Positions 1 through 64,000 of a stretch of DNA of 64,000 nt are shown here, piece by piece. The position numbers and the translations under genes are program-made. Source of the stretch: a virus (lineage: Duplodnaviria > Caudoviricetes); the IMG/VR virus record IMGVR_UViG_3300025889_000070; one strand, 5' to 3'. How positions within the stretch are numbered: the stretch's first letter is position 1; each line of letters opens with the position of its first letter. The notes under the pieces were generated by a model. The model saw only the letters and a list, made by a program, of their open reading frames with translations, ran no database searches and was not told the DNA's origin.

Positions 1-1
1 A

Positions 2-946
2 GAAACAAAAATTAAAAATCAAGTATACGGGCAAGATGAAACCATAGAAAAAGTAATGGAAAAGGTCTATGTTAGCAAGGCTGGACTTGCTCCCAAAGAT
101 AAACCAGTGGGTGTATTTTTATTCTTGGGACCCACTGGTACCGGTAAAACAGAACTTGCTAAACAACTTAGTAAGAGGCTTACCATGGAACTGCTACGTT
201 ACGATATGAGTGAATATCAAGAACGTCACAGTGTAGCGAGGTTTATTGGTGCGCCTCCAGGATATGTGGGATATGATGACAGTAATCTGGGCGGTGGTTT
301 GCTTATCAGAGACATTGAACGTAATCCAAACAGCGTAATACTTTTTGACGAAATAGAAAAAGCCCATCCTGACGTTACCAATGTTCTCCTACAACTCATG
401 GATGAAGGCTTTATTACTGCTACCAACGGCAAACGTGTAGATTGCCGCAACACCATTGTTATTATGACCAGTAACCTGGGCGCACAAGAAATGGAGCGTG
501 AGCCTATAGGTTTTGGTAGAGAGTCACGTGAAGGCGAGGACGACAAGGCTATGAAGGATTTTTTCAGGCCCGAGTTTCGTAATCGTATTGATGCTGTATG
601 TAAGTTTAATAAACTTGATGAACTTACCAAACGTAAGATTGTTATTAAGTTTGTACAAGAATTTTCAGATCAGTTAACTGAAAAGGGCATAAACCTACAC
701 ATTGATGAACAAAGTGTAGACTACATTCTCAAGCATGGCTTTGATGAAAAAATGGGAGCCAGGCCAGTTGCCAGAACTGTGGATAAACTGCTCAGAGTTC
801 CAGTTAGTAAAGAACTGGTGGTTGACCCAGCTATCAAAGGCTGTAAAATTAAAGTAAGGGTCAATAAAAATGGCCTGCTGCTCAAAATAATAAGGAATAA
901 TAACAATGAGCCTCTATCAATTAAAGAAATTAACGTCAAAGTATAA
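2..946 (+). CDS. clpA: ClpA/ClpB-family AAA+ chaperone, C-terminal (D2) part; 5' end lies outside the window
   Basis: Frame is open from base 2 (ETKIKNQVYGQDETIEKVM). Walker A GPTGTGKT, RYDMSEY, GAPPGYVGY, Walker B ILFDEIEKAH, FRPEFRNRID and MGARP motifs are present. ClpP lies nearby. Confidence 0.85.
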   Translation, partial: ETKIKNQVYGQDETIEKVMEKVYVSKAGLAPKDKPVGVFLFLGPTGTGKTELAKQLSKRLTMELLRYDMSEYQERHSVARFIGAPPGYVGYDDSNLGGGLLIRDIERNPNSVILFDEIEKAHPDVTNVLLQLMDEGFITATNGKRVDCRNTIVIMTSNLGAQEMEREPIGFGRESREGEDDKAMKDFFRPEFRNRIDAVCKFNKLDELTKRKIVIKFVQEFSDQLTEKGINLHIDEQSVDYILKHGFDEKMGARPVARTVDKLLRVPVSKELVVDPAIKGCKIKVRVNKNGLLLKIIRNNNNEPLSIKEINVKV

Positions 947-1538
947 TTTAAAATTTACTAAGAACGATAGAAAATTTTATAAAAAGTATAATTATAAACT
1001 AGGCTATTATATGTTTGGCGAGGGGTTGAGCAGTGAAGAATACCTAGATAAGATAGAGGAACAGCGAGTATATGTTAGTCTGAATAACATGTACTTAAGA
1101 CGTGAACGTAATAGAATAAACGTTTATGCTAGTAGCCTGTCTAGCATTAAAAAATATATTGAAATTAATCCAAACTTTGACTTTGTAGAAATAGGATATT
1201 TTCCTGAAGGCATTCCACACAGTATTAAATTACGCAAGTCTGAACCTGAATACCCCTGGGAAGTTAAACTACGTAGACATGTTAAAAAAGAAACACTTAA
1301 AACATTCTGGGAAACACACCAGAAAACCATGTGGATTAACAGTGACAGTAAGTATGAACTGGATGTAGAAAAACATAAAAGTTATATAAGAAACTGGATA
1401 CCGCCGATACGACCTACAACCTGGGCAGTCACTACATGGCGATTCAATGACCAAGATGTTAAGAACCTGTTTGTATTCACATTCTGTGAATATTTACAAG
1501 AAGAAACCCTGTTTAAAAAAGAGGAAATTCATGAATAA
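906..1538 (+). CDS. hypothetical protein
   Basis: 210-aa ORF tightly packed between neighbours; no motif recognised. Confidence 0.6.
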   Translation: MSLYQLKKLTSKYNLKFTKNDRKFYKKYNYKLGYYMFGEGLSSEEYLDKIEEQRVYVSLNNMYLRRERNRINVYASSLSSIKKYIEINPNFDFVEIGYFPEGIPHSIKLRKSEPEYPWEVKLRRHVKKETLKTFWETHQKTMWINSDSKYELDVEKHKSYIRNWIPPIRPTTWAVTTWRFNDQDVKNLFVFTFCEYLQEETLFKKEEIHE

Positions 1539-1803
1539 TAATCTGTTAAAAACACTGGTAGAGCGTAAACTAGTTACAACTGAAACTGTGGTAAGAGCAA
1601 AAATTCCCACGCAAGGATTTCATAATGCTACGTTTTTGGCTGAAAAAGATGTGCACTGGCACACAGGTATTAGTGCAGAAAATATTTTAAATGTAGAAGG
1701 AATGGATCCTGACAGATTCGCTAAAAGCTATGACATCAAACCTGATGGAACTGTAAAGGTATATAAAAAGCGTGGCAGAAAACCAAAATTAGAAAAGGTA
1801 TAA
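1531..1803 (+). CDS. hypothetical protein (basic C-terminus KKRGRKPK)
   Basis: ATG at 1531 follows GAGG and overlaps the upstream stop; preferred over the track start at 1447. Confidence 0.6.
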   Translation: MNNNLLKTLVERKLVTTETVVRAKIPTQGFHNATFLAEKDVHWHTGISAENILNVEGMDPDRFAKSYDIKPDGTVKVYKKRGRKPKLEKV

Positions 1804-1806
1804 GAT

Positions 1807-2355
1807 ATGTCAGACGAGAACACAGGCAACTTAATGGCAGATAAAGGGATGTATCTAATGATGAGTTCCTTTTCCCCGGAAACTGTTAAACCAATTGTTG
1901 AGTGGATTATAAATGAAAATTTAGAAAAAAAGAAAAAGCCATTTTTAACCCTAATTATTTGTAGTCCAGGTGGAGATGTAAATGCATGTTTTGCTCTTAT
2001 TGATACCATGAAAGGATCCAGCATACCAGTTAAAACAGTTGGTGTTGGCATGATTGCTAGTTGTGGATTACTTACGTTTATCGCCGGAGAAAAGGGCCAC
2101 CGTGTTCTTACACCAAACACAAGTATCCTGTCTCATCAATACAGTTGGGGGTCTCATGGCAAAGAACACGAACTATATGGGGTCGTCAAGGAATTTGAAC
2201 TCACCAGTAAACGTATGGTTAATCACTATAAAAAATGTACTGGGCTCAATGAAAAGCAGATTCGTGAAAAACTACTGCCAGCGACTGATGTATGGCTGGA
2301 TGCACAGGAAGCGAAAAAGTTGGGCATTTGTGACACTATCAAGGAAACTTATTAG
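1807..2355 (+). CDS. clpP: ATP-dependent Clp protease proteolytic subunit
   Basis: ICSPGGDV, catalytic Ser motif GMIASCG, ILSHQ His, DVWLDAQEAKKLGICD. Confidence 0.9.
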   Translation: MSDENTGNLMADKGMYLMMSSFSPETVKPIVEWIINENLEKKKKPFLTLIICSPGGDVNACFALIDTMKGSSIPVKTVGVGMIASCGLLTFIAGEKGHRVLTPNTSILSHQYSWGSHGKEHELYGVVKEFELTSKRMVNHYKKCTGLNEKQIREKLLPATDVWLDAQEAKKLGICDTIKETY

Positions 2356-2363
2356 CATAAATA
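2356..2363 (+). promoter_or_regulatory. T4-like late promoter (CATAAATA)
   Basis: Matches NATAAATA and sits upstream of an AGGAG SD; the motif recurs before other late-type genes. Confidence 0.55.
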
Positions 2364-2384
2364 CTGCTAGTAAGGAGTACAAGC

Positions 2385-2549
2385 ATGGCTAAACTCAACG
2401 AAGAAATGGTTGTTATCAAGATTAGTAAACTTCTTAGAGACAGCGAAACACCTGAGTCTATGTTAGATGATGAAATGACTGCCAGTCTAGAAGCAGTAAT
2501 TCAAGAACTAGCAGGACCAGACAAACTAGTAGAATTGATTAAAGAATAA
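2385..2549 (+). CDS. small hypothetical protein (54 aa, MAKLNEEMVVIK...)
   Basis: Read by hand; AAGGAG SD; stop overlaps the next ATG. Confidence 0.65.
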   Translation: MAKLNEEMVVIKISKLLRDSETPESMLDDEMTASLEAVIQELAGPDKLVELIKE

Positions 2550-2923
2550 TGTCAGCAACAACCACAGTTACACTATTGCCAACAACAACATTTGGTACTG
2601 CAACAGGCAATTATAATGGCAGTGCCAGTTCCTTTAATAGTGACAAGGTTAAGGGAGACGGTTACTATGGTTTTGCTGATGGTGTTCATACTGTGCAAAC
2701 AAGAATCACAAATCTTGTTGCTACAATAAAAATACAAGGCACACTAGCAACAGATCCAACTAGCAGTGACTGGGTAGATATCAGCAGCGTGGTTACTAGT
2801 GATGGAAGCACCACTGTTACAAACAGTTATTTTACAAACTTCACTGGAAACTATACCTGGATTAGAGTTTCTGTAAGTTCCTTTACGGCCGGAACTATTA
2901 ACAGCATTTACCTAGCTCACTAA
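2549..2923 (+). CDS. putative virion structural protein (beta-rich, Thr/Ser/Gly-rich)
   Basis: Composition and position downstream of a late promoter only. Confidence 0.45.
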   Translation: MSATTTVTLLPTTTFGTATGNYNGSASSFNSDKVKGDGYYGFADGVHTVQTRITNLVATIKIQGTLATDPTSSDWVDISSVVTSDGSTTVTNSYFTNFTGNYTWIRVSVSSFTAGTINSIYLAH

Positions 2924-2931
2924 GTAATACT

Positions 2932-4143
2932 ATGATCACCTGGTTATTTGATAACCGTAACCAGTATGGCTACTTGCCTAATCTTATAAAAGACATGACA
3001 CTACAGCCCGGCACTGATGCCTGGCATGATTTATGTATAAAGCAGCCCTACAGTTACGAGTTTAGATTTTTAAAATATTGTATACTGGACAAAGTGCCCT
3101 TCAAATGTGCCATGGCCAACAGTGACATCTATGAAGCACCTGCTTATTATCCAGTAAACCTAAACTTCTTTGACACAAACATTGACTATTTTAGTTTAAT
3201 GGCGCCTGACAGTTTAACAAAACTTAAACAGGGAAGATTTAAGTTTTTGTTTTATTACAGCGAAGGTGATGACATTAGTATAAGTGGCATTGATTACACC
3301 CTAGCAAACTTGATGAATAAACATGGAATAAGTCCTGAAAATGTTGTGTTTATTACAGCAAATGCTAAAATAGACGGCAAATATCCCTACTTCTTTTTTC
3401 CTGACGATGAGCTATACTATAGATTACTACATTTAAGACAAAAGGACTGGGTTAAAACAGTGGGCCTAGGTCCTAGACCCTACAAACTAACATATCTAAA
3501 TCGTGCTGATAAAATATGGAGACGTATACTAGCAAGTAGATTATACCATTTAGGTTGTTTAAAAGATGCACAATTTAGTTATTCAAACTACAAATACCAA
3601 ACTAGTAGTATAGAAGAAGATAAAATAGAGAACTATGACGATGGGTATCTAGATAATCTTGAAAACATTTATGACAGTTTTAGTATGCAAATGCCTTTCA
3701 GTTGTGATGAAATGACCATTGATCAACACAACAATCATAAAATAATACACTTACCACACTTTACTGACAGCTATTGGCAGCTCATAGCAGAAACCCACTT
3801 CAGGCAAGATACTATATTCTTGACAGAAAAGACATTTAAATGTATATTAAACTTACAACCTTTTGTTATTGCTGGTAGTCCTTACAGTTTAAAGTTATTA
3901 AAACATCTTGGTTACAAAACTTTCAAAAATGTAATAAAAGAAACATATGATAACATAGATGACTCAGCAAAAAGAATGCATGAAATTTTAAATGTGGTAT
4001 ATAGTTTAAATAACAGACCTGATGCTGATCATCAACAAATAATGGGTATGTTAAAAGAAACTCTAGAGTATAATCAAAAAACATTTCTTGCCCCCAAAGT
4101 AGGAAGATTACAAGGACTTTTACAGAGATTGGATTACAAATGA
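2932..4143 (+). CDS. glycosyltransferase-like protein
   Basis: C-terminal IAET...FLTEKTFKCILNLQPFVIAG...LGYKTF...ETYD pattern resembles phage GT-B-like glycan-modifying proteins. Confidence 0.4.
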   Translation: MITWLFDNRNQYGYLPNLIKDMTLQPGTDAWHDLCIKQPYSYEFRFLKYCILDKVPFKCAMANSDIYEAPAYYPVNLNFFDTNIDYFSLMAPDSLTKLKQGRFKFLFYYSEGDDISISGIDYTLANLMNKHGISPENVVFITANAKIDGKYPYFFFPDDELYYRLLHLRQKDWVKTVGLGPRPYKLTYLNRADKIWRRILASRLYHLGCLKDAQFSYSNYKYQTSSIEEDKIENYDDGYLDNLENIYDSFSMQMPFSCDEMTIDQHNNHKIIHLPHFTDSYWQLIAETHFRQDTIFLTEKTFKCILNLQPFVIAGSPYSLKLLKHLGYKTFKNVIKETYDNIDDSAKRMHEILNVVYSLNNRPDADHQQIMGMLKETLEYNQKTFLAPKVGRLQGLLQRLDYK

Positions 4144-4811
4144 TACATTTTTGCACACCCTGTTATGGCGGACAAATAAGTGAAGTAACTTTCCAGGGAT
4201 ATTTACGCTGGACTATTTTAGCATGTGATCCTAAGTCTAGAATTCCATTTACAGTTGATACGCTGAGTAACGAAAGTAATATCAATCGAGGCAGAAACAG
4301 TTTAGTAGCAAAGTTTTTAGCTGGGGCTGGTACGCATCTTATGTTTGTTGATGCTGACATTATGTGGTTTCCACAACAAGTTTTAAAACTATTAAGTGCG
4401 GACAAAGACGTTGTAGGTGGCATCTATCCACAAAAAACTATTCCTCCGAAAATGGTTGTAAATACAATAGACAATGGAGGCAAGGAAGGCGACTTACTTG
4501 AAGTAGGTACCATTGGCACTGGATTTCTACTAATTAAACGCACTGTTTTTGAACAAATGATTGAAATGGGTGCTAAAAAATACACTGACGATATCGGACT
4601 AGACGAATTCAACGATTATCAGTATGATTTTTTTAATTGTACAATAGATTCGGAAGGAAGATATTTAACTGAGGACTGGAGTTTTTGTAGGCGCTGGCGG
4701 CAATTAGGCGGCAAGATCTGGGCCGATACTAGTATAGAACTGGGACATGTTGGGTATCACAGATTTATGCCAGACGTACAAAGTTTAAGGAAAGAACATG
4801 GAATCAGTTGA
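4140..4811 (+). CDS. GT-A fold glycosyltransferase-like protein
   Basis: TPCYGG, ESNINRGRN, LMFVDADI (DXD), GTGFLLIKR, LTEDWSFC, LGHVG. Confidence 0.75.
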   Translation: MIHFCTPCYGGQISEVTFQGYLRWTILACDPKSRIPFTVDTLSNESNINRGRNSLVAKFLAGAGTHLMFVDADIMWFPQQVLKLLSADKDVVGGIYPQKTIPPKMVVNTIDNGGKEGDLLEVGTIGTGFLLIKRTVFEQMIEMGAKKYTDDIGLDEFNDYQYDFFNCTIDSEGRYLTEDWSFCRRWRQLGGKIWADTSIELGHVGYHRFMPDVQSLRKEHGIS

Positions 4812-5256
4812 ATTTAAACTAAGTTTATATGGCCATGGATTTGATGATAGATGGCCAAAGTGTAGAGTACTAGTTAACGATACAGAATTTTTCGATGGTG
4901 TTGTTAATGGTGATTTAGACGTAAACTTTACTGTTGATCTAGAAGATGATACTAAAAATAAGCTAATAATCGATTATTATAACAGAGATTTTAAGAAAGA
5001 TGTTGTGCTAGGTTCTGATGGCATGCCAGTCAAATACACTGCTATCTATGTTAATAACTTGGAGGTGGATGGAATAAACCTAGCCCACACACCATATACA
5101 AATTCTTATCAGGAAATATACGAGCCCTGGTATTTAGAACAAAACAGAGATGATTTTCCTAATCCAAGACGCGAAGACATGCAAATAAGCTGGAACGGAC
5201 AATGGATTTTAGAATTTACAAGTCCAATTTATATTTGGTTACTAGAAAACCTATAA
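4798..5256 (+). CDS. hypothetical protein
   Basis: 152-aa ORF overlapping the upstream gene; no motif recognised. Confidence 0.6.
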   Translation: MESVEFKLSLYGHGFDDRWPKCRVLVNDTEFFDGVVNGDLDVNFTVDLEDDTKNKLIIDYYNRDFKKDVVLGSDGMPVKYTAIYVNNLEVDGINLAHTPYTNSYQEIYEPWYLEQNRDDFPNPRREDMQISWNGQWILEFTSPIYIWLLENL

Positions 5257-5258
5257 CA

Positions 5259-5266
5259 AATAAATA
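5259..5266 (+). promoter_or_regulatory. T4-like late promoter (AATAAATA)
   Basis: Immediately upstream of the 1526-aa ORF. Confidence 0.5.
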
Positions 5267-5271
5267 CATGT

Positions 5272-8200
5272 ATGCGTATACATGAAGCAATCCAGCAAGT
5301 TGTAGCTATATATCCTGGCAGATTTCACCCTTTCCACAAAGGTCACGCCAGTGTTTATACCTATCTACGCAATAAATTTGACACTGTCTTTATTGCTACC
5401 AGCGACAAGGTAGACCCCCCTAAAAGTCCTTTTAGTTTTGCTGAAAAGCGACAAATGATGATCGCGGCCGGAGTACCAGCGTCAGCTATTGTCCAAACTA
5501 AAAATCCCTATCAAGCACAGGAAATATTACAAGCCTATGATCCTGCTACAACAGCGGTTGTGTTTGCTGTAAGTGAAAAGGACATGGCTGAAGATCCGCG
5601 GTTTGCTTTTAAACCTAAAAAAGATGGGTCACCCAGTTATTTCCAACCCATGGCACCAAACGCAAAACAGTTACAAACCTTTGACAAGCATGGGTATATT
5701 ACAACCGTTCCCACACTAGACTTTACAGTACTAGGCGAACCCATGCGTAGCGCCACAGAACTACGTAGTAATTTTGCCGCGGCAGATGAAGAAACAAAAA
5801 AGAAAATAATTACTGATCTCTACGGCAAATATGACGACAATGTCTACAAAATTATGAGTACTAAGATCACTGAAGCAGAAGAAGATGATTCGTTTAAATA
5901 CCTGTCAAAAGCAGGCGATCCAGTTTATGGACATTCAGTGTTTGGCGGAAACAAAGGTGTAGCAGTTAAAGCATATAAAAACTTAAATCATATTATTAAC
6001 GATCTTAAAGAACTTGACCTAGAACAAAAATTGGACAAGGAAACAAAACGTAGAATATTACAACAGATAGAAGATATCAAGAACATTATATTAAGAATAC
6101 AAACAGAAAGCCAGATGCTGGAAGATTATGATAGACTGGGCGGTATTATTAAACGTATCTGGACACTAGACTTACAACGCCCTCTCAGTGAAGATGTAAA
6201 AAAGAATGTAATAAAGAATATTAGACTGGCAACAGAGGCATGGAGCGCAAAGTACAAGCGTAGCATAGACTGTGATAATCCACGAGGATTTAGTCAACGT
6301 GCTCACTGCCAAGGTCGTAAGAAAACAGAAAGTTTCCCTGATTTAGATATTGAAGATCTAGAAAAAGAAGAAAAGAGACAAAAAAAATTAAGAAGGCAGC
6401 GTGATTTAGACAAAATCCTTAGAGACATGGAGGGTATACAGCAGCAACTAGATCCTAGAGAATATCCAGGTATAGATGTGGACGTCTATAGACAAAGAAG
6501 GAAAAAATTCCGGAAGGACAATAAACCTTATTTGATCACTGGTTTGGATCAAGAAGAATTAGATGAAGGCGACTTAATACCCTTTCCAGATGATACAATA
6601 GTAATTGATAACGAAAGCGATCAGGACTGGTACGAACTTGGCAAAGACATTAGTGACCTTAGTAAGGCGAACAAACGGCACTATGGACATGCTAATTCAG
6701 ATACTATTATGAGTTTTATGGGTCCTGAAGAAATGAAGTTTGTTAGAGATAGAATTTCCAAGTTTACCGGCCTAAAAAATGCTATTACAAAACATACTCC
6801 TTACTATGAACTTACAAGGGAACAACAGGAAAGTTTATTAGGGAAAGTAAAAGATCTTACAGAGACAATTCGTAATATCCACAGTAAGTTAGCGGAAGGA
6901 TTTTCTCAACCACGATTTGATGTAGAATGGGAAGAAGCAAATCGTTATCCAGAGTTTCGAAAGATTGGCAAAGAAGCATGGATTGAACTTGCTAAAACTG
7001 GTCGGGCAGTAACCATTACAGATGCAAGTGATATTGAGAATACAGATGCAGCAGACCCAGATAGTTTCAAATCATTAGATCCAAACAAACAAAAACGTGC
7101 TCTGGCACAACTGGAAAAAGACAACGTTGAGATGCCAATCGTTGCTGTATATAGCGATGGCTACAAAGAACTAATTGGCGGCAATACAAGACTTACTGCT
7201 ATGATGGCTAAAAATGGTCAGGCAACTATATGGCAGTTTGAGGTTCCGGATTCTGTTGCAGAACTAGCGCAAGGTGTGGCGGAGTCAATTCGTAAGACTG
7301 GTAGTCAGTATACTGTTTACAGTAAAAAGGGTAAGCGCATGGGCACTTATCCCAGTAAAAAGCAGGCTAAGAAAAGACTACAGCAGATTGAATATTTTAA
7401 GCATGTTGGCGAGAGTAAGGACAACAATACAAGTCAAGGTTTTTTAGATAAAATTAAAATTGTAATTGACAAATTCATAGACAACAAAAACAGTGGAAAC
7501 ATGGATAGACTCGCCATGGATAAAAAAGAGCTTAACCAGGCAATTACCGCAGCAGCAAACAAGTATGGCGTGGATCCTGAAATTGCTATTAAAGTAGCAC
7601 AAGCAGAAGGTGGCACAATTTATCAAAGTAATATTATAAAAGGAAACAAACGAGAACGCAGTTACGGACCATTCCAACTTTACAAAGATGGTGGACTTGG
7701 CAATGAATATGAAAAAGAATATAATACTGATTTAAGTAAAGAAAATAGTCCTGAACTAATAAAAAGACAAATCGATTTTGCAATGAGAAAAGCAAAAGAG
7801 TTAGGCTGGAAACCCTGGTACGGCGCCGCTCGTGTAGGCATCGGAGATCGAGAAGGATTAGATACTCAAAAAATTTCAATAGGCGTTAATACTGCTCAAG
7901 CAGCCCAACCACCTAAGACAGATGTTACAGATTTTGAAAAAGCACTTCAAAGAGTGCAAAGTAAATTAAAAGAAGACGTTGCCAAAGACGTCAAAGATTT
8001 AGAAGCAGAGTTTCCCGGATTATACTTAGACTTATATAAAACAAAAGCAGGTTACATACTTGGCAAAATAGAACTACCTAAACAAGAACGTGGTTCGGGC
8101 ATTGGTACACGAGTTATGCAACGAATCGTTGACATAGCAGACAGTGAAGGTGAAGTTGTTGCACTAACGCCCGATACAGCATTTGGTGCTAGCAGTAAAG

Positions 8201-9852
8201 GCAGACTCGAAAAGTTCTACAAGCGTTTTGGTTTCGTATTCAACAAAGGACGCAACAAACATTATAGTTTTAGAGAAACAATGATTCGCTATCCTCAGGG
8301 CCCTGAAGCACGAGCAACAGTAAAAGATATAGCAGGCGAATCTCAACTAAATGAACGTGCTACTGATATAGTCTATCACTATACCACAATTGGCCCAGCA
8401 TTAAACATTTTAAAATCCGGTGAGTTTCAGTTAAGCAGCGTAGTAGGTGTCGATTCCGAGCAGGCTATTAATCCCCAGGGTTATAACTTTTTTCTAAGCA
8501 CTGCCCGCAGCAAAGGTGGCGAATACCACAGTAGAGTTGGCAATTCAGCAGTAATGTTTGTATTGAATGGACGTTGGATTAGTGATCGTTATCCAGTTAA
8601 ACCAGTGGATTATTGGGCTGGGTTCTCTATTGCTGGGCGTAACAAAGAAGCAGAGGATCGTATATTCAGCAAAGATCCTACTATGCCCATAGACCCTGTT
8701 ACAAGTATACATGTTTTACTAAAAGAAAAGCATCCATTTGCTAGTGCTAAGACCAGACAATTCATAATACAGGCAAAAATACTGGGTATACCAACTTACT
8801 TGTATAAAGATGAATCTGCGTGGAAATTACAGAATACTGCCAAAGCAGCCAGTGTAGAGCAAATGAAAAGTGAACTAAGTGGCCCAGAAACGTTTCGCAG
8901 TGGTGGTAGCGGATCGCGCTGGTTAAAACCCTGGCTTGAAGTTATATTTGGCAAAACCGACGCCGATCTAGGTAAAAAAGCTAAAGACTTGGTAAGAGGT
9001 TTCCGCTATTATCATAACGATGGCGATGACCACGGACTAGGAAATGAACTTAGCAATGCTAGAAAGCCAGGCAATTTAGACCGAGAAGATGCGGTTAAGA
9101 TTCTAAAGTTTATGCGACAGAATCGTATGGCCACACACAAAGATCTAGTAAACTATCTAGTAGACAAGTGGAAAGTAAAAGACGAATCCATAAACGAAGC
9201 AGGTGTTGGGCGTATTACTAAACAGAACGCAACCAAAGACGCACCAATTGGTAGCGAGTATGCAAACGTTAAGAAGCTAGGTTTGGGTAGTGGTAAGCCC
9301 AAAGAGCTACATGTTAAAGCAAGAAAGAATTCAGATCCCAATACACTATTCAATCTTGGACTTGCAGAAGACAAACATCGTGACGTTATAGTTCACTTTG
9401 TTGGATTTTGCCAGGATAAACTTAACCTGCCCAGTTTGCCAAAAATAACTGTAGCAGATAAAATTGATGACACAACCTTTGGTCAATATGATACAGAAAA
9501 TAAAGACATATGTGTAAGAACCGGTGACAGGCATATAATGGATGTGCTGAGAACACTAGCACACGAACTTGTACATCACAAACAGAGAACAATAACACCT
9601 GATTTAGATGGTAGCGATGGCAGTGATCATGAAAATCAAGCCAATGCTGTTGCTGGAGTACTACTAAGAAAGTATGGACAAAAGCATCCAAAACTATACG
9701 AACATCTACAGGAGAGAGCCAGCATAGGAATACCATTAAGCAGTGGACTTACAGTTACCCTAGCACCACATAGAGCTCTAAAGATTAAAAAATCCACGAA
9801 GGGGAGGCACAGCTATGAAAACCCTAAAACTAAACGAAAAAATTCTAAATGA
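5272..9852 (+). CDS. multi-domain putative head-internal polyprotein: HxGH nucleotidyltransferase, ParB-like, lytic transglycosylase, GNAT, ADP-ribosyltransferase-like, HExxH metallopeptidase
   Basis: GRFHPFHKGH; ELIGGNTRLTA; AANKYGVDPEIAIKVAQAEG..SYGPFQL; RGSGIGTRVM..FYKRFGF; VYHYTT..FLSTAR..EAEDRI; RTLAHELVHHKQ. Domains are separated by (I/L/V)-x-E motifs. Confidence 0.75.
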   Translation: MRIHEAIQQVVAIYPGRFHPFHKGHASVYTYLRNKFDTVFIATSDKVDPPKSPFSFAEKRQMMIAAGVPASAIVQTKNPYQAQEILQAYDPATTAVVFAVSEKDMAEDPRFAFKPKKDGSPSYFQPMAPNAKQLQTFDKHGYITTVPTLDFTVLGEPMRSATELRSNFAAADEETKKKIITDLYGKYDDNVYKIMSTKITEAEEDDSFKYLSKAGDPVYGHSVFGGNKGVAVKAYKNLNHIINDLKELDLEQKLDKETKRRILQQIEDIKNIILRIQTESQMLEDYDRLGGIIKRIWTLDLQRPLSEDVKKNVIKNIRLATEAWSAKYKRSIDCDNPRGFSQRAHCQGRKKTESFPDLDIEDLEKEEKRQKKLRRQRDLDKILRDMEGIQQQLDPREYPGIDVDVYRQRRKKFRKDNKPYLITGLDQEELDEGDLIPFPDDTIVIDNESDQDWYELGKDISDLSKANKRHYGHANSDTIMSFMGPEEMKFVRDRISKFTGLKNAITKHTPYYELTREQQESLLGKVKDLTETIRNIHSKLAEGFSQPRFDVEWEEANRYPEFRKIGKEAWIELAKTGRAVTITDASDIENTDAADPDSFKSLDPNKQKRALAQLEKDNVEMPIVAVYSDGYKELIGGNTRLTAMMAKNGQATIWQFEVPDSVAELAQGVAESIRKTGSQYTVYSKKGKRMGTYPSKKQAKKRLQQIEYFKHVGESKDNNTSQGFLDKIKIVIDKFIDNKNSGNMDRLAMDKKELNQAITAAANKYGVDPEIAIKVAQAEGGTIYQSNIIKGNKRERSYGPFQLYKDGGLGNEYEKEYNTDLSKENSPELIKRQIDFAMRKAKELGWKPWYGAARVGIGDREGLDTQKISIGVNTAQAAQPPKTDVTDFEKALQRVQSKLKEDVAKDVKDLEAEFPGLYLDLYKTKAGYILGKIELPKQERGSGIGTRVMQRIVDIADSEGEVVALTPDTAFGASSKGRLEKFYKRFGFVFNKGRNKHYSFRETMIRYPQGPEARATVKDIAGESQLNERATDIVYHYTTIGPALNILKSGEFQLSSVVGVDSEQAINPQGYNFFLSTARSKGGEYHSRVGNSAVMFVLNGRWISDRYPVKPVDYWAGFSIAGRNKEAEDRIFSKDPTMPIDPVTSIHVLLKEKHPFASAKTRQFIIQAKILGIPTYLYKDESAWKLQNTAKAASVEQMKSELSGPETFRSGGSGSRWLKPWLEVIFGKTDADLGKKAKDLVRGFRYYHNDGDDHGLGNELSNARKPGNLDREDAVKILKFMRQNRMATHKDLVNYLVDKWKVKDESINEAGVGRITKQNATKDAPIGSEYANVKKLGLGSGKPKELHVKARKNSDPNTLFNLGLAEDKHRDVIVHFVGFCQDKLNLPSLPKITVADKIDDTTFGQYDTENKDICVRTGDRHIMDVLRTLAHELVHHKQRTITPDLDGSDGSDHENQANAVAGVLLRKYGQKHPKLYEHLQERASIGIPLSSGLTVTLAPHRALKIKKSTKGRHSYENPKTKRKNSK

Positions 9853-10138
9853 GGAGAAACTATATGATGAACAATTACAACAATGCCTGGAAGAACTTGA
9901 ACAACTCATTGAAGATTTTAAAGGTCGTGCCAAACCTGGTAGTAGGCCAGGAAGTCTAAAGAGAAAAGCAAGTCAGTATTTAGGCAAAGGCGTAGGAGAT
10001 AAGTTAAGTAAAAGTGAACTAAGACGACTTAGAGCTAAGGCAAACAAAATGAAAACTTCTGATAAAAAAGAAGAGCGTGATCGTGGCATACAACTGGGTC
10101 GTCAAGTAAGTTTTGCTTTTAACATGCGGAAAGAATAA
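9815..10138 (+). CDS. basic putative internal head protein
   Basis: Strong GGGGAGG SD; LNE/LIE motifs followed by a Lys/Arg-rich segment. Confidence 0.6.
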   Translation: MKTLKLNEKILNEEKLYDEQLQQCLEELEQLIEDFKGRAKPGSRPGSLKRKASQYLGKGVGDKLSKSELRRLRAKANKMKTSDKKEERDRGIQLGRQVSFAFNMRKE

Positions 10139-10401
10139 TGAAACTAGTATGTGAAATACACACAAAAGACAGTTCTAATACTCCCAGTTATAGAGTTTAT
10201 GTTAACGGCGAGTTAATGACGGAACGTGATTATGTTGTTCCAGAAACAGAGCAGGGACACTATAACTTTGTGTGTGATCTAGATTTACCAGCCGGCGAAA
10301 ATAAACTGGAAGTTGTAGGTATAAATCATGAGTTCGGACTGGGTAAAATGTGGCTGGATAGACGAAAGATTATTCACAACCAGGGAGTATTTACGTTATG
10401 A
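10138..10401 (+). CDS. hypothetical protein
   Basis: 87-aa ORF with TAATG coupling to the upstream gene. Confidence 0.6.
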   Translation: MKLVCEIHTKDSSNTPSYRVYVNGELMTERDYVVPETEQGHYNFVCDLDLPAGENKLEVVGINHEFGLGKMWLDRRKIIHNQGVFTL

Positions 10402-10589
10402 AAATTCATGAACTATTGGAAACAGCAAGTACCGGCGCTACAACAAGTGGTAATATTGCCACTGTAGCTAATCCCAGTGTAGCCCGGTCAAACGGCAAGC
10501 CAAAAATGCAAAAACCCACTGACAATGCCCTAGACAATGATGTCAACTTGTTTAGTGGTGGTGCTATCAAACGTAATAAGCAGCGTTAG
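10398..10589 (+). CDS. small putative internal head protein
   Basis: N-terminus MKIHELLE resembles neighbouring N-termini. Confidence 0.55.
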   Translation: MKIHELLETASTGATTSGNIATVANPSVARSNGKPKMQKPTDNALDNDVNLFSGGAIKRNKQR

Positions 10590-10597
10590 CATAAATA
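10590..10597 (+). promoter_or_regulatory. T4-like late promoter (CATAAATA)
   Basis: Intergenic NATAAATA motif. Confidence 0.55.
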
Positions 10598-10621
10598 CAC
10601 ATATAACTTGCAGGGATTCAT

Positions 10622-11170
10622 ATGGATAACTTTAGACATTTAATTGATTTAATTGACACTAACTCCAGCAATACTTTGACTGAGTCTCAAACCCAGCTAG
10701 TTCATGAATGGATAGTTGATTTTTTACATGATCATATTACCAAAGAGGAACTGCTTATAAAGATAGATGAATCTGGTTTAGATAGAGAACAAGTTAAGGA
10801 AGCCTTTTGGGCACCATTCACTGCGTTAGCGGGTGCGGGCATCGGCGCCGCGGCCGTTGCAGCTGATAAAGGTCTCAATCCATTAAAATGGAGCAAAGGT
10901 GACTGGGCTAGCATAGGCACAGATGCCGCATTAGGTGCTACTGGTGCAGGATTAGCTGGAGTAGCAGGTCGTGCTCTAGCAAAAACAGGAGCCAAAAAGG
11001 GCGGGCAGTGGCTTGCTAAAAAACTTACTGGCACCAATGCAACTAAAGCAGCAGCAAATGTAACAAACAAACAAATAGCTAAAAATGCGGCCAAGACTGG
11101 AGGAAAATGGGGTGCTACTACCGCAGCTATAGATAGTGGCATTAATCTTATGGGCGCCGGCAGCGCATAA
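10622..11170 (+). CDS. putative internal/ejection protein with Gly/Ala-rich hydrophobic helices
   Basis: LTE and VKE motifs, then glycine-zipper-like ALAGAGIGAAAVAA and AALGATGAGLAGVAG. Confidence 0.55.
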   Translation: MDNFRHLIDLIDTNSSNTLTESQTQLVHEWIVDFLHDHITKEELLIKIDESGLDREQVKEAFWAPFTALAGAGIGAAAVAADKGLNPLKWSKGDWASIGTDAALGATGAGLAGVAGRALAKTGAKKGGQWLAKKLTGTNATKAAANVTNKQIAKNAAKTGGKWGATTAAIDSGINLMGAGSA

Positions 11171-11191
11171 TGTATATACAGGGAAATAGTA

Positions 11192-12400
11192 ATGAGATTT
11201 AATGAATTTAATAATACATTAACAGAACAAGAAAAACATGTTAATCACCAGCTAAAACTCTTTTTGGAAGGTTCTATCACAAAACAAGATTTTATAGAAA
11301 CTTTGCAAAAAAGCAAACTTGATGAAATCGACTTCACGAAATTGGCTAAGTTAGGCAGTGCAGGTTGGGGAAAGGTCCAGGACTTTTTTTCAGGTGCAGG
11401 AAAAGGTTTTGGTGGTGCATCGGGTCAAGCACGGGACCAGGCTGGGCGATACGTTAGTAAAGGCAGCGCAATGCAGAGAGGGCAAAATGTTGGCGGAGCT
11501 GTTCGAAACAATCCCGGTAAGGTTGCCGCCGGCGCCGCGGCCGCCGGCGCGGTCGCCGGATCAGCATTAGGAAACAATGATATCGTTGACGCAAACACAG
11601 CCATGGCTGCTCCAACAACTGCTCCAGCTAACATGGATGATAGTAGTTTTGGCAAAGCATTTGCAGCAGCACGTAAACAACACGGCGGCCCTGGTGGTAA
11701 ATTTACATGGCGTGGTAAAGAATATCAAACAAATGTCAAAGGCGAAAAGTACGTAAAAAATCCAACAGCAGTTAGCTTTGGCGGTTCAGCGAATCCTCCA
11801 AGAAAACCAGCTACAGGACCAGGTGGGGGACAAGGTGAGACACCTGTTCAATCTGGTGGCGCAGCCGGCGAGTTTGGTGGAACTCCAACAACTACTCAAA
11901 CACCTGTTCAATCTGGTGGTGCAGCCGGCGAGTTTGGTGGAACTCAAACAACTACTCCAACACCTGTTCAATCTGGTGGTGCAGCCGGCGAGTTTGGTGG
12001 AACTCAAACAACTACTCCAACACCCGCTCAACCAGCTACAGGACCAACTGATAATCAAATAGCAACAAGAATACTAGCAAGAACCGCTGCTAAAGACTTA
12101 ACAGGTAAAGATTTATCAAATCAAGAACTTCTAAGAGGATTAAAAGCAGACATAAAAAAGGGTGGAGTAGGCACGGCAGGATTGATGCAAAAAATGCGTA
12201 ATATTGAGAGAGGTGACATGGGCGATGATAGTGAATTTGCTGATACTGGTGCAATGACTAGAAAAACTGAAAAAATGCCTAAAGCGTTTGGCATTGGACC
12301 GCGTGTTGATGATACAAAAGGTGGTGAAACAGTTAAAACTCCGTTTGGATTTAGTTATAAAACTCTACCAAAAGCCAATGATCTTAGCGATAGAAATTAA
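11192..12400 (+). CDS. putative internal head protein with low-complexity repeats
   Basis: MRFNEF..LTE N-terminus; SFGKAFAAARK..GKFTWRGKEY module; 20-aa tandem repeats. Confidence 0.6.
   Translation: MRFNEFNNTLTEQEKHVNHQLKLFLEGSITKQDFIETLQKSKLDEIDFTKLAKLGSAGWGKVQDFFSGAGKGFGGASGQARDQAGRYVSKGSAMQRGQNVGGAVRNNPGKVAAGAAAAGAVAGSALGNNDIVDANTAMAAPTTAPANMDDSSFGKAFAAARKQHGGPGGKFTWRGKEYQTNVKGEKYVKNPTAVSFGGSANPPRKPATGPGGGQGETPVQSGGAAGEFGGTPTTTQTPVQSGGAAGEFGGTQTTTPTPVQSGGAAGEFGGTQTTTPTPAQPATGPTDNQIATRILARTAAKDLTGKDLSNQELLRGLKADIKKGGVGTAGLMQKMRNIERGDMGDDSEFADTGAMTRKTEKMPKAFGIGPRVDDTKGGETVKTPFGFSYKTLPKANDLSDRN
11840..12019 (+). repeat. 3 x 60-bp in-frame tandem repeat (TPVQSGGAAGEFGGTxTTTx)
   Basis: Units start at 11840, 11900 and 11960 (acacctgttcaatctggtgg...). 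Confidence 0.95.
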
Positions 12401-12414
12401 TAGGATTTTATACG

Positions 12415-13446
12415 ATGAAAGACATACTAGACAAACTTGATAATATTATAAACGAAGGCATGCTGGGTGATATGGCTCATGCCTGTGAAGCAGATCATGA
12501 AGTTCAAATGGCCCGAGCAGACCTTTACAAAATTGCCAAGTATGCTATTAAACTACACGACATAATGAAGAGTGTTAGTGAAATTCAGGGTATCCAGGGC
12601 TGGCAACAGGCAAAGATTACCAAAGCTGCTGATTATTTGAGCAGTGTATATCACAACATGGACTATGAAATGAGTCCACTTAATCAGCCTGAAGTAGAAC
12701 CTGATGAGGCAATGCAGCGGATGGCTTTTGATCTTGCTAGTGAAAGCAAAGAGACAGTTAAAGAAAGTAGAATGAGCTACAGTGATGCAGAAAAATTAGG
12801 CAGCGCCGGCGCAAGTAAAATTGATAATGTTCTTCGTAGAAAAATTTATGACATGGGCAAAGACATCAGAGACATTGAGCCTGGCACTTTAGATAGGATG
12901 AGATATCAGGTGGCAAAAGAACTAGGACTTGTTGAATCTATAGAAATTGATGAGGGTTCGAAAACATTTGGTTCTGCTAGGAAAAAGGCAGAGGCTAGCA
13001 GACAACGAGCAATAGAAAAAGCAAAGAGATGGATGAAGTCTACTGGGAAATCCGCCGAGGACGCAGTAAAAGAATTTGATTTGTTTCCTAGTGATATTAG
13101 AAAACTCAAAGAAGAAGCAGGGTATACCGACGAAGAACGTAAAGCTATGGACGATTTAGTTAATTCACTTGGAGCACTTGGAGGTCATAGGGATATGAAG
13201 AAGCCTAGATATGACCCAGATATGGTGAAGAAGCCTGGATATGACCCAGATATAATCGTGCAGCAGCCTAGATATGACCCAGATATGGTGAAGAAGCCTG
13301 GATATGACCCACGGGTCTATGACCCGGGTATGGAACGTGATCGTACACAAGGTTTAGATCAAGATTTTAGCAAGCGTGTGCAACAACAAAATCAAAAGAA
13401 TATGAAGTTAAACAATAGTAAATTCAGCGATTGGGGTAAAAAATAA
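12415..13446 (+). CDS. putative internal head protein
   Basis: IINE, VKE, IDE and LKE motifs; DHEVQMARADLYKIAKYAIKLH..GWQQAKITKAADYLSSVYH helical module; YDP repeats. Confidence 0.6.
   Translation: MKDILDKLDNIINEGMLGDMAHACEADHEVQMARADLYKIAKYAIKLHDIMKSVSEIQGIQGWQQAKITKAADYLSSVYHNMDYEMSPLNQPEVEPDEAMQRMAFDLASESKETVKESRMSYSDAEKLGSAGASKIDNVLRRKIYDMGKDIRDIEPGTLDRMRYQVAKELGLVESIEIDEGSKTFGSARKKAEASRQRAIEKAKRWMKSTGKSAEDAVKEFDLFPSDIRKLKEEAGYTDEERKAMDDLVNSLGALGGHRDMKKPRYDPDMVKKPGYDPDIIVQQPRYDPDMVKKPGYDPRVYDPGMERDRTQGLDQDFSKRVQQQNQKNMKLNNSKFSDWGKK
13198..13332 (+). repeat. about 4 x 30-33-bp in-frame repeat (KKPxYDPDMV)
   Basis: aagaagcct(a/g)gatatgacccagatat repeated. Confidence 0.9.
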
Positions 13447-13967
13447 TGAGCGATTTTGCAAGTTTAGTAGCAAAGCTAAATGAAATTAGTGCCAATGAGG
13501 ACACGCTAACAGAAAGTGAAGTCTCCGGAGTAAACCTTTATCAGCCTGTGGAAACCATTAAGGGCACAAAATCTACTGCTAATATCCTACGCAAGTTTAG
13601 TGAAATACAGGATGAGATTATTGCTGAAGAACGTCAAATGGAAGAAGATGTTGTAAGTGATATCCGTACACGTTACAGCGACTTTATGAAAAGCGAAACA
13701 GCCCAAGGCAACGATCTAAACACAATCAATGTTGCAGTTAAAGAAGCAACGAGTTCTGCAATGGCTATTGATGATAGTTTTAACAAAATGTTTAATATGA
13801 TGGACCGCTTGTTGAAAGTAACAGGAGAAGATGCTGTTCTCAGTAGAATGGTAGAGCGTGAAGGCGGTGATCCTTCATGGATTGCAGACGCACATCAAAA
13901 ACTCGTTGAAGCTATGGAAGCTCTAGAAGAAGCTCATATGTATGCTGTTAGAGAATTAGAGAAATAA
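13446..13967 (+). CDS. acidic helical hypothetical protein, putative head-internal
   Basis: LNE, LTE and VKE motifs; coupled to the upstream stop. Confidence 0.55.
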   Translation: MSDFASLVAKLNEISANEDTLTESEVSGVNLYQPVETIKGTKSTANILRKFSEIQDEIIAEERQMEEDVVSDIRTRYSDFMKSETAQGNDLNTINVAVKEATSSAMAIDDSFNKMFNMMDRLLKVTGEDAVLSRMVEREGGDPSWIADAHQKLVEAMEALEEAHMYAVRELEK

Positions 13968-13970
13968 AAA

Positions 13971-15728
13971 ATGACCAATCCTACACAAATTCGTAAATAT
14001 ATAAATATTTTACTAGAAGCTACTCAGTCTTCTAACTTAAAACAAAATTATGAAAAGTTGCTAGCAACCCTAGAATTAACACCAGGCAGCGATGAAGGAT
14101 TCTTTGGCAGAAATTTTCGTAACAATCGTAACAATGAAAAACTAGCTCAGTTTGCAAGAGATAATAATTTACCTGGCATGTTTAATCCTGAAACTGGTCG
14201 TTTTGTCAAGTTCGGTGAAGACCCCGAAGGCGCCGGGCCCACTGATACAGTTGATGATGCTGCACTCGCTAGTATGGATGATCTAGAACAACTAGCGGCT
14301 ATTGGAGCTCTCCCTGCTAATGTAGTAGACGAGCTTAATCAGGAAGTAGAATATTATGATACTGGAGAAAGAAGTTTATCCAGAAGAGATATTTTAGGTA
14401 ATATTTTTGGTGATCCAAATCCCGAGTATAGAGACAGACTTTTAGGCATTCTTAAGAAAAATCAAGGAGGTGCTAAGAAAGACGTCCAACCTAAAAGTAA
14501 ATCCCAACCTAACAAAGAACTAGACATAGGCGCTGATAAAGATATGCCCAAGGGTGGAACTGCTCCGGTTAGCCCTGTACAAGGACCTGAGGAACTACCT
14601 GACCTTCCACCTAACCCCCTGGATGCACCTGAGGCACCATCAAGCGCAGGAAGTAAACCAGATGATATTCCAGCTAGCCCCCTGGATGCACCTGAGGCAC
14701 CATCAAGCGCAGGAAGTAAACCAGATGATATTCCAGCTAGCCCCATGGATGCACCAGATGCAGCATCAAGCGCAAGAAGTAAACCCGATCCTAATGTAAA
14801 TCCTTTAGCAAATAAACCAGGCGATTATACTGGTGCAGATGGTATAGAAGATATGGGCACAGGAATGTTTGTTAAGCCTGAGCCTTCTAATAAAGAACTA
14901 GACATAGACGCTGATAAGGCTATTAAACCTAAAAAAGCATCATTATCCTCTGAACCAGACCCATCAAGTAAATATTTCGGAAAGAGCGGACATATGGGCC
15001 AAAAGAGCAAGGCAGAAATAAAGGCTCTTCAAACACAACTTAAAAACGCAGGGTATAATCCTGGCGACGCAGATGGTATTATAGGCAAGAATACAACGGC
15101 TGCGATCAAAAAATTACAAAGGGATTCCGGAATAGCAGTTGATGGATTATTTGGTAAAGATTCCCTGAATGCATTAGCACAAAAATTGCGTAATGATTCT
15201 ACAATTAAAGAACAAATGGAAACATTTCTTAATGAAGGACCAGAGGAGAAAAAAGCTGTAGTAGACGCAATTAGAAAATTAGGCACTACTGATGAAGTAA
15301 GACAGTGGATGGGTCAACAAGGACATAATCTAGATAATATGTCAGATGATGAAGTTGTTAGCAATATTATTAGACCTTACTATAAAGCAGCAATGATGGG
15401 CGGTATTCAAGCAAAAAGAATGGGAATAGATCCTAAAAAAATTGATTCTCTTGTAAGTCAAGCTAAGAACATGCTTCCATTAGCTGGTTTAGCTCAGCTG
15501 GTCGGATACAAGCCCAGTGTTGGTTTGCGTGGTAAAGTGACTACGCCTGGTTTGGACAAAGTTAGACCTGCTGTGATTGACGTTGATCCAAGTGCTAGTG
15601 ATGTTCAAACAGCGGTTGATGTTTATGATAAATTGCGTGGAAATTTTCCAAAAGCAGCAGATATGTTTGACCAGGGAGAATATAAAAACGCCATCTATCA
15701 AATATATAAACGCATGGCAGACAAGTAA
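13971..15728 (+). CDS. putative internal protein with peptidoglycan-binding (PG_binding_1-like) domain and Pro-rich repeats
   Basis: IKALQTQLKNAGYNPGDADGIIGKNTTAAIKKLQRDSGIAVDGLFGKDS is a typical PG-binding domain. Confidence 0.7.
   Translation: MTNPTQIRKYINILLEATQSSNLKQNYEKLLATLELTPGSDEGFFGRNFRNNRNNEKLAQFARDNNLPGMFNPETGRFVKFGEDPEGAGPTDTVDDAALASMDDLEQLAAIGALPANVVDELNQEVEYYDTGERSLSRRDILGNIFGDPNPEYRDRLLGILKKNQGGAKKDVQPKSKSQPNKELDIGADKDMPKGGTAPVSPVQGPEELPDLPPNPLDAPEAPSSAGSKPDDIPASPLDAPEAPSSAGSKPDDIPASPMDAPDAASSARSKPDPNVNPLANKPGDYTGADGIEDMGTGMFVKPEPSNKELDIDADKAIKPKKASLSSEPDPSSKYFGKSGHMGQKSKAEIKALQTQLKNAGYNPGDADGIIGKNTTAAIKKLQRDSGIAVDGLFGKDSLNALAQKLRNDSTIKEQMETFLNEGPEEKKAVVDAIRKLGTTDEVRQWMGQQGHNLDNMSDDEVVSNIIRPYYKAAMMGGIQAKRMGIDPKKIDSLVSQAKNMLPLAGLAQLVGYKPSVGLRGKVTTPGLDKVRPAVIDVDPSASDVQTAVDVYDKLRGNFPKAADMFDQGEYKNAIYQIYKRMADK
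14616..14790 (+). repeat. about 3 x 63-bp in-frame tandem repeat (PLDAPEAPSSAGSKPDDIPAS)
   Basis: Units start at 14616, 14679 and 14742; the third is diverged. Confidence 0.9.
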
Positions 15729-15739
15729 TAAGAGTTATT

Positions 15740-16132
15740 ATGCGTTTTACAGAAATTATAGAGGGCAAAAAAGATGCTTGCTATCGCAAAGTAAAATCAC
15801 GCTACAAAGTATGGCCCAGTGCATATGCTAGCGGTGCTCTTGTAAAGTGTCGCAAGGTTGGTGCTAAAAACTGGGGAAATAAGACCCAGGAAGATGTACA
15901 AGAAGATTTACAGAAGTGGTTTAAAGAAAAGTGGGTACGTTTTGGACCTGATGGTAAGATCCGTGGAGACTGTGCTAGAGATAATGACAGTGAAGGTAAA
16001 CCCAAGTGTTTACCACAGAAAAAAGCACATGCACTAGGTAAAAAGGGACGTAAGAAAGCAGCCAGTAGAAAGCGCAGAGAAGATCCTAAAAAGAACAGAC
16101 GCGGCAAGGCAAAGAATGTGAAAACAAAATGA
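15740..16132 (+). CDS. very basic putative internal head protein
   Basis: MRFTEIIE N-terminus; ACYRKVKSRYKVWPSAYASGALVKCRK and LQKWFKEKWV..PKCLP modules. Confidence 0.6.
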   Translation: MRFTEIIEGKKDACYRKVKSRYKVWPSAYASGALVKCRKVGAKNWGNKTQEDVQEDLQKWFKEKWVRFGPDGKIRGDCARDNDSEGKPKCLPQKKAHALGKKGRKKAASRKRREDPKKNRRGKAKNVKTK

Positions 16133-16686
16133 GATTTTCAGAAATTATACACAAACCCTCACCAGTTGAACTAGCAATTAAAGAACATATTGCTCAGTGC
16201 GTTCCTTTTAGTGAATGCATGTTCCGTCCGGGTAGTCGAGCATTTACAGAGTTTTATACTCGTGTGCGTGAGATGCGTGAAAGCCTTGACCTAGATTGGC
16301 AGGATCAAGAACTACTTGATACAGACATTGGTGAATGCATTGTGGTAGAGGGTGAGCGTGTTCCTCTTGATGTTCCTATTGCCGAAGAAGTTGAACTTGA
16401 TGAAGCAGAGTATCAAGGACGCAAAGTTAAACTAAATTCACCCAAGCGTGGCGGTTCTAAGAAGTATTACGTATACGTAAAGAATCCCAAAACTGGCAAA
16501 GTTAAAAAAGTTAGCTGGGGTGACACAACTGGTTTAAGTACCAAGGCTAAAAACCGTGGCGCAGTTCGTAGTTTTGTAGCCAGACATAAATGTAAACAAA
16601 AAAACGATAAAACTAAAGCAGGATACTGGGCATGTCGTACACCACGTTATAAAGCACTTGGTGTCAAAGGCGGACAGTGGTGGTGA
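16129..16686 (+). CDS. putative internal head protein
   Basis: MRFSEII N-terminus; after LDE comes AEYQGRKVKLNSPKRGGSKKYYVYVKNPKTGKVKKVSWGD..YWACR. Confidence 0.6.
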   Translation: MRFSEIIHKPSPVELAIKEHIAQCVPFSECMFRPGSRAFTEFYTRVREMRESLDLDWQDQELLDTDIGECIVVEGERVPLDVPIAEEVELDEAEYQGRKVKLNSPKRGGSKKYYVYVKNPKTGKVKKVSWGDTTGLSTKAKNRGAVRSFVARHKCKQKNDKTKAGYWACRTPRYKALGVKGGQWW

Positions 16687-16946
16687 AACCTTACACTGAA
16701 CAAGTAAGGCACAACACAAGAACCCGTAAATTTTCTACACTTACAGAAAGCGATGAACTTGTCTGGCACAGAGATGCTACTGATAGAGAGGTTCACGTGC
16801 TTGAAGGCCTGGGGTGGCATTTTCAGATGGATAATGAATTGCCCGTACCACTAAATCCTGGCGACGTAATACATATACCCAGAGAAACTTATCATCGTAT
16901 TATAAAAGGCAAAACAGATCTTACTGTAAAAATTATAGATAAATAA
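16677..16946 (+). CDS. small cupin-domain protein
   Basis: WHRDATDREVHVLEG..W..LNPGDVIHIPRETYHRI cupin signature; GTG start. Confidence 0.7.
   Translation: MVVKPYTEQVRHNTRTRKFSTLTESDELVWHRDATDREVHVLEGLGWHFQMDNELPVPLNPGDVIHIPRETYHRIIKGKTDLTVKIIDK
16938..16945 (+). promoter_or_regulatory. T4-like late promoter (GATAAATA)
   Basis: NATAAATA at a gene boundary. Confidence 0.4.
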
Positions 16947-16968
16947 GGATAAAGACGGGAATTTTGCT

Positions 16969-17295
16969 ATGACTACTTCTTTAGATATTCGTAAAACTAT
17001 AACAATGCTAGAAAAAACTGGCATGGAATATGTAGCCAATAGAGATTTTATAAAAGTTCTCCAAACAATCAAAGATGGAATAACTTACACTCTGGGCAAT
17101 GTAGAGCACGATGATGGCGATGTTAAGAAAAATAGTTATAGTATATATAAAAAAGTAAGAGATGGTGGATTTGAATATAATGATAAGTTTTTTCCTCAGG
17201 AATTCTATGTTGAGGTAGAACCATTACGTGTAAGTGGCTATGCTAAAATGCCAGAAGTGCAACAAGCGTTTTCAAAATGGGTAGAAGAAAATTAA
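16969..17295 (+). CDS. hypothetical protein
   Basis: 108-aa ORF; no motif recognised. Confidence 0.55.
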   Translation: MTTSLDIRKTITMLEKTGMEYVANRDFIKVLQTIKDGITYTLGNVEHDDGDVKKNSYSIYKKVRDGGFEYNDKFFPQEFYVEVEPLRVSGYAKMPEVQQAFSKWVEEN

Positions 17296-17313
17296 AAATA
17301 TTAGGAAATCTAC

Positions 17314-17793
17314 ATGGAGAATTTAAACAAACCATTTCTAAAATGGTGGATCCAGTTTGTGTGTATTAGTTTTGGTGTTGTTGTAGCATTTGAACTAGGC
17401 TGGTGGCATGCCCTTTACCAATCAGATATTACCAAAATTAGTTTAGCCATTCTTGCTATTTTTTGTTTAACAACTTTACTTACTGGTTATATAAGTAAAA
17501 ATTTCCAAAAACAAAAAATAAAACGCCTAGGCAACTACGCATGGTTTTCCAGCGAAGCTATGATAACACTGGGAATGATTGGAACGGTTGCTGGATTTTT
17601 AATAATGCTAGGCGGTGCTTTCTCTAGTATTAACGTAAATGATGTAGTTAGTGTTCAAAACGCTATTAGTAAAATGGCTGTGGGTATGAGTACAGCTCTT
17701 AGTACAACTCTTGTAGGACTAATTTGTAGTGTATTAACCAAAGTACAAATGGTTATCCTAGAAAATAGCTGGGAAGATGGCGGAGAGAAGTAG
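17314..17793 (+). CDS. MotA/TolQ/ExbB proton-channel family membrane protein
   Basis: Several TM helices; LGMIGTVAGFLIML..GMSTALSTTLVGL ExbB/TolQ-type motifs. Confidence 0.75.
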   Translation: MENLNKPFLKWWIQFVCISFGVVVAFELGWWHALYQSDITKISLAILAIFCLTTLLTGYISKNFQKQKIKRLGNYAWFSSEAMITLGMIGTVAGFLIMLGGAFSSINVNDVVSVQNAISKMAVGMSTALSTTLVGLICSVLTKVQMVILENSWEDGGEK

Positions 17794-18403
17794 ATACAGG
17801 ACTAACTTTGCTTTTATAGACTTACTGTTTAATTTATTGGTAGGTATCACACTACTATTCTTTTTAGCATTTATACTTATAAATCCAGTAGCAAAAAAGA
17901 AAGATATAGAAGCTAAAGCAGAATATCTAATAACCATGACCTGGCCGGAACGCAATGAGGACGATATTGATATATGGGTAATGGATAACCAAAAACATAT
18001 AGTGAGTTTCCGGAACAAAGACAATGCTTTAATATCACTGGATAGAGATGATTTGGGCACAAGGAATGACGAGTTTATAGAACACAGTACCAAAAAAGTT
18101 ATAAGGATATATCAGAATAGAGAAGTTATTAGCATACGATCCAAGGACCCTAGAAGATATCTTGTCACAGTTCACAAATACATGAATACTAGCAAGGAGC
18201 CTACTCATATAACTATTGAACTTACAGAAATAAATCCATATAAAATACACATTGTAAAAAAGCTAGTACTAGATCATATGGGAGACGAAAAACAAGCCTT
18301 TGAATTTGAAGTAATGCCTGATGGCAGTACCATTGTTGAAGAAACTGAGAGACTAGTAATTAATGACCCAAAATTAGGAATTTTAAATCAGGTTGGTAGA
18401 TAA
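17777..18403 (+). CDS. ExbD/MotB-like single-pass membrane partner
   Basis: N-terminal TM AFIDLLFNLLVGITLLFFL with the conserved-type Asp, directly after the ExbB-like gene. Confidence 0.55.
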   Translation: MAERSRYRTNFAFIDLLFNLLVGITLLFFLAFILINPVAKKKDIEAKAEYLITMTWPERNEDDIDIWVMDNQKHIVSFRNKDNALISLDRDDLGTRNDEFIEHSTKKVIRIYQNREVISIRSKDPRRYLVTVHKYMNTSKEPTHITIELTEINPYKIHIVKKLVLDHMGDEKQAFEFEVMPDGSTIVEETERLVINDPKLGILNQVGR

Positions 18404-18885
18404 TGTTTGACTTTAGTTTTAATTCTACGATATTACTTTTTATATGGACAGCAGCAGGTATTGTCTGCTTAATACCTATGTTACTCAAGGAGACATGGAA
18501 AAAGTATTTGATTGTACCTACTGTATTCTTTGCCGTGTATGCTAGCTTTATTACAAACAAAGAATTTTTAGGCACACCACTGTACCAACTTCCAGAAGGA
18601 GAATTTGTTTACCTAGGTCATAGAATAACTACAGAAAATAAAAAGAAATACATTACACTATGGGCTATTGTTGATAACAAGGAAAGACTATATTACTTTG
18701 CTAGTAACAATCAACAACAAAAAGAATTATCCAAAAGTAGAACACGTAGCAGTAATGGTCTAGTTCAGCTAGGCAAATTTAAACCTAAAAAACCTATTAA
18801 TAATGTGGAAGATACAAAATTTGCTGAACTACAAACCTATGACTTTCCGTTTCAGGAAAAATTTCCTAAAAATCCAGTTGACTAA
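18403..18885 (+). CDS. membrane protein (2 N-terminal TM helices)
   Basis: Hydrophobic N-terminus; translationally coupled to the upstream gene. Confidence 0.55.
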   Translation: MFDFSFNSTILLFIWTAAGIVCLIPMLLKETWKKYLIVPTVFFAVYASFITNKEFLGTPLYQLPEGEFVYLGHRITTENKKKYITLWAIVDNKERLYYFASNNQQQKELSKSRTRSSNGLVQLGKFKPKKPINNVEDTKFAELQTYDFPFQEKFPKNPVD

Positions 18886-18906
18886 ACTAACACTGTGTAA
18901 TATAAT
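18878..18906 (+). promoter_or_regulatory. sigma70-type promoter TTGACT-N17-TATAAT
   Basis: Near-consensus boxes with 17-bp spacing upstream of an AGGAG SD. Confidence 0.75.
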
Positions 18907-18928
18907 ACATTATCATAAGGAGTTATCA

Positions 18929-19195
18929 ATGAGCGATAGTGATAGAGTTTTTAGCCAAGAAGAGAAATCAAAACTAACACAACTAATTAACGAGGGTCTT
19001 ACTGTTTTACAGGAAGTTGATGATTTAAACGAAGGTCTCAACGACACAGTAAAAGCTATTGCTGAGGAGATGCAGATCAAGCCAGCAGTGCTAAAAAAAG
19101 CAGTAAAGACCGCATACAAAGCAGACTTTGCCAAGCATAGTGAAGATCTAGCAGCCCTGGAAAATATCTTAGCCACAGTTGGCAAACTTCAGTGA
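18929..19195 (+). CDS. dsDNA-binding protein (T4 DsbA / GapR-like)
   Basis: 88 aa, helical: LNDTVKAIAEEMQIKPAVLKKAVKTAYK; sits upstream of the polymerase; ATG follows AGGAG. Confidence 0.6.
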   Translation: MSDSDRVFSQEEKSKLTQLINEGLTVLQEVDDLNEGLNDTVKAIAEEMQIKPAVLKKAVKTAYKADFAKHSEDLAALENILATVGKLQ

Positions 19196-19416
19196 CACAA
19201 CAGAAGCCCTACCAGCTACTTGCATGGTTAGGTACAGCTACTATTTTAATTGGATCAGTTCTTGCGGCCTTTAACATTTATCCTGTATACTTGTATGTGT
19301 TCCTGGTTGCTAATGGCATCTGGGCAACAGTAGGCTGGTTATGGCGAGAGCAGAGCTTGGTTATTTTAAACGCGGGAATAACAGTAGTTTATCTTCTCGG
19401 GCTGTACTTTAAATAA
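19192..19416 (+). CDS. small membrane protein
   Basis: 74 aa, about 3 hydrophobic helices. Confidence 0.6.
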   Translation: MTQQKPYQLLAWLGTATILIGSVLAAFNIYPVYLYVFLVANGIWATVGWLWREQSLVILNAGITVVYLLGLYFK

Positions 19417-19437
19417 TTGTGGGAAATATATATATAA

Positions 19438-22089
19438 ATGTATGTCGACGCTCATTTTGATCGAGACCATGATAGAATTAACATAGTAGAGCGTGTAGGG
19501 GGTAGAAGAGAGTATCGCGAATTCCCTGTTAACTACATATTCTACTACAATGATCCGCGTGGTAAACACAGGACAATCTATGGCAATCCTGTAAGTAGGT
19601 TTAGCACCAGAAATGGAAAAGAGTTCCAAAAAGAACTTAAGATTCATGGCAAGCATGGACTCTGGGAAAGTGATATTAATCCAGTATTCAGATGTTTAGC
19701 GGAAAACTATCTAGGTTCAGATGCTCCAAAACTAAACGTAGCATTTTTTGACATTGAAGTGGACTTTGACCCTGAGCGTGGATATAGCACGCCTGATGAT
19801 CCTTTTAATACTATTACAGCAATTACAGTATACATGGATTGGCTTAACCGACTTGTAACGCTGGCTATTCCACCCAAGAGTATGAGTATACAAACTGCCC
19901 AGGAAACTGTTGCTGACTTTGATAATACATTCTTATTTGAACGTGAAGATAATTTACTAGAAGCATTCTTGGACTTGATTGAAGATGCAGATATCCTCAG
20001 TGGTTGGAACAGTGAGGGTTATGATATTCCCTACACAGTTAACAGGATTACCAGAGTACTCAGCAAGGATGATACCAGACGTTTCTGCTTATGGGGACAG
20101 TATCCAAAGCAGCGGACGTTTGAAAGATTTGGCGCAGAAAATATTACCTTTGATTTAATTGGCAGGCAGCATTTAGATTACATGCAACTGTACCGCAAAT
20201 ACACATATCATGAGATGCACAGTTACAGTTTAGATGCTATCGGTGAATATGAACTCAATGAACGTAAGGTTACCTACGAAGGTACATTGGATCAACTATA
20301 TAATCAAGACTTTTATACATTCATTGACTATAACAGACAAGACACAATGCTGTTACATAAGTTGGATACTAAACTAAAATTTATTGATTTGGCAAACGAA
20401 CTTGCTCATGCTAACACTGTGTTATTACCAACTACCATGGGCGCGGTAGCTGTTACAGAACAGGCTATTATTAACCATGCACACGAACAAGGATTGGTTG
20501 TCCCTAACAAGAAAAAGCCGGACGAAAATCATAATAAAGCAGCAGGTGCTTATGTAGCCAAGCCCAAGGTCGGACTACATGACTGGATTGGCAGTATTGA
20601 CTTAAACAGTCTGTATCCCAGTGTTATCAGAGCACTAAACATGGCTCCTGAAACTATTGTAGGGCAACTACGTCCAGTTATAACTGATAAATCTATCCAA
20701 GCAGTGCTAGCACAAAAAGGCACATTTAGTGATGCCTGGGATGGCGAGTTTGGTAGTAAAGAATATCAAGCAGTCATGAACATGGAAGTGGGCACTGAGA
20801 TCACTATTGACTGGGAGAGTGGCGATAGTGATATATTAAGCGCAGCAGATACATGGCGGTTAATCTTTGACAGCAACAATCCCTGGATACTAAGTGCTAA
20901 CGGTACAATACTAACCTATGAAAAGAAGGGCATTGTTCCCGGGTTGCTGGAACGCTGGTATGCTGAACGTAAAGAACTACAGGCAAAGATGCGTGAAGCA
21001 ACTGGGGAGGAACGTGCTTTCTGGGACAAGCGACAGCTGGTAAAGAAAATTAACTTGAACAGTTTGTATGGCGCCATCCTAAATCCATACTGCCGCTTCT
21101 TTGATCATCGTATTGGCCAAAGCACTACACTGACTGGTAGATGTATTGCTAAACACATGAGCGCACAGGTTAACAAATTACTTACTGACAAATATGATCA
21201 TCAGGGAGATTGTATTATCTATGGTGACACAGACAGTGTGTACTTTAGTGCCTGGCCGGTGATACAAGAACAAGTAGAATCTGGCAAAATGAAATGGGGC
21301 AAAGACGAATGCATTCAACTTTATGACCAACTTGGTGAAGCAGTTAACGAAACATTCGCAGCGTTTATGGAACGTGCTTTTCATTGTCCAAGAAGCTATG
21401 GTGAAATTATTGCTGCGGCTAGAGAAATTGTAGCAACCAAGGGCTTGTATATTACCAAGAAACGCTATGCTGCTCTGGTTATTGACACAGAGGGTTTCCG
21501 CAGTGACATGGACGGCAAGCCAGGCAAAGTTAAAGCCATGGGACTTGATCTCAAGCGCAGTGATACACCCAAGTATATGCAGGACTTTCTCATGGAATTG
21601 CTGATTGATGTGCTTACTGGCAAGCAAGAAGATCATATTGTAGAACGTATTAAAGATTTTAAATACCAATTCAAGGACAAACCAGGCTGGGAAAAAGGCA
21701 CACCCAAGCGTGTTAACAACCTAACAATGTATAGTGCTAGAGAACGTGCAGAAGGTAAAACAAACATGCCGGGACATGTAAGGGCAGCAATGAACTGGAA
21801 CTATCTACGCAAACTTCATGGCGACAACTACAGCCAGCAAATAGTAGATGGCATGAAAACCATTGTGTGTAAACTTAAAGATAATCCACTGGGATATACA
21901 AGTGTAGGCTATCCAACAGATGAGACTACACTTCCTAAATGGTTCAAAGACCTGCCTTTCGATGAGAGTGCCATGGAAGATGCTATCGTAGATCAAAAGA
22001 TAGACAACTTGCTCAGCGAGCTAAACTGGAATCTTAAAGAAAAAACACAGACCAAGAATACATTTGACGATTTGTTTACGTTTGGATAA
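19438..22089 (+). CDS. polB: family B DNA polymerase with 3'-5' exonuclease (T4 gp43-like)
   Basis: ExoI FDIE, ExoII GWNSEGYDIPY, ExoIII YNRQD; motifs DLNSLYPS, KINLNSLYG, YGDTDS, TKKRY. Confidence 0.97.
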   Translation: MYVDAHFDRDHDRINIVERVGGRREYREFPVNYIFYYNDPRGKHRTIYGNPVSRFSTRNGKEFQKELKIHGKHGLWESDINPVFRCLAENYLGSDAPKLNVAFFDIEVDFDPERGYSTPDDPFNTITAITVYMDWLNRLVTLAIPPKSMSIQTAQETVADFDNTFLFEREDNLLEAFLDLIEDADILSGWNSEGYDIPYTVNRITRVLSKDDTRRFCLWGQYPKQRTFERFGAENITFDLIGRQHLDYMQLYRKYTYHEMHSYSLDAIGEYELNERKVTYEGTLDQLYNQDFYTFIDYNRQDTMLLHKLDTKLKFIDLANELAHANTVLLPTTMGAVAVTEQAIINHAHEQGLVVPNKKKPDENHNKAAGAYVAKPKVGLHDWIGSIDLNSLYPSVIRALNMAPETIVGQLRPVITDKSIQAVLAQKGTFSDAWDGEFGSKEYQAVMNMEVGTEITIDWESGDSDILSAADTWRLIFDSNNPWILSANGTILTYEKKGIVPGLLERWYAERKELQAKMREATGEERAFWDKRQLVKKINLNSLYGAILNPYCRFFDHRIGQSTTLTGRCIAKHMSAQVNKLLTDKYDHQGDCIIYGDTDSVYFSAWPVIQEQVESGKMKWGKDECIQLYDQLGEAVNETFAAFMERAFHCPRSYGEIIAAAREIVATKGLYITKKRYAALVIDTEGFRSDMDGKPGKVKAMGLDLKRSDTPKYMQDFLMELLIDVLTGKQEDHIVERIKDFKYQFKDKPGWEKGTPKRVNNLTMYSARERAEGKTNMPGHVRAAMNWNYLRKLHGDNYSQQIVDGMKTIVCKLKDNPLGYTSVGYPTDETTLPKWFKDLPFDESAMEDAIVDQKIDNLLSELNWNLKEKTQTKNTFDDLFTFG

Positions 22090-22099
22090 TATATGCGTA

Positions 22100-22107
22100 T
22101 ATAAATA
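22100..22107 (+). promoter_or_regulatory. T4 late promoter consensus TATAAATA
   Basis: Exact match 5 nt upstream of the ATG at 22113. Confidence 0.6.
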
Positions 22108-22112
22108 TATGC

Positions 22113-23198
22113 ATGAGCAGACTTCATAAAAAGCATAGTTTACTAGATCTTTTTAAAAGAAGACTGAAAAATTTACCAATTAACTTGGACGATCATTTAT
22201 CCCTGGCGAAAAAAACCGTATCAGATCAAGTTGCTGTATGGAAAGATAATACAAAATATCAAGTTCTTTCTCAACGAATTAGTGAATTAGAGATTGCAAA
22301 AAATAACTATAATTTAGCAGTACAAGAGCTTGATGATGACATAAACAAATTACTACAAGAAAAAGAAAAAAGAATAATACAACGCGACTATAACAGAGTA
22401 AACACCTATGAAGCTGAAAATACAGTACTCAGGAATAGCTGGTTAAGCGCAAAAATAAAAGATGTATGTTCAGGAGTTATACAGGCAAACACATTTTGGC
22501 AGTATGCTAGTTTAGAGATTAATCCCGGAGATGGATGTCTTAGTCAGCTTATGAACGCGGCTGATCCACAGTACTGTATTGTAGCAGATAGCAGTGTTGA
22601 AAAACAGGTTAAGAGTAAATTCAACGAATTTTACAGTACTAGGAGATTAAGGTGTTATTCTAGTTTGGATAAGATACCTGATGCTACAGTAGGTTTTGCT
22701 AGTTGTATTAACTTATATGAATATCTACCCTTGGAAAATATCAAAGAAATTAGCACAACAACTTTTACAAAATTAAAGCCTGGTGGAAAGTTTTTAATAA
22801 CATATAATGACTGTGAGCAAAGATACAGTTTAGAGTTGTTAGATAATGAATTTAGGTGTTTGGCTACCAAAACTCTAATATCCAGTTTACATTTTGGTTT
22901 AGGATATGACGTGTTAGACTCTGGTAACACAGATAACGGTACCTGGAGTTATATGGTGCTACAAAAACCTGGAGAACTTACCAGCCAAAAACTAGCCAGT
23001 CCACAAGTTGAATTTGTTCCTAAATTTGTTCCTTATGCGGTTTGGCCCAGCGAACTACGGGAACTAGTGGAGGCAAAGAAAAGTAGGTCATCGGTTCAAT
23101 GGAGGGGTGATGTTATGGCATATTATCAACCTGCGTGGAACAATCTTAAAACCAGTGTACACAAATATATTGATACTTTTTATCACACAAATAGTTGA
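22113..23198 (+). CDS. class I SAM-dependent methyltransferase-like protein with N-terminal coiled coil
   Basis: Degenerate motif I LEINPGDG; later LYEYLP..TKLKPGGKFLITYNDC. Confidence 0.55.
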   Translation: MSRLHKKHSLLDLFKRRLKNLPINLDDHLSLAKKTVSDQVAVWKDNTKYQVLSQRISELEIAKNNYNLAVQELDDDINKLLQEKEKRIIQRDYNRVNTYEAENTVLRNSWLSAKIKDVCSGVIQANTFWQYASLEINPGDGCLSQLMNAADPQYCIVADSSVEKQVKSKFNEFYSTRRLRCYSSLDKIPDATVGFASCINLYEYLPLENIKEISTTTFTKLKPGGKFLITYNDCEQRYSLELLDNEFRCLATKTLISSLHFGLGYDVLDSGNTDNGTWSYMVLQKPGELTSQKLASPQVEFVPKFVPYAVWPSELRELVEAKKSRSSVQWRGDVMAYYQPAWNNLKTSVHKYIDTFYHTNS

Positions 23199-23223
23199 CA
23201 CTATAACCACAAACAAGTATAAT
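23195..23223 (+). promoter_or_regulatory. sigma70-type promoter TTGACA-N17-TATAAT
   Basis: Perfect consensus. Confidence 0.85.
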
Positions 23224-23252
23224 TAATTAATCATAAAGCAAAGGATTTTTTA

Positions 23253-23984
23253 ATGAAAGATTATCTGTTAGACATTGTTAAGCATACACACAGCCTAGGT
23301 ATTATTGATCTGGTAAAAATTAACGGAGATGATTCCCAGACAAATATTGAAGGCTTGGCAGAAGATCGCAGTGTCATCCTACAAGGTAAATTCCACAACC
23401 CAGTAGCAGAGTTCATGGGCACGTTTGGTATGCCTAATCTAGACAAGCTGGGTGTTATCCTGCGTATTCCCGAATATGCAGAAAATGCTAAGATTACTAT
23501 TAACACACAGGAACGCAATGGCGAAACAGTTCCAGTTGGTGTACACTTTGAAAATGCTGCTGGCGATTTCCAGAACACATACAGATTTATGAGCAGCGAC
23601 ATTGTCAATGATAAACTTAAAAGTGTTACCATGAAAGCAGTTAACTGGGGTGTAGACTTTGAACCCAGCATTGCTGGTATCCAGCGTCTCAAGATGATGA
23701 TCAGTGCTAACAGCGAACAAAGTGTGTTTACTGCTAGAACAACTGGTAAGGATTTAACTTTTGCTTTTGGTGATGCTAGTTCGCATGCCGGTGAGTTTGT
23801 ATTTCAACCAGATGTTGGTGGTAGTCTCAGCAAAGCCTGGAGTTGGCCAGTTGATAGCATTAGCAAGATCCTAAGTCTAAGCGGCGACATTAGTTACAAG
23901 ATTAGTGATGATGGCGTTAGCCAGATTACAGTTGACAGCGGACTTGGTGTTTACAACTATCTACTTCCTGCACAAACAAAGTAA
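23253..23984 (+). CDS. putative DNA polymerase sliding clamp (gp45-like)
   Basis: 243 aa with alternating beta/alpha pattern, C-terminal YLLPAQ, close to PolB; called from size, pattern and context. Confidence 0.6.
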   Translation: MKDYLLDIVKHTHSLGIIDLVKINGDDSQTNIEGLAEDRSVILQGKFHNPVAEFMGTFGMPNLDKLGVILRIPEYAENAKITINTQERNGETVPVGVHFENAAGDFQNTYRFMSSDIVNDKLKSVTMKAVNWGVDFEPSIAGIQRLKMMISANSEQSVFTARTTGKDLTFAFGDASSHAGEFVFQPDVGGSLSKAWSWPVDSISKILSLSGDISYKISDDGVSQITVDSGLGVYNYLLPAQTK

Positions 23985-23992
23985 TAAAAAAC

Positions 23993-24835
23993 GTGTATCT
24001 TGACTACTGTGAATTTTATATAACTAATGTTTGTAATTTAACATGCTCTAACTGTAATAGGTTCAACAACTATAATGTAAAAGGTAGAGTAGATTTTAAC
24101 TATGATCTATACAAGCCCTGGGCAGATAAGCTAAATTTTGGTTATATCGGCATCATAGGCGGAGAGCCGTTGCTGCATCCAAACTTAAAAGATTGGATTA
24201 TAGGTATACACAGTCTTTGGCCTAATACTGCCATACAAATAACTACAAATGGAACGAGAATAAATTACGTAAGAGATTTATTCAATACATTTGTAGAGTG
24301 TAATGTAATCATAGAAATTACACTCCATGATACCATTATTGATAAGTTTGTATTTGAAGAGCTGGAAAAGTTTAAAGAAAAAGGCACAAACTGGCAGAAA
24401 AAAGTTATAGATAATACCCAGCTGGACAGGGACAATAAAGAAATGACCATCACTAATGAATATTTAACATGTGATCAAGGGCTAATGATTAAATTTAACC
24501 CTGGCTACTATTTTCAGTCAGTGCAAATTACAGAGAAGCAACATCAATCTAATAGGGTTAAACCTATTATAGGAGATCCAGAACGTGCCCATTATGTTTG
24601 TGGTATAAAAAACTCTCATACGTTTTACGAAGGTAAATTGTATAAATGCGGGTTTATTCCCAGTATAAAAGAATACTTTAAAACATATAATCATAACGAT
24701 GGTTGGGATCCTGTTTACAAATATGAAGCACATGAATTTGATTCTGACTTAACTAGATTGACAAAACCAGAGAATGTTTGCAGTTTATGTCCTAATAGAA
24801 TAAAAACTAGTAAAGTTATAACATCATTTAAATGA
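23993..24835 (+). CDS. radical SAM protein
   Basis: CNLTCSNC, IIGGEPLLHP, ITTNG; C-terminal Cys (YVC..YKC..CSLC). Confidence 0.9.
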   Translation: MYLDYCEFYITNVCNLTCSNCNRFNNYNVKGRVDFNYDLYKPWADKLNFGYIGIIGGEPLLHPNLKDWIIGIHSLWPNTAIQITTNGTRINYVRDLFNTFVECNVIIEITLHDTIIDKFVFEELEKFKEKGTNWQKKVIDNTQLDRDNKEMTITNEYLTCDQGLMIKFNPGYYFQSVQITEKQHQSNRVKPIIGDPERAHYVCGIKNSHTFYEGKLYKCGFIPSIKEYFKTYNHNDGWDPVYKYEAHEFDSDLTRLTKPENVCSLCPNRIKTSKVITSFK

Positions 24836-25719
24836 AAATATCGATTCCAAATTTAGATCTGTTCATAGCGCAAACTTGTAATTTGAGTTGTAGTGGTTGT
24901 ATTACTTTCAGTGACAGTAAACTAGTAAAGGGGATTACAAGATACAATCCGGATCATCTAGAATTCTGGAGTCAACACATACAACCAGCATACATTAATA
25001 TGTTTGGTGGTGAACCCTTACTTAATCCTGATCTGGAATTATGGATCGCTGGTTGTAGTGGATACTGGCCTGCTAGCAACCTAACCATACAAACAAATGG
25101 TGTAAAACTTACAGTCGATCATCTAGATTTAATAGACAAATATGGAGTAAGTTTTCGTATTAGCCAACACATAGCAGATTACAAGAGCACTATAACAGAG
25201 TTTATAGATGCTGCTCTAGCAACTGGCAAGTTTCAGCCCTGGACAAATGAAAATGGACCAGTACAAAATGGTTATGGTGAACAACGTGGCTGGATAAATG
25301 AAAGCGGTGCTAGTATACAATGGACAGAAAGTTATAGTGAAACAGTTTGGTGGCCATTTTATCAGGGAACTGCTGAAGATAGTAACCCTAGTTTCAGTTA
25401 TTTTAGCAATGATTTTGCTAGTAGTTGGAATACCTGTGTAGCCAAAACGTTTGTTAACATGTTTGAAGGTAATCTCTATAAATGTCCAGCAGTTGCTGGT
25501 TTGTTAATAAATGGGCATAGCCTAGGCCTAGATAAAAAAAATTACTGGTCGGACTGGTTTAATAACTATAAAAGGTTGAATATAGGCAGTGATAGTGCTA
25601 CAATAACTGAGTGGTTTAATGAACAGCAAGGACCACAAAGTTGTTGTAATATGTGCTCTAGAAATGTAAGCACAAACGTAGAAGTACAAACAGGAGTAAA
25701 TTCAAAGGTTAAACTATGA
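24832..25719 (+). CDS. radical SAM protein
   Basis: CNLSCSGC, MFGGEPLLNP, IQTNG; C-terminal C..YKC..CCNMC. Confidence 0.9.
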   Translation: MKISIPNLDLFIAQTCNLSCSGCITFSDSKLVKGITRYNPDHLEFWSQHIQPAYINMFGGEPLLNPDLELWIAGCSGYWPASNLTIQTNGVKLTVDHLDLIDKYGVSFRISQHIADYKSTITEFIDAALATGKFQPWTNENGPVQNGYGEQRGWINESGASIQWTESYSETVWWPFYQGTAEDSNPSFSYFSNDFASSWNTCVAKTFVNMFEGNLYKCPAVAGLLINGHSLGLDKKNYWSDWFNNYKRLNIGSDSATITEWFNEQQGPQSCCNMCSRNVSTNVEVQTGVNSKVKL

Positions 25720-25943
25720 AAAACAGAGATAAAATTAGAATTTTAGAAGATCAACATCGTAGACTAGATAGTGCTTGTTATGAACTTGAGCGCCTGAGAG
25801 AACTGGATCGTAGTGAGGATATGAAATTTAAACTACAGGACCTTAAGAAGAAAAAACTTGCTGTAAAAGACGAAATTGCTTTCTTAATGAAAAGCGAATT
25901 GGCTGAACAAGAAGCATTTGATTTTGAAAATTATGAAAGATAG
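25716..25943 (+). CDS. small coiled-coil protein (YdcH/DUF465-like)
   Basis: LEDQHRRLD..LQDLKKKKLAVKDEI pattern. Confidence 0.55.
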   Translation: MKNRDKIRILEDQHRRLDSACYELERLRELDRSEDMKFKLQDLKKKKLAVKDEIAFLMKSELAEQEAFDFENYER

Positions 25944-25948
25944 TTTTC

Positions 25949-26578
25949 ATGACTGAAAGATATTATAAAGTATACTTGTTGGGATATGGAGGCGAACATG
26001 TTATTGGCACTCTTACAAAAGAACAATATGATTTTTGGAAAGATCTAGAAGAAGAAGACATTATTAACCATGCGTTCTGGGATCCATGGGACGAAAGTGA
26101 TGAGAATCCTGTGTTTGACGATACTGATCCAAGATTTTTGGGAAACTGGTATGATCTAGATGACTTAATGCATGAAAATGGCGTATCTGCCGAAAATGCT
26201 CTAATAACTATAGAAGAAGTTGATAGTTCTGATTATGATGCTAAAATATTAGAGACACTAATAGAAAATGTATCCTGGGAAGAGTTTGTAGAAAAATACA
26301 ATATAAGCCTGGGTAAAGATCAGGTTATAGATTTAGAAGAAACCATGGATTATACAGAATATACCTTTCACGGGTTCGCTGCGGAAAAGGGTTGTTTAGG
26401 CGTGTATGTTATTAAAACAGACAGTGAGTTAGACATTAATAAATTAAACTTTTGCTTGACACATGTGCCAAATACGGATACAATATTAGAACTAATCGAT
26501 TATGCTGGTCAGGACGTGGATCGCGAAGGTGGCGATACAATAGGCAAAGGGTACTACGCAAGTGTCCAACAAAATTAG
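25949..26578 (+). CDS. acidic hypothetical protein
   Basis: 209-aa ORF, Asp/Glu-rich. Confidence 0.6.
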   Translation: MTERYYKVYLLGYGGEHVIGTLTKEQYDFWKDLEEEDIINHAFWDPWDESDENPVFDDTDPRFLGNWYDLDDLMHENGVSAENALITIEEVDSSDYDAKILETLIENVSWEEFVEKYNISLGKDQVIDLEETMDYTEYTFHGFAAEKGCLGVYVIKTDSELDINKLNFCLTHVPNTDTILELIDYAGQDVDREGGDTIGKGYYASVQQN

Positions 26579-26816
26579 TGACAGTGAGATGCAAGAAGTT
26601 TATGACAGATTTTTTACTCTAGCTATGACTATAGCAGAAGAAAAAGACGATATTTCACTTGTTGCTGGTATCATGCTAGCACAGGCAATGCGTTTATACA
26701 AGACCATGCTTGGTGAACAAGACTTTCTTGATCTATGTGAAACAGTGTATGAAACATCTAAAGAAATAAAACCTTTAGACCTAGAAACCTACGATTTATC
26801 TAAAACTTTTCACTGA
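26562..26816 (+). CDS. hypothetical protein
   Basis: 84 aa, GTG start. Confidence 0.5.
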   Translation: MSNKISDSEMQEVYDRFFTLAMTIAEEKDDISLVAGIMLAQAMRLYKTMLGEQDFLDLCETVYETSKEIKPLDLETYDLSKTFH

Positions 26817-26834
26817 AAGGAAAAAATCAAAACT

Positions 26835-27005
26835 ATGTTTGCTGTTAAGGTATTAGTTGATGATACTTGGTTGTACGTTACTAAAACGGATCAGCCTGAT
26901 CCAATATTATTTGATACTGAAGATGAAGCCGAAGATTTTGCTAGTGCGTGGCGGCTATCCGGTGCAGAAGGAAATGTAAAGGTGGTGAACTATGACGGGC
27001 TTTAA
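26835..27005 (+). CDS. small hypothetical protein (56 aa)
   Basis: Read by hand: MFAVKVLVDDTWLYVTK...; GAAAGGA upstream. Confidence 0.5.
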   Translation: MFAVKVLVDDTWLYVTKTDQPDPILFDTEDEAEDFASAWRLSGAEGNVKVVNYDGL

Positions 27006-27165
27006 AAACAAACAAGACTACACTGACTGGGCTTACTATCAGATGAAAAAGTACGGTATTCGTATGCCAGAAACATATTCAGCTGATGAATTGGAATATC
27101 TTAATCCCAGTGTTCCCAGAGATTTTATTGATAACCTTGTAAAGCAGAGAGACAACAATGGCTGA
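26992..27165 (+). CDS. small hypothetical protein (57 aa)
   Basis: Read by hand: MTGFKNKQDYTDWAYYQMKKYG...; fills the gap and overlaps both neighbours. Confidence 0.5.
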   Translation: MTGFKNKQDYTDWAYYQMKKYGIRMPETYSADELEYLNPSVPRDFIDNLVKQRDNNG

Positions 27166-27616
27166 AACCAGAGAAAGTCATGACGAATATATCCTACGTA
27201 AGATGCGTGAAGAAAGTCTAAAAGATCGCTTACGCAGAGCGGACAAAATGATCTGGGTAACCTTCCAGAAAGAAGGTATCCACAAGTATCCTGCTGCTCT
27301 CAACGATCCTAAACTAGCAACTGGCGATGAATATGATGTAAGTTTCCTGGGATATCCGCACAGGCACATATTTCATTTCCGTGTATGGATCGAAGTATTC
27401 CATGATGATCGCGATATTGAATTTATACAATTCAAGCGTTGGTTGGAAAACTTATATAAAGACGGAACATTAGAATTAGATTTTAAATCTTGCGAAATGA
27501 TCAGCGATGATTTGTACTTACAAATCCTGGAACGCTATCCAGGTCGTAATGTTCAAATTGAGGTAAGCGAAGACGGTGAGAACGGTTCACAAACTTTTTA
27601 TAACAAGGATATTTAA
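27158..27616 (+). CDS. dpdL: QueD-like T-fold protein, putative 7-carboxy-7-deazaguanine decarboxylase (DpdL-like)
   Basis: LGYPHRHIF matches the LxxxHRHxF signature as I recall it for DpdL; also DRDIEF, SCEMI, EVSEDGENG; co-occurs with folE, queD, queE and dpdA. Confidence 0.6.
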   Translation: MAETRESHDEYILRKMREESLKDRLRRADKMIWVTFQKEGIHKYPAALNDPKLATGDEYDVSFLGYPHRHIFHFRVWIEVFHDDRDIEFIQFKRWLENLYKDGTLELDFKSCEMISDDLYLQILERYPGRNVQIEVSEDGENGSQTFYNKDI

Positions 27617-27617
27617 A

Positions 27618-27830
27618 ATGAAACAAGAAGTAACACGAGTATTTGACGACCTAGACGATTTCCTACGTTTTTGTGCAACGTTTGGTCACCCCTATAACGA
27701 GGCTGATCTATATAACGACGAAAGCGAAGTATATCAGCAGTATCGCATGCTAAAAGATGGCAAGCGTATCAGCAACAACTGGATGCGAGATGCTAAAATT
27801 CATGGACACCGAATTTTTGGAAACAGATAA
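27618..27830 (+). CDS. hypothetical protein
   Basis: MKQEVTRVFDDLDDFLRFC...; start placed just after the upstream stop. Confidence 0.6.
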   Translation: MKQEVTRVFDDLDDFLRFCATFGHPYNEADLYNDESEVYQQYRMLKDGKRISNNWMRDAKIHGHRIFGNR

Positions 27831-28171
27831 TGTCTCCGGAACAAGCAAAATTTCCCTATAGTGTTGTTGTTAAAAGCGAACATTATACACAACGAGCAAA
27901 TCATCTACCTGTTCAAGGGGGAGCATTAAACGCTGGTTACACCGTCGCGCCGGCGCGACGGCCGGCACCAGTGGATGCCCTTTGTATGATCAGTAATTTA
28001 CTTGGCAAACACGGTCTACAGTACAATGTAGACTGGTGGTGGGAAGGTTTTGGTAGTGGAGATTATAATCCAAACACTGGGCATACTAGTAGGATACAAT
28101 TAAGGTTTAAAAAAGAAGAACACAAATTACTTCTCCATCTTAGCCCAGACATGGATCACAGGTTATGTTAA
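27830..28171 (+). CDS. hypothetical protein
   Basis: 113-aa ORF coupled to its neighbours. Confidence 0.5.
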   Translation: MSPEQAKFPYSVVVKSEHYTQRANHLPVQGGALNAGYTVAPARRPAPVDALCMISNLLGKHGLQYNVDWWWEGFGSGDYNPNTGHTSRIQLRFKKEEHKLLLHLSPDMDHRLC

Positions 28172-28992
28172 CAAATGTATTACTAATAGGTGGTGCTGGA
28201 TTTATAGGCGGGCATCTTAAAAATAAACTAGAGTCTAATGGTACCACTGTTGATGTCATTGACAAAAAACATGGAAAAAATATACTGGACGAATATGCTC
28301 TAGTAGCAGACAGAGAATATAGTCATGTAGTATTTTTAGCAGCAGAAGCAAATCTTAGAGCAGTAAAACGAAATCCTGTTGATGCTATCAAAACAATGAC
28401 TGTAGGTTTAATGAACTGTTTGAAATATTATTCAGACAGTCATTTTACATATATTAGTAGTAGTATGGTTTATGGCAACTGGGCTGGAGACAGTGTAAGT
28501 GAAAATGATGCTCGAGCTCCTATAGACTTGTATGGCCAACTTAAACTGGCTGGAGAAGGCATTGTTAAAGAATTACACAGCAACTATACCATTATAAGGC
28601 CCACGGCAGTTTATGGTCCTGGTGATGATCCTACTAGAGTACTTCCACACTTTATAAACCTAGCAAGACAAAATCAAATACTTACAGTAAAAGGGTCTAA
28701 CAACATGCTAGATTTTACGCATGTTGACGATATTATACAAGGAATTATACTGGGTATGAATAGACCTAAATACAGTACAGGCGTTTACAACATAAGTTAC
28801 GGTAACGCAGTACCCTTAGAAACTGTAGCTAAATACATTACAAAGTGCTTGGGCACCGGATCAGTTAAAGTAGATCCGCTGGACTTAGAATACCCAAAAC
28901 GTGGCAGCATGAATATCACAAAAGCAAGAACTGAACTGGGATACAAGCCTACAACGCACGTATTTGATGGTATAAATGAACTATTATCATAA
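28165..28992 (+). CDS. NAD-dependent epimerase/dehydratase (extended SDR)
   Basis: GGAGFIG, ISSSMVYG, YGQLK (YxxxK), IRPTAVYGP, DFTHVDD. Confidence 0.92.
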   Translation: MLTNVLLIGGAGFIGGHLKNKLESNGTTVDVIDKKHGKNILDEYALVADREYSHVVFLAAEANLRAVKRNPVDAIKTMTVGLMNCLKYYSDSHFTYISSSMVYGNWAGDSVSENDARAPIDLYGQLKLAGEGIVKELHSNYTIIRPTAVYGPGDDPTRVLPHFINLARQNQILTVKGSNNMLDFTHVDDIIQGIILGMNRPKYSTGVYNISYGNAVPLETVAKYITKCLGTGSVKVDPLDLEYPKRGSMNITKARTELGYKPTTHVFDGINELLS

Positions 28993-29001
28993 GGATATTT
29001 A

Positions 29002-30225
29002 ATGTATATTGGTTTTATAGGGTTAGGTAAACTTGGCATGCCCTGTGCTGAAGCAATGGCACAAAAATACGACGTAACAGGATACGATATACAGCCAAAA
29101 ACCAGCAACTTAGTAGACATAGTATCTAACTTAGAGCAAGCAGTTACAAACAAAGACCTAGTATTTGTTGCTATTCAAACACCACATCAGCAGGAATACG
29201 ATGGTAGCCAACCGTGCATGGACCTTGAACCCAAGGACTTTGATTACAGTCAAGTAAAGCAGTGCTTACAAGAAATAAACAAATATGCAAATAAGCACAC
29301 GTTAGTAGTTCTTATTAGCACAGTGTTGCCGGGTACGGTTCGCAGAGAACTAGCACCACTAATCACCCAGGCTCGTTTTATATACAACCCATACCTAATA
29401 GCAATGGGTAGTGTTAGTTGGGACATGATTAATCCAGAAATGGTTATCGTTGGTACAAAAAACGGCAGTTATACAGACGATGCTACATTAATTATTGACT
29501 TTTACAAGGAGTTAATGGAGAACAATCCACGTTATGTTGTAGGAACCTGGGAAGAAGCAGAAAGCATTAAGATTTTTTATAATACATTTATTAGTGCTAA
29601 ACTAAGTCTTGTAAACATGATCCAGGATGTTAGTATGAAATTGGGTAATATGAATGTTGATGTTGTAACGGATGCACTATCAAGAAGCACACAACGTATC
29701 ATGGGTCCACAATATATGAAAGCTGGCATGGGAGATGGCGGTCCTTGTCATCCCAGAGACAATATTGCTCTACGTTTTATGGTACAAGAACTTGGGTTAG
29801 GCTATGACTTGTTTGATGCTATTATGCAAGCCAGAGAAATACAAGCTGAAAACGTTGCTTTTAAACTAGTAGATTTAGCTAATGAATATAATATGCAGAT
29901 TGTCATACACGGTAAAGCATACAAGCCACAAGTTCCATATTTAGAAGGCAGCTATAGTTTGCTAATTGGACACTACTGTAAAAAACTAGGGTTTGATCCT
30001 GTATATGTTGATCCAGAAACCGGTGATGCATTTGAACCTACAGAGCCTTGTGTTTTTTTACTAGCGCACAGCGCCAACACTACTTATAAGTATACTAACA
30101 ATCAACCAGTTGATACTAATACAATGTACTGTTTAGTGCCTGACGGAAGTGTTGTTGTTGACATGTGGAGAAACTATACCAATAACAAGTGTACAGTTAT
30201 TCATTATGGAAATACACGTGACTAA
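29002..30225 (+). CDS. ugd: UDP-glucose/GDP-mannose dehydrogenase family
   Basis: GLGKLG, FVAIQTP, STVLPGT, YNPY, AESIKIFYNTF, GGPCHPRD. Confidence 0.88.
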   Translation: MYIGFIGLGKLGMPCAEAMAQKYDVTGYDIQPKTSNLVDIVSNLEQAVTNKDLVFVAIQTPHQQEYDGSQPCMDLEPKDFDYSQVKQCLQEINKYANKHTLVVLISTVLPGTVRRELAPLITQARFIYNPYLIAMGSVSWDMINPEMVIVGTKNGSYTDDATLIIDFYKELMENNPRYVVGTWEEAESIKIFYNTFISAKLSLVNMIQDVSMKLGNMNVDVVTDALSRSTQRIMGPQYMKAGMGDGGPCHPRDNIALRFMVQELGLGYDLFDAIMQAREIQAENVAFKLVDLANEYNMQIVIHGKAYKPQVPYLEGSYSLLIGHYCKKLGFDPVYVDPETGDAFEPTEPCVFLLAHSANTTYKYTNNQPVDTNTMYCLVPDGSVVVDMWRNYTNNKCTVIHYGNTRD

Positions 30226-30733
30226 TTGGCACATAGACAAAATAGAATCTTTTTGGGACAATGATCATCAATTCCTAAACTACGAATCAGAAAATTTTAA
30301 CAATCCCGACGATATTTTAAATTGGCAAGGAAAAGGATATAAACCACCATTTGTTGGTGAACTCTGCGACATGCGTAAACCACAGGCTTGGTACACAGAT
30401 AATGTCGTGGAATACTTTAAAAACAAGTATAGCATAGAAAACGTTGGTACAAGTTTTTACAGAATGTCCACAGGCATTATACTTCCTAAACACCGAGACA
30501 CATACAAAAAATACAGAGAATTGTTTGGGGTTAGTGTACACCAAATCCAACGTATTATAGTTTTTTTAGAAAACTGGCGCAGCGGACATTATTTTGAAAT
30601 TGAAGGCACACCAATTGTAGATTGGCAAGCCGGAGATTATGTTTGGTGGAGAGGCGATGCAGAACACATGGCAGCTAACCTAGGAACGGAATATAGATAT
30701 ACGCTACAGATAACAGGACATGATGGATTATAA
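30206..30733 (+). CDS. 2OG-Fe(II) oxygenase / cupin-fold hydroxylase
   Basis: LPKHRDTY (HxD), RIIVFL, WQAGD..H.AAN..RYTLQITG. Confidence 0.65.
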   Translation: MEIHVTNWHIDKIESFWDNDHQFLNYESENFNNPDDILNWQGKGYKPPFVGELCDMRKPQAWYTDNVVEYFKNKYSIENVGTSFYRMSTGIILPKHRDTYKKYRELFGVSVHQIQRIIVFLENWRSGHYFEIEGTPIVDWQAGDYVWWRGDAEHMAANLGTEYRYTLQITGHDGL

Positions 30734-31325
30734 GGTTCTTGAAGATTTTGAAAACTTATTAAGTAAGTATACTGGTGCTCCTTATGTTGTTCTTACTGAC
30801 AGTTGTACTCATGCTGTAGAACTTTGCATACGTCAGCAAAAGTGGCAGGGCCCGGTTATACTTCCTCCAAAAACATATATTAGCATACCCATGACCATGC
30901 ATAAACTTGGTTTACAAGTTTACTGGGATCACGAATATAACTGGAAACACCAGTATAGAATTGCGCCCACAAATATCTGGGATAGTGCTCGAGCATTTGA
31001 TAAAAATATGTACAAGCCAGGTGCTTGGCAGTGTTTAAGTTTCGGCTGGGACAAAAGGTTAGCCATTGGCCATGGTGGGGCTATATTGTTAGACAAAAAA
31101 AGCGATTACATTTCGCTTAAATGTATGGCATATGACGGCAGATTTCTAGATATAAAACCCTGGCAAGAACAATCTAATTGGCAGTTAGGTTTTCATTATA
31201 ATATGAGACTGGAAGACGCTGCTAAAGGTATAGAACTATTATCTCAACCTGATAAATTGCCAATGATGTATACGCAGGTAAAAGAGTATCCTGACGTGAG
31301 CAAAATTAAAATTAAACTTGACTAA
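30720..31325 (+). CDS. DegT/DnrJ/EryC1-like PLP-dependent sugar aminotransferase (short form)
   Basis: TDSCTHA, TYISIP, WDSA, LSFGWDK (PLP Lys), GGAILL, GFHYNM. Confidence 0.75.
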   Translation: MMDYKVLEDFENLLSKYTGAPYVVLTDSCTHAVELCIRQQKWQGPVILPPKTYISIPMTMHKLGLQVYWDHEYNWKHQYRIAPTNIWDSARAFDKNMYKPGAWQCLSFGWDKRLAIGHGGAILLDKKSDYISLKCMAYDGRFLDIKPWQEQSNWQLGFHYNMRLEDAAKGIELLSQPDKLPMMYTQVKEYPDVSKIKIKLD

Positions 31326-31346
31326 TCGTCTAAATAATCTTATCAT
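31318..31346 (+). promoter_or_regulatory. sigma70-type promoter TTGACT-N17-TATCAT
   Basis: Upstream of the dpdA-like gene. Confidence 0.6.
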
Positions 31347-31371
31347 TAATAATAAAAAAAGGTACAACTAT

Positions 31372-32835
31372 ATGGCAGTTAGAATAAATCTAAGTGAAAA
31401 AAATCATGACTATGCAGTGTTCACACCTGCGCTTAGTGGCTTTTATCAGAGTTATGTAAGCAAGCAACAGCAAGATCCCAATCATGTAGAACAATCACGT
31501 ATACCAGCAAAGTTTGAAAATGGTATTGAAGGCTTGAACTTCTTAAATCCTGAGCAGGGATACTTTACCTACAATCATGTTCTTTACAGTGCTGGACATG
31601 CTGAACTAGACATGGCTAAAGCAGTGGATCGTGAAAGTATGATCCATAAGCGTGATAGAAACAATACTGTGCTTATTGGTGACAGTGGCGGGTTCCAGAT
31701 TAGTAAAGGTGTGTGGCAGGGTAACTGGCTAGAGCCTGAAGGGCAATGTGCTGACACAGACAAAAAGCGTGGTGTAGTTCTCAACTGGTTAGAAAATACA
31801 GCAGACTACAGCATGGTACTGGATATCCCCACAAACGGTTTGAACTTCATAGACGAAACAACAGGCAAACCTAGATGTGGTTTGAATGACTATGCTGAGT
31901 TCCGTGATGCTACTCGAGCCAACAATAACTATTTCTTTAAACATAGACAGGGCAAAACAAAGTTCCTAAACGTGCTACAGGGCAGTACATATGAACAAGC
32001 AGATGACTGGTTTGATAATGTATGCTTGCCTATTGTAAATGAAACAAGTGGATGGGCATTTGGTGGTGTACAAAAAACAAACCTCAACCACAGCCTAAGA
32101 AGGTTGCTATATCTCAAAGAACTTGGATTGCTACAAAAAGCAGAATGGATTCACTTCTTGGGCACAGGTAGACTTGACCAGGGTGTAATGTATACTGCTA
32201 TGCAACGGGCTATCAGAAAGTCTATAAATCCGTTCCTTACAATAAGCATGGATTGTGCAAGTCCATTTATTGCTACAGCAAACGGCCAAGTGTATACTGA
32301 CAATACATTTAACAACAAGCGTATTGGCTACAACATGGTACACATGGTAGACGAAAAGGATCCCGCAAACAAAGAAGCACCCTGGCCCTGGGACGACTCA
32401 CCTATTGGCGCCAGACTTACCTGGCGTGATGTTAACTGGTATGATCCAGGTGACTTAAACAAGATTGGTAAAGAAGGCAAAACCAGTTGGGATAGTTTTG
32501 CATACTGTTTGATGATGGGACATAACATCTACAAGCATATTGATTCAGTACAAATGGCTAACCGTCTAATGGCAAGGCCAATTGGTATGAATGAATGGAT
32601 ACCAGACCAATATTTGCAATTCCAGGATCTATGTGTAGACTTGTTTGCTAGAGATTATAACAAGAGCATGGCTGCTATTGATGCAGAACTTGACAAGCAT
32701 GAAGGTTTGATTAGTAAACTAAGCCGTATTAAAAATCTTAAAAACACAAACGCATTTGAGAGTTTGTTTAGTTTTGATGTTCCAACAACCAACACTGATA
32801 TAGACAGTAGCCAGGAAGAGGACGATGCCCGATGA
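31372..32835 (+). CDS. dpdA: DpdA / TGT-superfamily 7-deazaguanine DNA transglycosylase
   Basis: DSGGFQ, MVLDIP, VLQG, GWAFGG, IHFLG, SMDCASP TGT-fold motifs; clustered with folE. Confidence 0.8.
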   Translation: MAVRINLSEKNHDYAVFTPALSGFYQSYVSKQQQDPNHVEQSRIPAKFENGIEGLNFLNPEQGYFTYNHVLYSAGHAELDMAKAVDRESMIHKRDRNNTVLIGDSGGFQISKGVWQGNWLEPEGQCADTDKKRGVVLNWLENTADYSMVLDIPTNGLNFIDETTGKPRCGLNDYAEFRDATRANNNYFFKHRQGKTKFLNVLQGSTYEQADDWFDNVCLPIVNETSGWAFGGVQKTNLNHSLRRLLYLKELGLLQKAEWIHFLGTGRLDQGVMYTAMQRAIRKSINPFLTISMDCASPFIATANGQVYTDNTFNNKRIGYNMVHMVDEKDPANKEAPWPWDDSPIGARLTWRDVNWYDPGDLNKIGKEGKTSWDSFAYCLMMGHNIYKHIDSVQMANRLMARPIGMNEWIPDQYLQFQDLCVDLFARDYNKSMAAIDAELDKHEGLISKLSRIKNLKNTNAFESLFSFDVPTTNTDIDSSQEEDDAR

Positions 32836-33908
32836 ACACCATTTATATTATATGTCTGGAGCCTATTGATCAGAGATATACTAAACAGTGGTTTACAAAC
32901 ATTCCCAGTATACTGGAACAGCGTATCCAGGAACAGGGCTTAGATTATCGTGTAGTTACTATTGAAGGTGACACAGTGCCTGATAATACTACAGCAGGTG
33001 CGTTTTTGGACTTTGGTGCTACAAACGTCTACAAAGCAAGCCAGACTGTAACTGTTAGCAAGATGTTTAGTCAGGGAGACATCAAGCCTGGTGATAAGTT
33101 TTTAGTTACAGATGCCTGGAACTTTATTATTACACCTATCAAATACATGAGTGACCTGCTGGACATTCCAGTAGAAATACACAGCATCTGGCATGCTGGG
33201 GCATATGATCCCAGTGACATCCTGGGTTACAAAATGAACAAGCCATGGCCCTGGGATGCTGAGCGTAGTTGGTTTTATAGCAGTGACTATAACTACTATG
33301 CCAGTGAAAATCATCGTAAAATGTTTTTAACTAACTTAAACATACCAGAAGAATATCATCACAAAGCAGTGCGAAGTGGCCAGCCACACGAATTGATAAT
33401 CGATGATCTTGTTAGGCATCAGAATACAGACAAACAAGATCGTGTTATGTGGCCACATCGTTACAATGCTGACAAGCAACCAGCGATCGCAGAAGATCTT
33501 GCTGCCAACTTTGACATGGTTATTACTCAGAAAATGAACTTGAACAAAGCAGATTACTATGCTACAATGGGCACAAGTAAACTTATTTTTAGTTGTGCAC
33601 TACATGAGAACCTTGGCATCAGTGTCATGGAAGCAGTGCTAACTGGAGCAGTTCCAGTGGTGCCGGATCGTTGTAGTTACAGTGAAATGTATTTAGATGA
33701 ATTTAAATATCCCAGTGAGTGGACAGAGGATCTGGAAAGTTATCAGAAAAATAAACACAGGGTAGCAGAGTTTATTCAGGATAAACTGGATAACTACTCT
33801 AATTATCATAATCTTATTCGTGAGCAACAGAGTATTCTCGTACGAGATTATTTAAGCAGCAATATTATGATGGACAAATTATTAGAAAAAAAGGAACTTA
33901 GTGCATGA
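32832..33908 (+). CDS. GT-B fold glycosyltransferase (GT4-like)
   Basis: MWPHRYNADKQP..SCALHENLGISVMEAVLTGAVPVVPDRCSYSE (Ex7E motif). Confidence 0.75.
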   Translation: MNTIYIICLEPIDQRYTKQWFTNIPSILEQRIQEQGLDYRVVTIEGDTVPDNTTAGAFLDFGATNVYKASQTVTVSKMFSQGDIKPGDKFLVTDAWNFIITPIKYMSDLLDIPVEIHSIWHAGAYDPSDILGYKMNKPWPWDAERSWFYSSDYNYYASENHRKMFLTNLNIPEEYHHKAVRSGQPHELIIDDLVRHQNTDKQDRVMWPHRYNADKQPAIAEDLAANFDMVITQKMNLNKADYYATMGTSKLIFSCALHENLGISVMEAVLTGAVPVVPDRCSYSEMYLDEFKYPSEWTEDLESYQKNKHRVAEFIQDKLDNYSNYHNLIREQQSILVRDYLSSNIMMDKLLEKKELSA

Positions 33909-34594
33909 GAAATACTTCCGAACAAATTATAGAACGTATAAAACAGTCCAATGGCCGTTACTGGGCTGGAGATAATATTAGTGAATATCTAGGGCCAGGT
34001 GACAAAGAAGCACTTATTGAAGAACTTACTGTTAAGTTTGAAAGTGTACTGGATAGTTTGGTGATCGATCGTCACACTGATCCAAACAGTCAGGATACTG
34101 GCAGACGTTTGGCCAAGATGTACATTCGAGAGATAATGAGTGGTCGTTACAATCCTAAACCTAACGCAACAGCATTTCCTAATCATACAAATGAGCGATA
34201 TGATGGTATGCTAGTCGTGCGTAGTGAACTTAAAAGTATGTGTTCACACCACCATCAACCAGTCACTGGTGTAGCATACATTGGAATTATTGCTGCTGAT
34301 ACTCTCATTGGTTTAAGTAAATATACACGAATAGCACAATGGTGTGCTCGCCGTGGAACTCTACAAGAAGAACTTGCCATGGATATTGCCCGAGAAATTC
34401 AGGCAGCAACTGGCAGTAATGATGTTGGCGTATATATTCAGGCTACACATGGTTGTTGTGAAAATCGCGGCATAGGTGCTCATAGTAGCCTAACACAAAC
34501 TACAGTTTTGCGTGGCAGTTTCCACAATGATCCTGCTTGCAAGAAAGAGTTTATGGATAACATTAAACTACAACAAGGATTTGCTCCAAGATGA
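33905..34594 (+). CDS. folE: GTP cyclohydrolase I
   Basis: DTGRRLAKMY, SMCSHHHQP, GLSKYTR, LQEEL, HGCCENRG. Confidence 0.95.
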   Translation: MRNTSEQIIERIKQSNGRYWAGDNISEYLGPGDKEALIEELTVKFESVLDSLVIDRHTDPNSQDTGRRLAKMYIREIMSGRYNPKPNATAFPNHTNERYDGMLVVRSELKSMCSHHHQPVTGVAYIGIIAADTLIGLSKYTRIAQWCARRGTLQEELAMDIAREIQAATGSNDVGVYIQATHGCCENRGIGAHSSLTQTTVLRGSFHNDPACKKEFMDNIKLQQGFAPR

Positions 34595-35301
34595 TACTGT
34601 TATTTGATGTAGACGGTACTCTTACTCCGAGCAGGGGAGAAATGAATCTTGAGTTTGCTAATAAGTTTCTCAAGTTAAAAAACTTTAGTTTAGTCACTGG
34701 CAGTGACTGGCCAAAAACAGTGGAACAAGTTGGCACAAAAATATTTGAAGATGCTGATTATTCATTTAATTGTAGCGGCAATGATGTTTACAGCAAAGGA
34801 AAACACATAGCCAAAAATAACTGGAAACCCGGCACAGACTTACTGGATTACCTTAGCAAGTGTTTAGGGGAATCTAGTTATCCTGAAAAATATGGTAACC
34901 ATATTGAAATACGAACTGGAATGCTTAACTTTAGTATAGTAGGAAGAAATGCTATAGGTAAGCAAAGAACAGATTATTATAACTGGGACGTTCAAATGCT
35001 GGAACGTGACAGAATATGCAGAGGAATCAAATATCATTTTCCAGAACTTTGTGCTGAAGTTGGTGGTGAAACTGGTGTTGACATTTATCCAGTTGGTAAT
35101 GATAAATCCCAGTGCTTAAAATATTTTGGTGGTCGACCAATACATTTTTTTGGTGATTCTTGTCACGCCGGCGGGAATGATTATAGCATAGCAAGTATAC
35201 TGGAATCTAGATCAGATTGTAAAGTATATCATGTCAATGATTGGAAGGAAACATGGCAGATCCTAAACCAAAAATATATGAATCACCTGATGGTGGATTA
35301 A
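34591..35301 (+). CDS. HAD-IIB phosphomannomutase (eukaryote-type PMM)
   Basis: FDVDGTLT, VTGSD, EIRTGMLNFSIVGR, GGETGVDIYP, FFGD..GGNDY. Confidence 0.85.
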   Translation: MILLFDVDGTLTPSRGEMNLEFANKFLKLKNFSLVTGSDWPKTVEQVGTKIFEDADYSFNCSGNDVYSKGKHIAKNNWKPGTDLLDYLSKCLGESSYPEKYGNHIEIRTGMLNFSIVGRNAIGKQRTDYYNWDVQMLERDRICRGIKYHFPELCAEVGGETGVDIYPVGNDKSQCLKYFGGRPIHFFGDSCHAGGNDYSIASILESRSDCKVYHVNDWKETWQILNQKYMNHLMVD

Positions 35302-35585
35302 CTGTATACGCCAGAGATTTTGGTGCTCCAACGGATAGTAGAGTCGAGATTACCATGCCTGATAATCTTTACTATGACGAATTGTCTGGCTGGGAAGTTA
35401 AAATAAGTGATAATCGTTCTAACGGTTATATAGAGTATGACGCCATCAAAGAAGCAATAAAAAGTAACAGTACATTTGTAGATGTTGAATTACACAACAA
35501 ATATCCTGAACTCAGGGAAGCCTGGGAAGAATACAAAAAATTACAGGATCAATATAGTATGTGGCAACATATAGCACAAAAATAA
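35241..35585 (+). CDS. hypothetical protein
   Basis: KIYESPDGG.TVYAR N-terminal motif; 114 aa. Confidence 0.55.
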   Translation: MEGNMADPKPKIYESPDGGLTVYARDFGAPTDSRVEITMPDNLYYDELSGWEVKISDNRSNGYIEYDAIKEAIKSNSTFVDVELHNKYPELREAWEEYKKLQDQYSMWQHIAQK

Positions 35586-35595
35586 TCCAAAACGG

Positions 35596-35623
35596 TTGAC
35601 GTTCGACAACCTCATGCTATCAT
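35596..35623 (+). promoter_or_regulatory. sigma70-type promoter TTGACG..TGC-TATCAT
   Basis: Intergenic, upstream of the autotransporter; extended -10. Confidence 0.6.
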
Positions 35624-35664
35624 AATATTATGCAATGGTGCATATTTGATAAATGAGGTAAAAA

Positions 35665-38600
35665 ATGAACAAAGCATATATTGGTGCTTTGCTTGCTTCA
35701 ACTGCTCTGCTCAGTGCTTGTGTTCCTGGAAGTGGAACTCTAAGCTCTGCTGCAAGTACTGTAAAGTCTGCGTTTAACGCTAACAACGCTTTTGCTGTTA
35801 TTAGTGGGCAAATCTCAGAACTTGAAAATGTAGTTGCGGTGGCGCAAAGCAGCGCAAGCCTAAGCGCATTGGTCAATCCAACTAATGAAGACAGGACCAA
35901 TGCTGCCAACGTCGTTAGCAAGATTGATGCTGTTATCCGTGGCTGGGAAGATCATAAAGCCAACATGGATCCTAATCTACTTGCCGTTAAACTTAGTACA
36001 GCAGAATGGCGGCAAGCAGAAGCTGTTGTAAAACTACTCAAGGATGATCTCCGTCCCGTAGTTGACCGTGTAGTTCAGGGCGGCAACTATGATACCAAAG
36101 ACTTTGAATTCCTCGCAAAGAAGGAATCACTTGAACAAAAGATTAATGAAAAGAAGGCTGCCATTTTTGAAGCAGCCCAGCCCACTGTTATTAGCGCAAC
36201 TACCAGTGCAGTAACAGTAAACACTGGAGCGTCGTCCATGTCTCCTGAACGTGTCAAAAGCACTGAAGTTGTAGACGGTACACAAACGGTAACAGGTGGT
36301 AGTAGCATAAGCGATCTAACTCGTACAGCAACCTGGACCAGGACAACTACTCTGAGCATGGAGTATGATCGTACCTGGACTGTTGATGTACAGGATGTTA
36401 CTACAACTGTTTTCAGTAATGGTACTACATCTGAATCTCGTGGTACAGTTCGCAGCATTACAAACACTCAGACGTTTGATGCTCAACCACAGGTTAGCAG
36501 CCAGGAGATGACGCAAAACATTGGTTATACTGTTACAGAGCAGAATACACCAACTGTTAGTGTTACTAATGGAGAACCCACTGTTGTTGCTGAACACGTA
36601 GATAGGGTTGAACAAACAACTCAGGAAAATGGAAGTATTTTACATACTACTATTAGGACTACTACAACTACTACTACCACTCCTGTGACAACTACTACAA
36701 CTTATCCAAAAATTAGTGTCTACAACTATGAAGATGGACACTCTTTTACACACGATGCTACTGATGAAGTTTTGAGTAGCACAGTGGATGATGTTGTTGT
36801 TGCTACCAGTGAGGCTGTCGTAGAAACTATTACTGAGCATGTTGTAACAACAGAAACTACTACTAATGAAGTTGTTACACAGGTTACAGAAGGTAATCCA
36901 GTATTTGTTACTACACACGAAGATGTTACTACTACAAATACTGTAAACGGCGTAACTACTACTACAGTTACTCGTAACTATACTACAACTGCTACAGTGA
37001 CAACTACTACCACGACAAGTACTACCCCTGTAACTGTTAAAGTGTGGACAGACGGTAAACAAGAAACTATTCGTGGCGAAACTGTTGTAACAACGGAAAC
37101 CAGTGAAAGTGTAGTAACTGACCAGTGGGCAAAAGTAATGGAACAAACCACTACTGATGCTGTTGCGGAAGAAACTACAGAGTCAGCAGGAAGTGTTAAT
37201 CTTGCTGACCTAGGAACCCCAACGCCTGGAATGAGCAGCAATCCAGCAGACTTTAAGACCAATGAGTTTACCCTTGGTGCTACTGGTGGCTGGACTGACA
37301 ACAAAAGCATTATCAAGGCTGATGTTGCTTATAGTCGTGGTTGGACTGGTAAAGGTAGTTTGATTACCATTGCTGACACTGGCTATAATACCACGCACAC
37401 TGACTTAGAAGCAAAACACACTTTTAATACTATCACCGGTGATTCGACTAACATGGAAGATAATGTTGGACACGGATCACATGTTATGGGTATTGCAGCT
37501 GGCCGTAGAAACGGAACTGGTATGCATGGTGTAGCATTTGATGCTGATGTTGCTGTAGTTAAAGTAACAGATACCACAGGTTACAGTTTCGCTCGTGCTA
37601 GAACTGGCGCGACTTGGGCTGCTAACCTAGGCAGTGTTGCTTACAACGTAAGTGCTAACTATAGCTCAGACAGTGCTTTGCGTAGCAGTATTGTAGCAAC
37701 AGGTGATGGCACCTATAAGTCCACGCACTATTACTACGGTGTTAATGGCTATAATGGTGTACTACAAGAAGCCCAATTATGGAAAACCGCACTGGGTACT
37801 GAACAGATCCTAGTAAACAGTGCCGGCAACCAGACCAGCGATGTTGTATTTGGAACAGGACAAATGGCAACTGCTACAGAAAATGGTCAGCTTATCCTAG
37901 GCGGACGAATGCTGGTAGTTGGCAACTGGGACCAGAATAACAACGTTGTTCAGGGTGCAAAAGCTGGTCATCTTTGTACCACATACGATGAAGCAGCAGC
38001 AACTTGTAAAGACGCTGCTAGCATGCGGGACTTTTACATTCTTGCTCCAGGCATGAGTGTTAAGAGTGCTAACAAAGGAGATCCAAACGCTATCGTAGAC
38101 ATGAGTGGTACTAGTATGGCAGCACCACAGGTTACTGGCGCACTTGCTATTCTTAACCAAATGTGGCCACACATGAAAGGTGAAAACCTTGTCAAGTTGG
38201 TAACTACTACTGCCAGCAAGGACTTGCCTGGATACAATCCAGGTGTACACGGCAGCGGTTTGCTGGATTTGGATCGTGCTACACAGCCTGTAGGTGCTAC
38301 TGGTATCCCAACAAGTGGTCGTACCAGTGGCGCTATCGCAAGCCTGAGCACACTAAGCGGTGGTGCCCTAGTTGGCTCAATTAGCAGTGAAGCATTTGCT
38401 CCGCTTGCAAATGTTATGGTACTAGACAGCTTTGAGCGTGATTACACTATTGACCTTAGTGAAGCACAAAAGGTTGATACACGCCCAGGTAGCTATGTAG
38501 AATCTCTAGCATTTGGCAACGGCGACTACGACGCTTATGGAAACCTTGCCAGCAGTAATGCTAATCTTGCACTACCAAACATGCTAGGCTATACTGGTAA

Positions 38601-39231
38601 TATTAAAATCAACGAGAACGCAACTGGCGACTATGCATTTAGTGTTGGTTACAATCTTGTTGATGATAAGGATACCAAAGTAGATTTTGGTTTGGGCTTT
38701 GTCAAAGAAACAGGTAAGTTTCTTAACAACGTTCAGCAGGGCTTCATGGGAGTTGGTGAAAATCACACCACAAACTATGCCAGCCTAAAGATTAAACACA
38801 ACTTCAATGATACAGTGTTTGGGTTTGGTAATCTCCAGCTGGGTATGACAGATGTTGAATCCAGCAAGGATTTTAGCCTAGTTACAGGATACAGCAATCT
38901 AGTAAGTCGCAGTTTTGCTGTAGGCGCTGGGGTAAAGCCTGCTCAAGGCTGGAAACTCGGGGCTACATATAGTCAGCCACTAAATATCATGAGTGGCAAA
39001 ATGAACTACAAAGTTCCTGTAGCCAGAACCTTGGATGGTCAAGTTCAGTTTAATGAAGGAAGTGCTGATGCAAGCACAAAAGTTATTGAACATGACCTGG
39101 GTCTTTTTGTACAATATAAGATGGATGAAAACTTTAGCTTTGCTGGCTATGGTGAACACAGAATAAACGTTGCCGGTACAAAAGGAAACAGCCAGACTAA
39201 CGTAGGTGTAAAATTTAACTGGCAGTTCTAA
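35665..39231 (+). CDS. lipoprotein S8 subtilisin-like serine protease autotransporter with Thr-rich stalk
   Basis: Lipobox LSAC (Cys19); triad IADTG / GHGSHVMG / GTSMAAP; C-terminal amphipathic beta-strands ending VKFNWQF. Confidence 0.85.
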   Translation: MNKAYIGALLASTALLSACVPGSGTLSSAASTVKSAFNANNAFAVISGQISELENVVAVAQSSASLSALVNPTNEDRTNAANVVSKIDAVIRGWEDHKANMDPNLLAVKLSTAEWRQAEAVVKLLKDDLRPVVDRVVQGGNYDTKDFEFLAKKESLEQKINEKKAAIFEAAQPTVISATTSAVTVNTGASSMSPERVKSTEVVDGTQTVTGGSSISDLTRTATWTRTTTLSMEYDRTWTVDVQDVTTTVFSNGTTSESRGTVRSITNTQTFDAQPQVSSQEMTQNIGYTVTEQNTPTVSVTNGEPTVVAEHVDRVEQTTQENGSILHTTIRTTTTTTTTPVTTTTTYPKISVYNYEDGHSFTHDATDEVLSSTVDDVVVATSEAVVETITEHVVTTETTTNEVVTQVTEGNPVFVTTHEDVTTTNTVNGVTTTTVTRNYTTTATVTTTTTTSTTPVTVKVWTDGKQETIRGETVVTTETSESVVTDQWAKVMEQTTTDAVAEETTESAGSVNLADLGTPTPGMSSNPADFKTNEFTLGATGGWTDNKSIIKADVAYSRGWTGKGSLITIADTGYNTTHTDLEAKHTFNTITGDSTNMEDNVGHGSHVMGIAAGRRNGTGMHGVAFDADVAVVKVTDTTGYSFARARTGATWAANLGSVAYNVSANYSSDSALRSSIVATGDGTYKSTHYYYGVNGYNGVLQEAQLWKTALGTEQILVNSAGNQTSDVVFGTGQMATATENGQLILGGRMLVVGNWDQNNNVVQGAKAGHLCTTYDEAAATCKDAASMRDFYILAPGMSVKSANKGDPNAIVDMSGTSMAAPQVTGALAILNQMWPHMKGENLVKLVTTTASKDLPGYNPGVHGSGLLDLDRATQPVGATGIPTSGRTSGAIASLSTLSGGALVGSISSEAFAPLANVMVLDSFERDYTIDLSEAQKVDTRPGSYVESLAFGNGDYDAYGNLASSNANLALPNMLGYTGNIKINENATGDYAFSVGYNLVDDKDTKVDFGLGFVKETGKFLNNVQQGFMGVGENHTTNYASLKIKHNFNDTVFGFGNLQLGMTDVESSKDFSLVTGYSNLVSRSFAVGAGVKPAQGWKLGATYSQPLNIMSGKMNYKVPVARTLDGQVQFNEGSADASTKVIEHDLGLFVQYKMDENFSFAGYGEHRINVAGTKGNSQTNVGVKFNWQF

Positions 39232-39241
39232 GGAGGAAGAA

Positions 39242-39724
39242 ATGCAACTAGTGCAGATCACATTAGAAAACTATAAGAAACTTAAATTTAATATCGATGA
39301 TGATCCAGTACGGCCTGAGCTAACTTTAGACTTTAGACTAGCACCAGGGCGTGAGATTTGGGCACTAGTTGCAGATGACGAATACAAGGCGGCGGTCTGT
39401 GTGGCATACTGCAACGAAGTACCTATTACTGTAAAAGAACTTGATTATTACAGTCAAGCAGCGCATCAAGACGATCAACATGGTAATATTGCAATCGCAT
39501 ACACAGTTTGGACCAAGCAACCTGGTGCTGGAAGAAAACTAATATTGGACATGATAAAACTATTAGAACAACAACGTGTCCTGCGCCTAGTAACTCTAAG
39601 TCCAAAAACAGCAATGGCGAGAAAATTCCATTTAAGAAATGGCGCCTTTATTTTTCAATTAAATACTGAGACAGACAACTATGAATATAAACTTTATCAA
39701 GAACAGGAAACGAGTAATACTTGA
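39242..39724 (+). CDS. hypothetical protein, possible GNAT-like fold
   Basis: YTVW..QPGAGRKLI..LVTLSPKTAMARKFHLRNGA. Confidence 0.45.
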   Translation: MQLVQITLENYKKLKFNIDDDPVRPELTLDFRLAPGREIWALVADDEYKAAVCVAYCNEVPITVKELDYYSQAAHQDDQHGNIAIAYTVWTKQPGAGRKLILDMIKLLEQQRVLRLVTLSPKTAMARKFHLRNGAFIFQLNTETDNYEYKLYQEQETSNT

Positions 39725-40124
39725 CAGACTGGGAAACAACCCTTATCTTGTTAGATACTACTTGTTCCTTAAAGATAGAAAATGGTTTCCATTCAATATT
39801 TTCCTACACAAGTTTCTAAGCAGTGACCCAGATGAACTACATGACCATCCCTGGCCCTACTTTACACTTATACTACGCGGCGGATACTGGGAAACAACAC
39901 CAAATGGCAGATTTTGGAGACAGCCTGGGCATTTTAGGTTTTGTAAACCAAAAGATTTACATCGCATTGAACTAGAGCCTGATATTACCGCCTGGACTCT
40001 TTTTATTCCTGGCCCAAAACTTAGAGAATGGGGTTTTATAGTAAACGGAAAGTGGATGCATAACGAGCAATATTTTGCTTGGAGAAAACAAAAGGTAAAA
40101 AATGAAAAAGTTGTATCTTTCTAA
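39681..40124 (+). CDS. cupin-fold protein
   Basis: LHDHPWPYFTLILRGGYWE..LHRIEL..WTLFIPGP. Confidence 0.7.
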   Translation: MNINFIKNRKRVILDRLGNNPYLVRYYLFLKDRKWFPFNIFLHKFLSSDPDELHDHPWPYFTLILRGGYWETTPNGRFWRQPGHFRFCKPKDLHRIELEPDITAWTLFIPGPKLREWGFIVNGKWMHNEQYFAWRKQKVKNEKVVSF

Positions 40125-40635
40125 TAAACAGATTAAAAAAAGCATACACGATATTGTTTCACAAATGTATGCTGATAACTGGCGACCTGACTACATTGTA
40201 GGTATTACTCGTGGCGGTCTTGTCCCCGCTGTTCTTATGAGCCATCTAACAGGTATTAAGATGCATACCCTTGATGTTAGATTACGTGATGCCGCTGGCG
40301 AAAATGAATCCAACTACTGGATGGCAGAGGATGCTTTTGGCAACCATAGAACTGATGATCTACCAAGTTATAGCAATCCGCATCTTAGGAAAAATATTTT
40401 AATCTTGGATGATATCAATGATAGCGGAGCAACTCTTGAATGGATCAAAAACGATTGGCCCAGCGGATGCTTGCCAAATGATCCTGCTTGGAATGATGTT
40501 TGGCACAATAATGTTCGTTTCGCGACCATTGTAAATAATCTATCAAGTCCCTTTGAAGTTGATTATTCCTGTATCGAAATAAACAAAGCGGAAGAAGATG
40601 TTTGGGTAGTTTTTCCCTATGAGGAATGGTGGTAA
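40102..40635 (+). CDS. type I phosphoribosyltransferase (xanthine/guanine PRT-like)
   Basis: VGITRGGLVPA, PRPP loop ILILDDINDSGATL, WVVFPYE. Confidence 0.85.
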   Translation: MKKLYLSNKQIKKSIHDIVSQMYADNWRPDYIVGITRGGLVPAVLMSHLTGIKMHTLDVRLRDAAGENESNYWMAEDAFGNHRTDDLPSYSNPHLRKNILILDDINDSGATLEWIKNDWPSGCLPNDPAWNDVWHNNVRFATIVNNLSSPFEVDYSCIEINKAEEDVWVVFPYEEWW

Positions 40636-41204
40636 TGCTGTTTACAGAATACAAAAATTGGATATCTGATAAGGAACACATTGATATTTTAAGTAAAATT
40701 GTATACGCACCAAAGTGGCGTTTTGGCCAAGTAAGTGATGATCAAATTGAACCAAACTATCCAATGTGGTTCCAGGGATTTTATCACGTGCACAAACATG
40801 AATTTAAGGACGATTGTCCTGATATTGCTAAAACTTTAACGGAACGGTTTTTGGACCTAGCACCCGACAACTATATGTTGGTTAGAAGCATGGCTAGTAG
40901 TAATACGTTTGGTCAGGACGGAGACTTTCACACAGATTGGCCAGTATTTGGGCAAAGCATTACTGGTGTACTTTATACTGATAAAGTATGGGAAACAAAC
41001 TGGGGCGGTGAAACCTTGTTTAAAGGAGATCAGGTTTTAGAAGCAAGTGAGTATGAGCCTTGTAAACTTGTTACTTTTGATAGTAGCATTCCGCACATTG
41101 GTAAAGGTCCCCAACGTAGGTGCAAGGAAATGCGTAGCATACTAGCATTCCAAGCAGTGGAAGCCGATGCTCTCAGAGAAAGAATGAATAAAAAACTTGA
41201 CTAA
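40635..41204 (+). CDS. 2OG-Fe(II) oxygenase
   Basis: FHTD (HxD), WGGETLF, VTFDSSIPHIG, R.ILAF. Confidence 0.8.
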   Translation: MLFTEYKNWISDKEHIDILSKIVYAPKWRFGQVSDDQIEPNYPMWFQGFYHVHKHEFKDDCPDIAKTLTERFLDLAPDNYMLVRSMASSNTFGQDGDFHTDWPVFGQSITGVLYTDKVWETNWGGETLFKGDQVLEASEYEPCKLVTFDSSIPHIGKGPQRRCKEMRSILAFQAVEADALRERMNKKLD

Positions 41205-41225
41205 ATAGAAAGTACTTGTTATTAT
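41197..41225 (+). promoter_or_regulatory. sigma70-type promoter TTGACT-N17-TATTAT
   Basis: Upstream of the queD leader. Confidence 0.7.
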
Positions 41226-41231
41226 AATAAT

Positions 41232-41297
41232 AAGAGGACTTAGTGTTCGTTCCCTCTTTAAATATTCCGCGCACTCCATAACCAAGGAGTATAAATT
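41232..41297 (+). promoter_or_regulatory. structured 5' leader of queD (candidate riboswitch-like element)
   Basis: Stem AAGAGG/CCTCTT; loop AGTG complementary to downstream CACT; ACTCC/GGAGT hairpin covers the SD. Confidence 0.45.
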
Positions 41298-41777
41298 ATG
41301 GCAAAATATATTAGTACTAAAACATATAGACACTTAGGTCCAGTAGCATACAGGCAGTGGAGAGCAGACAGTCATTGTAATTTAATTCATGGATACGCAT
41401 TAAGTTTCCATTTTGAATTTGAATGCGACACACTGGATGCTAGAAACTGGTGCATGGACTTTGGTGGTTTGAAGCCACTAAAACAAAACCTAGAAGATTG
41501 GTTTGATCATACGCTATTAGTAGCACAAGACGATCCAGACCGAGAAACATTGTTAGATCTTGGTAAAAAAGGATTAGCAAAGATCACAGAAGTTGAAAAA
41601 ACTGGCTGCGAGGGTCTAGCAGACTTCCTTTATGAATACGTAAATACTATTTTCTTACCCAACTATGGCAAAGCAGAAGCAGAACGTATCTGGTGCTGTA
41701 AAGTTGAGGTAAGGGAAACCGACTCAAATATGGCTATGCGTGTCGGGCATAGAGAAGATGGAGAATTCGATGTTTAA
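41298..41777 (+). CDS. queD: 6-carboxy-5,6,7,8-tetrahydropterin synthase
   Basis: HCNLIHGY, MDFGGLKPLK, FDHTLL, EGLA, VRET.SN.A. Confidence 0.9.
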   Translation: MAKYISTKTYRHLGPVAYRQWRADSHCNLIHGYALSFHFEFECDTLDARNWCMDFGGLKPLKQNLEDWFDHTLLVAQDDPDRETLLDLGKKGLAKITEVEKTGCEGLADFLYEYVNTIFLPNYGKAEAERIWCCKVEVRETDSNMAMRVGHREDGEFDV

Positions 41778-41985
41778 AACTTTTTGGAACTTTATTTCTG
41801 GTTTAGGCAGTGTTGAAGACATTGTAAAGACAGCTACAGTAACAGAAGCAGAACTTAAAAAGATGACCAAAAAAGAAATTGATGACTGGGCTGCTAGTTC
41901 AGGCGTTACACTTGATCGTCGTCTTACAAAAGATAAGATGATTGCTGAACTTAAAACACACACATCTAAAGTTAACATTACATAA
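41770..41985 (+). CDS. small hypothetical protein (possible Rho-N/SAP-like helical C-terminus)
   Basis: LKKMTKKEIDDWA..LDRRLTKDKMIAEL; GGAG SD. Confidence 0.5.
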   Translation: MFKTFWNFISGLGSVEDIVKTATVTEAELKKMTKKEIDDWAASSGVTLDRRLTKDKMIAELKTHTSKVNIT

Positions 41986-41994
41986 GAGGCATTA

Positions 41995-42876
41995 ATGAAA
42001 ATAAGATACACTGAAGCGTTTTATAGTGTACAAGGCGAAGGAAGGTTTGTTGGAGTTCCCAGCGTTTTCTTGCGTATGTACGGTTGTAATTTTACATGTC
42101 CAAAGTTTGGGCTAGCAAGGGATGCAGATACAAGTCAGACTGATAAAAAGTTAGCGGACATTGTTTACGAAACAACCAAGGTGTTTCCTGAAAAATATGA
42201 TAGTGTAGATAAACTCCCACTTATTGAAACAGGCTGTGACAGTTATGCCGCTTGGCATCCTGCTTTTAAACATCTACAGAATGACGTAGACTTGGACACA
42301 CTTGTAGATAGACTGCTAGCACTAACACCCACTGGATCATGGACACAGGAAAATGGTCAAGACATACACTTGGTTATCACAGGTGGTGAACCTTTGTTGG
42401 GTTGGCAGCGTGTGTATACAGAACTATTTGAACATCCAAAAATGAAGGATCTTAAAAATGTCACTTTTGAAACTAACACCACACAGCCTTTGCAGGACAA
42501 TTTCCAGTCTTACCTCAACAATAACCAACAACTACATGTTACATGGTCATGTTCCCCGAAGCTATCGGTTAGTGGACATGCTTGGGATGATGCTATACAG
42601 CCTAGTATTGCTAGGAGTTACAGTGACATTCGTGATAGCTACCTATATTTCAAGTTTGTTGTATGTGATGATGTTGATGTGGAAGAAGTTGACCGAGCTG
42701 TGGCGGAATTTAGAGCTGCCGGTATTACTGCGCCGGTTTATGTCATGGCTGTCGGAGGTACAACAACAAGTTACTTTGCTAACGGCAAAACTGTGGCGGA
42801 ACTTGCTCTTAAAAAAGGCTATTGTTATTCGCCCAGGCTTCATGTCGACGTTTTTGGCAATGCCTGGGGAACGTAA
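41995..42876 (+). CDS. queE: 7-carboxy-7-deazaguanine synthase (radical SAM)
   Basis: FYSVQGEGRFVGVPSVFLRMYGCNFTC..GCDS, VITGGEPLL, FETN, SPKL, SPRLH. Confidence 0.93.
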   Translation: MKIRYTEAFYSVQGEGRFVGVPSVFLRMYGCNFTCPKFGLARDADTSQTDKKLADIVYETTKVFPEKYDSVDKLPLIETGCDSYAAWHPAFKHLQNDVDLDTLVDRLLALTPTGSWTQENGQDIHLVITGGEPLLGWQRVYTELFEHPKMKDLKNVTFETNTTQPLQDNFQSYLNNNQQLHVTWSCSPKLSVSGHAWDDAIQPSIARSYSDIRDSYLYFKFVVCDDVDVEEVDRAVAEFRAAGITAPVYVMAVGGTTTSYFANGKTVAELALKKGYCYSPRLHVDVFGNAWGT

Positions 42877-42966
42877 TAAATCCACTGGTATGCCTGTAAT
42901 AGAAAAACAAAAACAAGAAAAACTAGTCCCAAAAGATTTAGAACAGAGACTTAGAGAATCAGGATT

Positions 42967-43530
42967 ATGAAATCAGTTTGGGTAAGACACGGTCAAAGCG
43001 AATACAATGCTCAAAACTTGAGCACTGGTTGGCACGATCCTGATCTTACAGAACAGGGAGTGATAGAAGCGCATCAAGCAGGTGTTGTGCTTGCTGAAAG
43101 ATACACAAGCGTTGCTGGCGTATATGCTAGTGACCTACGTCGTAGTTTTAATACTGCTAATATTATAGTAGAAACCACTGGTTGGAATATTACCCCACAG
43201 GTTAGTCCTGCTATAAGAGAACGTGATTATGGCGATTGGAGTGGTAAAAATAAAGATCAGATCAAGCAGGAACTGGGGGAAGATAAATTCTTACAAATAC
43301 GCAGAGGTTGGCAGGCCAGCCCAGTTAACGGCGAAAGTTTAAAAGATACTGCTGCAAGAGTTTATGGTTTTTTACGCGAAATAGAAGACAGAGCAAATGA
43401 ACTACCACATATTATTATTTGTCATGGTAATACAATCAGGGCGGCCGCAGTAGTGCTGGGAAAAAGAACACAAGAAGACGTACATGAGTTTGAAGTACAC
43501 ACAGGAGAAGTAATTGAATGGGACTTTTAG
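42967..43530 (+). CDS. histidine phosphatase / phosphoglycerate mutase family
   Basis: RHGQSEYN, SDLRRS..TA, IRERDYGDWSG, GESL, CHGNTIR. Confidence 0.9.
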   Translation: MKSVWVRHGQSEYNAQNLSTGWHDPDLTEQGVIEAHQAGVVLAERYTSVAGVYASDLRRSFNTANIIVETTGWNITPQVSPAIRERDYGDWSGKNKDQIKQELGEDKFLQIRRGWQASPVNGESLKDTAARVYGFLREIEDRANELPHIIICHGNTIRAAAVVLGKRTQEDVHEFEVHTGEVIEWDF

Positions 43531-43886
43531 ATGATGCAAAACGTGCTATGGGCCTGGGGAAAGCAAAAGTAGTAGAAGAGCCAAAACCTAGAGCGCCTAA
43601 AAAAACAGCAAAAGAAATTGCTACAGAAAAGGGAGAGCCCTGGGTAAGTGTGCTCGATATAGAACTGGATCCTGAAAATCCTGGAAACGGTGCTTTTGAA
43701 CTTGACTGGAACGAATATTTTATAAAGCGTCTTTGGAAGGCTGGCTACCGTGACGAAGATGAAAATGACATGGTAGATCGTTGGTTCCAGGATGTTTGTA
43801 GACAGGTAGTTCTTGAAACATATGAAAAAGATGAAGCAATGGTAACCAGAAATGATCTAGGTGATGGAAAGACAGAGTATAGATAA
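43518..43886 (+). CDS. hypothetical protein
   Basis: 122 aa; KGEPWV..GAFELDWN..VDRWF. Confidence 0.65.
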   Translation: MGLLDDAKRAMGLGKAKVVEEPKPRAPKKTAKEIATEKGEPWVSVLDIELDPENPGNGAFELDWNEYFIKRLWKAGYRDEDENDMVDRWFQDVCRQVVLETYEKDEAMVTRNDLGDGKTEYR

Positions 43887-44656
43887 TGTTGCTATACGTA
43901 AATGGTGATAGTCATAGTGCTGGAGCAGAACTTGTTAAAGACTATTGCTTTGCAGAAGACGACAACCGATATCGTCATTATGGCAGAACTCCTCACCCTG
44001 AAGCAATACCAAAAACATTTGGACATCATTTGTCTAAAAAACTTAACGCTGGCTACTTTTTAGACGCTGAGAGTGCAAGTAGTAATGATCGTATCCTCCG
44101 GACAACTCAGTTATTCCTAGGTGAGAAAATACGCAAACCGCGTACAATAGTTATTGGTTGGAGTTCCTGGGAGAGAGAAGAGTTTTGGCATACTGATAGA
44201 TATTATCAGTTTACAGCAAGTGGAACTGATAGTGTTCCTGAAGAATTAGAACTTGATTATAAAATCTGGGTTGCAGAACAAACTAATGATACACTAAGAA
44301 TAAAGCACATATACTGGCACAATAAAATCTGGGATTTTCACCAGGAACTTGTGGAGAAAAACGTTAAACATTTATTCTTTAATGCCATGCAAAATTTTAA
44401 TCCAGGCTGGGTAGAAAGCAAGGACTGGCAGGGAAGTTATATAGAGCCATATGATAATAACTGGGTATACATAAACTGGGCTAAACAACAAGGCTTCCTA
44501 ACAGCAAACTTCTTTGGCAGTCATTATGGCGAGGACGCTCATAAAGCCTGGGCAAGAGAACTTCATACACGGTTGACAGGACCAGTAGAATCTAGTACAA
44601 TAAACACTAGAGTAGTAAATGCAAGAGTAAACCCTTACAAACCGAGGAAGTTGTGA
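43886..44656 (+). CDS. SGNH/GDSL hydrolase-like protein
   Basis: VNGDSHSAG (block I), SASSNDRI, IGWS, C-terminal SHYG..AH. Confidence 0.65.
   Translation: MLLYVNGDSHSAGAELVKDYCFAEDDNRYRHYGRTPHPEAIPKTFGHHLSKKLNAGYFLDAESASSNDRILRTTQLFLGEKIRKPRTIVIGWSSWEREEFWHTDRYYQFTASGTDSVPEELELDYKIWVAEQTNDTLRIKHIYWHNKIWDFHQELVEKNVKHLFFNAMQNFNPGWVESKDWQGSYIEPYDNNWVYINWAKQQGFLTANFFGSHYGEDAHKAWARELHTRLTGPVESSTINTRVVNARVNPYKPRKL
44573..44601 (+). promoter_or_regulatory. sigma70-type promoter TTGACA-N17-TACAAT
   Basis: Inside the 3' end of the SGNH gene, upstream of the exonuclease. Confidence 0.6.
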
Positions 44657-45645
44657 CCACATACTTACTTGTTGATACAGCAAATACTTTTTTTAGAGCA
44701 CGGCACGTCTCCCATCGGGGCATGGATACCTGGACCAGACTGGGCTTTAGTATACATGTTACAATGAGTGCTATTAACAAAGCCTGGCGTATTGCTGGTG
44801 CTGATCATGTTGTTTTTGCGCTTGAAGGTCGTAGTTGGCGCAAAGACTACTATGAACCTTATAAGAAGAACCGCAAAGTAAAGTACGACTCACTCACTGA
44901 AGAACAGCAGGAAGAAGACAAACTGTTCTGGGAGACCTATGATGAACTTACTGGTTTTTTGACAGATACCAGTAATTGTAGTGTGTTACGTTGTGATATT
45001 GCTGAAGCAGATGATATTATAGCACGTTGGATTAACAAGCATCCAGATGATGATCATGTTATTGTTAGCAGTGACACTGACTTTGTGCAGTTGGTTAGCG
45101 ATAACGTCCGCCAATACAATGGCATTCAAAATCATATGATTACGCTGGATGGTATTTTTGACGATTATGGTAAACCTGTAAAAGACAAAAAGACAGGCGA
45201 AGCCAAGGAAATTCCTGACCCAGAATGGTTGCTGTTTGAAAAGTGTATGCGTGGCGACCCTACCGACAATGTTTTTAGTGCCTATCCTGGTGTGCGAAAA
45301 AAGGGTACTAAGAACAAGGTAGGGCTGGCTGAAGCTTTTGAGGATCGCAACACCAAAGGCTACAACTGGAACAACCTTATGCTACAACGCTGGACTGACC
45401 ATAATGGTGACGAGCATCGTGTGCTTGATGACTACGAACGCAATCGTACACTAGTAGATTTAACTGCTCAACCAGAAGAACTAAAAGAGTATATTGACAA
45501 CGCAATAGAAGATCAGTTAGAATCTAAAAATAATAGCATGGTTGGTGCTAAGTTTCTTAAGTTCTGCGGCAAGTATGAACTTAATAGAATTGCTGAGGAG
45601 GCAACAAAGTATGCTGAATGGTTACAACGGGGATACAATGTATAA
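44653..45645 (+). CDS. rnh: T4 RNase H-like 5'-3' exonuclease (FEN family)
   Basis: LLVD, SWRK..Y..YK.NRK, EADDII, SSDTDFVQL, GDPTDNV, N..LVDL. Confidence 0.88.
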   Translation: MTTYLLVDTANTFFRARHVSHRGMDTWTRLGFSIHVTMSAINKAWRIAGADHVVFALEGRSWRKDYYEPYKKNRKVKYDSLTEEQQEEDKLFWETYDELTGFLTDTSNCSVLRCDIAEADDIIARWINKHPDDDHVIVSSDTDFVQLVSDNVRQYNGIQNHMITLDGIFDDYGKPVKDKKTGEAKEIPDPEWLLFEKCMRGDPTDNVFSAYPGVRKKGTKNKVGLAEAFEDRNTKGYNWNNLMLQRWTDHNGDEHRVLDDYERNRTLVDLTAQPEELKEYIDNAIEDQLESKNNSMVGAKFLKFCGKYELNRIAEEATKYAEWLQRGYNV

Positions 45646-46099
45646 AGCAAAACCTGTTATAGCTGACAAGTTTTGGATTGTGGAACAAAACGGAGAACGT
45701 GTGGGCACTATTCGTAAGGGCACTGATTTAACTGTCAGTTTAGCAGGAAAGAATATTGGTAGATGCAGCAATCTCGATGAACTAGAAAACAAGTTTAATA
45801 TTCGCCTGGTGTCTGGGAAAGAACTTACTGTTGGTAAGGAAGAAAAATCAGTACTTGAAGTTCACGGTTATCCATCTAAAACAGCGCCATTTAATGCTAT
45901 GTATGACATGAAACGTAAACTGCCGCTTTATACAAAAACACAGAACAGCCAGAGTTTTTATTGTGCTGGTTATTACATTATTCAGTTTGACAAATGGTTA
46001 CCAAGTTTTTGCCCTAAACTTTTAACATTGAGTAGGAACGAGTTTAAAGGCCCATTTAAGACTAAACTAGAAATGCAGCAAGTCCTTAAAAATACATGA
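45638..46099 (+). CDS. hypothetical protein
   Basis: MYKAKPVIADKFWIVE..KLPLYTK..YCAGYY; start overlaps the rnh stop. Confidence 0.65.
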   Translation: MYKAKPVIADKFWIVEQNGERVGTIRKGTDLTVSLAGKNIGRCSNLDELENKFNIRLVSGKELTVGKEEKSVLEVHGYPSKTAPFNAMYDMKRKLPLYTKTQNSQSFYCAGYYIIQFDKWLPSFCPKLLTLSRNEFKGPFKTKLEMQQVLKNT

Positions 46100-46314
46100 G
46101 ACTACCTAACACGAGCAACCTTGAAACATTTGTAAAACGTGCAAACGCTGGAAATGCGCCTGGCATATCCATTAGTAGACTAGAGGCACAGGGTATTTCC
46201 AGAGAATATATTAATCTTGTAAACTATGTTATGAAACTTCAAGATCGTATTATTGAATTAGAAGAGCAACAAAACAATCCTGATACACTGGAGATTGTAA
46301 CTCCTAACTTCTAA
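46096..46314 (+). CDS. hypothetical protein
   Basis: 72 aa, ATGA-coupled. Confidence 0.55.
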   Translation: MRLPNTSNLETFVKRANAGNAPGISISRLEAQGISREYINLVNYVMKLQDRIIELEEQQNNPDTLEIVTPNF

Positions 46315-46333
46315 CAAAACCTGCTGAATATTA

Positions 46334-46341
46334 GATAAATA
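46334..46341 (+). promoter_or_regulatory. T4-like late promoter (GATAAATA)
   Basis: Followed by TATGC, like the site at 22100. Confidence 0.5.
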
Positions 46342-46365
46342 TATGCGTATATTTTAGGAACTAGT

Positions 46366-46653
46366 ATGAGCAGACCCAAACCTGAAGTTTTAATAGAAAA
46401 GGTAGACAAAGCAACATATAAATCTGAACAGATACTTGCTAGCGAAGGCATCTGGAGTGTCTATTATCAAGGCAGGCCCATAAATTTAAAAAGTCACAAT
46501 ATTCTTATTAGTTACCCTGGACCAAAATATAAAAAAGTAAGTTTTAGTAACAGCGGTCATGCTATCAACTTGGCTAAAAAGTTAAACAAAAAATTTAACT
46601 GTGAAGATTTTAGTGTGGTGCTTCTCAAACTAGGTGATGTAATATATCCATAA
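46366..46653 (+). CDS. hypothetical protein
   Basis: 95 aa; PGPKYKKVSFSNSGHAINLAKKLN. Confidence 0.65.
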   Translation: MSRPKPEVLIEKVDKATYKSEQILASEGIWSVYYQGRPINLKSHNILISYPGPKYKKVSFSNSGHAINLAKKLNKKFNCEDFSVVLLKLGDVIYP

Positions 46654-46733
46654 CAAAAAAACAATATGCTGAAAAGTTTGCTGAAGTTGGCAGGCTAGAT
46701 ATTCCAGTTGACGAACTTGCTGGTTTTTTTTGG

Positions 46734-47003
46734 ATGAATATACGTGACAACGGCGGCCTTAGGTTAAACGATAACGGATATACCTACCTAGTGAACAATT
46801 TAGAATTAGAATCTTATACAGTAAACCTGTACGAGCAGGCAATAAATCATAAATTTTTGCTGGAACTAGACAAGTTTATGGATTGTCCATATTTTCTTGT
46901 TAGGGGGAGATGGCCAAAAATAATATTGTTTAGTGAGCAAACTTACATGTGGTGTTGTTTACATGAAGATTTTAGGAGTTTTCTAAATGGATACAAAGTT
47001 TGA
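46734..47003 (+). CDS. hypothetical protein (frame open upstream to about 46638; true start uncertain)
   Basis: GGLRLNDNG..LDKFMDCPYFL. Confidence 0.55.
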   Translation: MNIRDNGGLRLNDNGYTYLVNNLELESYTVNLYEQAINHKFLLELDKFMDCPYFLVRGRWPKIILFSEQTYMWCCLHEDFRSFLNGYKV

Positions 47004-47286
47004 ACTTGGATACACAAAGCAAATTCAAGGGTCTAGATGGAAGCATATAATAAATGTAGACTTACCATTATACACAAATCATACGCCACAAAAGCAAGAA
47101 TTCCTAAATTTTATGCAAATAGAATATGGCATTGTAGACAAAAGATATAGTATTCGCTGGACAGACCATGGCGCTGATGTAAGGTTTGAATCTGATGCTG
47201 ATGCTGCTAGTTTTTTGATGTTGCATACTAAACAATACAATTGGGCTATTAAAAAAACTAGATATTCTAGTATTAGGGGTCACTAA
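46987..47286 (+). CDS. hypothetical protein
   Basis: 99-aa ORF. Confidence 0.5.
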   Translation: MDTKFELGYTKQIQGSRWKHIINVDLPLYTNHTPQKQEFLNFMQIEYGIVDKRYSIRWTDHGADVRFESDADAASFLMLHTKQYNWAIKKTRYSSIRGH

Positions 47287-47292
47287 AAACGG

Positions 47293-47320
47293 TTGACTAT
47301 CCGTGTATCTGTGTTATGTT
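47293..47320 (+). promoter_or_regulatory. strong early promoter TTGACT-N13-TGT-TATGTT
   Basis: -35 box plus extended -10; near-duplicate at 47572. Confidence 0.65.
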
Positions 47321-47363
47321 TAGTATGTAAGTTGATGTTAACGGGTAAGAAACGGAGAAGATT

Positions 47364-47552
47364 ATGACATATACTATTTCAATGGAAGAGTATGTTGACG
47401 GAGAAGTTGTAGATACTCAAACCTTTACCTTTGATTCTAAGGATGAACGTGACGAAGCCGCAGGAATGATTTGGAGGTCTTACACTATGCTCAATGAAGC
47501 GTGGATAGAAGATGGGTTTGGTACTGGTTGGCTAATGCTCGACGAAGAATAG
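47364..47552 (+). CDS. small acidic early protein
   Basis: 62 aa; GGAG SD; has its own promoter. Confidence 0.6.
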   Translation: MTYTISMEEYVDGEVVDTQTFTFDSKDERDEAAGMIWRSYTMLNEAWIEDGFGTGWLMLDEE

Positions 47553-47571
47553 ATCATAGGACGATAATTGG

Positions 47572-47599
47572 TTGACATATCACAGATCTGTGTTATGTT
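47572..47599 (+). promoter_or_regulatory. strong early promoter TTGACA-N13-TGT-TATGTT
   Basis: Shares ATCTGTGTTATGTTTAGT with the promoter at 47293. Confidence 0.7.
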
Positions 47600-47629
47600 T
47601 AGTTATAGTTATTAACAAGGAGTAACAAG

Positions 47630-48739
47630 ATGTCAGAAGCAGTTGATGCCCGCACAGTTACGCTAGCAGAAGCAGAACAGCGTATTGTTCGTGCTTTCCG
47701 CAAAAAGCGTCCTGTGTTTTTGTGGGGCTTGCCGGGTGTTGGCAAGAGTGAGCTCATGGAGCGCATTGCCAACAAGGCTTACCTGGGCAATACATACCTG
47801 GTAGATGTTCGTGTGGCGCTCATGGAGCCCACGGACCTGCGTGGTATGCCGTTTTACAATCGTGAGACAGGCAAGATGGAATGGGCGCCGCCTGTAGATT
47901 TGCCGGATGAGGCTCTTGCTAGCCAGTACGATACTGTTATCTTGTTCTTGGACGAGATGAACAGTGCTGCTCCGGCTGTCCAGGCCGCTGCCTACCAATT
48001 GGTGCTCAATCGCCGTATTGGTCAGTTTAAGTTGCCTGACAACGTGGTTATTGTTGCTGCTGGCAACCGCGAAAGTGACAAGGGTGTTACTTATCGTATG
48101 CCCACGCCGCTTGCTAACCGTTTCGTCCACCTTGAAGTTCGTGTGGACTTTGACAGTTGGTTTGACTGGGCTGTGGAGAACAAAATCCATGAAGATGTGG
48201 TTGGCTATGTCAGTTTTGCCAAGGCTGACTTATGCAACTTTGATCCCCGTTCCAGCGGACGTTCGTTTGCTACCCCGCGTAGTTGGACGTTTGTTAGCCA
48301 GTTCCTGGACGACGATGCCAGTGATATGGAGTTAACTGACTTAATCAGCGGTTGCATTGGCGAAGGTACTGCTCTTAAGTTCATGGCCCATCGCAAGATT
48401 GCCAAGGACATGCCAGAGCCTACTGCTATCCTGGCCGGCAAGGTCAAAGAGCTCAAGGTCAAAGAGATCAGCGCCCAGTATGCTCTTACTGTTGGTATGT
48501 GCTATGAGCTCAAGGATGCCTACGACAAGTTCGGCAAAAAGGACACCAAGAAATGGCACGAAATGGCAGACAACTTCTTCCGCTTTACCATGGACAATTT
48601 CCCTACTGAGATGGTTGTTATGGGGGCACGTATGGCGATTACCAACTATAACTTGCCCTTCCAGCCCAACAAGCTCAGCAACTTCAAGGAATTCTTTGAT
48701 CGGTTTGGCAAATATGTTGTCAAGGCCATGGAGGACTAA
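47630..48739 (+). CDS. MoxR-like AAA+ ATPase
   Basis: GLPGVGKS, EPTDLRGMP, LFLDEM, AAGNR, PLANRF, TPRSW. Confidence 0.9.
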   Translation: MSEAVDARTVTLAEAEQRIVRAFRKKRPVFLWGLPGVGKSELMERIANKAYLGNTYLVDVRVALMEPTDLRGMPFYNRETGKMEWAPPVDLPDEALASQYDTVILFLDEMNSAAPAVQAAAYQLVLNRRIGQFKLPDNVVIVAAGNRESDKGVTYRMPTPLANRFVHLEVRVDFDSWFDWAVENKIHEDVVGYVSFAKADLCNFDPRSSGRSFATPRSWTFVSQFLDDDASDMELTDLISGCIGEGTALKFMAHRKIAKDMPEPTAILAGKVKELKVKEISAQYALTVGMCYELKDAYDKFGKKDTKKWHEMADNFFRFTMDNFPTEMVVMGARMAITNYNLPFQPNKLSNFKEFFDRFGKYVVKAMED

Positions 48740-48913
48740 ATGAAAGGTTTAAAACTTATAATTGCTGTTGTTGTTCTCGTAGTGGTTGGTGTTAGTGGAT
48801 GGCATTTAACACGCTGGTTTAACTATGAATTTGGATACAATGCTAAAATTGAGCAAACCGTGTGTCACATGGTTAAACCAGCAGCACTTATTAACCCTAG
48901 CAAATGTAAATAG
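48740..48913 (+). CDS. small membrane-anchored protein (57 aa)
   Basis: Read by hand: MKGLKLIIAVVVLVVVGVSGW...; GGAGG SD. Confidence 0.55.
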   Translation: MKGLKLIIAVVVLVVVGVSGWHLTRWFNYEFGYNAKIEQTVCHMVKPAALINPSKCK

Positions 48914-48923
48914 GAAAAATTAT

Positions 48924-49127
48924 ATGAAAGCAACTATTGTTGCGTTGATAATGACTACTGTGCTGGCAGGATGCACTTTTAAAACAGTTAAAAAGTGCAC
49001 CCTGGGTTGCGGCGAGTTTGTGCTGGTAACGAGAGACGGCGTTACTTACGCCAGAACTGTAGACAAACAAACGCTGAACGTTCCTCCTTATATTAATGAC
49101 AGACCGGAGAAAAACAATGAAAAATAG
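48924..49127 (+). CDS. small putative lipoprotein (67 aa)
   Basis: MKATIVALIMTTVLAGC carries a lipobox. Confidence 0.55.
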   Translation: MKATIVALIMTTVLAGCTFKTVKKCTLGCGEFVLVTRDGVTYARTVDKQTLNVPPYINDRPEKNNEK

Positions 49128-49395
49128 TTTAACACTTGCTGAAGACTTTGATCTATGGTGGAAGATGCGGAAATACCAAACTAGAGATATTCCAGCCAGG
49201 GAGTTTGGTGACCAAACTGTTGTAATGCGTCATGGCAGTAACTCAGGTTGGCCTGGTGAAGAGAAAGACGTAGAGTACTGGGTAGAACTTAAGAATGGCA
49301 TGGCTGTTGGTTTCCGACATGGGCGTAGTTCAACTGGAGTCCGTCGTGCAAAATATGCTGAATTTCCAGTAGTAAAATTGTTGACAACAGGTTAA
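49117..49395 (+). CDS. hypothetical protein
   Basis: GGAG SD; 92 aa; GWPGEEKDVEYWVEL.NG.AVGF. Confidence 0.6.
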   Translation: MKNSLTLAEDFDLWWKMRKYQTRDIPAREFGDQTVVMRHGSNSGWPGEEKDVEYWVELKNGMAVGFRHGRSSTGVRRAKYAEFPVVKLLTTG

Positions 49396-49409
49396 CAATA
49401 TACTATAAT
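49381..49409 (+). promoter_or_regulatory. sigma70-type promoter TTGACA-N17-TATAAT
   Basis: Perfect consensus. Confidence 0.85.
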
Positions 49410-49415
49410 AATAGA

Positions 49416-49480
49416 GTAAGTTGATACCCAACTTATATGGTCCTTACCAAGGACTTTTAATAAACCGCTCGTTTTAGAGC
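49416..49480 (+). promoter_or_regulatory. three-hairpin 5' leader
   Basis: TAAGTTG/CAACTTA, GTCCTT/AAGGAC and GCTC/GAGC stems. Confidence 0.45.
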
Positions 49481-49499
49481 ATAAAAAGGAAACACTAAA

Positions 49500-50768
49500 A
49501 TGAAAAAAGACACTATTGGTCTATTTGTAGATACATCGCGACCAAAAGCAGAGTTAACAGACACTGCTTATTCTGTCATGAGCTATGCTCAACAGGTTAA
49601 CGAGAAATTCAACACAAAAGAAGATACGATTGTAGAGCTGGCTACTCGGTTTGTCCAGGCTATCGTAGAAAAAGATCCTAACTTGCCTGATTTTCTTAGG
49701 GAATTAGCACAAGAATTTCGTAATCGTAATCCACAATACACAGAGTTTGCTGACATGTATGCTGATATGGTGCAGATGTCTGCAAACAAGAAGGAACGTG
49801 TTAAACTCAAGCAGATGCTTATTAACGCAACTATCCAGCGTGAAGTTGATCCTGAATGGGTTTTAAAAATCGTTGGAAAGTTTGATCCTTTCTTTGTTAA
49901 CATTATTCGCTTATATCCCGTGCTGAATGGAAAAGCTGAACAAAAATTGTTTGCTATCTGGGACGGTCAGCATACGACCCTTAGTTTGCTCTGCATTGCT
50001 ATGTACGCATTTGATATGAGCTTTGAGGACGCTATGGAACTTGAAGTACCAACGGCAATATATCCTGGCAGAGATGTTGCAAAGTTACGCAAACGGTTTA
50101 TTGGTGTACATGATGACACTATGAGCAAACGGTTGGACAAGATTGATTTGTATATGCAGTATGTATGGGCAGTACGAAACAATGGAGATACTGATCCCTG
50201 GAGCATGCGTTTTGAAGAAATCCAGTGCGCTCTAGAAGAGTTCAATTGCTTTTTTACGCATGACAAGTTTGGAGACACAGACAAGCCTGGTGCTGTATCA
50301 CGTCCTACAGAAATTTTTCCTAAAGGTCGTGATGTGACTAAGTGGAAGAGTAGTGTGCTACGGCGAGTTTTCCAGTATCACAATATGTACCTTGCAGATC
50401 AGCCCATTGAGCCTCTGGAAATTGACAATATGGCACATATTTTCCGTGCTTGCGATCTGCAGGCCATTGTTGTAGACGATGATTATGTGCGTGAATTTGG
50501 CAAGTACCTTGCCGCTGTTACAAAGAATACTTGGGCAAAGGGATATACTAATAAGCAACTTAAACACAAGTTAGTTTCTAGTGCCTACAAGAGTTGGTTT
50601 AATAGACAGGACTCGCGAGTCCGTATGACACTGAATAGCCGCTGTAATCAGACAGAAGTTGCTCCTACTTGGATCTGTCAGGCAATAGCCAAAGCAGGGT
50701 TTTCCAAAGACTTGCCGATCTTTACTGGTAGGTTTGCATATGATTTTGATGACAAGGAGTTAGGCTAA
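49500..50768 (+). CDS. ParB/Sulfiredoxin-superfamily DGQH-motif protein
   Basis: TIQREVDPEWVLKIVGKFDP..FAIWDGQHT. Confidence 0.7.
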   Translation: MKKDTIGLFVDTSRPKAELTDTAYSVMSYAQQVNEKFNTKEDTIVELATRFVQAIVEKDPNLPDFLRELAQEFRNRNPQYTEFADMYADMVQMSANKKERVKLKQMLINATIQREVDPEWVLKIVGKFDPFFVNIIRLYPVLNGKAEQKLFAIWDGQHTTLSLLCIAMYAFDMSFEDAMELEVPTAIYPGRDVAKLRKRFIGVHDDTMSKRLDKIDLYMQYVWAVRNNGDTDPWSMRFEEIQCALEEFNCFFTHDKFGDTDKPGAVSRPTEIFPKGRDVTKWKSSVLRRVFQYHNMYLADQPIEPLEIDNMAHIFRACDLQAIVVDDDYVREFGKYLAAVTKNTWAKGYTNKQLKHKLVSSAYKSWFNRQDSRVRMTLNSRCNQTEVAPTWICQAIAKAGFSKDLPIFTGRFAYDFDDKELG

Positions 50769-51208
50769 TGACATTACGCGATCCTAACCTGGACCTTCTT
50801 AAAGAAGGCGTAGCATTAAGAAATGCCCGTAAAACACGTTGTAGCGTTGAAGGCTGTGAGAAATTTCTCACAGCCTATCAGGGCCCAGGTAGCGATACAC
50901 TTTGTAGAGAACATCAGAAAAATCTTGCTGACTATAATGGTTTAGCTACTATAAAAAAGGCTTATAGCCATCATCGTGGCACTCATTGTGAACACTGTGG
51001 ATATACCCCCTTGACGGACACCAGGGTTCAAGAAATAGAAGATGTTAAAATTAAAAACAGACTTATTAGAACTCTGCTAACTGTTGATCATATGGATGGC
51101 AATCATAGTAATAATAATCCGGAAAATCTACAAACACTATGCACTGTATGTCATGCTATAAAAACTGTTATCAACGGCGATACACTGACTCCTAGCAACC
51201 AAAATTAA
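50768..51208 (+). CDS. HNH endonuclease with N-terminal Zn finger
   Basis: CSVEGC..CREH; CEHCG..VDHMDGNHSNNNPENLQTLCTVCH. Confidence 0.9.
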   Translation: MTLRDPNLDLLKEGVALRNARKTRCSVEGCEKFLTAYQGPGSDTLCREHQKNLADYNGLATIKKAYSHHRGTHCEHCGYTPLTDTRVQEIEDVKIKNRLIRTLLTVDHMDGNHSNNNPENLQTLCTVCHAIKTVINGDTLTPSNQN

Positions 51209-51209
51209 T

Positions 51210-51238
51210 AAAATAGCCCTAGAAATAGGGCTATTTTT
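51210..51238 (+). terminator. rho-independent terminator (possibly bidirectional)
   Basis: AAAATAGCCCT-AGAAAT-AGGGCTATTTTT. Confidence 0.85.
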
Positions 51239-51240
51239 GG

Positions 51241-51268
51241 TTGACAAAACTGCTATCTATGCTAATAT
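51241..51268 (+). promoter_or_regulatory. early promoter TTGACA-N13-TGC-TAATAT
   Basis: Directly after the terminator; strong AGGAG SD follows. Confidence 0.7.
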
Positions 51269-51296
51269 GTATATGTAGGAAATGAGGAGAAAACAT

Positions 51297-51371
51297 ATGG
51301 ATTACGTCGAAAACTGCTTCTTCGAAAAGGAATGCCTCGCCGCTGTCAAAGGCATTTTGGAGATCACCTAA
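51297..51371 (+). CDS. micro-ORF, 24 aa (MDYVENCFFEKECLAAVKGILEIT)
   Basis: GAGGAG SD; first gene after the promoter; TAATG-coupled. Confidence 0.55.
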   Translation: MDYVENCFFEKECLAAVKGILEIT

Positions 51372-51478
51372 TGATCGAGTTCTTTGATAACCTTCCAAAG
51401 GCTTTAACGGTCATAGCTATCTTGCTGCCGCCGTCTTTGGTGCTGACTTGGTTGATTAAACGGAGTGAACCCAAATGA
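51371..51478 (+). CDS. micro-ORF, 35 aa, single TM helix
   Basis: MIEFFDNLPKALTVIAILLPPSLVLTWLIKRSEPK; coupled on both sides. Confidence 0.5.
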   Translation: MIEFFDNLPKALTVIAILLPPSLVLTWLIKRSEPK

Positions 51479-51630
51479 GTGGCTTTCTCGTAAACGCAGC
51501 AGCTAAACAGATCGACGCTGGCAACGCCCAGGTCAAACTCTTGACGCTGGGCTATGCGATTAAGGTGGAAGTTACCCGCCAGGTTGAACTGGGCGCTTTT
51601 ACCGCTGAATACGGTTTTGATTTCGTCTAA
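51475..51630 (+). CDS. micro-ORF, 51 aa
   Basis: MSGFLVNAAAKQIDAGNAQVKLL...; GGAG SD; ATGA overlap; ends just before the next promoter. Confidence 0.55.
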   Translation: MSGFLVNAAAKQIDAGNAQVKLLTLGYAIKVEVTRQVELGAFTAEYGFDFV

Positions 51631-51635
51631 AACGG

Positions 51636-51663
51636 TTGACAAGTACAAGCTATATGTTAGTAT
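51636..51663 (+). promoter_or_regulatory. early promoter TTGACA-N13-TGT-TAGTAT
   Basis: Same architecture as the promoters at 47293, 47572 and 51241. Confidence 0.7.
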
Positions 51664-51682
51664 ATACATATAGGAGACAAAC

Positions 51683-52981
51683 ATGACCACTACAACTGCG
51701 AATAAGAAAAACGTAGAAATTCCAGTAGGATTTGAGACAGATCCTCTAGAGGATGCGCTTGCTCGTGAAGCCCTTACTACTGCTAGAGTAGCCCTGCTCC
51801 TTAAAGCCAGCTTCTTCGGCAACATGGCTACTCGCTTGCCGCTTGTAAACGCAGATGCTTGGCTTCCCACAGCGGCTACTGATGGACGCTATTTCTACTA
51901 CAATAGCAAGTTCATCAACATGCTTAAAAAGAAGGAAATTGAGTTCCTGTTTGGGCATGAGGTGCTCCACAATGTGTATGAGCACCTGGGCCGTAGCAAG
52001 CTGAACAAACATAACCCTATGATTGCTAACATTGCGGCAGACTATGCTGTAAACGGTGACCTTGTTAAGAGTCGTATTGGTCAGCTGATTACCACTGTAC
52101 CTGCTCTGCACGATACAAAATACTATGGCATGAGCATGGAAGAGATCTACGACGACATTTATGAAAATGCCGAGAAGATAGATCTAGATCAACTTGCTGA
52201 TATGCTGCTAGATGAGCATCTGGAAAGCGACGATGAGCAGGACGGCAATAGTGGTGCTGGCGGCCCTCAAGAAGACGAGAACGGCAACCTCAAGAGTAAA
52301 AGCAAGCCCAAGTACAGCGAAGAAGAGCGCAAAAAGATTCGTGATGAGATCAAGGAGAGCCTCATCAATGCTGCCAAGCAAAGTTCAGGTGCTGGTGAAA
52401 TTCCTGGTGGTGTACAGCGCATTATCAAGGACTTGACCGAGCCCAAGATGAACTGGCGCGAACTGCTTGCTCAGACTATCGAGAGCAGCATTAAAAGCGA
52501 TTATAGCTTTATGCGTCCTAGCCGCAAGGGCTGGGGTATGGATGTGGTACTTCCTGGCATGGTTGCAGAAAACACTATTGACATTGCGGTTGCTGTGGAC
52601 ATGAGCGGCAGCATCAGCGACCAGCAAGCCCGGGACTTTTTTAGTGAGATTAAAGCTATCATGGATAGCTACACTGACTTTAAGATCAAGCTCTGGTGCT
52701 TTGACACGCAGGTTTATAACTATGCTGAGTTTGATAACACGAACATAGATGATATCCTTGTTTACGAGCCGGCTGGCGGTGGCGGCACTATGTTTGAGTG
52801 TAACTGGGCTTACATGAAGGAAAACGACATACAGCCCAACCGCTTTGTTATGTTTACTGATGGCTATCCTTGCGGTACCTGGGGAGATGAGTTCTACTGC
52901 GATACGGTGTTTATTATTCACGGTCCAGAAACTATCAAGCCATCATTTGGTAATTATGCCTACTACGATGGTAAGAAATAA
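51683..52981 (+). CDS. HExxH metallopeptidase plus vWA domain protein (DUF2201-like), MoxR partner
   Basis: TAATDGR, HEVLH, NIAADYAVN; MIDAS DMSGS; GGGGT..F; FTDGY. Confidence 0.88.
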   Translation: MTTTTANKKNVEIPVGFETDPLEDALAREALTTARVALLLKASFFGNMATRLPLVNADAWLPTAATDGRYFYYNSKFINMLKKKEIEFLFGHEVLHNVYEHLGRSKLNKHNPMIANIAADYAVNGDLVKSRIGQLITTVPALHDTKYYGMSMEEIYDDIYENAEKIDLDQLADMLLDEHLESDDEQDGNSGAGGPQEDENGNLKSKSKPKYSEEERKKIRDEIKESLINAAKQSSGAGEIPGGVQRIIKDLTEPKMNWRELLAQTIESSIKSDYSFMRPSRKGWGMDVVLPGMVAENTIDIAVAVDMSGSISDQQARDFFSEIKAIMDSYTDFKIKLWCFDTQVYNYAEFDNTNIDDILVYEPAGGGGTMFECNWAYMKENDIQPNRFVMFTDGYPCGTWGDEFYCDTVFIIHGPETIKPSFGNYAYYDGKK

Positions 52982-53622
52982 TGAGGTACTGGACAGAGTA
53001 TCAAAATTTCAAGCATGCTCAAATAGTAAAAAAATACCAGCACTCTTATCCTATAAGCAAGGGTAAGATGCCACTTTTTTCCTGGGCTGGTTTTGATGGT
53101 ATAGATACTAGTGTATGGATACCTAAAACCTATTCTGAGTGGTTAACAAATAGAAAAAAAATGAAAGAAAAACATAAGCGAGCACACATGCGGGCAGCCT
53201 TTGCATATGCTGAATGTAGCACTGCGAAGCGTTTGCAAGTGGGTTGTGTTATAGTAAAGGACGATCGCATTATCAGCATCGGCTACAATGGCATGCCCAG
53301 TGGCTGGACAAATGAGTGCGAAGAAGAAGTTGTTGAAGTTCCTGAGTTACAGGCGGCTTTACCTGAAAACGAAATAAGATACTTGGTTACCAAACCAGAA
53401 GTGCTACACGCGGAAATGAATGCTCTTATGAAGTTGGCTCGATCTACTGAGAGTGGCGAGGACGCAACTGCATTTATAACACATCAACCCTGCATGGAAT
53501 GTTCTAAAGGTTTATATCAAGCAGGTATTAAGGAAATATTCTATGTTCATCCATATAGATTAAACGATGGACTAGAGTTTTTAAAAAAATGTGGTATACC
53601 CGTTGAACAAATAAATGTTTGA
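52981..53622 (+). CDS. dCMP deaminase (about 60-aa N-terminal extension, or start at 53161)
   Basis: STAKRLQVGCVIV, IGYNGMPSG, HAEMNA, PCMECSK. Confidence 0.9.
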   Translation: MRYWTEYQNFKHAQIVKKYQHSYPISKGKMPLFSWAGFDGIDTSVWIPKTYSEWLTNRKKMKEKHKRAHMRAAFAYAECSTAKRLQVGCVIVKDDRIISIGYNGMPSGWTNECEEEVVEVPELQAALPENEIRYLVTKPEVLHAEMNALMKLARSTESGEDATAFITHQPCMECSKGLYQAGIKEIFYVHPYRLNDGLEFLKKCGIPVEQINV

Positions 53623-54859
53623 TATCTTTTGTATGCAGATTACAGGTAACAATGTTGACCTACCCGCTAATACACAATACACTCGTTGGAATGGTACACA
53701 CCTAGACACAATACGTAGGTGTGTAAATCATGCTAGAACAGAGTACGTTTGGATTGTAGCAGACTGTTGCAATTATTCTAACTTTGATTTTACCTGGCAA
53801 CCCGTGCCCTGGGAAGCAGATCAGATACACTGCTGGGCAAGCGGTAACCAACAGTTTGGTGATACTTTCCTGGTGCCTGTCAGTGCTTTTAAGAAGCAAG
53901 AGCAAGGGCTTAAACTACTTGAGTGGTATGAGTATATCAACTGGCACAGTGAGCCCAGTGTGCCGCGCTATGAATGGCCCACAGTGACCGATTTAGATGC
54001 TCAGACCAGCTTGTATGCTTGGCACAAGCAAACCAGCGCAGACATTGACTATGAGCCCAGTTTATGGAAAAAACGTGATCTACACGCCTTTACACAGAGC
54101 GGTAGTGTACTACTAGTGCCCAGGGACTGTAAAACGCATTTTAAAGAGCAATACTACGACTACCCACATATCTTGCGCCATACGGACTATAATATACCTG
54201 AAAAACTACTTGATGTAGTATACTTGAGCAACGGTGAAAAAAACGCCCTTAAAAACTGGAATATATTAAAAGAAATTTGCCCTAGGGCAAAATGGGTTGA
54301 GGGGGTAACAGGCAGGGCAGCGGCATATAAAGCCTGCGCTGAGATAAGCGATACACCCTGGTTCTTTAATGTGTTTGCTAAGTGTATTGTAGATCCAGAC
54401 TTTGACTTTAACTGGCAACCAGACTGGTTACAAGGACCCAAGCACTGGATATTTCACAGTCGTAATCCTGTTAATGGGTTGGAATATGGACACATGGGTA
54501 TCATTGCTTACCACAAGCAGATGGTACTTGATGCTACTGAATGGGGGCTAGACTTTACGCTGAGTGCTAGACACGGCGTTGTGCCTGTGGTGGGTAGTAC
54601 AGCAGACTTTAATACTAGTCCATACGAAACTTGGCGTACTGCTTTTAGAGAATGTATCAAACTGTATGGACAATCAGATCCAGAAAGTCGCTACAGGTTA
54701 AATCAATGGTGTACAGTTGGTAAAGGTGACTATGCTGAGTGGAGTATAGAAGGTGCTACTTATGCCACTGTTTATGCTGCTAGCGGAAACGATCTACAAG
54801 CCACCTTTGAATGGAAATTCCTCAAAGAACTCTTTGATAGCAAGTATAACATGGTGTAG
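53615..54859 (+). CDS. glycosyltransferase-like protein (two-part)
   Basis: EYVWIVADCC..FDFTWQP echoed by WFFNVFAKC..FDFNWQP; NPVNGLEYGHMG; WRTAFREC.KL. Confidence 0.5.
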   Translation: MFDIFCMQITGNNVDLPANTQYTRWNGTHLDTIRRCVNHARTEYVWIVADCCNYSNFDFTWQPVPWEADQIHCWASGNQQFGDTFLVPVSAFKKQEQGLKLLEWYEYINWHSEPSVPRYEWPTVTDLDAQTSLYAWHKQTSADIDYEPSLWKKRDLHAFTQSGSVLLVPRDCKTHFKEQYYDYPHILRHTDYNIPEKLLDVVYLSNGEKNALKNWNILKEICPRAKWVEGVTGRAAAYKACAEISDTPWFFNVFAKCIVDPDFDFNWQPDWLQGPKHWIFHSRNPVNGLEYGHMGIIAYHKQMVLDATEWGLDFTLSARHGVVPVVGSTADFNTSPYETWRTAFRECIKLYGQSDPESRYRLNQWCTVGKGDYAEWSIEGATYATVYAASGNDLQATFEWKFLKELFDSKYNMV

Positions 54860-55786
54860 TTCATGATCTGTCATATAAGGATCACAGGGAAGAGCTAGTT
54901 GGCATAAACAGTTTTCTGTGGCTTGTGGTGATTTATAAATTGGTTGTTCGTAAACACGTTTAATTTGTATTTCACGCTTTATCATCCACATTTCTAGTTC
55001 TACTCTAAGCGGAGTGCTTATCACAAACTTGCTTACTTGACCACGTGGATCAGTTACGCAGGTAACTAGATGTCTAATTTGTTGATAATAGTCTCTGGCA
55101 ATCTCTTGTCTGCGTTCTTGCCAAATTGGAAAGTGATCCAGCTTTACTAGAAGTTCAGCACATTCACGTTCACTGGGTATACTATTGCCGCCTATTTCCA
55201 AACCATGTCGTCTTAGGGATCGTAAATTACCAGCAATAGTATCTGAGTTTGTTACGACTGCGCCGGCGTTTCCAAAGTTAGGTAAACTTTTTGTAGGATC
55301 AAAACTATAACTAGCAAAAATGCCCTGTAGTGGAGCACCAAAATGTTGAGCTCCATCTTCATATATTTTTTTATTTTCTGGTAAGTGTTGATAATTATTT
55401 CCAAACAAGCCTACCCAAATAACATGATCTATACCACTGGGTATTTTATTCCAATCCAGTAAACCAGTATCTGTTACATCAACCGGCACTGGAATATTAT
55501 TACTCCTATTAATACTGTTTTTTGTTGCTATAAAGGTTTGTGCTGGAAATGCAATTAAAGATTTAGATAAGCCACTGGCTACTAGACCATAATATAACGC
55601 ATCACTGCCACTACCAAGCATTACACAGTGCTTTGCTTGACTTAGTTTGGCAATTCTATTTTCTAGTTCTTTTGTACAGTTTCCTAGCAGATGCCTTCCT
55701 GATTGATAAACCTGTTCAGTTGCTAGGTCTAGGCTTTGTTTTAATTCAGCATACAATCTATCTAGATTGTGGAGGTGGATTGTCAT
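54794..55786 (-). CDS. DegT/DnrJ/EryC1 PLP-dependent aminotransferase
   Basis: SGSDAL, TFIAT, PVDV, EDGAQHFG, SFDPTKSLPNFGNAG. Confidence 0.88.
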   Translation of the reverse strand: MTIHLHNLDRLYAELKQSLDLATEQVYQSGRHLLGNCTKELENRIAKLSQAKHCVMLGSGSDALYYGLVASGLSKSLIAFPAQTFIATKNSINRSNNIPVPVDVTDTGLLDWNKIPSGIDHVIWVGLFGNNYQHLPENKKIYEDGAQHFGAPLQGIFASYSFDPTKSLPNFGNAGAVVTNSDTIAGNLRSLRRHGLEIGGNSIPSERECAELLVKLDHFPIWQERRQEIARDYYQQIRHLVTCVTDPRGQVSKFVISTPLRVELEMWMIKREIQIKRVYEQPIYKSPQATENCLCQLALPCDPYMTDHELHHVILAIKEFFEEFPFKGGL

Positions 55787-55991
55787 CTTCTGAAACTTTT
55801 ACTTGTTGCAAATTAAGAATAACTAATTCACGTAATTCATCTATGTTAACATCACCTGACTCGATCATGTCTAATGCTTGGCTTGGTTTTATTTTTTTTA
55901 ATCGCACAAGAGCAGAAGATAAAATCACTAATTCCGGTCTGCTCATTTTCGGGTATTTTTTAATTATACTTAATATGTCTGTGTAAGTCAT
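55758..55991 (-). CDS. hypothetical protein
   Basis: 77-aa ORF in a packed minus-strand operon. Confidence 0.5.
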   Translation of the reverse strand: MTYTDILSIIKKYPKMSRPELVILSSALVRLKKIKPSQALDMIESGDVNIDELRELVILNLQQVKVSEDDNPPPQSR

Positions 55992-55992
55992 T

Positions 55993-56289
55993 TTATTCCC
56001 TATGCTGCTTATTATACCATTTTAAAGTCCAGAGCGCCAGTTCGTTAGGATCCTCAAAGCTCATTACCGCTTGGTTCTCATCAGGCGTAAACCACCAACC
56101 CCATTTACTTTGGCAATTTTCTATAGCCCACTCTATACTAGGATACATAACACCATTTGTATTTAAAAAACAGTTGTAGTCAAACTTTTTATTGTATCCA
56201 CAATCAGGGTTTTTATCTTTAATCATTGGGTCTAGTTTTTGCCATTCATAATAAGTAAACCCTTGTTTGTTTATCCTAGGTAGTCCCAT
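55993..56289 (-). CDS. hypothetical protein
   Basis: MGLPRINKQG..IEWAIENCQSKWGWWF..FEDPNELALW.L.W. Confidence 0.55.
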   Translation of the reverse strand: MGLPRINKQGFTYYEWQKLDPMIKDKNPDCGYNKKFDYNCFLNTNGVMYPSIEWAIENCQSKWGWWFTPDENQAVMSFEDPNELALWTLKWYNKQHRE

Positions 56290-56968
56290 CCCATTCAAAC
56301 ATTTCGTCCGCAAGTGGGAACACATCTGCAATTACTCGTGCACACGCATGAGCAATCTCCATGTGTTCCTTTTGAGTACCATTAGCACCACGTAGTTCAA
56401 TATAGTGTACCCAACTACGTAGCGTACCGTTCATATACATGCGACTTACTGTATTACCCTCAGGCAATACAGCCCTAGCTTGTTCTTTAGCAATACCGTT
56501 CTCAATAGCCCACTGATATGCCTTTTTTGATGCATCAATTACAAATTGTTGAGCAGCAGTCCACTGATGTTCTAGTTCTTCGTCATTTACATCAATACTG
56601 TTCTGCCTGTTTGTAGTGTCCTGCAAACGTGCTTCACGAGTAACAAACTCTAGATCCTTTGTGGGATCAGCGTAGCGTTGGCTAAACTCTTGGAAACTGA
56701 AACTCCTGTGACGCAGGATCTGCCTTGCTATGTCACGAGTAGTTTCAATCTCCATACAAGCACTGACCATTTCTAGGGGACTCCAATGCTTGTGTTTGAT
56801 GAGATATTTAATGAGCTTTGCGCTAGTTTCCATGTTTAACTGTCCACTAGGGTTGCTGACTCTAGCACAGAACGCAATAAGGTCCTGCACGTCTGCATCA
56901 ACAAGATCATGAGCAGTTAAAAACTCTGGACTGGCTTGGCTATAGCTAACCAGGCTTACTTTCATCAA
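56276..56968 (-). CDS. thyX: flavin-dependent thymidylate synthase
   Basis: HWSPLE, RQILRHRSFSFQEFSQRY, EQARAVLP, LRSWVHYIELR, Q.EH..IA. Confidence 0.96.
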   Translation of the reverse strand: MMKVSLVSYSQASPEFLTAHDLVDADVQDLIAFCARVSNPSGQLNMETSAKLIKYLIKHKHWSPLEMVSACMEIETTRDIARQILRHRSFSFQEFSQRYADPTKDLEFVTREARLQDTTNRQNSIDVNDEELEHQWTAAQQFVIDASKKAYQWAIENGIAKEQARAVLPEGNTVSRMYMNGTLRSWVHYIELRGANGTQKEHMEIAHACARVIADVFPLADEMFEWDGTT

Positions 56969-57594
56969 GCAGCAGCCTTTTTACGTCCACGCTTCTTAGG
57001 TGCTAGACTTGGATCTAGATCCTGAGCCTGGGCTGTTAACCTTTCAATCTCTTCTGTAAGAACATTAATCTGTGCTCGCATACCATCAGCTTGCTTAACT
57101 AAATCCTGAGCTAAATCAGCATCAGTTAGTACGCCTCCAGGTGTTGCAGCGGCGGCCGCAGCTTCTCTGCCTGCCTGTTGCTTGGCTGGATCAGCCAATC
57201 CTGACGTAGCATCAATCTCAGCTAGTCTGCTAGCAGCATCACCACCAGCTTCCATGTCACGGATAATCTGATTAATTTCATCTAACCTAGCACCCTGACC
57301 ACCTGGACTTGGTGTCATGATAATATCCTGTGTGCGTACCTTCTTCATCCAACCTTCTCTGTGCATTTTAGTAAGAAGGTTAGCACCGTCGGTTCCTACT
57401 ACACGGTGTAATGCGTCACCAAGATGTTTTGCTGCCTGACCGGCATTGCTTTCAATACATTTCATGATATCGTCATGAAACCCTGTAGGCAACTGCTGGG
57501 GGTATGCTACCAGAGCCATGTGTTCTTCTCCGGGAACTTCACGGAAAACAACAACTACTCTTTTATCACCTTGTCTACCTACGTGTTTAAGCAT
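56965..57594 (-). CDS. hypothetical protein
   Basis: MLKHVGRQGDKRVVVVFREVPGEEH...; start chosen after GAAGGAG; coiled-coil and basic tail. Confidence 0.65.
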   Translation of the reverse strand: MLKHVGRQGDKRVVVVFREVPGEEHMALVAYPQQLPTGFHDDIMKCIESNAGQAAKHLGDALHRVVGTDGANLLTKMHREGWMKKVRTQDIIMTPSPGGQGARLDEINQIIRDMEAGGDAASRLAEIDATSGLADPAKQQAGREAAAAAATPGGVLTDADLAQDLVKQADGMRAQINVLTEEIERLTAQAQDLDPSLAPKKRGRKKAAA

Positions 57595-57955
57595 TGTCTG
57601 CTTCTCCTTCTTCATGTGAGTGTTCTACATCACCATCAACATGTGAATGTGTAGTGCCATCATCATGTGTATGTTCTACTTCTTGTTGAGCAGAAGGCTG
57701 ATTTAATGTTCTAGCACCATTAGCTACTAGAAAAGTAATAAGCCTGTTGTACAGGGTGCCTACTGCTTCCATTTCACCAGCACGGATTGCGCCGCGTTGT
57801 GATACTGCTTCAAGCACATTTGCCATAAGATTTAAGTCAGCAACACCTAGTTGCGGTGCTTGAACCGCTGATTCGCCAACTACTGGATCTACACTGGCAT
57901 CTGCCTCTACTGCTTCTTCTTCTGTTTCTTCTACTACATTCATTTCTTCACTCAT
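57587..57955 (-). CDS. acidic protein with His-rich tail
   Basis: AGGAG SD; C-terminal HTHDDGTTHSHVDGDVEHSHEEG. Confidence 0.65.
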   Translation of the reverse strand: MSEEMNVVEETEEEAVEADASVDPVVGESAVQAPQLGVADLNLMANVLEAVSQRGAIRAGEMEAVGTLYNRLITFLVANGARTLNQPSAQQEVEHTHDDGTTHSHVDGDVEHSHEEGEADNA

Positions 57956-58005
57956 GTTATCGATTCTCCTTTTAGGTCGATAAGTATATTATATAGGATT
58001 ACTTT

Positions 58006-58548
58006 ATGATTTCCAAATACTTTTTTATAATTTTAACAATTTTTTTATTAACTACTAAGCCTCTTTTTTCTCAAGAAATTAATTCAGGGGAAATGATTGT
58101 TAATAATATTTTTACCTTGTTTGAAGCAAGTCTTCAATGTCAGGCAGTAGCAGAAATCACTGCCAATTACTACATTATTTACCTAGGATTCAAACACAGT
58201 TTAGAAAAATCTGATATTAAAAAGTTAGAAACGCCAAAAAGTATAAGTTACCTCAAAACACAATTTACAAAATATGAAGAGTTAATACAAGAAATAAAAA
58301 AGTTATTAACTCGCTTAGACAGTACTACGGCAAACAAAATAAAAAATTATGAACAAAGTACATACATAAAAATAAAACAACAACTACTATATTTTTTATT
58401 GAACAGAATAGAGCCAGATTTTATAGAAAATACTATGGCCTTGAACAGTGAATGTTATCAAAAATTTAAATTTCGCCAAGATTATTTAAAGACAATATCT
58501 GCAGATATTGACAGGCATATACAAGAAAATCCTAGCTTAAAACCTTAA
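58006..58548 (+). CDS. AT-rich secreted or membrane-anchored hypothetical protein
   Basis: Only + strand gene in the minus block; signal-like N-terminus MISKYFFIILTIFLL. Confidence 0.55.
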   Translation: MISKYFFIILTIFLLTTKPLFSQEINSGEMIVNNIFTLFEASLQCQAVAEITANYYIIYLGFKHSLEKSDIKKLETPKSISYLKTQFTKYEELIQEIKKLLTRLDSTTANKIKNYEQSTYIKIKQQLLYFLLNRIEPDFIENTMALNSECYQKFKFRQDYLKTISADIDRHIQENPSLKP

Positions 58549-60013
58549 CACCATAATGCTTTTCAAACCTATCTGCGTCCGCTCTAGTATTAATCATGGG
58601 CTCGCCACGGATATTTAGACTAGTGTTTAACAGCATTGGACAGTCAGTTAGCACATACCATTTTTCTAGAAGTTCCCTTACGCCAGAATGATCGTTTCTA
58701 CCAACCGTTTGTACTCTACTGGTTGAGTCTACATGAAGTATAGCAGGAAAGCCAAGCCTTGTACACCCGTAGACGCTCTGCATATATGGATTTGTTTCCC
58801 AGGGCGGCATAGCAAAATAATCGCTGGCATGTTCATTTAGAATCATGGGAGCAAAAGGTCTAAACTTTTGTCTGCGTTTTATTTCATTTACACGGTCTTT
58901 GATATCAGCACCTCTCGGATCTGCTAGCAAACTTCTAGTGCCCAGTGCTCTTGGTCCAAACTCCGCTCTGCCACTGGCCACTCCCACTATTTTGTTTTCC
59001 ATTAGTTCACTGATAATTTCATCAACTGGATATTCACCTGGTATATTGGTACCCAGATATGGTCCTTGCCAGTTTAAGCGTTTACCATAGGCTAATGCGG
59101 CTGCTCCTAGACTGCTACCACAATCTCCTGGATTGGGCATTATCCAAAACCTGTTCCATATCTCACTTATTTTAGCATTTGCTACACAGTTTAAGGCAAC
59201 GCCGCCCATGTATACACAATCATCTATATCAGTATAAGTTTCAGCAAGTTGACGCATTAAGGTAGTTAAACAGCGTTCAGTTACAAGTTGTGCGCTTAAT
59301 GCCAAACTTTCTGGGTCAATATCTGGCAACATGGATTTAGGTATACCAGTATGACAGTTATACTTCCAGGTTTGATTGTGATCAGCATCTACAAAGGTAT
59401 TATAAACGTCTTTGTACCAATTTGGCATGCCATAAGCACTCATACCCATTAAGATATATTCTTCTTCCATGGGTTTAAGACCAACTGCTTGTGTCATAGC
59501 ACTGTAAAATAATCCTAGACTGTTTGGGTATCTGCGTTTTAGAACGGATTTATACACCGCATTGCCATGGTTATCATAACTGGCAATATAGGCACTGTAG
59601 GTATCCCATTCTCCAATAGCATCTACTACCACAACCATGGCTCTATCAAACGGTGATGTTTGAAACCCTGCGGCAGCATGACTCAAATGATGACTATATG
59701 TGGTTATTGGTTTGTTTATGCCAACGTCTGCTAGATGACGTTTAGGAGATTTATCAGTAAGTGCTTTGCGCCATTCTCCGCTGTAGAGTTGTCGTGTCTT
59801 TTTAAGCCAGGGTCGCTCATACCAAGCAACTTGACTTATATCACCATAACTCAAGGCTTCATCTATTATTTCTTGGTTAAGTTCTGGGTCATTTTTAACA
59901 CGACTATATCGTTCGCTGTGAGCAGCAAATAGAATATCACCGTGATTGTTGATTACACTCACACCAGCATCATGAAAGCCGGCACTCACACCCAGTATAT
60001 TTGGTAGTTTCAT
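58532..60013 (-). CDS. carbamoyltransferase (NodU/CmcH family)
   Basis: GFHDAG, HSERYSR.KND, HHLSHAA, DAIGE, GGVALNC, PGDCGSSLGAA, EFGPRALG.RS, LLNTSLN. Confidence 0.93.
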   Translation of the reverse strand: MKLPNILGVSAGFHDAGVSVINNHGDILFAAHSERYSRVKNDPELNQEIIDEALSYGDISQVAWYERPWLKKTRQLYSGEWRKALTDKSPKRHLADVGINKPITTYSHHLSHAAAGFQTSPFDRAMVVVVDAIGEWDTYSAYIASYDNHGNAVYKSVLKRRYPNSLGLFYSAMTQAVGLKPMEEEYILMGMSAYGMPNWYKDVYNTFVDADHNQTWKYNCHTGIPKSMLPDIDPESLALSAQLVTERCLTTLMRQLAETYTDIDDCVYMGGVALNCVANAKISEIWNRFWIMPNPGDCGSSLGAAALAYGKRLNWQGPYLGTNIPGEYPVDEIISELMENKIVGVASGRAEFGPRALGTRSLLADPRGADIKDRVNEIKRRQKFRPFAPMILNEHASDYFAMPPWETNPYMQSVYGCTRLGFPAILHVDSTSRVQTVGRNDHSGVRELLEKWYVLTDCPMLLNTSLNIRGEPMINTRADADRFEKHYGVKVLS

Positions 60014-60111
60014 TTATATATAAAAGGGTCTCTACGTCTCAACTCTTTTAATCTTTTTCTATACTGTATTTCCAGTTTAATACGGTTTATAATATTTTTA
60101 ATCCACTGCAT
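60010..60111 (-). CDS. 33-aa basic peptide (MQWIKNIINRIKLEIQYRKRLKELRRRDPFIYK)
   Basis: Read by hand; bridges the radical SAM and carbamoyltransferase genes with overlaps on both sides. Confidence 0.6.
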   Translation of the reverse strand: MQWIKNIINRIKLEIQYRKRLKELRRRDPFIYK

Positions 60112-61381
60112 CTGGTATATCCTTCCACCATTTGATAAGAGCAGGATCGCGTAACGTGTCTATAAACCTTGTCCCTTTTCTACCTGTATCCAGACTTTCC
60201 ATTCGTTGTTTGGCCCTACATCTGGCCTCGAGATATACTTCCGACGGATATTCTTCTTCAAACGTTTTACGTTTTAGTAGGTTTATTAACACGTCACGCA
60301 TCGCACCTTTTGTATTAGGAACTATACTATTAATTATCTGTTCTAAAATATGACGCGGAAGAAATAATGGACTCATTGCTATATCAGGCGTAAACGCAAA
60401 ACAAACCTTTGCTAATATTTCTACGTCCAGTTCGTCTGCTAATTTAGTAATTTCTGGTACTTGAAATAAGCCTGGCGTGGTTAATGTAAAGTCTATACGC
60501 ATCATGCGTTTGTTTTTAGCATATGCTAAACCTTGTTTAAAATTTTCTAACCACTCATCGTATTTCAATCCAGTTCGTATATACTCTCCTATCTTACCAA
60601 CACCATCCAAACTGGCACATATTTGCCAATCTCTAATTTTATCTAATATATCAGTATACAAGTTTACACCCTGATAATCTACACGACTTAAATTTGTATT
60701 GTATCTAGCATACAAACCAGGACCATCGCCTAGTTCAATAATCCGTTGCATGTACCGCCAATGCTGTTCATACATCAGTGGCTCGCCGCCTACCCAGTAT
60801 ATTTCTTCTATGCGATGTTCTTCAACTGCCCGGGCAAACTCTGCTTCTATTTGTGTGTCTTGATAGTTGCTAATTTGTTTTTTTACACTGGGTTCCATCC
60901 AGGGTTCTATTTTGCCCTGTTTGCGAGCCTCTGTTTCCCAACTGCTGGATAGCATAGGTCCACACATACGACATTTAAAGTTACATAGGTTGCTGAAACG
61001 ATAGTCCCAACTCACAGGTTGCATGGTTGTATAGCCAGTGGCATCGGTGGTTTCTGCTATTTGCTTATATTTGTGTTTGAATAAATGCCAAAAATAATCA
61101 CGATAAACGTCTGTGTTAAGTAACTTCTTGTCGCATACTTCGCACTCAGGTGGCAGTTCTCCGGCCATCATTTGACGGCGCACACGGCGTATATGCTCAC
61201 CATTCCACCACTCATCTAAGGTTTGCGGTTTATACTCATTTGTGCCATCTGCGGTGTCTATATATTGACGAAAGTTCTGTGCTGGCTCTCTACTAGCACA
61301 ACACAGTCTACGCTCTGTCTGTGGACTAAGATAGGTATGTAAAAAAGGTGCAAGGCATAAATTATCAGGCTTATCTTTCAT
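60098..61381 (-). CDS. radical SAM protein with N-terminal twitch/SPASM-like Cys motif
   Basis: CLAPF..RLCC..CEVC; CNFKCRMC; GGEPL; YNTN. Confidence 0.9.
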   Translation of the reverse strand: MKDKPDNLCLAPFLHTYLSPQTERRLCCASREPAQNFRQYIDTADGTNEYKPQTLDEWWNGEHIRRVRRQMMAGELPPECEVCDKKLLNTDVYRDYFWHLFKHKYKQIAETTDATGYTTMQPVSWDYRFSNLCNFKCRMCGPMLSSSWETEARKQGKIEPWMEPSVKKQISNYQDTQIEAEFARAVEEHRIEEIYWVGGEPLMYEQHWRYMQRIIELGDGPGLYARYNTNLSRVDYQGVNLYTDILDKIRDWQICASLDGVGKIGEYIRTGLKYDEWLENFKQGLAYAKNKRMMRIDFTLTTPGLFQVPEITKLADELDVEILAKVCFAFTPDIAMSPLFLPRHILEQIINSIVPNTKGAMRDVLINLLKRKTFEEEYPSEVYLEARCRAKQRMESLDTGRKGTRFIDTLRDPALIKWWKDIPDAVD

Positions 61382-62543
61382 AACCTATTACTCTGGCAAA
61401 TTTTTCATGTGTAGTAGCAAAGTTTTTATCCCTAAAGTCATCTTTTTCTTTTAACCGTTTTTTTAGTTTTTCGCCATCGTTTTCATCACTACGTTGGCTA
61501 ACTATAAACTTAATGCTGCGGATCTTTTCTTCATAATCAGGGTGCTGAACTATACACTTATCTAAAGCCAGCATAACCGGAGCCTTGGCAGTCTTTGGTA
61601 GATTATACAAACTAAACTCTTCCGGATCATGCATTAGATTATAGTGTACGTCAGTGATAGGTTGTTTCTTTACCCAGGTTAAGAAGTCAGCCATGTACAT
61701 AACGTTTTGCACGTTCCAGGTTACACAAATTTGAAACTCAAAAGGATATCCTTGGTCTCGTAGTTCATAAAATTTTTCTATATTACGGTTTACTGTTGCC
61801 CATTTAGCACCATCGCGCTCATATTCAAAACGCTCGCCCACATTGTCTATGCTAAAAGCGATCTGTACACGTTTAAACTTTTTCCATACTTCATGCTGTT
61901 TTGGAAACTGTGTTCCGTTTGTATTGTAGTGTATGTCAATATCACCAGCATAACCACCATCCACTGCTCGCTGTAGCAAATCAAAATGCTGTTTAATCAG
62001 GAATGGTTCGCCACCAGTGAACTCAAAATACTTAATGTCGGGTAATAGTTCATCTACGTGTTCCCAGAATTTTTTACTGCTTCTAGGCCAGCGTCCCTGA
62101 CTTAACCACTGCTTGGCTATGTGCTTTTCGCCAAATTGTGCTAGGTCTTCCTGCGCCCAGGCGCTGCTACTCCAACTGCCACAAATTCTACATTTTAGAT
62201 TACAGATATTGCCTAGTTTTAAGTCTAAAAATCTTAGCGTATCTCCACGGGTGTCTTCGTAGTTTACTTCTATGTCTTTAAACTTTTCCAGCATGTACTG
62301 TCGTTTACTTTTTTTGCCAGCATCTTCTTCTTTAAAACATTTGGCACACTGACCAGGTTGGCGATTTTTCATAAATGCTTCACGCAACTCTGTCATGTAT
62401 TCACCTTGTAAAACTTCTGTTAGGGTGTGTGTTTTTACATTAACAAATGGTATTTCTCTGTCAAATAAACAGCAGGGCCTAAGGTTTCCCAGTGGCGTTG
62501 TCTCTAAACTAATCCATGGTAGTATACATCTATTATCTGTCAT
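61371..62543 (-). CDS. radical SAM protein with N-terminal twitch/SPASM-like Cys motif
   Basis: CILPW..RPCC..CAKC; CNLKCRIC; TGGEPF; YNTNG. Confidence 0.9.
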   Translation of the reverse strand: MTDNRCILPWISLETTPLGNLRPCCLFDREIPFVNVKTHTLTEVLQGEYMTELREAFMKNRQPGQCAKCFKEEDAGKKSKRQYMLEKFKDIEVNYEDTRGDTLRFLDLKLGNICNLKCRICGSWSSSAWAQEDLAQFGEKHIAKQWLSQGRWPRSSKKFWEHVDELLPDIKYFEFTGGEPFLIKQHFDLLQRAVDGGYAGDIDIHYNTNGTQFPKQHEVWKKFKRVQIAFSIDNVGERFEYERDGAKWATVNRNIEKFYELRDQGYPFEFQICVTWNVQNVMYMADFLTWVKKQPITDVHYNLMHDPEEFSLYNLPKTAKAPVMLALDKCIVQHPDYEEKIRSIKFIVSQRSDENDGEKLKKRLKEKDDFRDKNFATTHEKFARVIGYER

Positions 62544-63849
62544 AGTCTTGTAATCTCTCTAATTCAGGGAATACACTAAAGAAATTTTCGTTGCGCCAAC
62601 GATCAAGTTCCTTAGCCCGCACTACAAACTCTGGTATGTGTTTGCTGTTATCTGAATTGCTCATAAAGTTAATAGCACTTTTGAATCCTTGTGTAGCACG
62701 ACTTAGTGGATCCTGTGGTTCCAACCAAGTAATATGATTTTGGTATAGTTCAACAAGTTCCTGTTTCATGTCTTCAGGTAATACATCTAATCTAAATCTA
62801 ATAGGATCTTGTAATATATTTACATTCCAATCCTGTGGCTTTACTAATCCTAGCTCTACCCACTCCTTGTGGAAGTCTACAATGTTGTAACTGTTCATTA
62901 GACTAAGTGTTGAACTTACATAAAAGTCTACAGTAGGACACTTCTCTAGCATACGTTCTCTGTTTGCTACAATCTTACTCCACACCGTGCCTTTACGTAT
63001 GAGCTCACCACGTTCATAGTTTGCGTCCAAACTTGCACCAATGCTTACAATGTCAAACTCATTCCACATGTCCAACACATCCTGCTGTTTGAATACTAGC
63101 TCTGTAAAGTTTGTATTGTAGTTCAGTCTAACGTCTGTGCGTCCTCTGCGTAGTAGCTCACGAAGTAAATTGTAATGCTCTACCATCATAAGTGGTTCAC
63201 CGCCCGCAAAGTAAATGTTTTCTATACTGTCAATGTGAGGCTCTAACTGTTCCCACATGTCCATTTCATAACGTCCTGCATACTGTACATTTGGATGGTT
63301 AGGTTTTAGCCAACTCATCTTCTTTGCTTCTTTTACCCAGTTACTACTAAAGATATCTCCGCATGTACGGCACGCAAGGTTACATAAATTACTAAAGCGA
63401 ATATCATAGTACTTGAGTTCAAAACGTTCTAGTGTACCATCTTCCAGTGTCTCATCTACAATACCAATGTGATGTCCTTCGTTTTTGTTCTGTGCATTGC
63501 GCATACTGAAGAACCCGTTCTTTTCCTGTTCATAACATTTTGTGCATTCTTTACAAGGCTTGTCTGCTAGCATGTTACGACGCATTTCACGCAAGGATTC
63601 GTCATTCCATACTTCAGCCATTGTTTGTTCACGTAGGTTACCAATAGGATGTTCCATAACACTTAAACAACAAGGATAAGCACGGCCGTCTGGAAATGCA
63701 TGCATGTGTATCCAGGGCAAAATACAAAATGTATCGCTATATATTAATCTATTGGTTTGCTGATCGTTTAAGTCCTGCAAATTTACGTAAACAGGATTAC
63801 GTGCACCATAGTCATAATTTTCATAATAATTTTTTAATTTGTCTGTCAT
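62533..63849 (-). CDS. radical SAM protein with N-terminal twitch/SPASM-like Cys motif
   Basis: CILPW..YPCC..CTKC; CNLACRTC; AGGEPL; YNTN. Confidence 0.9.
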   Translation of the reverse strand: MTDKLKNYYENYDYGARNPVYVNLQDLNDQQTNRLIYSDTFCILPWIHMHAFPDGRAYPCCLSVMEHPIGNLREQTMAEVWNDESLREMRRNMLADKPCKECTKCYEQEKNGFFSMRNAQNKNEGHHIGIVDETLEDGTLERFELKYYDIRFSNLCNLACRTCGDIFSSNWVKEAKKMSWLKPNHPNVQYAGRYEMDMWEQLEPHIDSIENIYFAGGEPLMMVEHYNLLRELLRRGRTDVRLNYNTNFTELVFKQQDVLDMWNEFDIVSIGASLDANYERGELIRKGTVWSKIVANRERMLEKCPTVDFYVSSTLSLMNSYNIVDFHKEWVELGLVKPQDWNVNILQDPIRFRLDVLPEDMKQELVELYQNHITWLEPQDPLSRATQGFKSAINFMSNSDNSKHIPEFVVRAKELDRWRNENFFSVFPELERLQDYDR

Positions 63850-64000
63850 AGGCTGTTATACCATTCAACTAATTCTGGGAAGGTTTCTGTAAAGTTTTTA
63901 TTCCTACGCACATCATATTGACTATAAAACTGTTTAAAGTCATTGTGCAGTTTTGGCATTTCAAACGCTTCGTCGTGCGGTGTGTTAACAACTTTCAAAT
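63846..64000 (-). CDS. C-terminal fragment of a probable fourth radical SAM protein (start outside the window)
   Basis: ...FYSQYDVRRNKNFTETFPELVEWYNSL* matches the D.RR..NF...FPEL ending of the 62533 paralog; ATGA overlap. Confidence 0.6.
   Translation of the reverse strand, partial: LKVVNTPHDEAFEMPKLHNDFKQFYSQYDVRRNKNFTETFPELVEWYNSL

Follow-up and report, generated by a model that had tools for sequence, protein, structure and literature searches.

A conserved H-type pseudoknot in the leader of phage queD genes: a candidate riboswitch that would turn translation on

The 93-nt gap ahead of a queD-like gene in a 64-kb stretch of phage DNA (the whole of which is called the window here) appears to encode a conserved cis-regulatory RNA. 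It lies between the end of the upstream open reading frame (ORF) at 41204 and the queD ATG at 41298, and it is a riboswitch candidate in which a ligand-bound pseudoknot would open the ribosome-binding site (RBS) of queD; we put the probability of this reading at roughly 0.6. That the element in the queD leader is a real pseudoknot is shown by comparative evidence from aligned leaders. Its best reading is as a phage-specific riboswitch candidate with an architecture like that of preQ1-I, and what marks it as such a candidate is the combination of covarying stems with invariant bases, varied expression platforms that compete with the pseudoknot, and a cis association with a single pathway. The features of the locus on which the argument draws are listed below, with positions counted from the first letter of the window.

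33905-34594: folE
41197-41225, + strand: sigma-70-type (early) promoter, with -35 TTGACT at 41197-41202, a 17-nt spacer and -10 TATTAT at 41220-41225
41233-41237, + strand: 5' strand of P1, AGAGG, which pairs with 41253-57; A41232-U41258 forms a sixth pair here
41238-41241, + strand: L1, ACU plus a variable spacer; the C and the U are nearly invariant, and the spacer is 1 nt here and 0-12 nt elsewhere
41242-41249, + strand: 5' strand of P2, AGUGUUCG, with five variable pairs and then U41247, C41248 and G41249
41250-41252, + strand: L2, UUC, ending in the invariant C41252, directly 5' of the 3' strand of P1
41253-41257, + strand: 3' strand of P1, CCUCU
41258-41267, + strand: L3, UUAAAUAUUC, A-rich, with three invariant A and an invariant UC
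41268-41275, + strand: 3' strand of P2, CGCGCACU, whose last bases, ACU at 41273-75, start the anti-SD strand
41273-41290, + strand: anti-SD hairpin, ACUCC 41273-77 with GGAGU 41286-90, seen in minimum-free-energy folds (-6.3 kcal/mol)
41298-41777, + strand: the regulated gene, queD-like, of the 6-carboxytetrahydropterin/PTPS family (Pfam PF01242, E 6.6e-16; PHROG QueD-like, E 1.9e-40)
41995-42876, + strand: queE-like radical-SAM gene (PHROG 2076 QueE-like, E 1e-50)

The phage of the window has a T4-type DNA polymerase, the nearest relatives of which are found in jumbo phages at 49% identity. The promoter TTGACT-N17-TATTAT that a preliminary description of this region had reported is present; it matches 10 of the 12 consensus positions, and a TG at 41217-18 makes it an extended -10 promoter. 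Transcription is predicted to start near 41231-41233, at the foot of P1, and the queE-like gene, which is on the same strand as queD, probably shares the queD transcript; in 32 related loci the QueE homologue starts 500-750 nt past the motif. A queD(-queE) transcript from this early, sigma-70-type promoter would begin with the conserved RNA. Promoter-like sites are hardly enriched in the region (30 found, 22.8 expected). Among 108 unique upstream regions of the motif, promoters with at least 10 of 12 matches are present in 41 and promoters with 12 of 12 in 18, against 0 of 108 in shuffles, and the -10 element mostly ends 5-16 nt 5' of P1. In the remaining loci the promoter is absent and the aptamer follows directly behind the upstream gene. 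Because some copies adjoin the upstream gene in this way, the aptamer is often, and not always, the 5' end of the mRNA.

No intrinsic terminator was called in the queD leader. A leader peptide was rejected, as the gap contains no ATG and the sole GTG frame falls in the variable P2 strand. A role in stimulating frameshifting or readthrough of the upstream gene was rejected as well, since promoters intervene in many loci.

The pairings from which the pseudoknot had been proposed are all found in the window: the P1 stem AAGAGG 41232-37/CCTCTT 41253-58, the pairing of loop and tail AGTG 41242-45/CACT 41272-75, and the anti-SD hairpin ACTCC 41273-77/GGAGT 41286-90. The pseudoknot helix had been given as four pairs. 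These stand, but they are not its full extent, which is seven pairs between AGUGUUCG (41242-49) and CGCGCACU (41268-75), built around a mismatch of U41247 and C41270. In the 5' strand of this helix U41247 is invariant and unpaired opposite C41270, C41248 is invariant, and G41249 covaries. L3 probably lies in the minor groove of P1. Folded as a single sequence, the leader reaches -12.4 kcal/mol, compared with a mean of -10.5 kcal/mol for shuffles (z = -0.77). The window sequence therefore folds no better than its shuffles, and the case for the element depends on comparison with other phages.

To compare the leaders we used a model-based alignment of 100 distinct sequences in which P1 and P2 were counted together as a pseudoknot. 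P2 is absent from the covariance model, so that the alignment of P2 was not fitted to P2. With the extended P2, 93.7% of cells were paired, compared with 73.0% in shuffles, in counts that kinship among many of the aligned leaders inflates. The covariation score was 0.551 against 0.161 in shuffles, and none of 500 shuffles reached the observed value; slid controls, in which the partners were moved by 1-3 columns, scored 0.04-0.16. The number of distinct pair types is independent of kinship: each of the five variable P2 pairs shows compensatory changes, a pair taking as many as six types; one of the pairs is CG in 36 sequences, AU in 23, GC in 15, GU in 15 and UA in 8. A chance origin of the element is excluded by this covariation. 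P1 and P2 covary well above both the shuffled and the slid controls, which bears out the H-type pseudoknot that had been suggested to open the queD transcript, and covariation in homologous leaders, which the preliminary description had named as a check, is strong.

Toward the junction, P2 is extended by the invariant U opposite the invariant C, then by an invariant C-G pair, and then by an R-Y pair. This junction pair (R25-Y45) is A-U in 68 and G-C in 32 of the 100 leaders, with zero exceptions, and in the QueD-anchored set of 40 unique aptamers it is A-U in 30 and G-C in 10. P1 has the form AGNGG/CCNCU, where the middle pair is A-U, C-G or U-A, that is, three Watson-Crick forms, and is always paired. 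The third of these types, AGUGG/CCACU, was found with a search pattern that leaves P1 free (middle pair U-A 42, A-U 28). The L3 base A41261 covaries with the middle pair of P1: in the QueD-anchored set this base is A in 25 of 25 aptamers with A-U, and C or U in 15 of 15 with C-G. This suggests a candidate base triple between A41261 and the P1 middle pair, to which shared ancestry could contribute. Two of the search patterns fixed parts of P1 and L3, and for that reason what is claimed for P1 and L3 is based on the QueD-anchored set and the P1-free set. Invariance extends to about 16 positions that are unpaired or lie at a junction, as would be expected for a binding pocket with tertiary contacts. 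Among these the C at column 28, the end of L2, is present in 100 of 100 sequences, preceded by U in 49, A in 35 and C in 16.

The relation of the pseudoknot to the RBS was examined by folding 70 unique expression platforms, each from the 3' strand of P2 to 15 nt beyond the start codon, at minimum free energy. In 52 of the 70 the partner of the P2 3' strand is the start-codon region and in 18 it is the SD; none leaves the strand free. At least four platform designs share this strand with an RBS-sequestering helix. The window has the first, ACUCC/GGAGU; the second is UGUCAUC/GAUGGCA, where inner helices cover the SD too; the third is CCUAUG/CAUAGG; and the fourth is UGUCAUUG/CAAUGGCA. The P2 3' strand would thus double as an SD-pairing strand here and as a start-codon-pairing strand in most relatives. 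It can be called a switching sequence because the same bases are constrained by both the start-codon region and the P2 5' strand. The mutual exclusion of P2 and the anti-SD hairpin, which had been proposed for the window, holds up, with the switching strand common to both structures in 70 of 70 platforms. Since the P2 3' strand is the anti-SD or anti-start strand, formation of the pseudoknot would free the RBS; as had been claimed, the logic is ON and not OFF.

Energies of the two alternatives were estimated roughly, without pseudoknot terms. The P2 duplex has a median of -4.1 kcal/mol (-5.5 kcal/mol in the window), a value that leaves out the pseudoknot loop and tertiary terms, while the anti-RBS fold has a median of -10.2 kcal/mol (-6.3 kcal/mol in the window), likewise rough and without pseudoknot terms. 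Because the anti-RBS fold is the stronger of the two, the RBS would open only if P2 gained additional stability, and on these folding estimates whatever stabilises the pseudoknot would act as an ON signal for translation. The seven pairs of P2 are transcribed before the RBS, and the pseudoknot might form ligand-free, leaving the element constitutively open.

This last order of transcription would suit an element that works independently of any ligand, be it a 5' RNase stabiliser, a translational enhancer, a thermosensor or a folding timer. Such an element would also be in keeping with the extreme 5' position on the transcript in many phages and with the similar energies of the two alternative folds in the window. 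We consider it very improbable. The many promoterless instances that adjoin an upstream gene imply that protection of the 5' end is not a general role; the invariance of about 16 unpaired bases would serve no purpose in a stabiliser; and neither would the re-invention of the switching strand in four platform designs.

The distribution of the element was then determined from the gene and from the motif. When IMG/VR was scanned with QueD as the anchor, 409 relatives were confirmed and 80 loci obtained. In most of these the element lies within 130 nt 5' of queD, and in the rest queD stands directly behind another gene, without a leader. Two motif patterns each gave at least 120 matches in IMG/VR, and so did a third, in which three positions of the P1 3' strand were left free (at least 120). 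Among the IMG/VR matches listed, the element is directly 5' of QueD in 225 of the 232 instances with a downstream ORF; five of the other seven have a small or inserted ORF before queD and two are apparently chance matches. A covariance model built for the queD-leader element (R1), run on the 64-kb window with filters off, found a single match at 41231-41277 (40.1 bits, E 6e-12), the next best score being 7.6 bits. R1 finds exactly one match per locus in 100 loci, and the same in 95 of 96 further loci, and it finds a single copy in each of two phage genomes that are complete (190 kb and 400 kb). Neither the window nor the whole phage genomes gave a second copy ahead of folE, dpdA or other genes, and queC was not found in any motif locus within the flanking sequence examined.

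Hundreds of uncultured phages keep the element before queD, and it is abundant in uncultured aquatic phages. A blastn search of the locus and three leader types against 50,697 GenBank phage records gave no motif instance. The closest cultured QueD is that of Acidovorax phage ACP17 (69.5% identity), with that of Xanthomonas phage BUDD also among the nearest, and in the stretches examined around queD of these two phages R1 found nothing better than E 5.7 (at most 5.4 bits). A PDB sequence search with QueD found nothing. In 596 Gb of bacterial and archaeal reference genomes there were 58 pattern matches, where about 52 were estimated by chance. By the model only five of the 58 are genuine, each of them ahead of a diverged QueD gene. 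These are on five MAG contigs, from bins assigned to Rickettsiales (two contigs), Chitinophagales, Haliscomenobacter and Nitrospira, and they are probably phage DNA within the bins. The element thus precedes diverged QueD in contigs binned with very different bacteria, independently of QueD sequence and of host.

A phage or host protein that recognises the pseudoknot and shifts its balance against the anti-RBS hairpin could give the same behaviour, and the element would then be a protein-bound translational operator, an alternative that the preliminary description had also named. Conserved loops and covarying stems suit a protein site equally well, and the carriers, judged by DNA polymerase, are T4-related large phages, a group with translational operators in the literature. 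Among known phage translational repressors, RegA has many target mRNAs, and gp32 and gp43 each control the mRNA that encodes them. Like the element described here, the leader of T4 gene 32 begins with an H-type pseudoknot, which controls translation of a T4-type phage mRNA from its 5' end; there the pseudoknot nucleates binding of the gene's own product, a single-stranded-DNA-binding protein. In the present case a small metabolic enzyme is encoded downstream, and the RBS is directly contested by the switching strand. The element is single-copy and linked to a single metabolic gene, which is unlike the modes of RegA, gp32 and gp43. A partner protein would in addition have to be as widespread as the RNA, across diverged QueD and unrelated bacterial bins, and the small H-type fold, the junction C and the A-rich L3 copy the architecture of metabolite aptamers. 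An operator of this kind is unlikely on this evidence.

Among metabolite aptamers the closest in build is that of preQ1-I. Class I preQ1 riboswitches are H-type pseudoknots in which the 3' strand of P1 is preceded by UC or AC, and the cytosine, which follows U in type I and A in types II and III, pairs with the ligand. Their A-rich L3 occupies the P1 minor groove, and SD bases are buried in a short P2, which has four steps in the T. tengcongensis aptamer (PMC11625349). They have been described only as gene-OFF switches, acting by SDS occlusion or by termination (PMC11625349). The phage element is likewise a small H-type pseudoknot with a 5-bp, G/C-topped P1 and a P2 formed between the P1 loop and the 3' tail; it has a cytosine directly 5' of the P1 3' strand and an A-rich L3, and it is placed upstream of a 7-deazaguanine pathway gene. 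It differs in having a P2 of seven pairs with a conserved U/C mismatch rather than 3-4 pairs, an L3 of 10 nt that ends in an invariant UC rather than one of about 6-7 nt, a shorter L2 of 2-3 nt, and an L1 of (A/U)CU rather than UU or UC. The SD (41286-90) is outside the phage aptamer, the P2 3' strand is anti-RBS and the logic is ON instead of OFF. In addition, the phage element is found almost only in uncultured phages.

Rfam 15 gave nothing for the whole window at gathering score (39 bits for RF00522), and at E <= 10 the region 41100-41400 (301 nt) and 16 related loci gave nothing relevant, only noise such as SNORD97 at 16.5 bits. RF00522 at E <= 0.001 had no match in four motif-bearing genomes, while the B. 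subtilis control was detected. The preliminary description had seen a resemblance to preQ1-I that does not fit the consensus, and this is confirmed by the lack of an Rfam match even at E <= 10; the preQ1-I, -II and -III models are all without a match.

It could still be that this RNA belongs to the preQ1-I family as a diverged but genuine member, with preQ1 or preQ0 as its ligand. The two agree in topology, the 5-bp P1 is often AGAGG/CCUCU, the invariant C 5' of the P1 3' strand usually follows U or A, L3 is A-rich, and the position is before a gene of the 7-deazaguanine pathway. We regard membership as distinctly improbable, given that RF00522 has no match in the window, the 16 related loci or the four motif-bearing genomes, that P2 (7 against 3-4 pairs), L3 (10 against about 6-7 nt) and L2 (2-3 nt) differ in size, and that the SD is not within P2 and the logic is ON, against the gene-off action of the family (PMC11625349). 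The absence of queC from the flanks of the motif loci also means that these phages may not make preQ0 or preQ1. The element is built like preQ1-I, yet it is not assigned to that family.

Other small RNAs share parts of this design. Guanidine-III (ykkC-III) and SAM-II/SAM-V control translation initiation through compact H-type pseudoknots that contain loop-helix triples, and guanidine-III does so as an ON switch. A compact translational H-type pseudoknot is common to all of these and to the phage element, but there is no Rfam 15 match to them, and the conserved bases, the genes and presumably the ligand differ. THF-II (the folE motif) is a small RNA before a gene of the GTP-to-pterin step and recognises the guanine-like face of a pterin; it has a hairpin architecture, is bacterial rather than phage, and is an OFF switch. 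The phage element likewise is a small RNA preceding a gene of the GTP-to-pterin branch. Unlike THF-II it is pseudoknotted and has ON logic, and there is no Rfam match to THF-II.

For the riboswitch candidate, the aptamer would span about 41233-41275, with a P1 of 5 bp, a P2 of seven pairs plus the U/C mismatch, an L2 of 2-3 nt and an L3 of 10 nt. A small molecule would bind at the P1/P2 junction and so stabilise the pseudoknot, which would withdraw the switching strand from the RBS and turn queD translation ON; with the ligand absent the anti-RBS hairpin would prevail and translation of queD would be low. We infer that the stabiliser is a metabolite rather than a protein, and the invariant junction C would pair with a guanine-like Watson-Crick face. 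Such a face is common to guanine, 7-deazaguanines and pterins. In ON switches the sensed molecule is usually a substrate or a signal, and the best fit to the ON logic would be 7,8-dihydroneopterin triphosphate, the substrate of QueD, or a guanine nucleotide or base. Feed-forward activation would fit a guanine compound, or 7,8-dihydroneopterin triphosphate supplied by the FolE that the phage itself encodes. PreQ0, preQ1 and CDG are possible ligands, though a less natural fit to ON logic. A pathway product that switches ON a biosynthetic gene is unusual, and the ligand is hard to name. At slightly less than an even chance, the element represents a new, essentially phage-only riboswitch class that senses a guanine-faced intermediate on the route from GTP through pterin to 7-deazaguanine and turns ON the enzymes with which the phage makes its modified DNA base. 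For such a class, the sensed compound would most plausibly be the QueD substrate or a guanine compound freed during infection.

Our literature searches, which were not exhaustive, found no description of the queD-leader element and no paper with both DpdA and a riboswitch. Riboswitches have rarely been reported in phages, and those that have been reported copy bacterial classes, such as the glutamine riboswitch (PMC9004378). The present element is absent from Rfam, and among the 596 Gb of bacterial reference genomes it is seen in only five MAG contigs. With its preQ1-I-like build and opposite wiring, the aptamer of about 45 nt may bind a different ligand, and its small size suits it to in-line probing, ITC and crystallography. 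Synthesis of 7-deazaguanines is a pathway that phages use to modify their DNA against restriction, and QueD carries out its first committed step. If the reading is true, this would be the first ON switch in the pathway from GTP through pterins to 7-deazaguanine and the first riboswitch controlling DNA hypermodification, and the element would show how a phage times or doses the hypermodification of its DNA.

Three stretches of the window frame the pseudoknot motif and the queD gene (41298-41777, plus strand) that it precedes:

35665-39231, ORF of 1188 aa, shortly before the block of deazaguanine genes
39681-41204, three overlapping genes adjoining the leader on its upstream side
41778-41994, gap of 217 nt between queD and queE

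The three overlapping genes encode a cupin (labelled 'cysteine dioxygenase' in PHROG), a phosphoribosyltransferase and a 192-aa protein of PHROG 274, a family whose label is 'DNA endonuclease V'. Each of the three genes has homologues that are found again near the motif in approximately one third of the loci with long flanks. On the other side of queD, the only ORF of the gap is an overlapping one of 81 aa with a GTG start (41740-41985).

An extra ORF separates the motif from queD in a few phages, at the motif-bearing loci L292, L300, L259, L248 and L035. For two of these loci the position is as follows:

L292, 4831, ORF between motif and queD
L300, 4364, minus strand, ORF between motif and queD

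The intervening ORFs encode 293 aa (at two loci), 243 aa, 113 aa and 58 aa. The 293-aa ORF is nearly identical between its two loci and is possibly a mobile gene. At all such loci the first gene under control of the RNA would be the intervening ORF, ahead of queD.

Two further loci, L337 and L358, are contigs of a single marine Rickettsiales metagenome-assembled genome, MED657, and are near-identical across promoter, motif and queD. The likely source is phage DNA that was sorted into a bacterial bin, or else a pair of strain variants sorted there.

Canonical QueD carries a C-x3-H-G-H motif, while at the corresponding site (residues 27-33) the window QueD reads CNLIHGY, the C-x3-H-G-Y pattern of the motif-linked QueD clade. 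The HGY is retained in the diverged QueD copies on bacterial metagenome-assembled contigs. A phmmer search of all PDB chains gave no relative at E <= 1e-3, in contrast to the clear Pfam and PHROG matches of the window protein. The motif-linked QueD may be something other than a standard CPH4 synthase.

What the first reader, a model, noticed from the sequence alone, without database searches (positions are those of the whole stretch)
58532..64000. Array of at least 4 twitch-type radical SAM paralogues, a 33-aa peptide and a carbamoyltransferase in one coupled operon
Seen: tandem paralogues sharing an N-terminal C..PW/F..CC..CxxC cluster ahead of CxxxCxxC, all overlapping their neighbours, then a basic peptide ending RRRDPFIYK and a NodU/CmcH carbamoyltransferase. 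Known: SPASM/twitch radical SAM enzymes often modify peptides or sugars, and NodU/CmcH enzymes O-carbamoylate sugars or hydroxymethyl groups, including phage DNA bases. Inference: an uncharacterised multi-step tailoring pathway, either RiPP-like with the peptide as substrate or scaffold, or building a complex carbamoylated glycan or base. With QueE and the 24-kb pair, this window holds about seven radical SAM genes.
Basis: partly seen in the sequence, partly recalled or inferred. Interest (0 to 1): 0.72.

Follow-up and report, generated by a model that had tools for sequence, protein, structure and literature searches.

The report
Phage radical-SAM array with carbamoyltransferase micro-protein
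An uncultured jumbo phage carries part of a widespread but never-studied operon of paralogous iron-sulfur "radical SAM" enzymes plus a carbamoyl-adding enzyme, and the tiny tyrosine-tailed peptide between them goes with the carbamoyl enzyme rather than being raw material for the radical enzymes.

Summary
On the minus strand lie three complete radical SAM genes with an N-terminal twitch domain, all matching NCBIfam NF033640. A 50-codon C-terminal stub of a fourth sits at the window edge. A 33-codon ORF ending ...RRRDPFIYK and a NodU/CmcH/TobZ-type O-carbamoyltransferase (CT) follow. Every gene overlaps its neighbour by 4-14 nt.

The cassette recurs in hundreds of IMG/VR viral contigs. There it has five anciently diverged radical SAM orthogroups in fixed order. 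It usually sits among sugar-nucleotide genes and GT-A-like transferases.

The peptide is a real gene: DPFIY is invariant while its codons vary freely, and the family has 468 clusters. It tracks the CT, not the radical SAMs. In 63 of 63 phage loci found through a radical SAM gene that also hold a CT, the peptide is present. In 20 CT loci the peptide occurs with no radical SAM nearby, including true bacterial genomes.

My best reading is a sugar or glycan tailoring pathway. The peptide is probably a partner of the CT, possibly a tyrosine carbamoyl carrier like DltX/PatA. A RiPP reading is disfavoured. No product is known.

This scan reported the same cassette earlier on other DNA. New here are the bacterial occurrences, the co-occurrence counts and an unannotated copy in the cultured Ralstonia phage RsoM2USA.

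The parts
63846..63998 (-). C-terminal 50 codons of a fourth N-terminal-twitch radical SAM gene (orthogroup R2). The gene runs off the window end.
   Evidence: The stub is 74-78% identical to the exact C-termini of R2 orthologues in L003, L004, L013 and others (E 1e-23 to 1e-25). It overlaps the rSAM-A start by 4 nt.
62533..63849 (-). rSAM-A (438 aa), orthogroup R4 of the N_Twi radical SAM family
   Evidence: NF033640 at 391.5 bits against a cutoff of 170. Pfam SPASM matches residues 42-105 and Radical_SAM matches 151-311. It is 61% identical to L003 R4 and about 28% to its own neighbours.
61371..62543 (-). rSAM-B (390 aa), orthogroup R5
   Evidence: NF033640 at 339.9 bits. The AF2 model has pLDDT 95.3, with a twitch domain at about residues 1-90 followed by the radical SAM barrel. 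The best solved matches are tied: BlsE Z 12.7, anSME 12.6, SkfB 12.2, CteB 11.9 and viperin 11.9.
60098..61381 (-). rSAM-C (427 aa), orthogroup R6
   Evidence: NF033640 at 294.2 bits. It is 85% identical to L003 R6.
60010..60111 (-). 33-aa basic micro-protein: an amphipathic helix followed by an invariant DPFIY(K) tail
   Evidence: The start overlaps the rSAM-C end by 14 nt and follows an AAGGA. The stop overlaps the CT ATG. The peptide is found in 61 of 82 CT-centred loci (80 IMG/VR contigs plus two phage-database records), always on the CT strand. DPFIY is invariant in 39 aligned sequences. Differences at codon positions 1, 2 and 3 are 0.25, 0.15 and 0.54, and all Pro and Ile codons are used. 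A profile search finds 468 clusters at E<=1e-3.
58532..60013 (-). NodU/CmcH/TobZ-family O-carbamoyltransferase (493 aa)
   Evidence: Pfam Carbam_trans_N at 4e-32 and Carbam_trans_C at 2e-49. PDB relatives are an unnamed 'Carbamoyltransferase' chain (7xb6), a novobiocin carbamoyltransferase (9s2t), GdmN and TobZ, from 1e-45 to 1e-29. H108, H109 and H112 are invariant in 39 homologues.
54794..55786 (-). DegT/DnrJ/EryC1-type sugar aminotransferase, a cassette companion in relatives
   Evidence: Pfam PF01041 at 1.6e-34. The same family (fam 4) lies beside the CT in 44 related loci.
53615..54859 (+). Two-domain GT-A-like, putative glycosyltransferase (family 'fam 2'), which flanks the cassette in relatives
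   Evidence: It has no Pfam hit. The AF2 model has pLDDT 93.4. All significant Foldseek matches (E<=0.001) are GT-A-fold glycosyltransferases or sugar-nucleotidyltransferases, including Mimivirus R699 and chondroitin polymerase K4CP. VIA gives Z 8-9.7 over residues 196-333. The family is present in 45 related loci, often twice.

Best explanation
The region is the 3' part of a conserved jumbo-phage operon. It encodes several anciently diverged N-terminal-twitch radical SAM enzymes. Each has a SAM-cleaving [4Fe-4S] cluster and a four-cysteine auxiliary cluster. Behind them come a 33-residue tyrosine-tailed micro-protein and an ATP- and carbamoyl-phosphate-dependent O-carbamoyltransferase (CT).

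Shown here: the array is linked to the peptide-plus-CT module in phages. The peptide-plus-CT pair is a self-standing two-gene module that also occurs without radical SAMs in phages and in true bacteria.

Inferred: each radical SAM paralogue carries out a distinct radical step, such as oxidation, epimerisation, dehydration or C-C chemistry, on a sugar nucleotide or glycan. That substrate would be made and transferred by the neighbouring aminotransferase, epimerase/dehydratase and GT-A-like enzymes. The CT would add a carbamoyl group late in the pathway.

Inferred, and less certain: the micro-protein docks its free DPFIY tail into the CT and may carry the carbamoyl group as O-carbamoyl-tyrosine to the final acceptor or to an SGNH-type transferase. 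This would be analogous to the FxYxxF tyrosine acyl shuttle of DltX and PatA. The target could be a virion protein, a host envelope polymer or DNA; it is unknown.
For: 1. Family and architecture of the enzymes are established.

2. The paralogues are old and positionally conserved. Orthologues across phages are 45-85% identical, while neighbours within one phage are about 28% identical. Five orthogroups (R1, R2, R4, R5, R6) appear in fixed order.

3. The array is linked to the peptide-plus-CT module in phages.
- 49 of 59 non-redundant CT-centred viral loci have radical SAMs.
- 44 of 49 R5-centred loci with a full flank have the peptide and CT downstream on the same strand.
- More than 528 R5 relatives exist in IMG/VR.

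4. The peptide is a translated gene.
- The motif is invariant at the amino-acid level while its codons vary synonymously.
- Its profile finds 468 clusters, nearly all 30-70 aa with the match at the C-terminus.

5. The peptide follows the CT.
- CT was never seen without the peptide in the radical-SAM-centred sample (63 of 63).
- The peptide occurs without any radical SAM in 20 loci.
- It is present just upstream of the CT in Edaphobacter modestus, Reyranella, Amycolatopsis, Actinomadura mexicana, Geodermatophilus and Streptomyces lancefieldiae.

6. A DUF5989 micro-protein (Pfam E 3e-17) ending SPFIYVLV sits beside a more distant CT in an archaeal MAG. SxtK, a 54-aa protein, is proposed to act with the CT SxtI (PMC2679770).

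7. The FxY tyrosine acyl shuttle is established for DltX and PatA, and the PatA motif reads FIYANF (PMC12148441).

8. The context is sugar chemistry.
- Epimerase/dehydratase, DegT, PIG-L and GFO genes sit in relatives.
- DegT and a GT-A-like protein lie in the window.
- An epimerase homologue at 28144-28989 and a UDP-glucose dehydrogenase at 29002-30225 also lie in the window.
Against: - No product, substrate or binding is shown.
- Structure comparison does not separate sugar-acting from peptide-acting radical SAMs. BlsE, anSME, SkfB, CteB and viperin are tied, and the best sequence match of the core is a RiPP maturase, 8vpo.
- The peptide lacks the second half of the FxYxxF motif and has no membrane helix.
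- The peptide does not match the DUF5989 model.
- The SGNH-like gene that precedes the peptide in many relatives is absent from this operon and from the closest relatives L003 and L004. Pfam does not call that gene SGNH.
- Bacterial neighbourhoods of the peptide-CT pair are heterogeneous.
- In this window the sugar genes are several kb to 30 kb away from the operon, not inside it.
Confidence: 0.55

Rival explanations
1. This is a RiPP-like system. The 33-aa peptide is the precursor or scaffold. The radical SAM paralogues modify it, and the CT O-carbamoylates it, for example on Tyr32. The modified peptide or a fragment of it is the product.
For: - The peptide is translationally coupled between the last radical SAM and the CT.
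- SPASM/twitch radical SAMs often mature peptides, and the top sequence and fold matches include TigE/8vpo, CteB, SkfB, SuiB and anSME.
- The peptide and the array co-occur in 50 CT-centred loci and in 44 of 49 array-centred loci.
- The first half-reaction, CT acting on Tyr-OH, is the same as in the carrier model, so 'peptide as CT substrate' is not excluded.
Against: - The peptide occurs with the CT but with no radical SAM within about 10 kb in 20 loci, including cultured bacteria.
- Six loci have the array and CT but no peptide.
- No RRE/PqqD-like recognition domain was found. The N-terminus is the twitch domain.
- The peptide has no Cys, Ser or Thr-rich core. Only DPFIY is invariant, and the residue after Tyr is K, D or absent.
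- Five conserved, distinct radical SAMs would be a lot of chemistry for a five-residue core.
Confidence: 0.13
2. The cassette hypermodifies phage DNA. The enzymes build a carbamoylated sugar or side chain on a modified base.
For: - Nucleotide-metabolism genes lie nearby: ThyX-like at 56276-56968, which I read from the sequence and the gene family (fam 30) but did not scan, and a dCMP deaminase at 52981-53622.
- Phages are known to glycosylate modified bases (general knowledge, not tested here).
- The nearest solved relatives include nucleotide-acting radical SAMs: viperin, MoaA, BlsE and QueE.
Against: - A thymidylate synthase plus a dCMP deaminase point to ordinary dTMP supply rather than replacement of a base.
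- No base hydroxymethylase, DpdA-type transglycosylase or DNA glycosyltransferase was identified in or beside the cassette in the window or in relatives. This search was not exhaustive.
- The peptide-CT module occurs in ordinary bacteria in non-DNA contexts.
Confidence: 0.1
3. The small ORF is only a translational-coupling or regulatory upstream ORF for the CT, and its peptide product has no function.
For: The ATGA overlap with the CT start and the overlap with the rSAM-C end fit coupling.
Against: - The amino-acid sequence is conserved under synonymous codon turnover.
- In more than 30 loci the ORF lies 0.4-2 kb upstream of the CT with other genes in between, yet it keeps its sequence.
- The family spans phages, Acidobacteria, Proteobacteria and Actinomycetes.
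Confidence: 0.03

Closest known systems
NCBIfam NF033640, N_Twi_rSAM (twitch domain-containing radical SAM protein)
   Same: All three complete genes match the model end to end above its cutoff. They share the permuted architecture, with the auxiliary-cluster cysteines N-terminal to CxxxCxxC.
   Different: The family is only catalogued. I found no paper naming it and no characterised member. Here it forms a fixed array of five or six diverged orthogroups in phages.
Twitch/SPASM radical SAM enzymes with solved structures: BtrN, BlsE, DesII, MoaA, anSME, SkfB, CteB
   Same: They share the radical SAM partial TIM barrel and a cysteine-ligated auxiliary [4Fe-4S] domain. The N-terminal 11-83 of the family profile aligns to the C-terminal twitch domain of BtrN.
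   Different: The auxiliary domain here is N-terminal, not C-terminal. The best structural Z is only about 12.7 at 14-21% identity, and sugar-acting and peptide-acting enzymes are tied. No substrate class can be transferred.
TobZ / GdmN / NovN / NodU / CmcH O-carbamoyltransferases
   Same: Both Pfam domains (Kae1-like N, YrdC-like C) are present, along with the invariant HHxxH-type histidines and homology over residues 12-480.
   Different: It is shorter, at 493 aa against 576-702 aa. It scores 129 bits against the NodU equivalog cutoff of 1000, so it is not NodU itself. This clade is defined by an accompanying DPFIY micro-protein.
DltX and the PatA C-terminus: the FxYxxF tyrosine acyl-shuttle motif (PMC12148441)
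   Same: All have a very small protein or tail with an invariant F-I/x-Y close to a free C-terminus, encoded with a group-transfer enzyme. In many relatives an SGNH-like protein is directly adjacent.
   Different: The phage peptide has no membrane helix and no MBOAT partner. The motif ends after Tyr plus 0 or 1 residue. The group would be carbamoyl rather than acyl. No SGNH gene is in this operon. Carrier function is untested.
DUF5989 (PF19451), which I recall as the SxtK type, beside carbamoyltransferases
   Same: It is a micro-protein encoded next to a NodU/CmcH-type CT. It has a basic N-terminal part and a PFIY motif near the C-terminus (L140). SxtK is proposed to act with SxtI (PMC2679770).
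   Different: The phage peptide does not match the DUF5989 model even at E<=10 and lacks its hydrophobic helix. That SxtK belongs to DUF5989 is my recollection and was not tested.

Membership tests
NF033640 N_Twi_rSAM | Full-length match to the family model above the curated cutoff of 170 bits | tested here: met
   391.5, 339.9 and 294.2 bits, covering model positions 1-2 to 392-396 of 398.
NF033640 N_Twi_rSAM | CxxxCxxC radical SAM cluster motif and GGE SAM-binding motif | tested here: met
   C114, C118, C121 and G177-G178-E179 are invariant in 90 sequences. The motifs are visible in all three translations.
NF033640 N_Twi_rSAM | Twitch (half-SPASM) auxiliary-cluster cysteines placed N-terminal to the core | tested here: met
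   Pfam SPASM matches residues 42-105 (A) and 6-69 (B). C6, C66 and C69 are invariant and C25 is at least 90% conserved. The profile aligns to the BtrN twitch domain. Cluster binding itself is not testable here.
NodU/CmcH/TobZ O-carbamoyltransferase | Carbam_trans_N and Carbam_trans_C domains above the gathering scores | tested here: met
   112.4 bits against 24 and 167.9 bits against 27.
NodU/CmcH/TobZ O-carbamoyltransferase | Conserved metal-binding histidines of the Kae1-like domain | tested here: inconclusive
   H108, H109 and H112 are invariant in 39 homologues. I did not align them residue by residue to the TobZ ligands.
NodU (equivalog NF041651) | Score above the equivalog cutoff of 1000 bits | tested here: not met
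   129.4 bits. It is a family member but not NodU itself.
RiPP cluster (radical SAM maturase plus precursor peptide) | The precursor co-occurs obligatorily with its maturase | tested here: not met
   20 CT loci have the peptide but no radical SAM, and 6 have radical SAMs but no peptide.
RiPP cluster (radical SAM maturase plus precursor peptide) | A peptide-recognition (RRE/PqqD-like) domain in or beside the maturase | tested here: inconclusive
   Pfam and NCBIfam report no such domain, and the N-terminus is the twitch domain. RRE-independent maturases exist, so absence is not decisive.
DltX/PatA tyrosine acyl shuttle | FxYxxF hexapeptide near a free C-terminus | tested here: not met
   F-I-Y is invariant, but it is followed by K, D or nothing, and no second Phe is present. 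Only the first half of the motif is there.
DltX/PatA tyrosine acyl shuttle | Membrane helix and MBOAT donor enzyme | tested here: not met
   The peptide is a basic amphipathic helix with no hydrophobic segment. The donor would be a soluble CT. No MBOAT was seen in the cassette families I scanned.
DltX/PatA tyrosine acyl shuttle | SGNH acceptor transferase encoded alongside | tested here: inconclusive
   An SGNH-like signature (GxSF...GN...HPL) appears in the gene preceding the peptide in many relatives. A weak GDSL hit precedes it in Edaphobacter. Pfam does not confirm the signature. No homologue lies in this operon. A distant SGNH-like ORF lies 14 kb away at 43886-44656.
DltX/PatA tyrosine acyl shuttle | Covalent acyl-tyrosine or carbamoyl-tyrosine intermediate | not testable with these tools
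   This needs mass spectrometry of the peptide after reaction with the CT.
DUF5989 (PF19451) | Match to the Pfam model | tested here: not met
   No hit at E<=10 for the window peptide or for three relatives. The positive control L140 scores 3e-17.

The most novel reading that the evidence does not exclude
The DPFIY micro-protein is a soluble covalent carbamoyl carrier. The ATP-dependent carbamoyltransferase loads carbamate onto its penultimate tyrosine, and the O-carbamoyl-tyrosine tail then hands it to the final acceptor. This would extend the tyrosine acyl-shuttle principle of DltX/PatA to carbamoyl chemistry, to the cytoplasm and to phages. Meanwhile the five conserved N-terminal-twitch radical SAMs would perform undescribed radical chemistry on a phage-made glycan.
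Probability: 0.22. Interest if true: 0.85.

Novelty: new variant of a known kind. Interest (0 to 1): 0.6.

Why it matters
Hundreds of large environmental phages, and at least one cultured jumbo phage, devote 6-20 kb to this cassette. Yet no member of its radical SAM family and no member of its micro-protein family has a known reaction. Working it out would assign chemistry to a catalogued but blank radical SAM family. It would also show what large phages decorate, whether virion, host surface or DNA. And it would test whether carbamoyltransferases use a tyrosine-tailed carrier peptide, which would bear on bacterial pathways including SxtI/J/K-type carbamoylation. The 33-codon gene is missed by standard annotation, as in RsoM2USA, so its family is effectively invisible in databases.

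Tried and rejected
- No whole genome is held, so the part of the operon beyond base 64000 could not be read.
- Megablast of the region against phage records found nothing.
- Pfam at E<=10 gave the peptide only a chance PriX hit (0.039) and no DUF5989 hit.
- Foldseek and VIA searches with a high-confidence rSAM-B model could not tell sugar-acting from peptide-acting relatives.
- The mixed 90-sequence radical SAM alignment was too diverse for a locus search. An R5-only alignment worked.
- Pfam did not confirm the SGNH-like reading of the gene family that precedes the peptide in relatives. hhalign of that family against the window ORF 43886-44656 was weak, at probability 18%.
- Bacterial neighbourhoods of the peptide-CT pair gave no common theme. 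They held a GDSL-like gene, a transposase, an amylase, an MFS transporter, a second CT and a 2-hydroxyacid dehydrogenase.
- Literature searches for NF033640, for DUF5989 and for the gene combination in phages found no description.
- I rejected the idea that the array arose by recent tandem duplication. Paralogues are about 28% identical, while orthologues are 45-85% identical.

Full report
**What is there**

The block 58532-64000 is one minus-strand gene string.
- It starts with a 50-codon stub at 63998-63846.
- Next come three complete radical SAM genes at 63849-62533, 62543-61371 and 61381-60098.
- A 33-codon ORF follows at 60111-60010.
- A 493-aa carbamoyltransferase (CT) at 60013-58532 ends the string.

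Successive genes overlap by 4, 11, 11, 14 and 4 nt. The peptide ATG follows an AAGGA, and its TGA overlaps the CT ATG. Consensus promoter-like and terminator-like sites inside the block are no more frequent than in shuffles. A single coupled transcription unit is therefore plausible but not shown.

**The radical SAM genes**

All three match NCBIfam NF033640 (N_Twi_rSAM) over its full length, with 391, 340 and 294 bits against a cutoff of 170. Pfam places the SPASM/twitch segment at the N-terminus, ahead of the Radical_SAM core.

In a 90-sequence alignment of the family from related loci, several residues are invariant:
- the auxiliary cysteines C6, C66 and C69, with C25 conserved in at least 90% of sequences;
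- the CxxxCxxC triad;
- the GGE motif.

The stub at the window edge is the exact C-terminus of another member. It is 74-78% identical over all 50 residues to one orthogroup in eleven related contigs (E down to 3e-25). 'At least four' therefore means three complete genes plus one truncated by the window.

**The cassette elsewhere**

No whole genome is held, and no phage record is similar at the DNA level. The DNA polymerase is 43-49% identical to those of Phosso, Atu_ph07 and Rak2-like jumbo phages.

A search of IMG/VR with the CT gave at least 194 relatives. Of the 80 fetched loci, most have three to six tandem N_Twi genes directly upstream.

Assigning each gene to the six genes of the closest contig (L003) shows five recurring orthogroups in conserved order. 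Orthologues are 45-85% identical, while neighbours within one phage are about 28% identical. The window holds R2 (partial), R4, R5 and R6.

This is an old set of distinct enzymes, not a recent amplification.

A reciprocal search with R5 found more than 528 relatives. Of 49 loci with full flanks, 44 carry the peptide and CT downstream on the same strand.

**Context**

Clustering all ORFs of the loci and scanning representatives shows these genes around the array:
- an NAD-dependent epimerase/dehydratase;
- a DegT aminotransferase;
- a PIG-L deacetylase;
- a GFO/IDH/MocA oxidoreductase;
- a family with no Pfam match that often occurs twice.

The window's copy of that last family (53615-54859) folds with pLDDT 93. 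It matches only GT-A glycosyltransferases and nucleotidyltransferases. The whole-chain hits are tandem GT-A proteins such as Mimivirus R699 and chondroitin polymerase.

The window also has DegT at 54794-55786, an epimerase homologue at 28144-28989 and a UDP-glucose dehydrogenase at 29002-30225.

This points to sugar chemistry. In this window, however, those genes lie outside the operon.

**The peptide is a gene**

A strict tail pattern found 62 hits across 83 sequences. These were the 80 IMG/VR loci, two phage-database records and the whole window, read in all six frames. Every hit is on the CT strand and lies 0-2 kb upstream of the CT.

In 39 distinct sequences D-P-F-I-Y is invariant, and the preceding 20 residues form a basic helix.

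Over the last 20 codons, pairwise differences at codon positions 1, 2 and 3 are 0.25, 0.15 and 0.54. All four Pro codons, all three Ile codons and both Asp and Phe codons are used in the motif. This is selection on the protein.

A profile search of 1.84 billion representatives found 468 clusters at E<=1e-3. Nearly all are 30-70 aa with the match ending at the C-terminus. The few longer ones are a tandem double or look like read-through artefacts.

**The peptide belongs to the CT**

I counted 97 non-redundant CT loci with at least 6 kb of upstream sequence.

| Peptide | Radical SAM | Loci |
|---|---|---|
| present | present | 50 |
| present | absent | 20 |
| absent | present | 6 |
| absent | absent | 21 |

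The peptide lies just upstream of about 48-50%-identical CTs in true bacterial genomes. Examples are Edaphobacter modestus DSM 18101, Reyranella, Amycolatopsis, Actinomadura mexicana, Geodermatophilus amargosae and Streptomyces lancefieldiae. Their tails vary: DPFIY, DPHLYK, DPFMYK.

In the radical-SAM-centred sample, all 63 loci that hold a CT also hold the peptide.

The cultured Ralstonia jumbo phage RsoM2USA has an unannotated copy. It lies in the gap between two hypothetical genes, upstream of its 46%-identical CT and next to one N_Twi gene.

**What the peptide may do**

An archaeal CT locus carries a Pfam DUF5989 micro-protein ending SPFIYVLV. This is a membrane-helix version with the same PFIY motif.

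The saxitoxin literature proposes that the CT SxtI acts with the small proteins SxtJ and SxtK (PMC2679770). That SxtK is a DUF5989 protein is my recollection and was not tested.

Earlier notes of this scan pointed me to the tyrosine acyl shuttle. I checked the paper. DltX and the PatA C-terminus carry acyl groups on the Tyr of an FxYxxF motif (FIYANF in one PatA) and pass them to an SGNH transferase (PMC12148441).

The phage peptide shares only F-I-Y and the free C-terminus. It has no membrane helix and no second Phe.

In many relatives the gene just before the peptide has an SGNH-like signature, though Pfam does not confirm it. This operon has no such gene. A distant SGNH-like ORF (GDSHS, SSND; DUF6071 at 3e-5) lies at 43886-44656.

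A carbamoyl-tyrosine carrier is therefore an attractive but untested idea. A plain docking subunit or a CT substrate are equally open.

**What the radical SAMs may do**

The rSAM-B model is confident, at pLDDT 95.3. Its best solved neighbours are tied: BlsE Z 12.7, anSME 12.6, SkfB 12.2, CteB 11.9 and viperin 11.9, at 14-21% identity. The best sequence match of the core is a RiPP cyclopropyl synthase (8vpo).

Structure therefore gives no substrate class.

Four conserved cysteines suggest a fully ligated auxiliary cluster. This is typical of redox-assisting twitch enzymes such as BtrN (general knowledge, and an inference here).

A glycan or sugar-nucleotide substrate is inferred from context only.

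**Verdict**

The 'tailoring pathway' reading is supported, its glycan branch is favoured, and its RiPP branch is disfavoured.

The same cassette was reported by this scan from several other phage genomes. This window adds a truncated instance.

New here:
- quantitative co-occurrence counts in both directions;
- the orthogroup structure of the array;
- an unannotated copy of the peptide in a cultured phage that could serve as an experimental system.

Noticed in passing
window 43886-44656 (+): A 256-aa ORF with classical SGNH block I (GDSHS) and block III (SSND) motifs. It has a sub-threshold Pfam DUF6071 hit (3e-5) and weak profile similarity to the SGNH-like gene that precedes the DPFIY peptide in related phages. 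It could be the missing transferase partner.
   Followed up: partly
window 23993-24835 and 24832-25719 (+): Two overlapping small radical SAM genes of 280 and 295 aa. Both match Pfam Radical_SAM at about 1e-7. They are unrelated to the N_Twi array and their function is unknown.
   Followed up: partly
window 58006-58548 (+): A 180-aa ORF convergent with the CT, overlapping its 3' end by 17 nt. It has an N-terminal signal-peptide or membrane-anchor-like segment and no Pfam hit. A homologue sits at the same place in the closest contig, L003.
   Followed up: no
window 5272-9852 (+): A 1526-aa protein whose N-terminal ~200 residues resemble a cytidylyltransferase (phrog_395). An internal segment matches giant phage proteins (phrog_10691). 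It is another sugar-activation-like gene in this window.
   Followed up: no
L001 (Ralstonia phage RsoM2USA, MG752970.1), locus 8014-8136: An unannotated micro-ORF of about 37 codons ending RKQDPFIYK. It lies in the gap between RsoM2USA_201 and RsoM2USA_200, just upstream of the phage's carbamoyltransferase RsoM2USA_199.
   Followed up: partly
L140 7537-7719 (-), archaeal MAG contig CAZTJN010000001.1: A DUF5989 micro-protein ending SPFIYVLV, divergent from a 579-aa carbamoyltransferase. A second small membrane ORF lies between them. This is a membrane version of the PFIY micro-protein and CT pairing.
   Followed up: partly
several 'genome contigs' MAG loci, e.g. L090 (NZHE01000012.1), L088, L091: Contigs binned as bacterial MAGs carry the phage cassette. 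L090 has the same length (46,940 bp) as IMG/VR contig 2823573081_000015 (L049). They are probably phage contigs mis-binned into MAGs.
   Followed up: no
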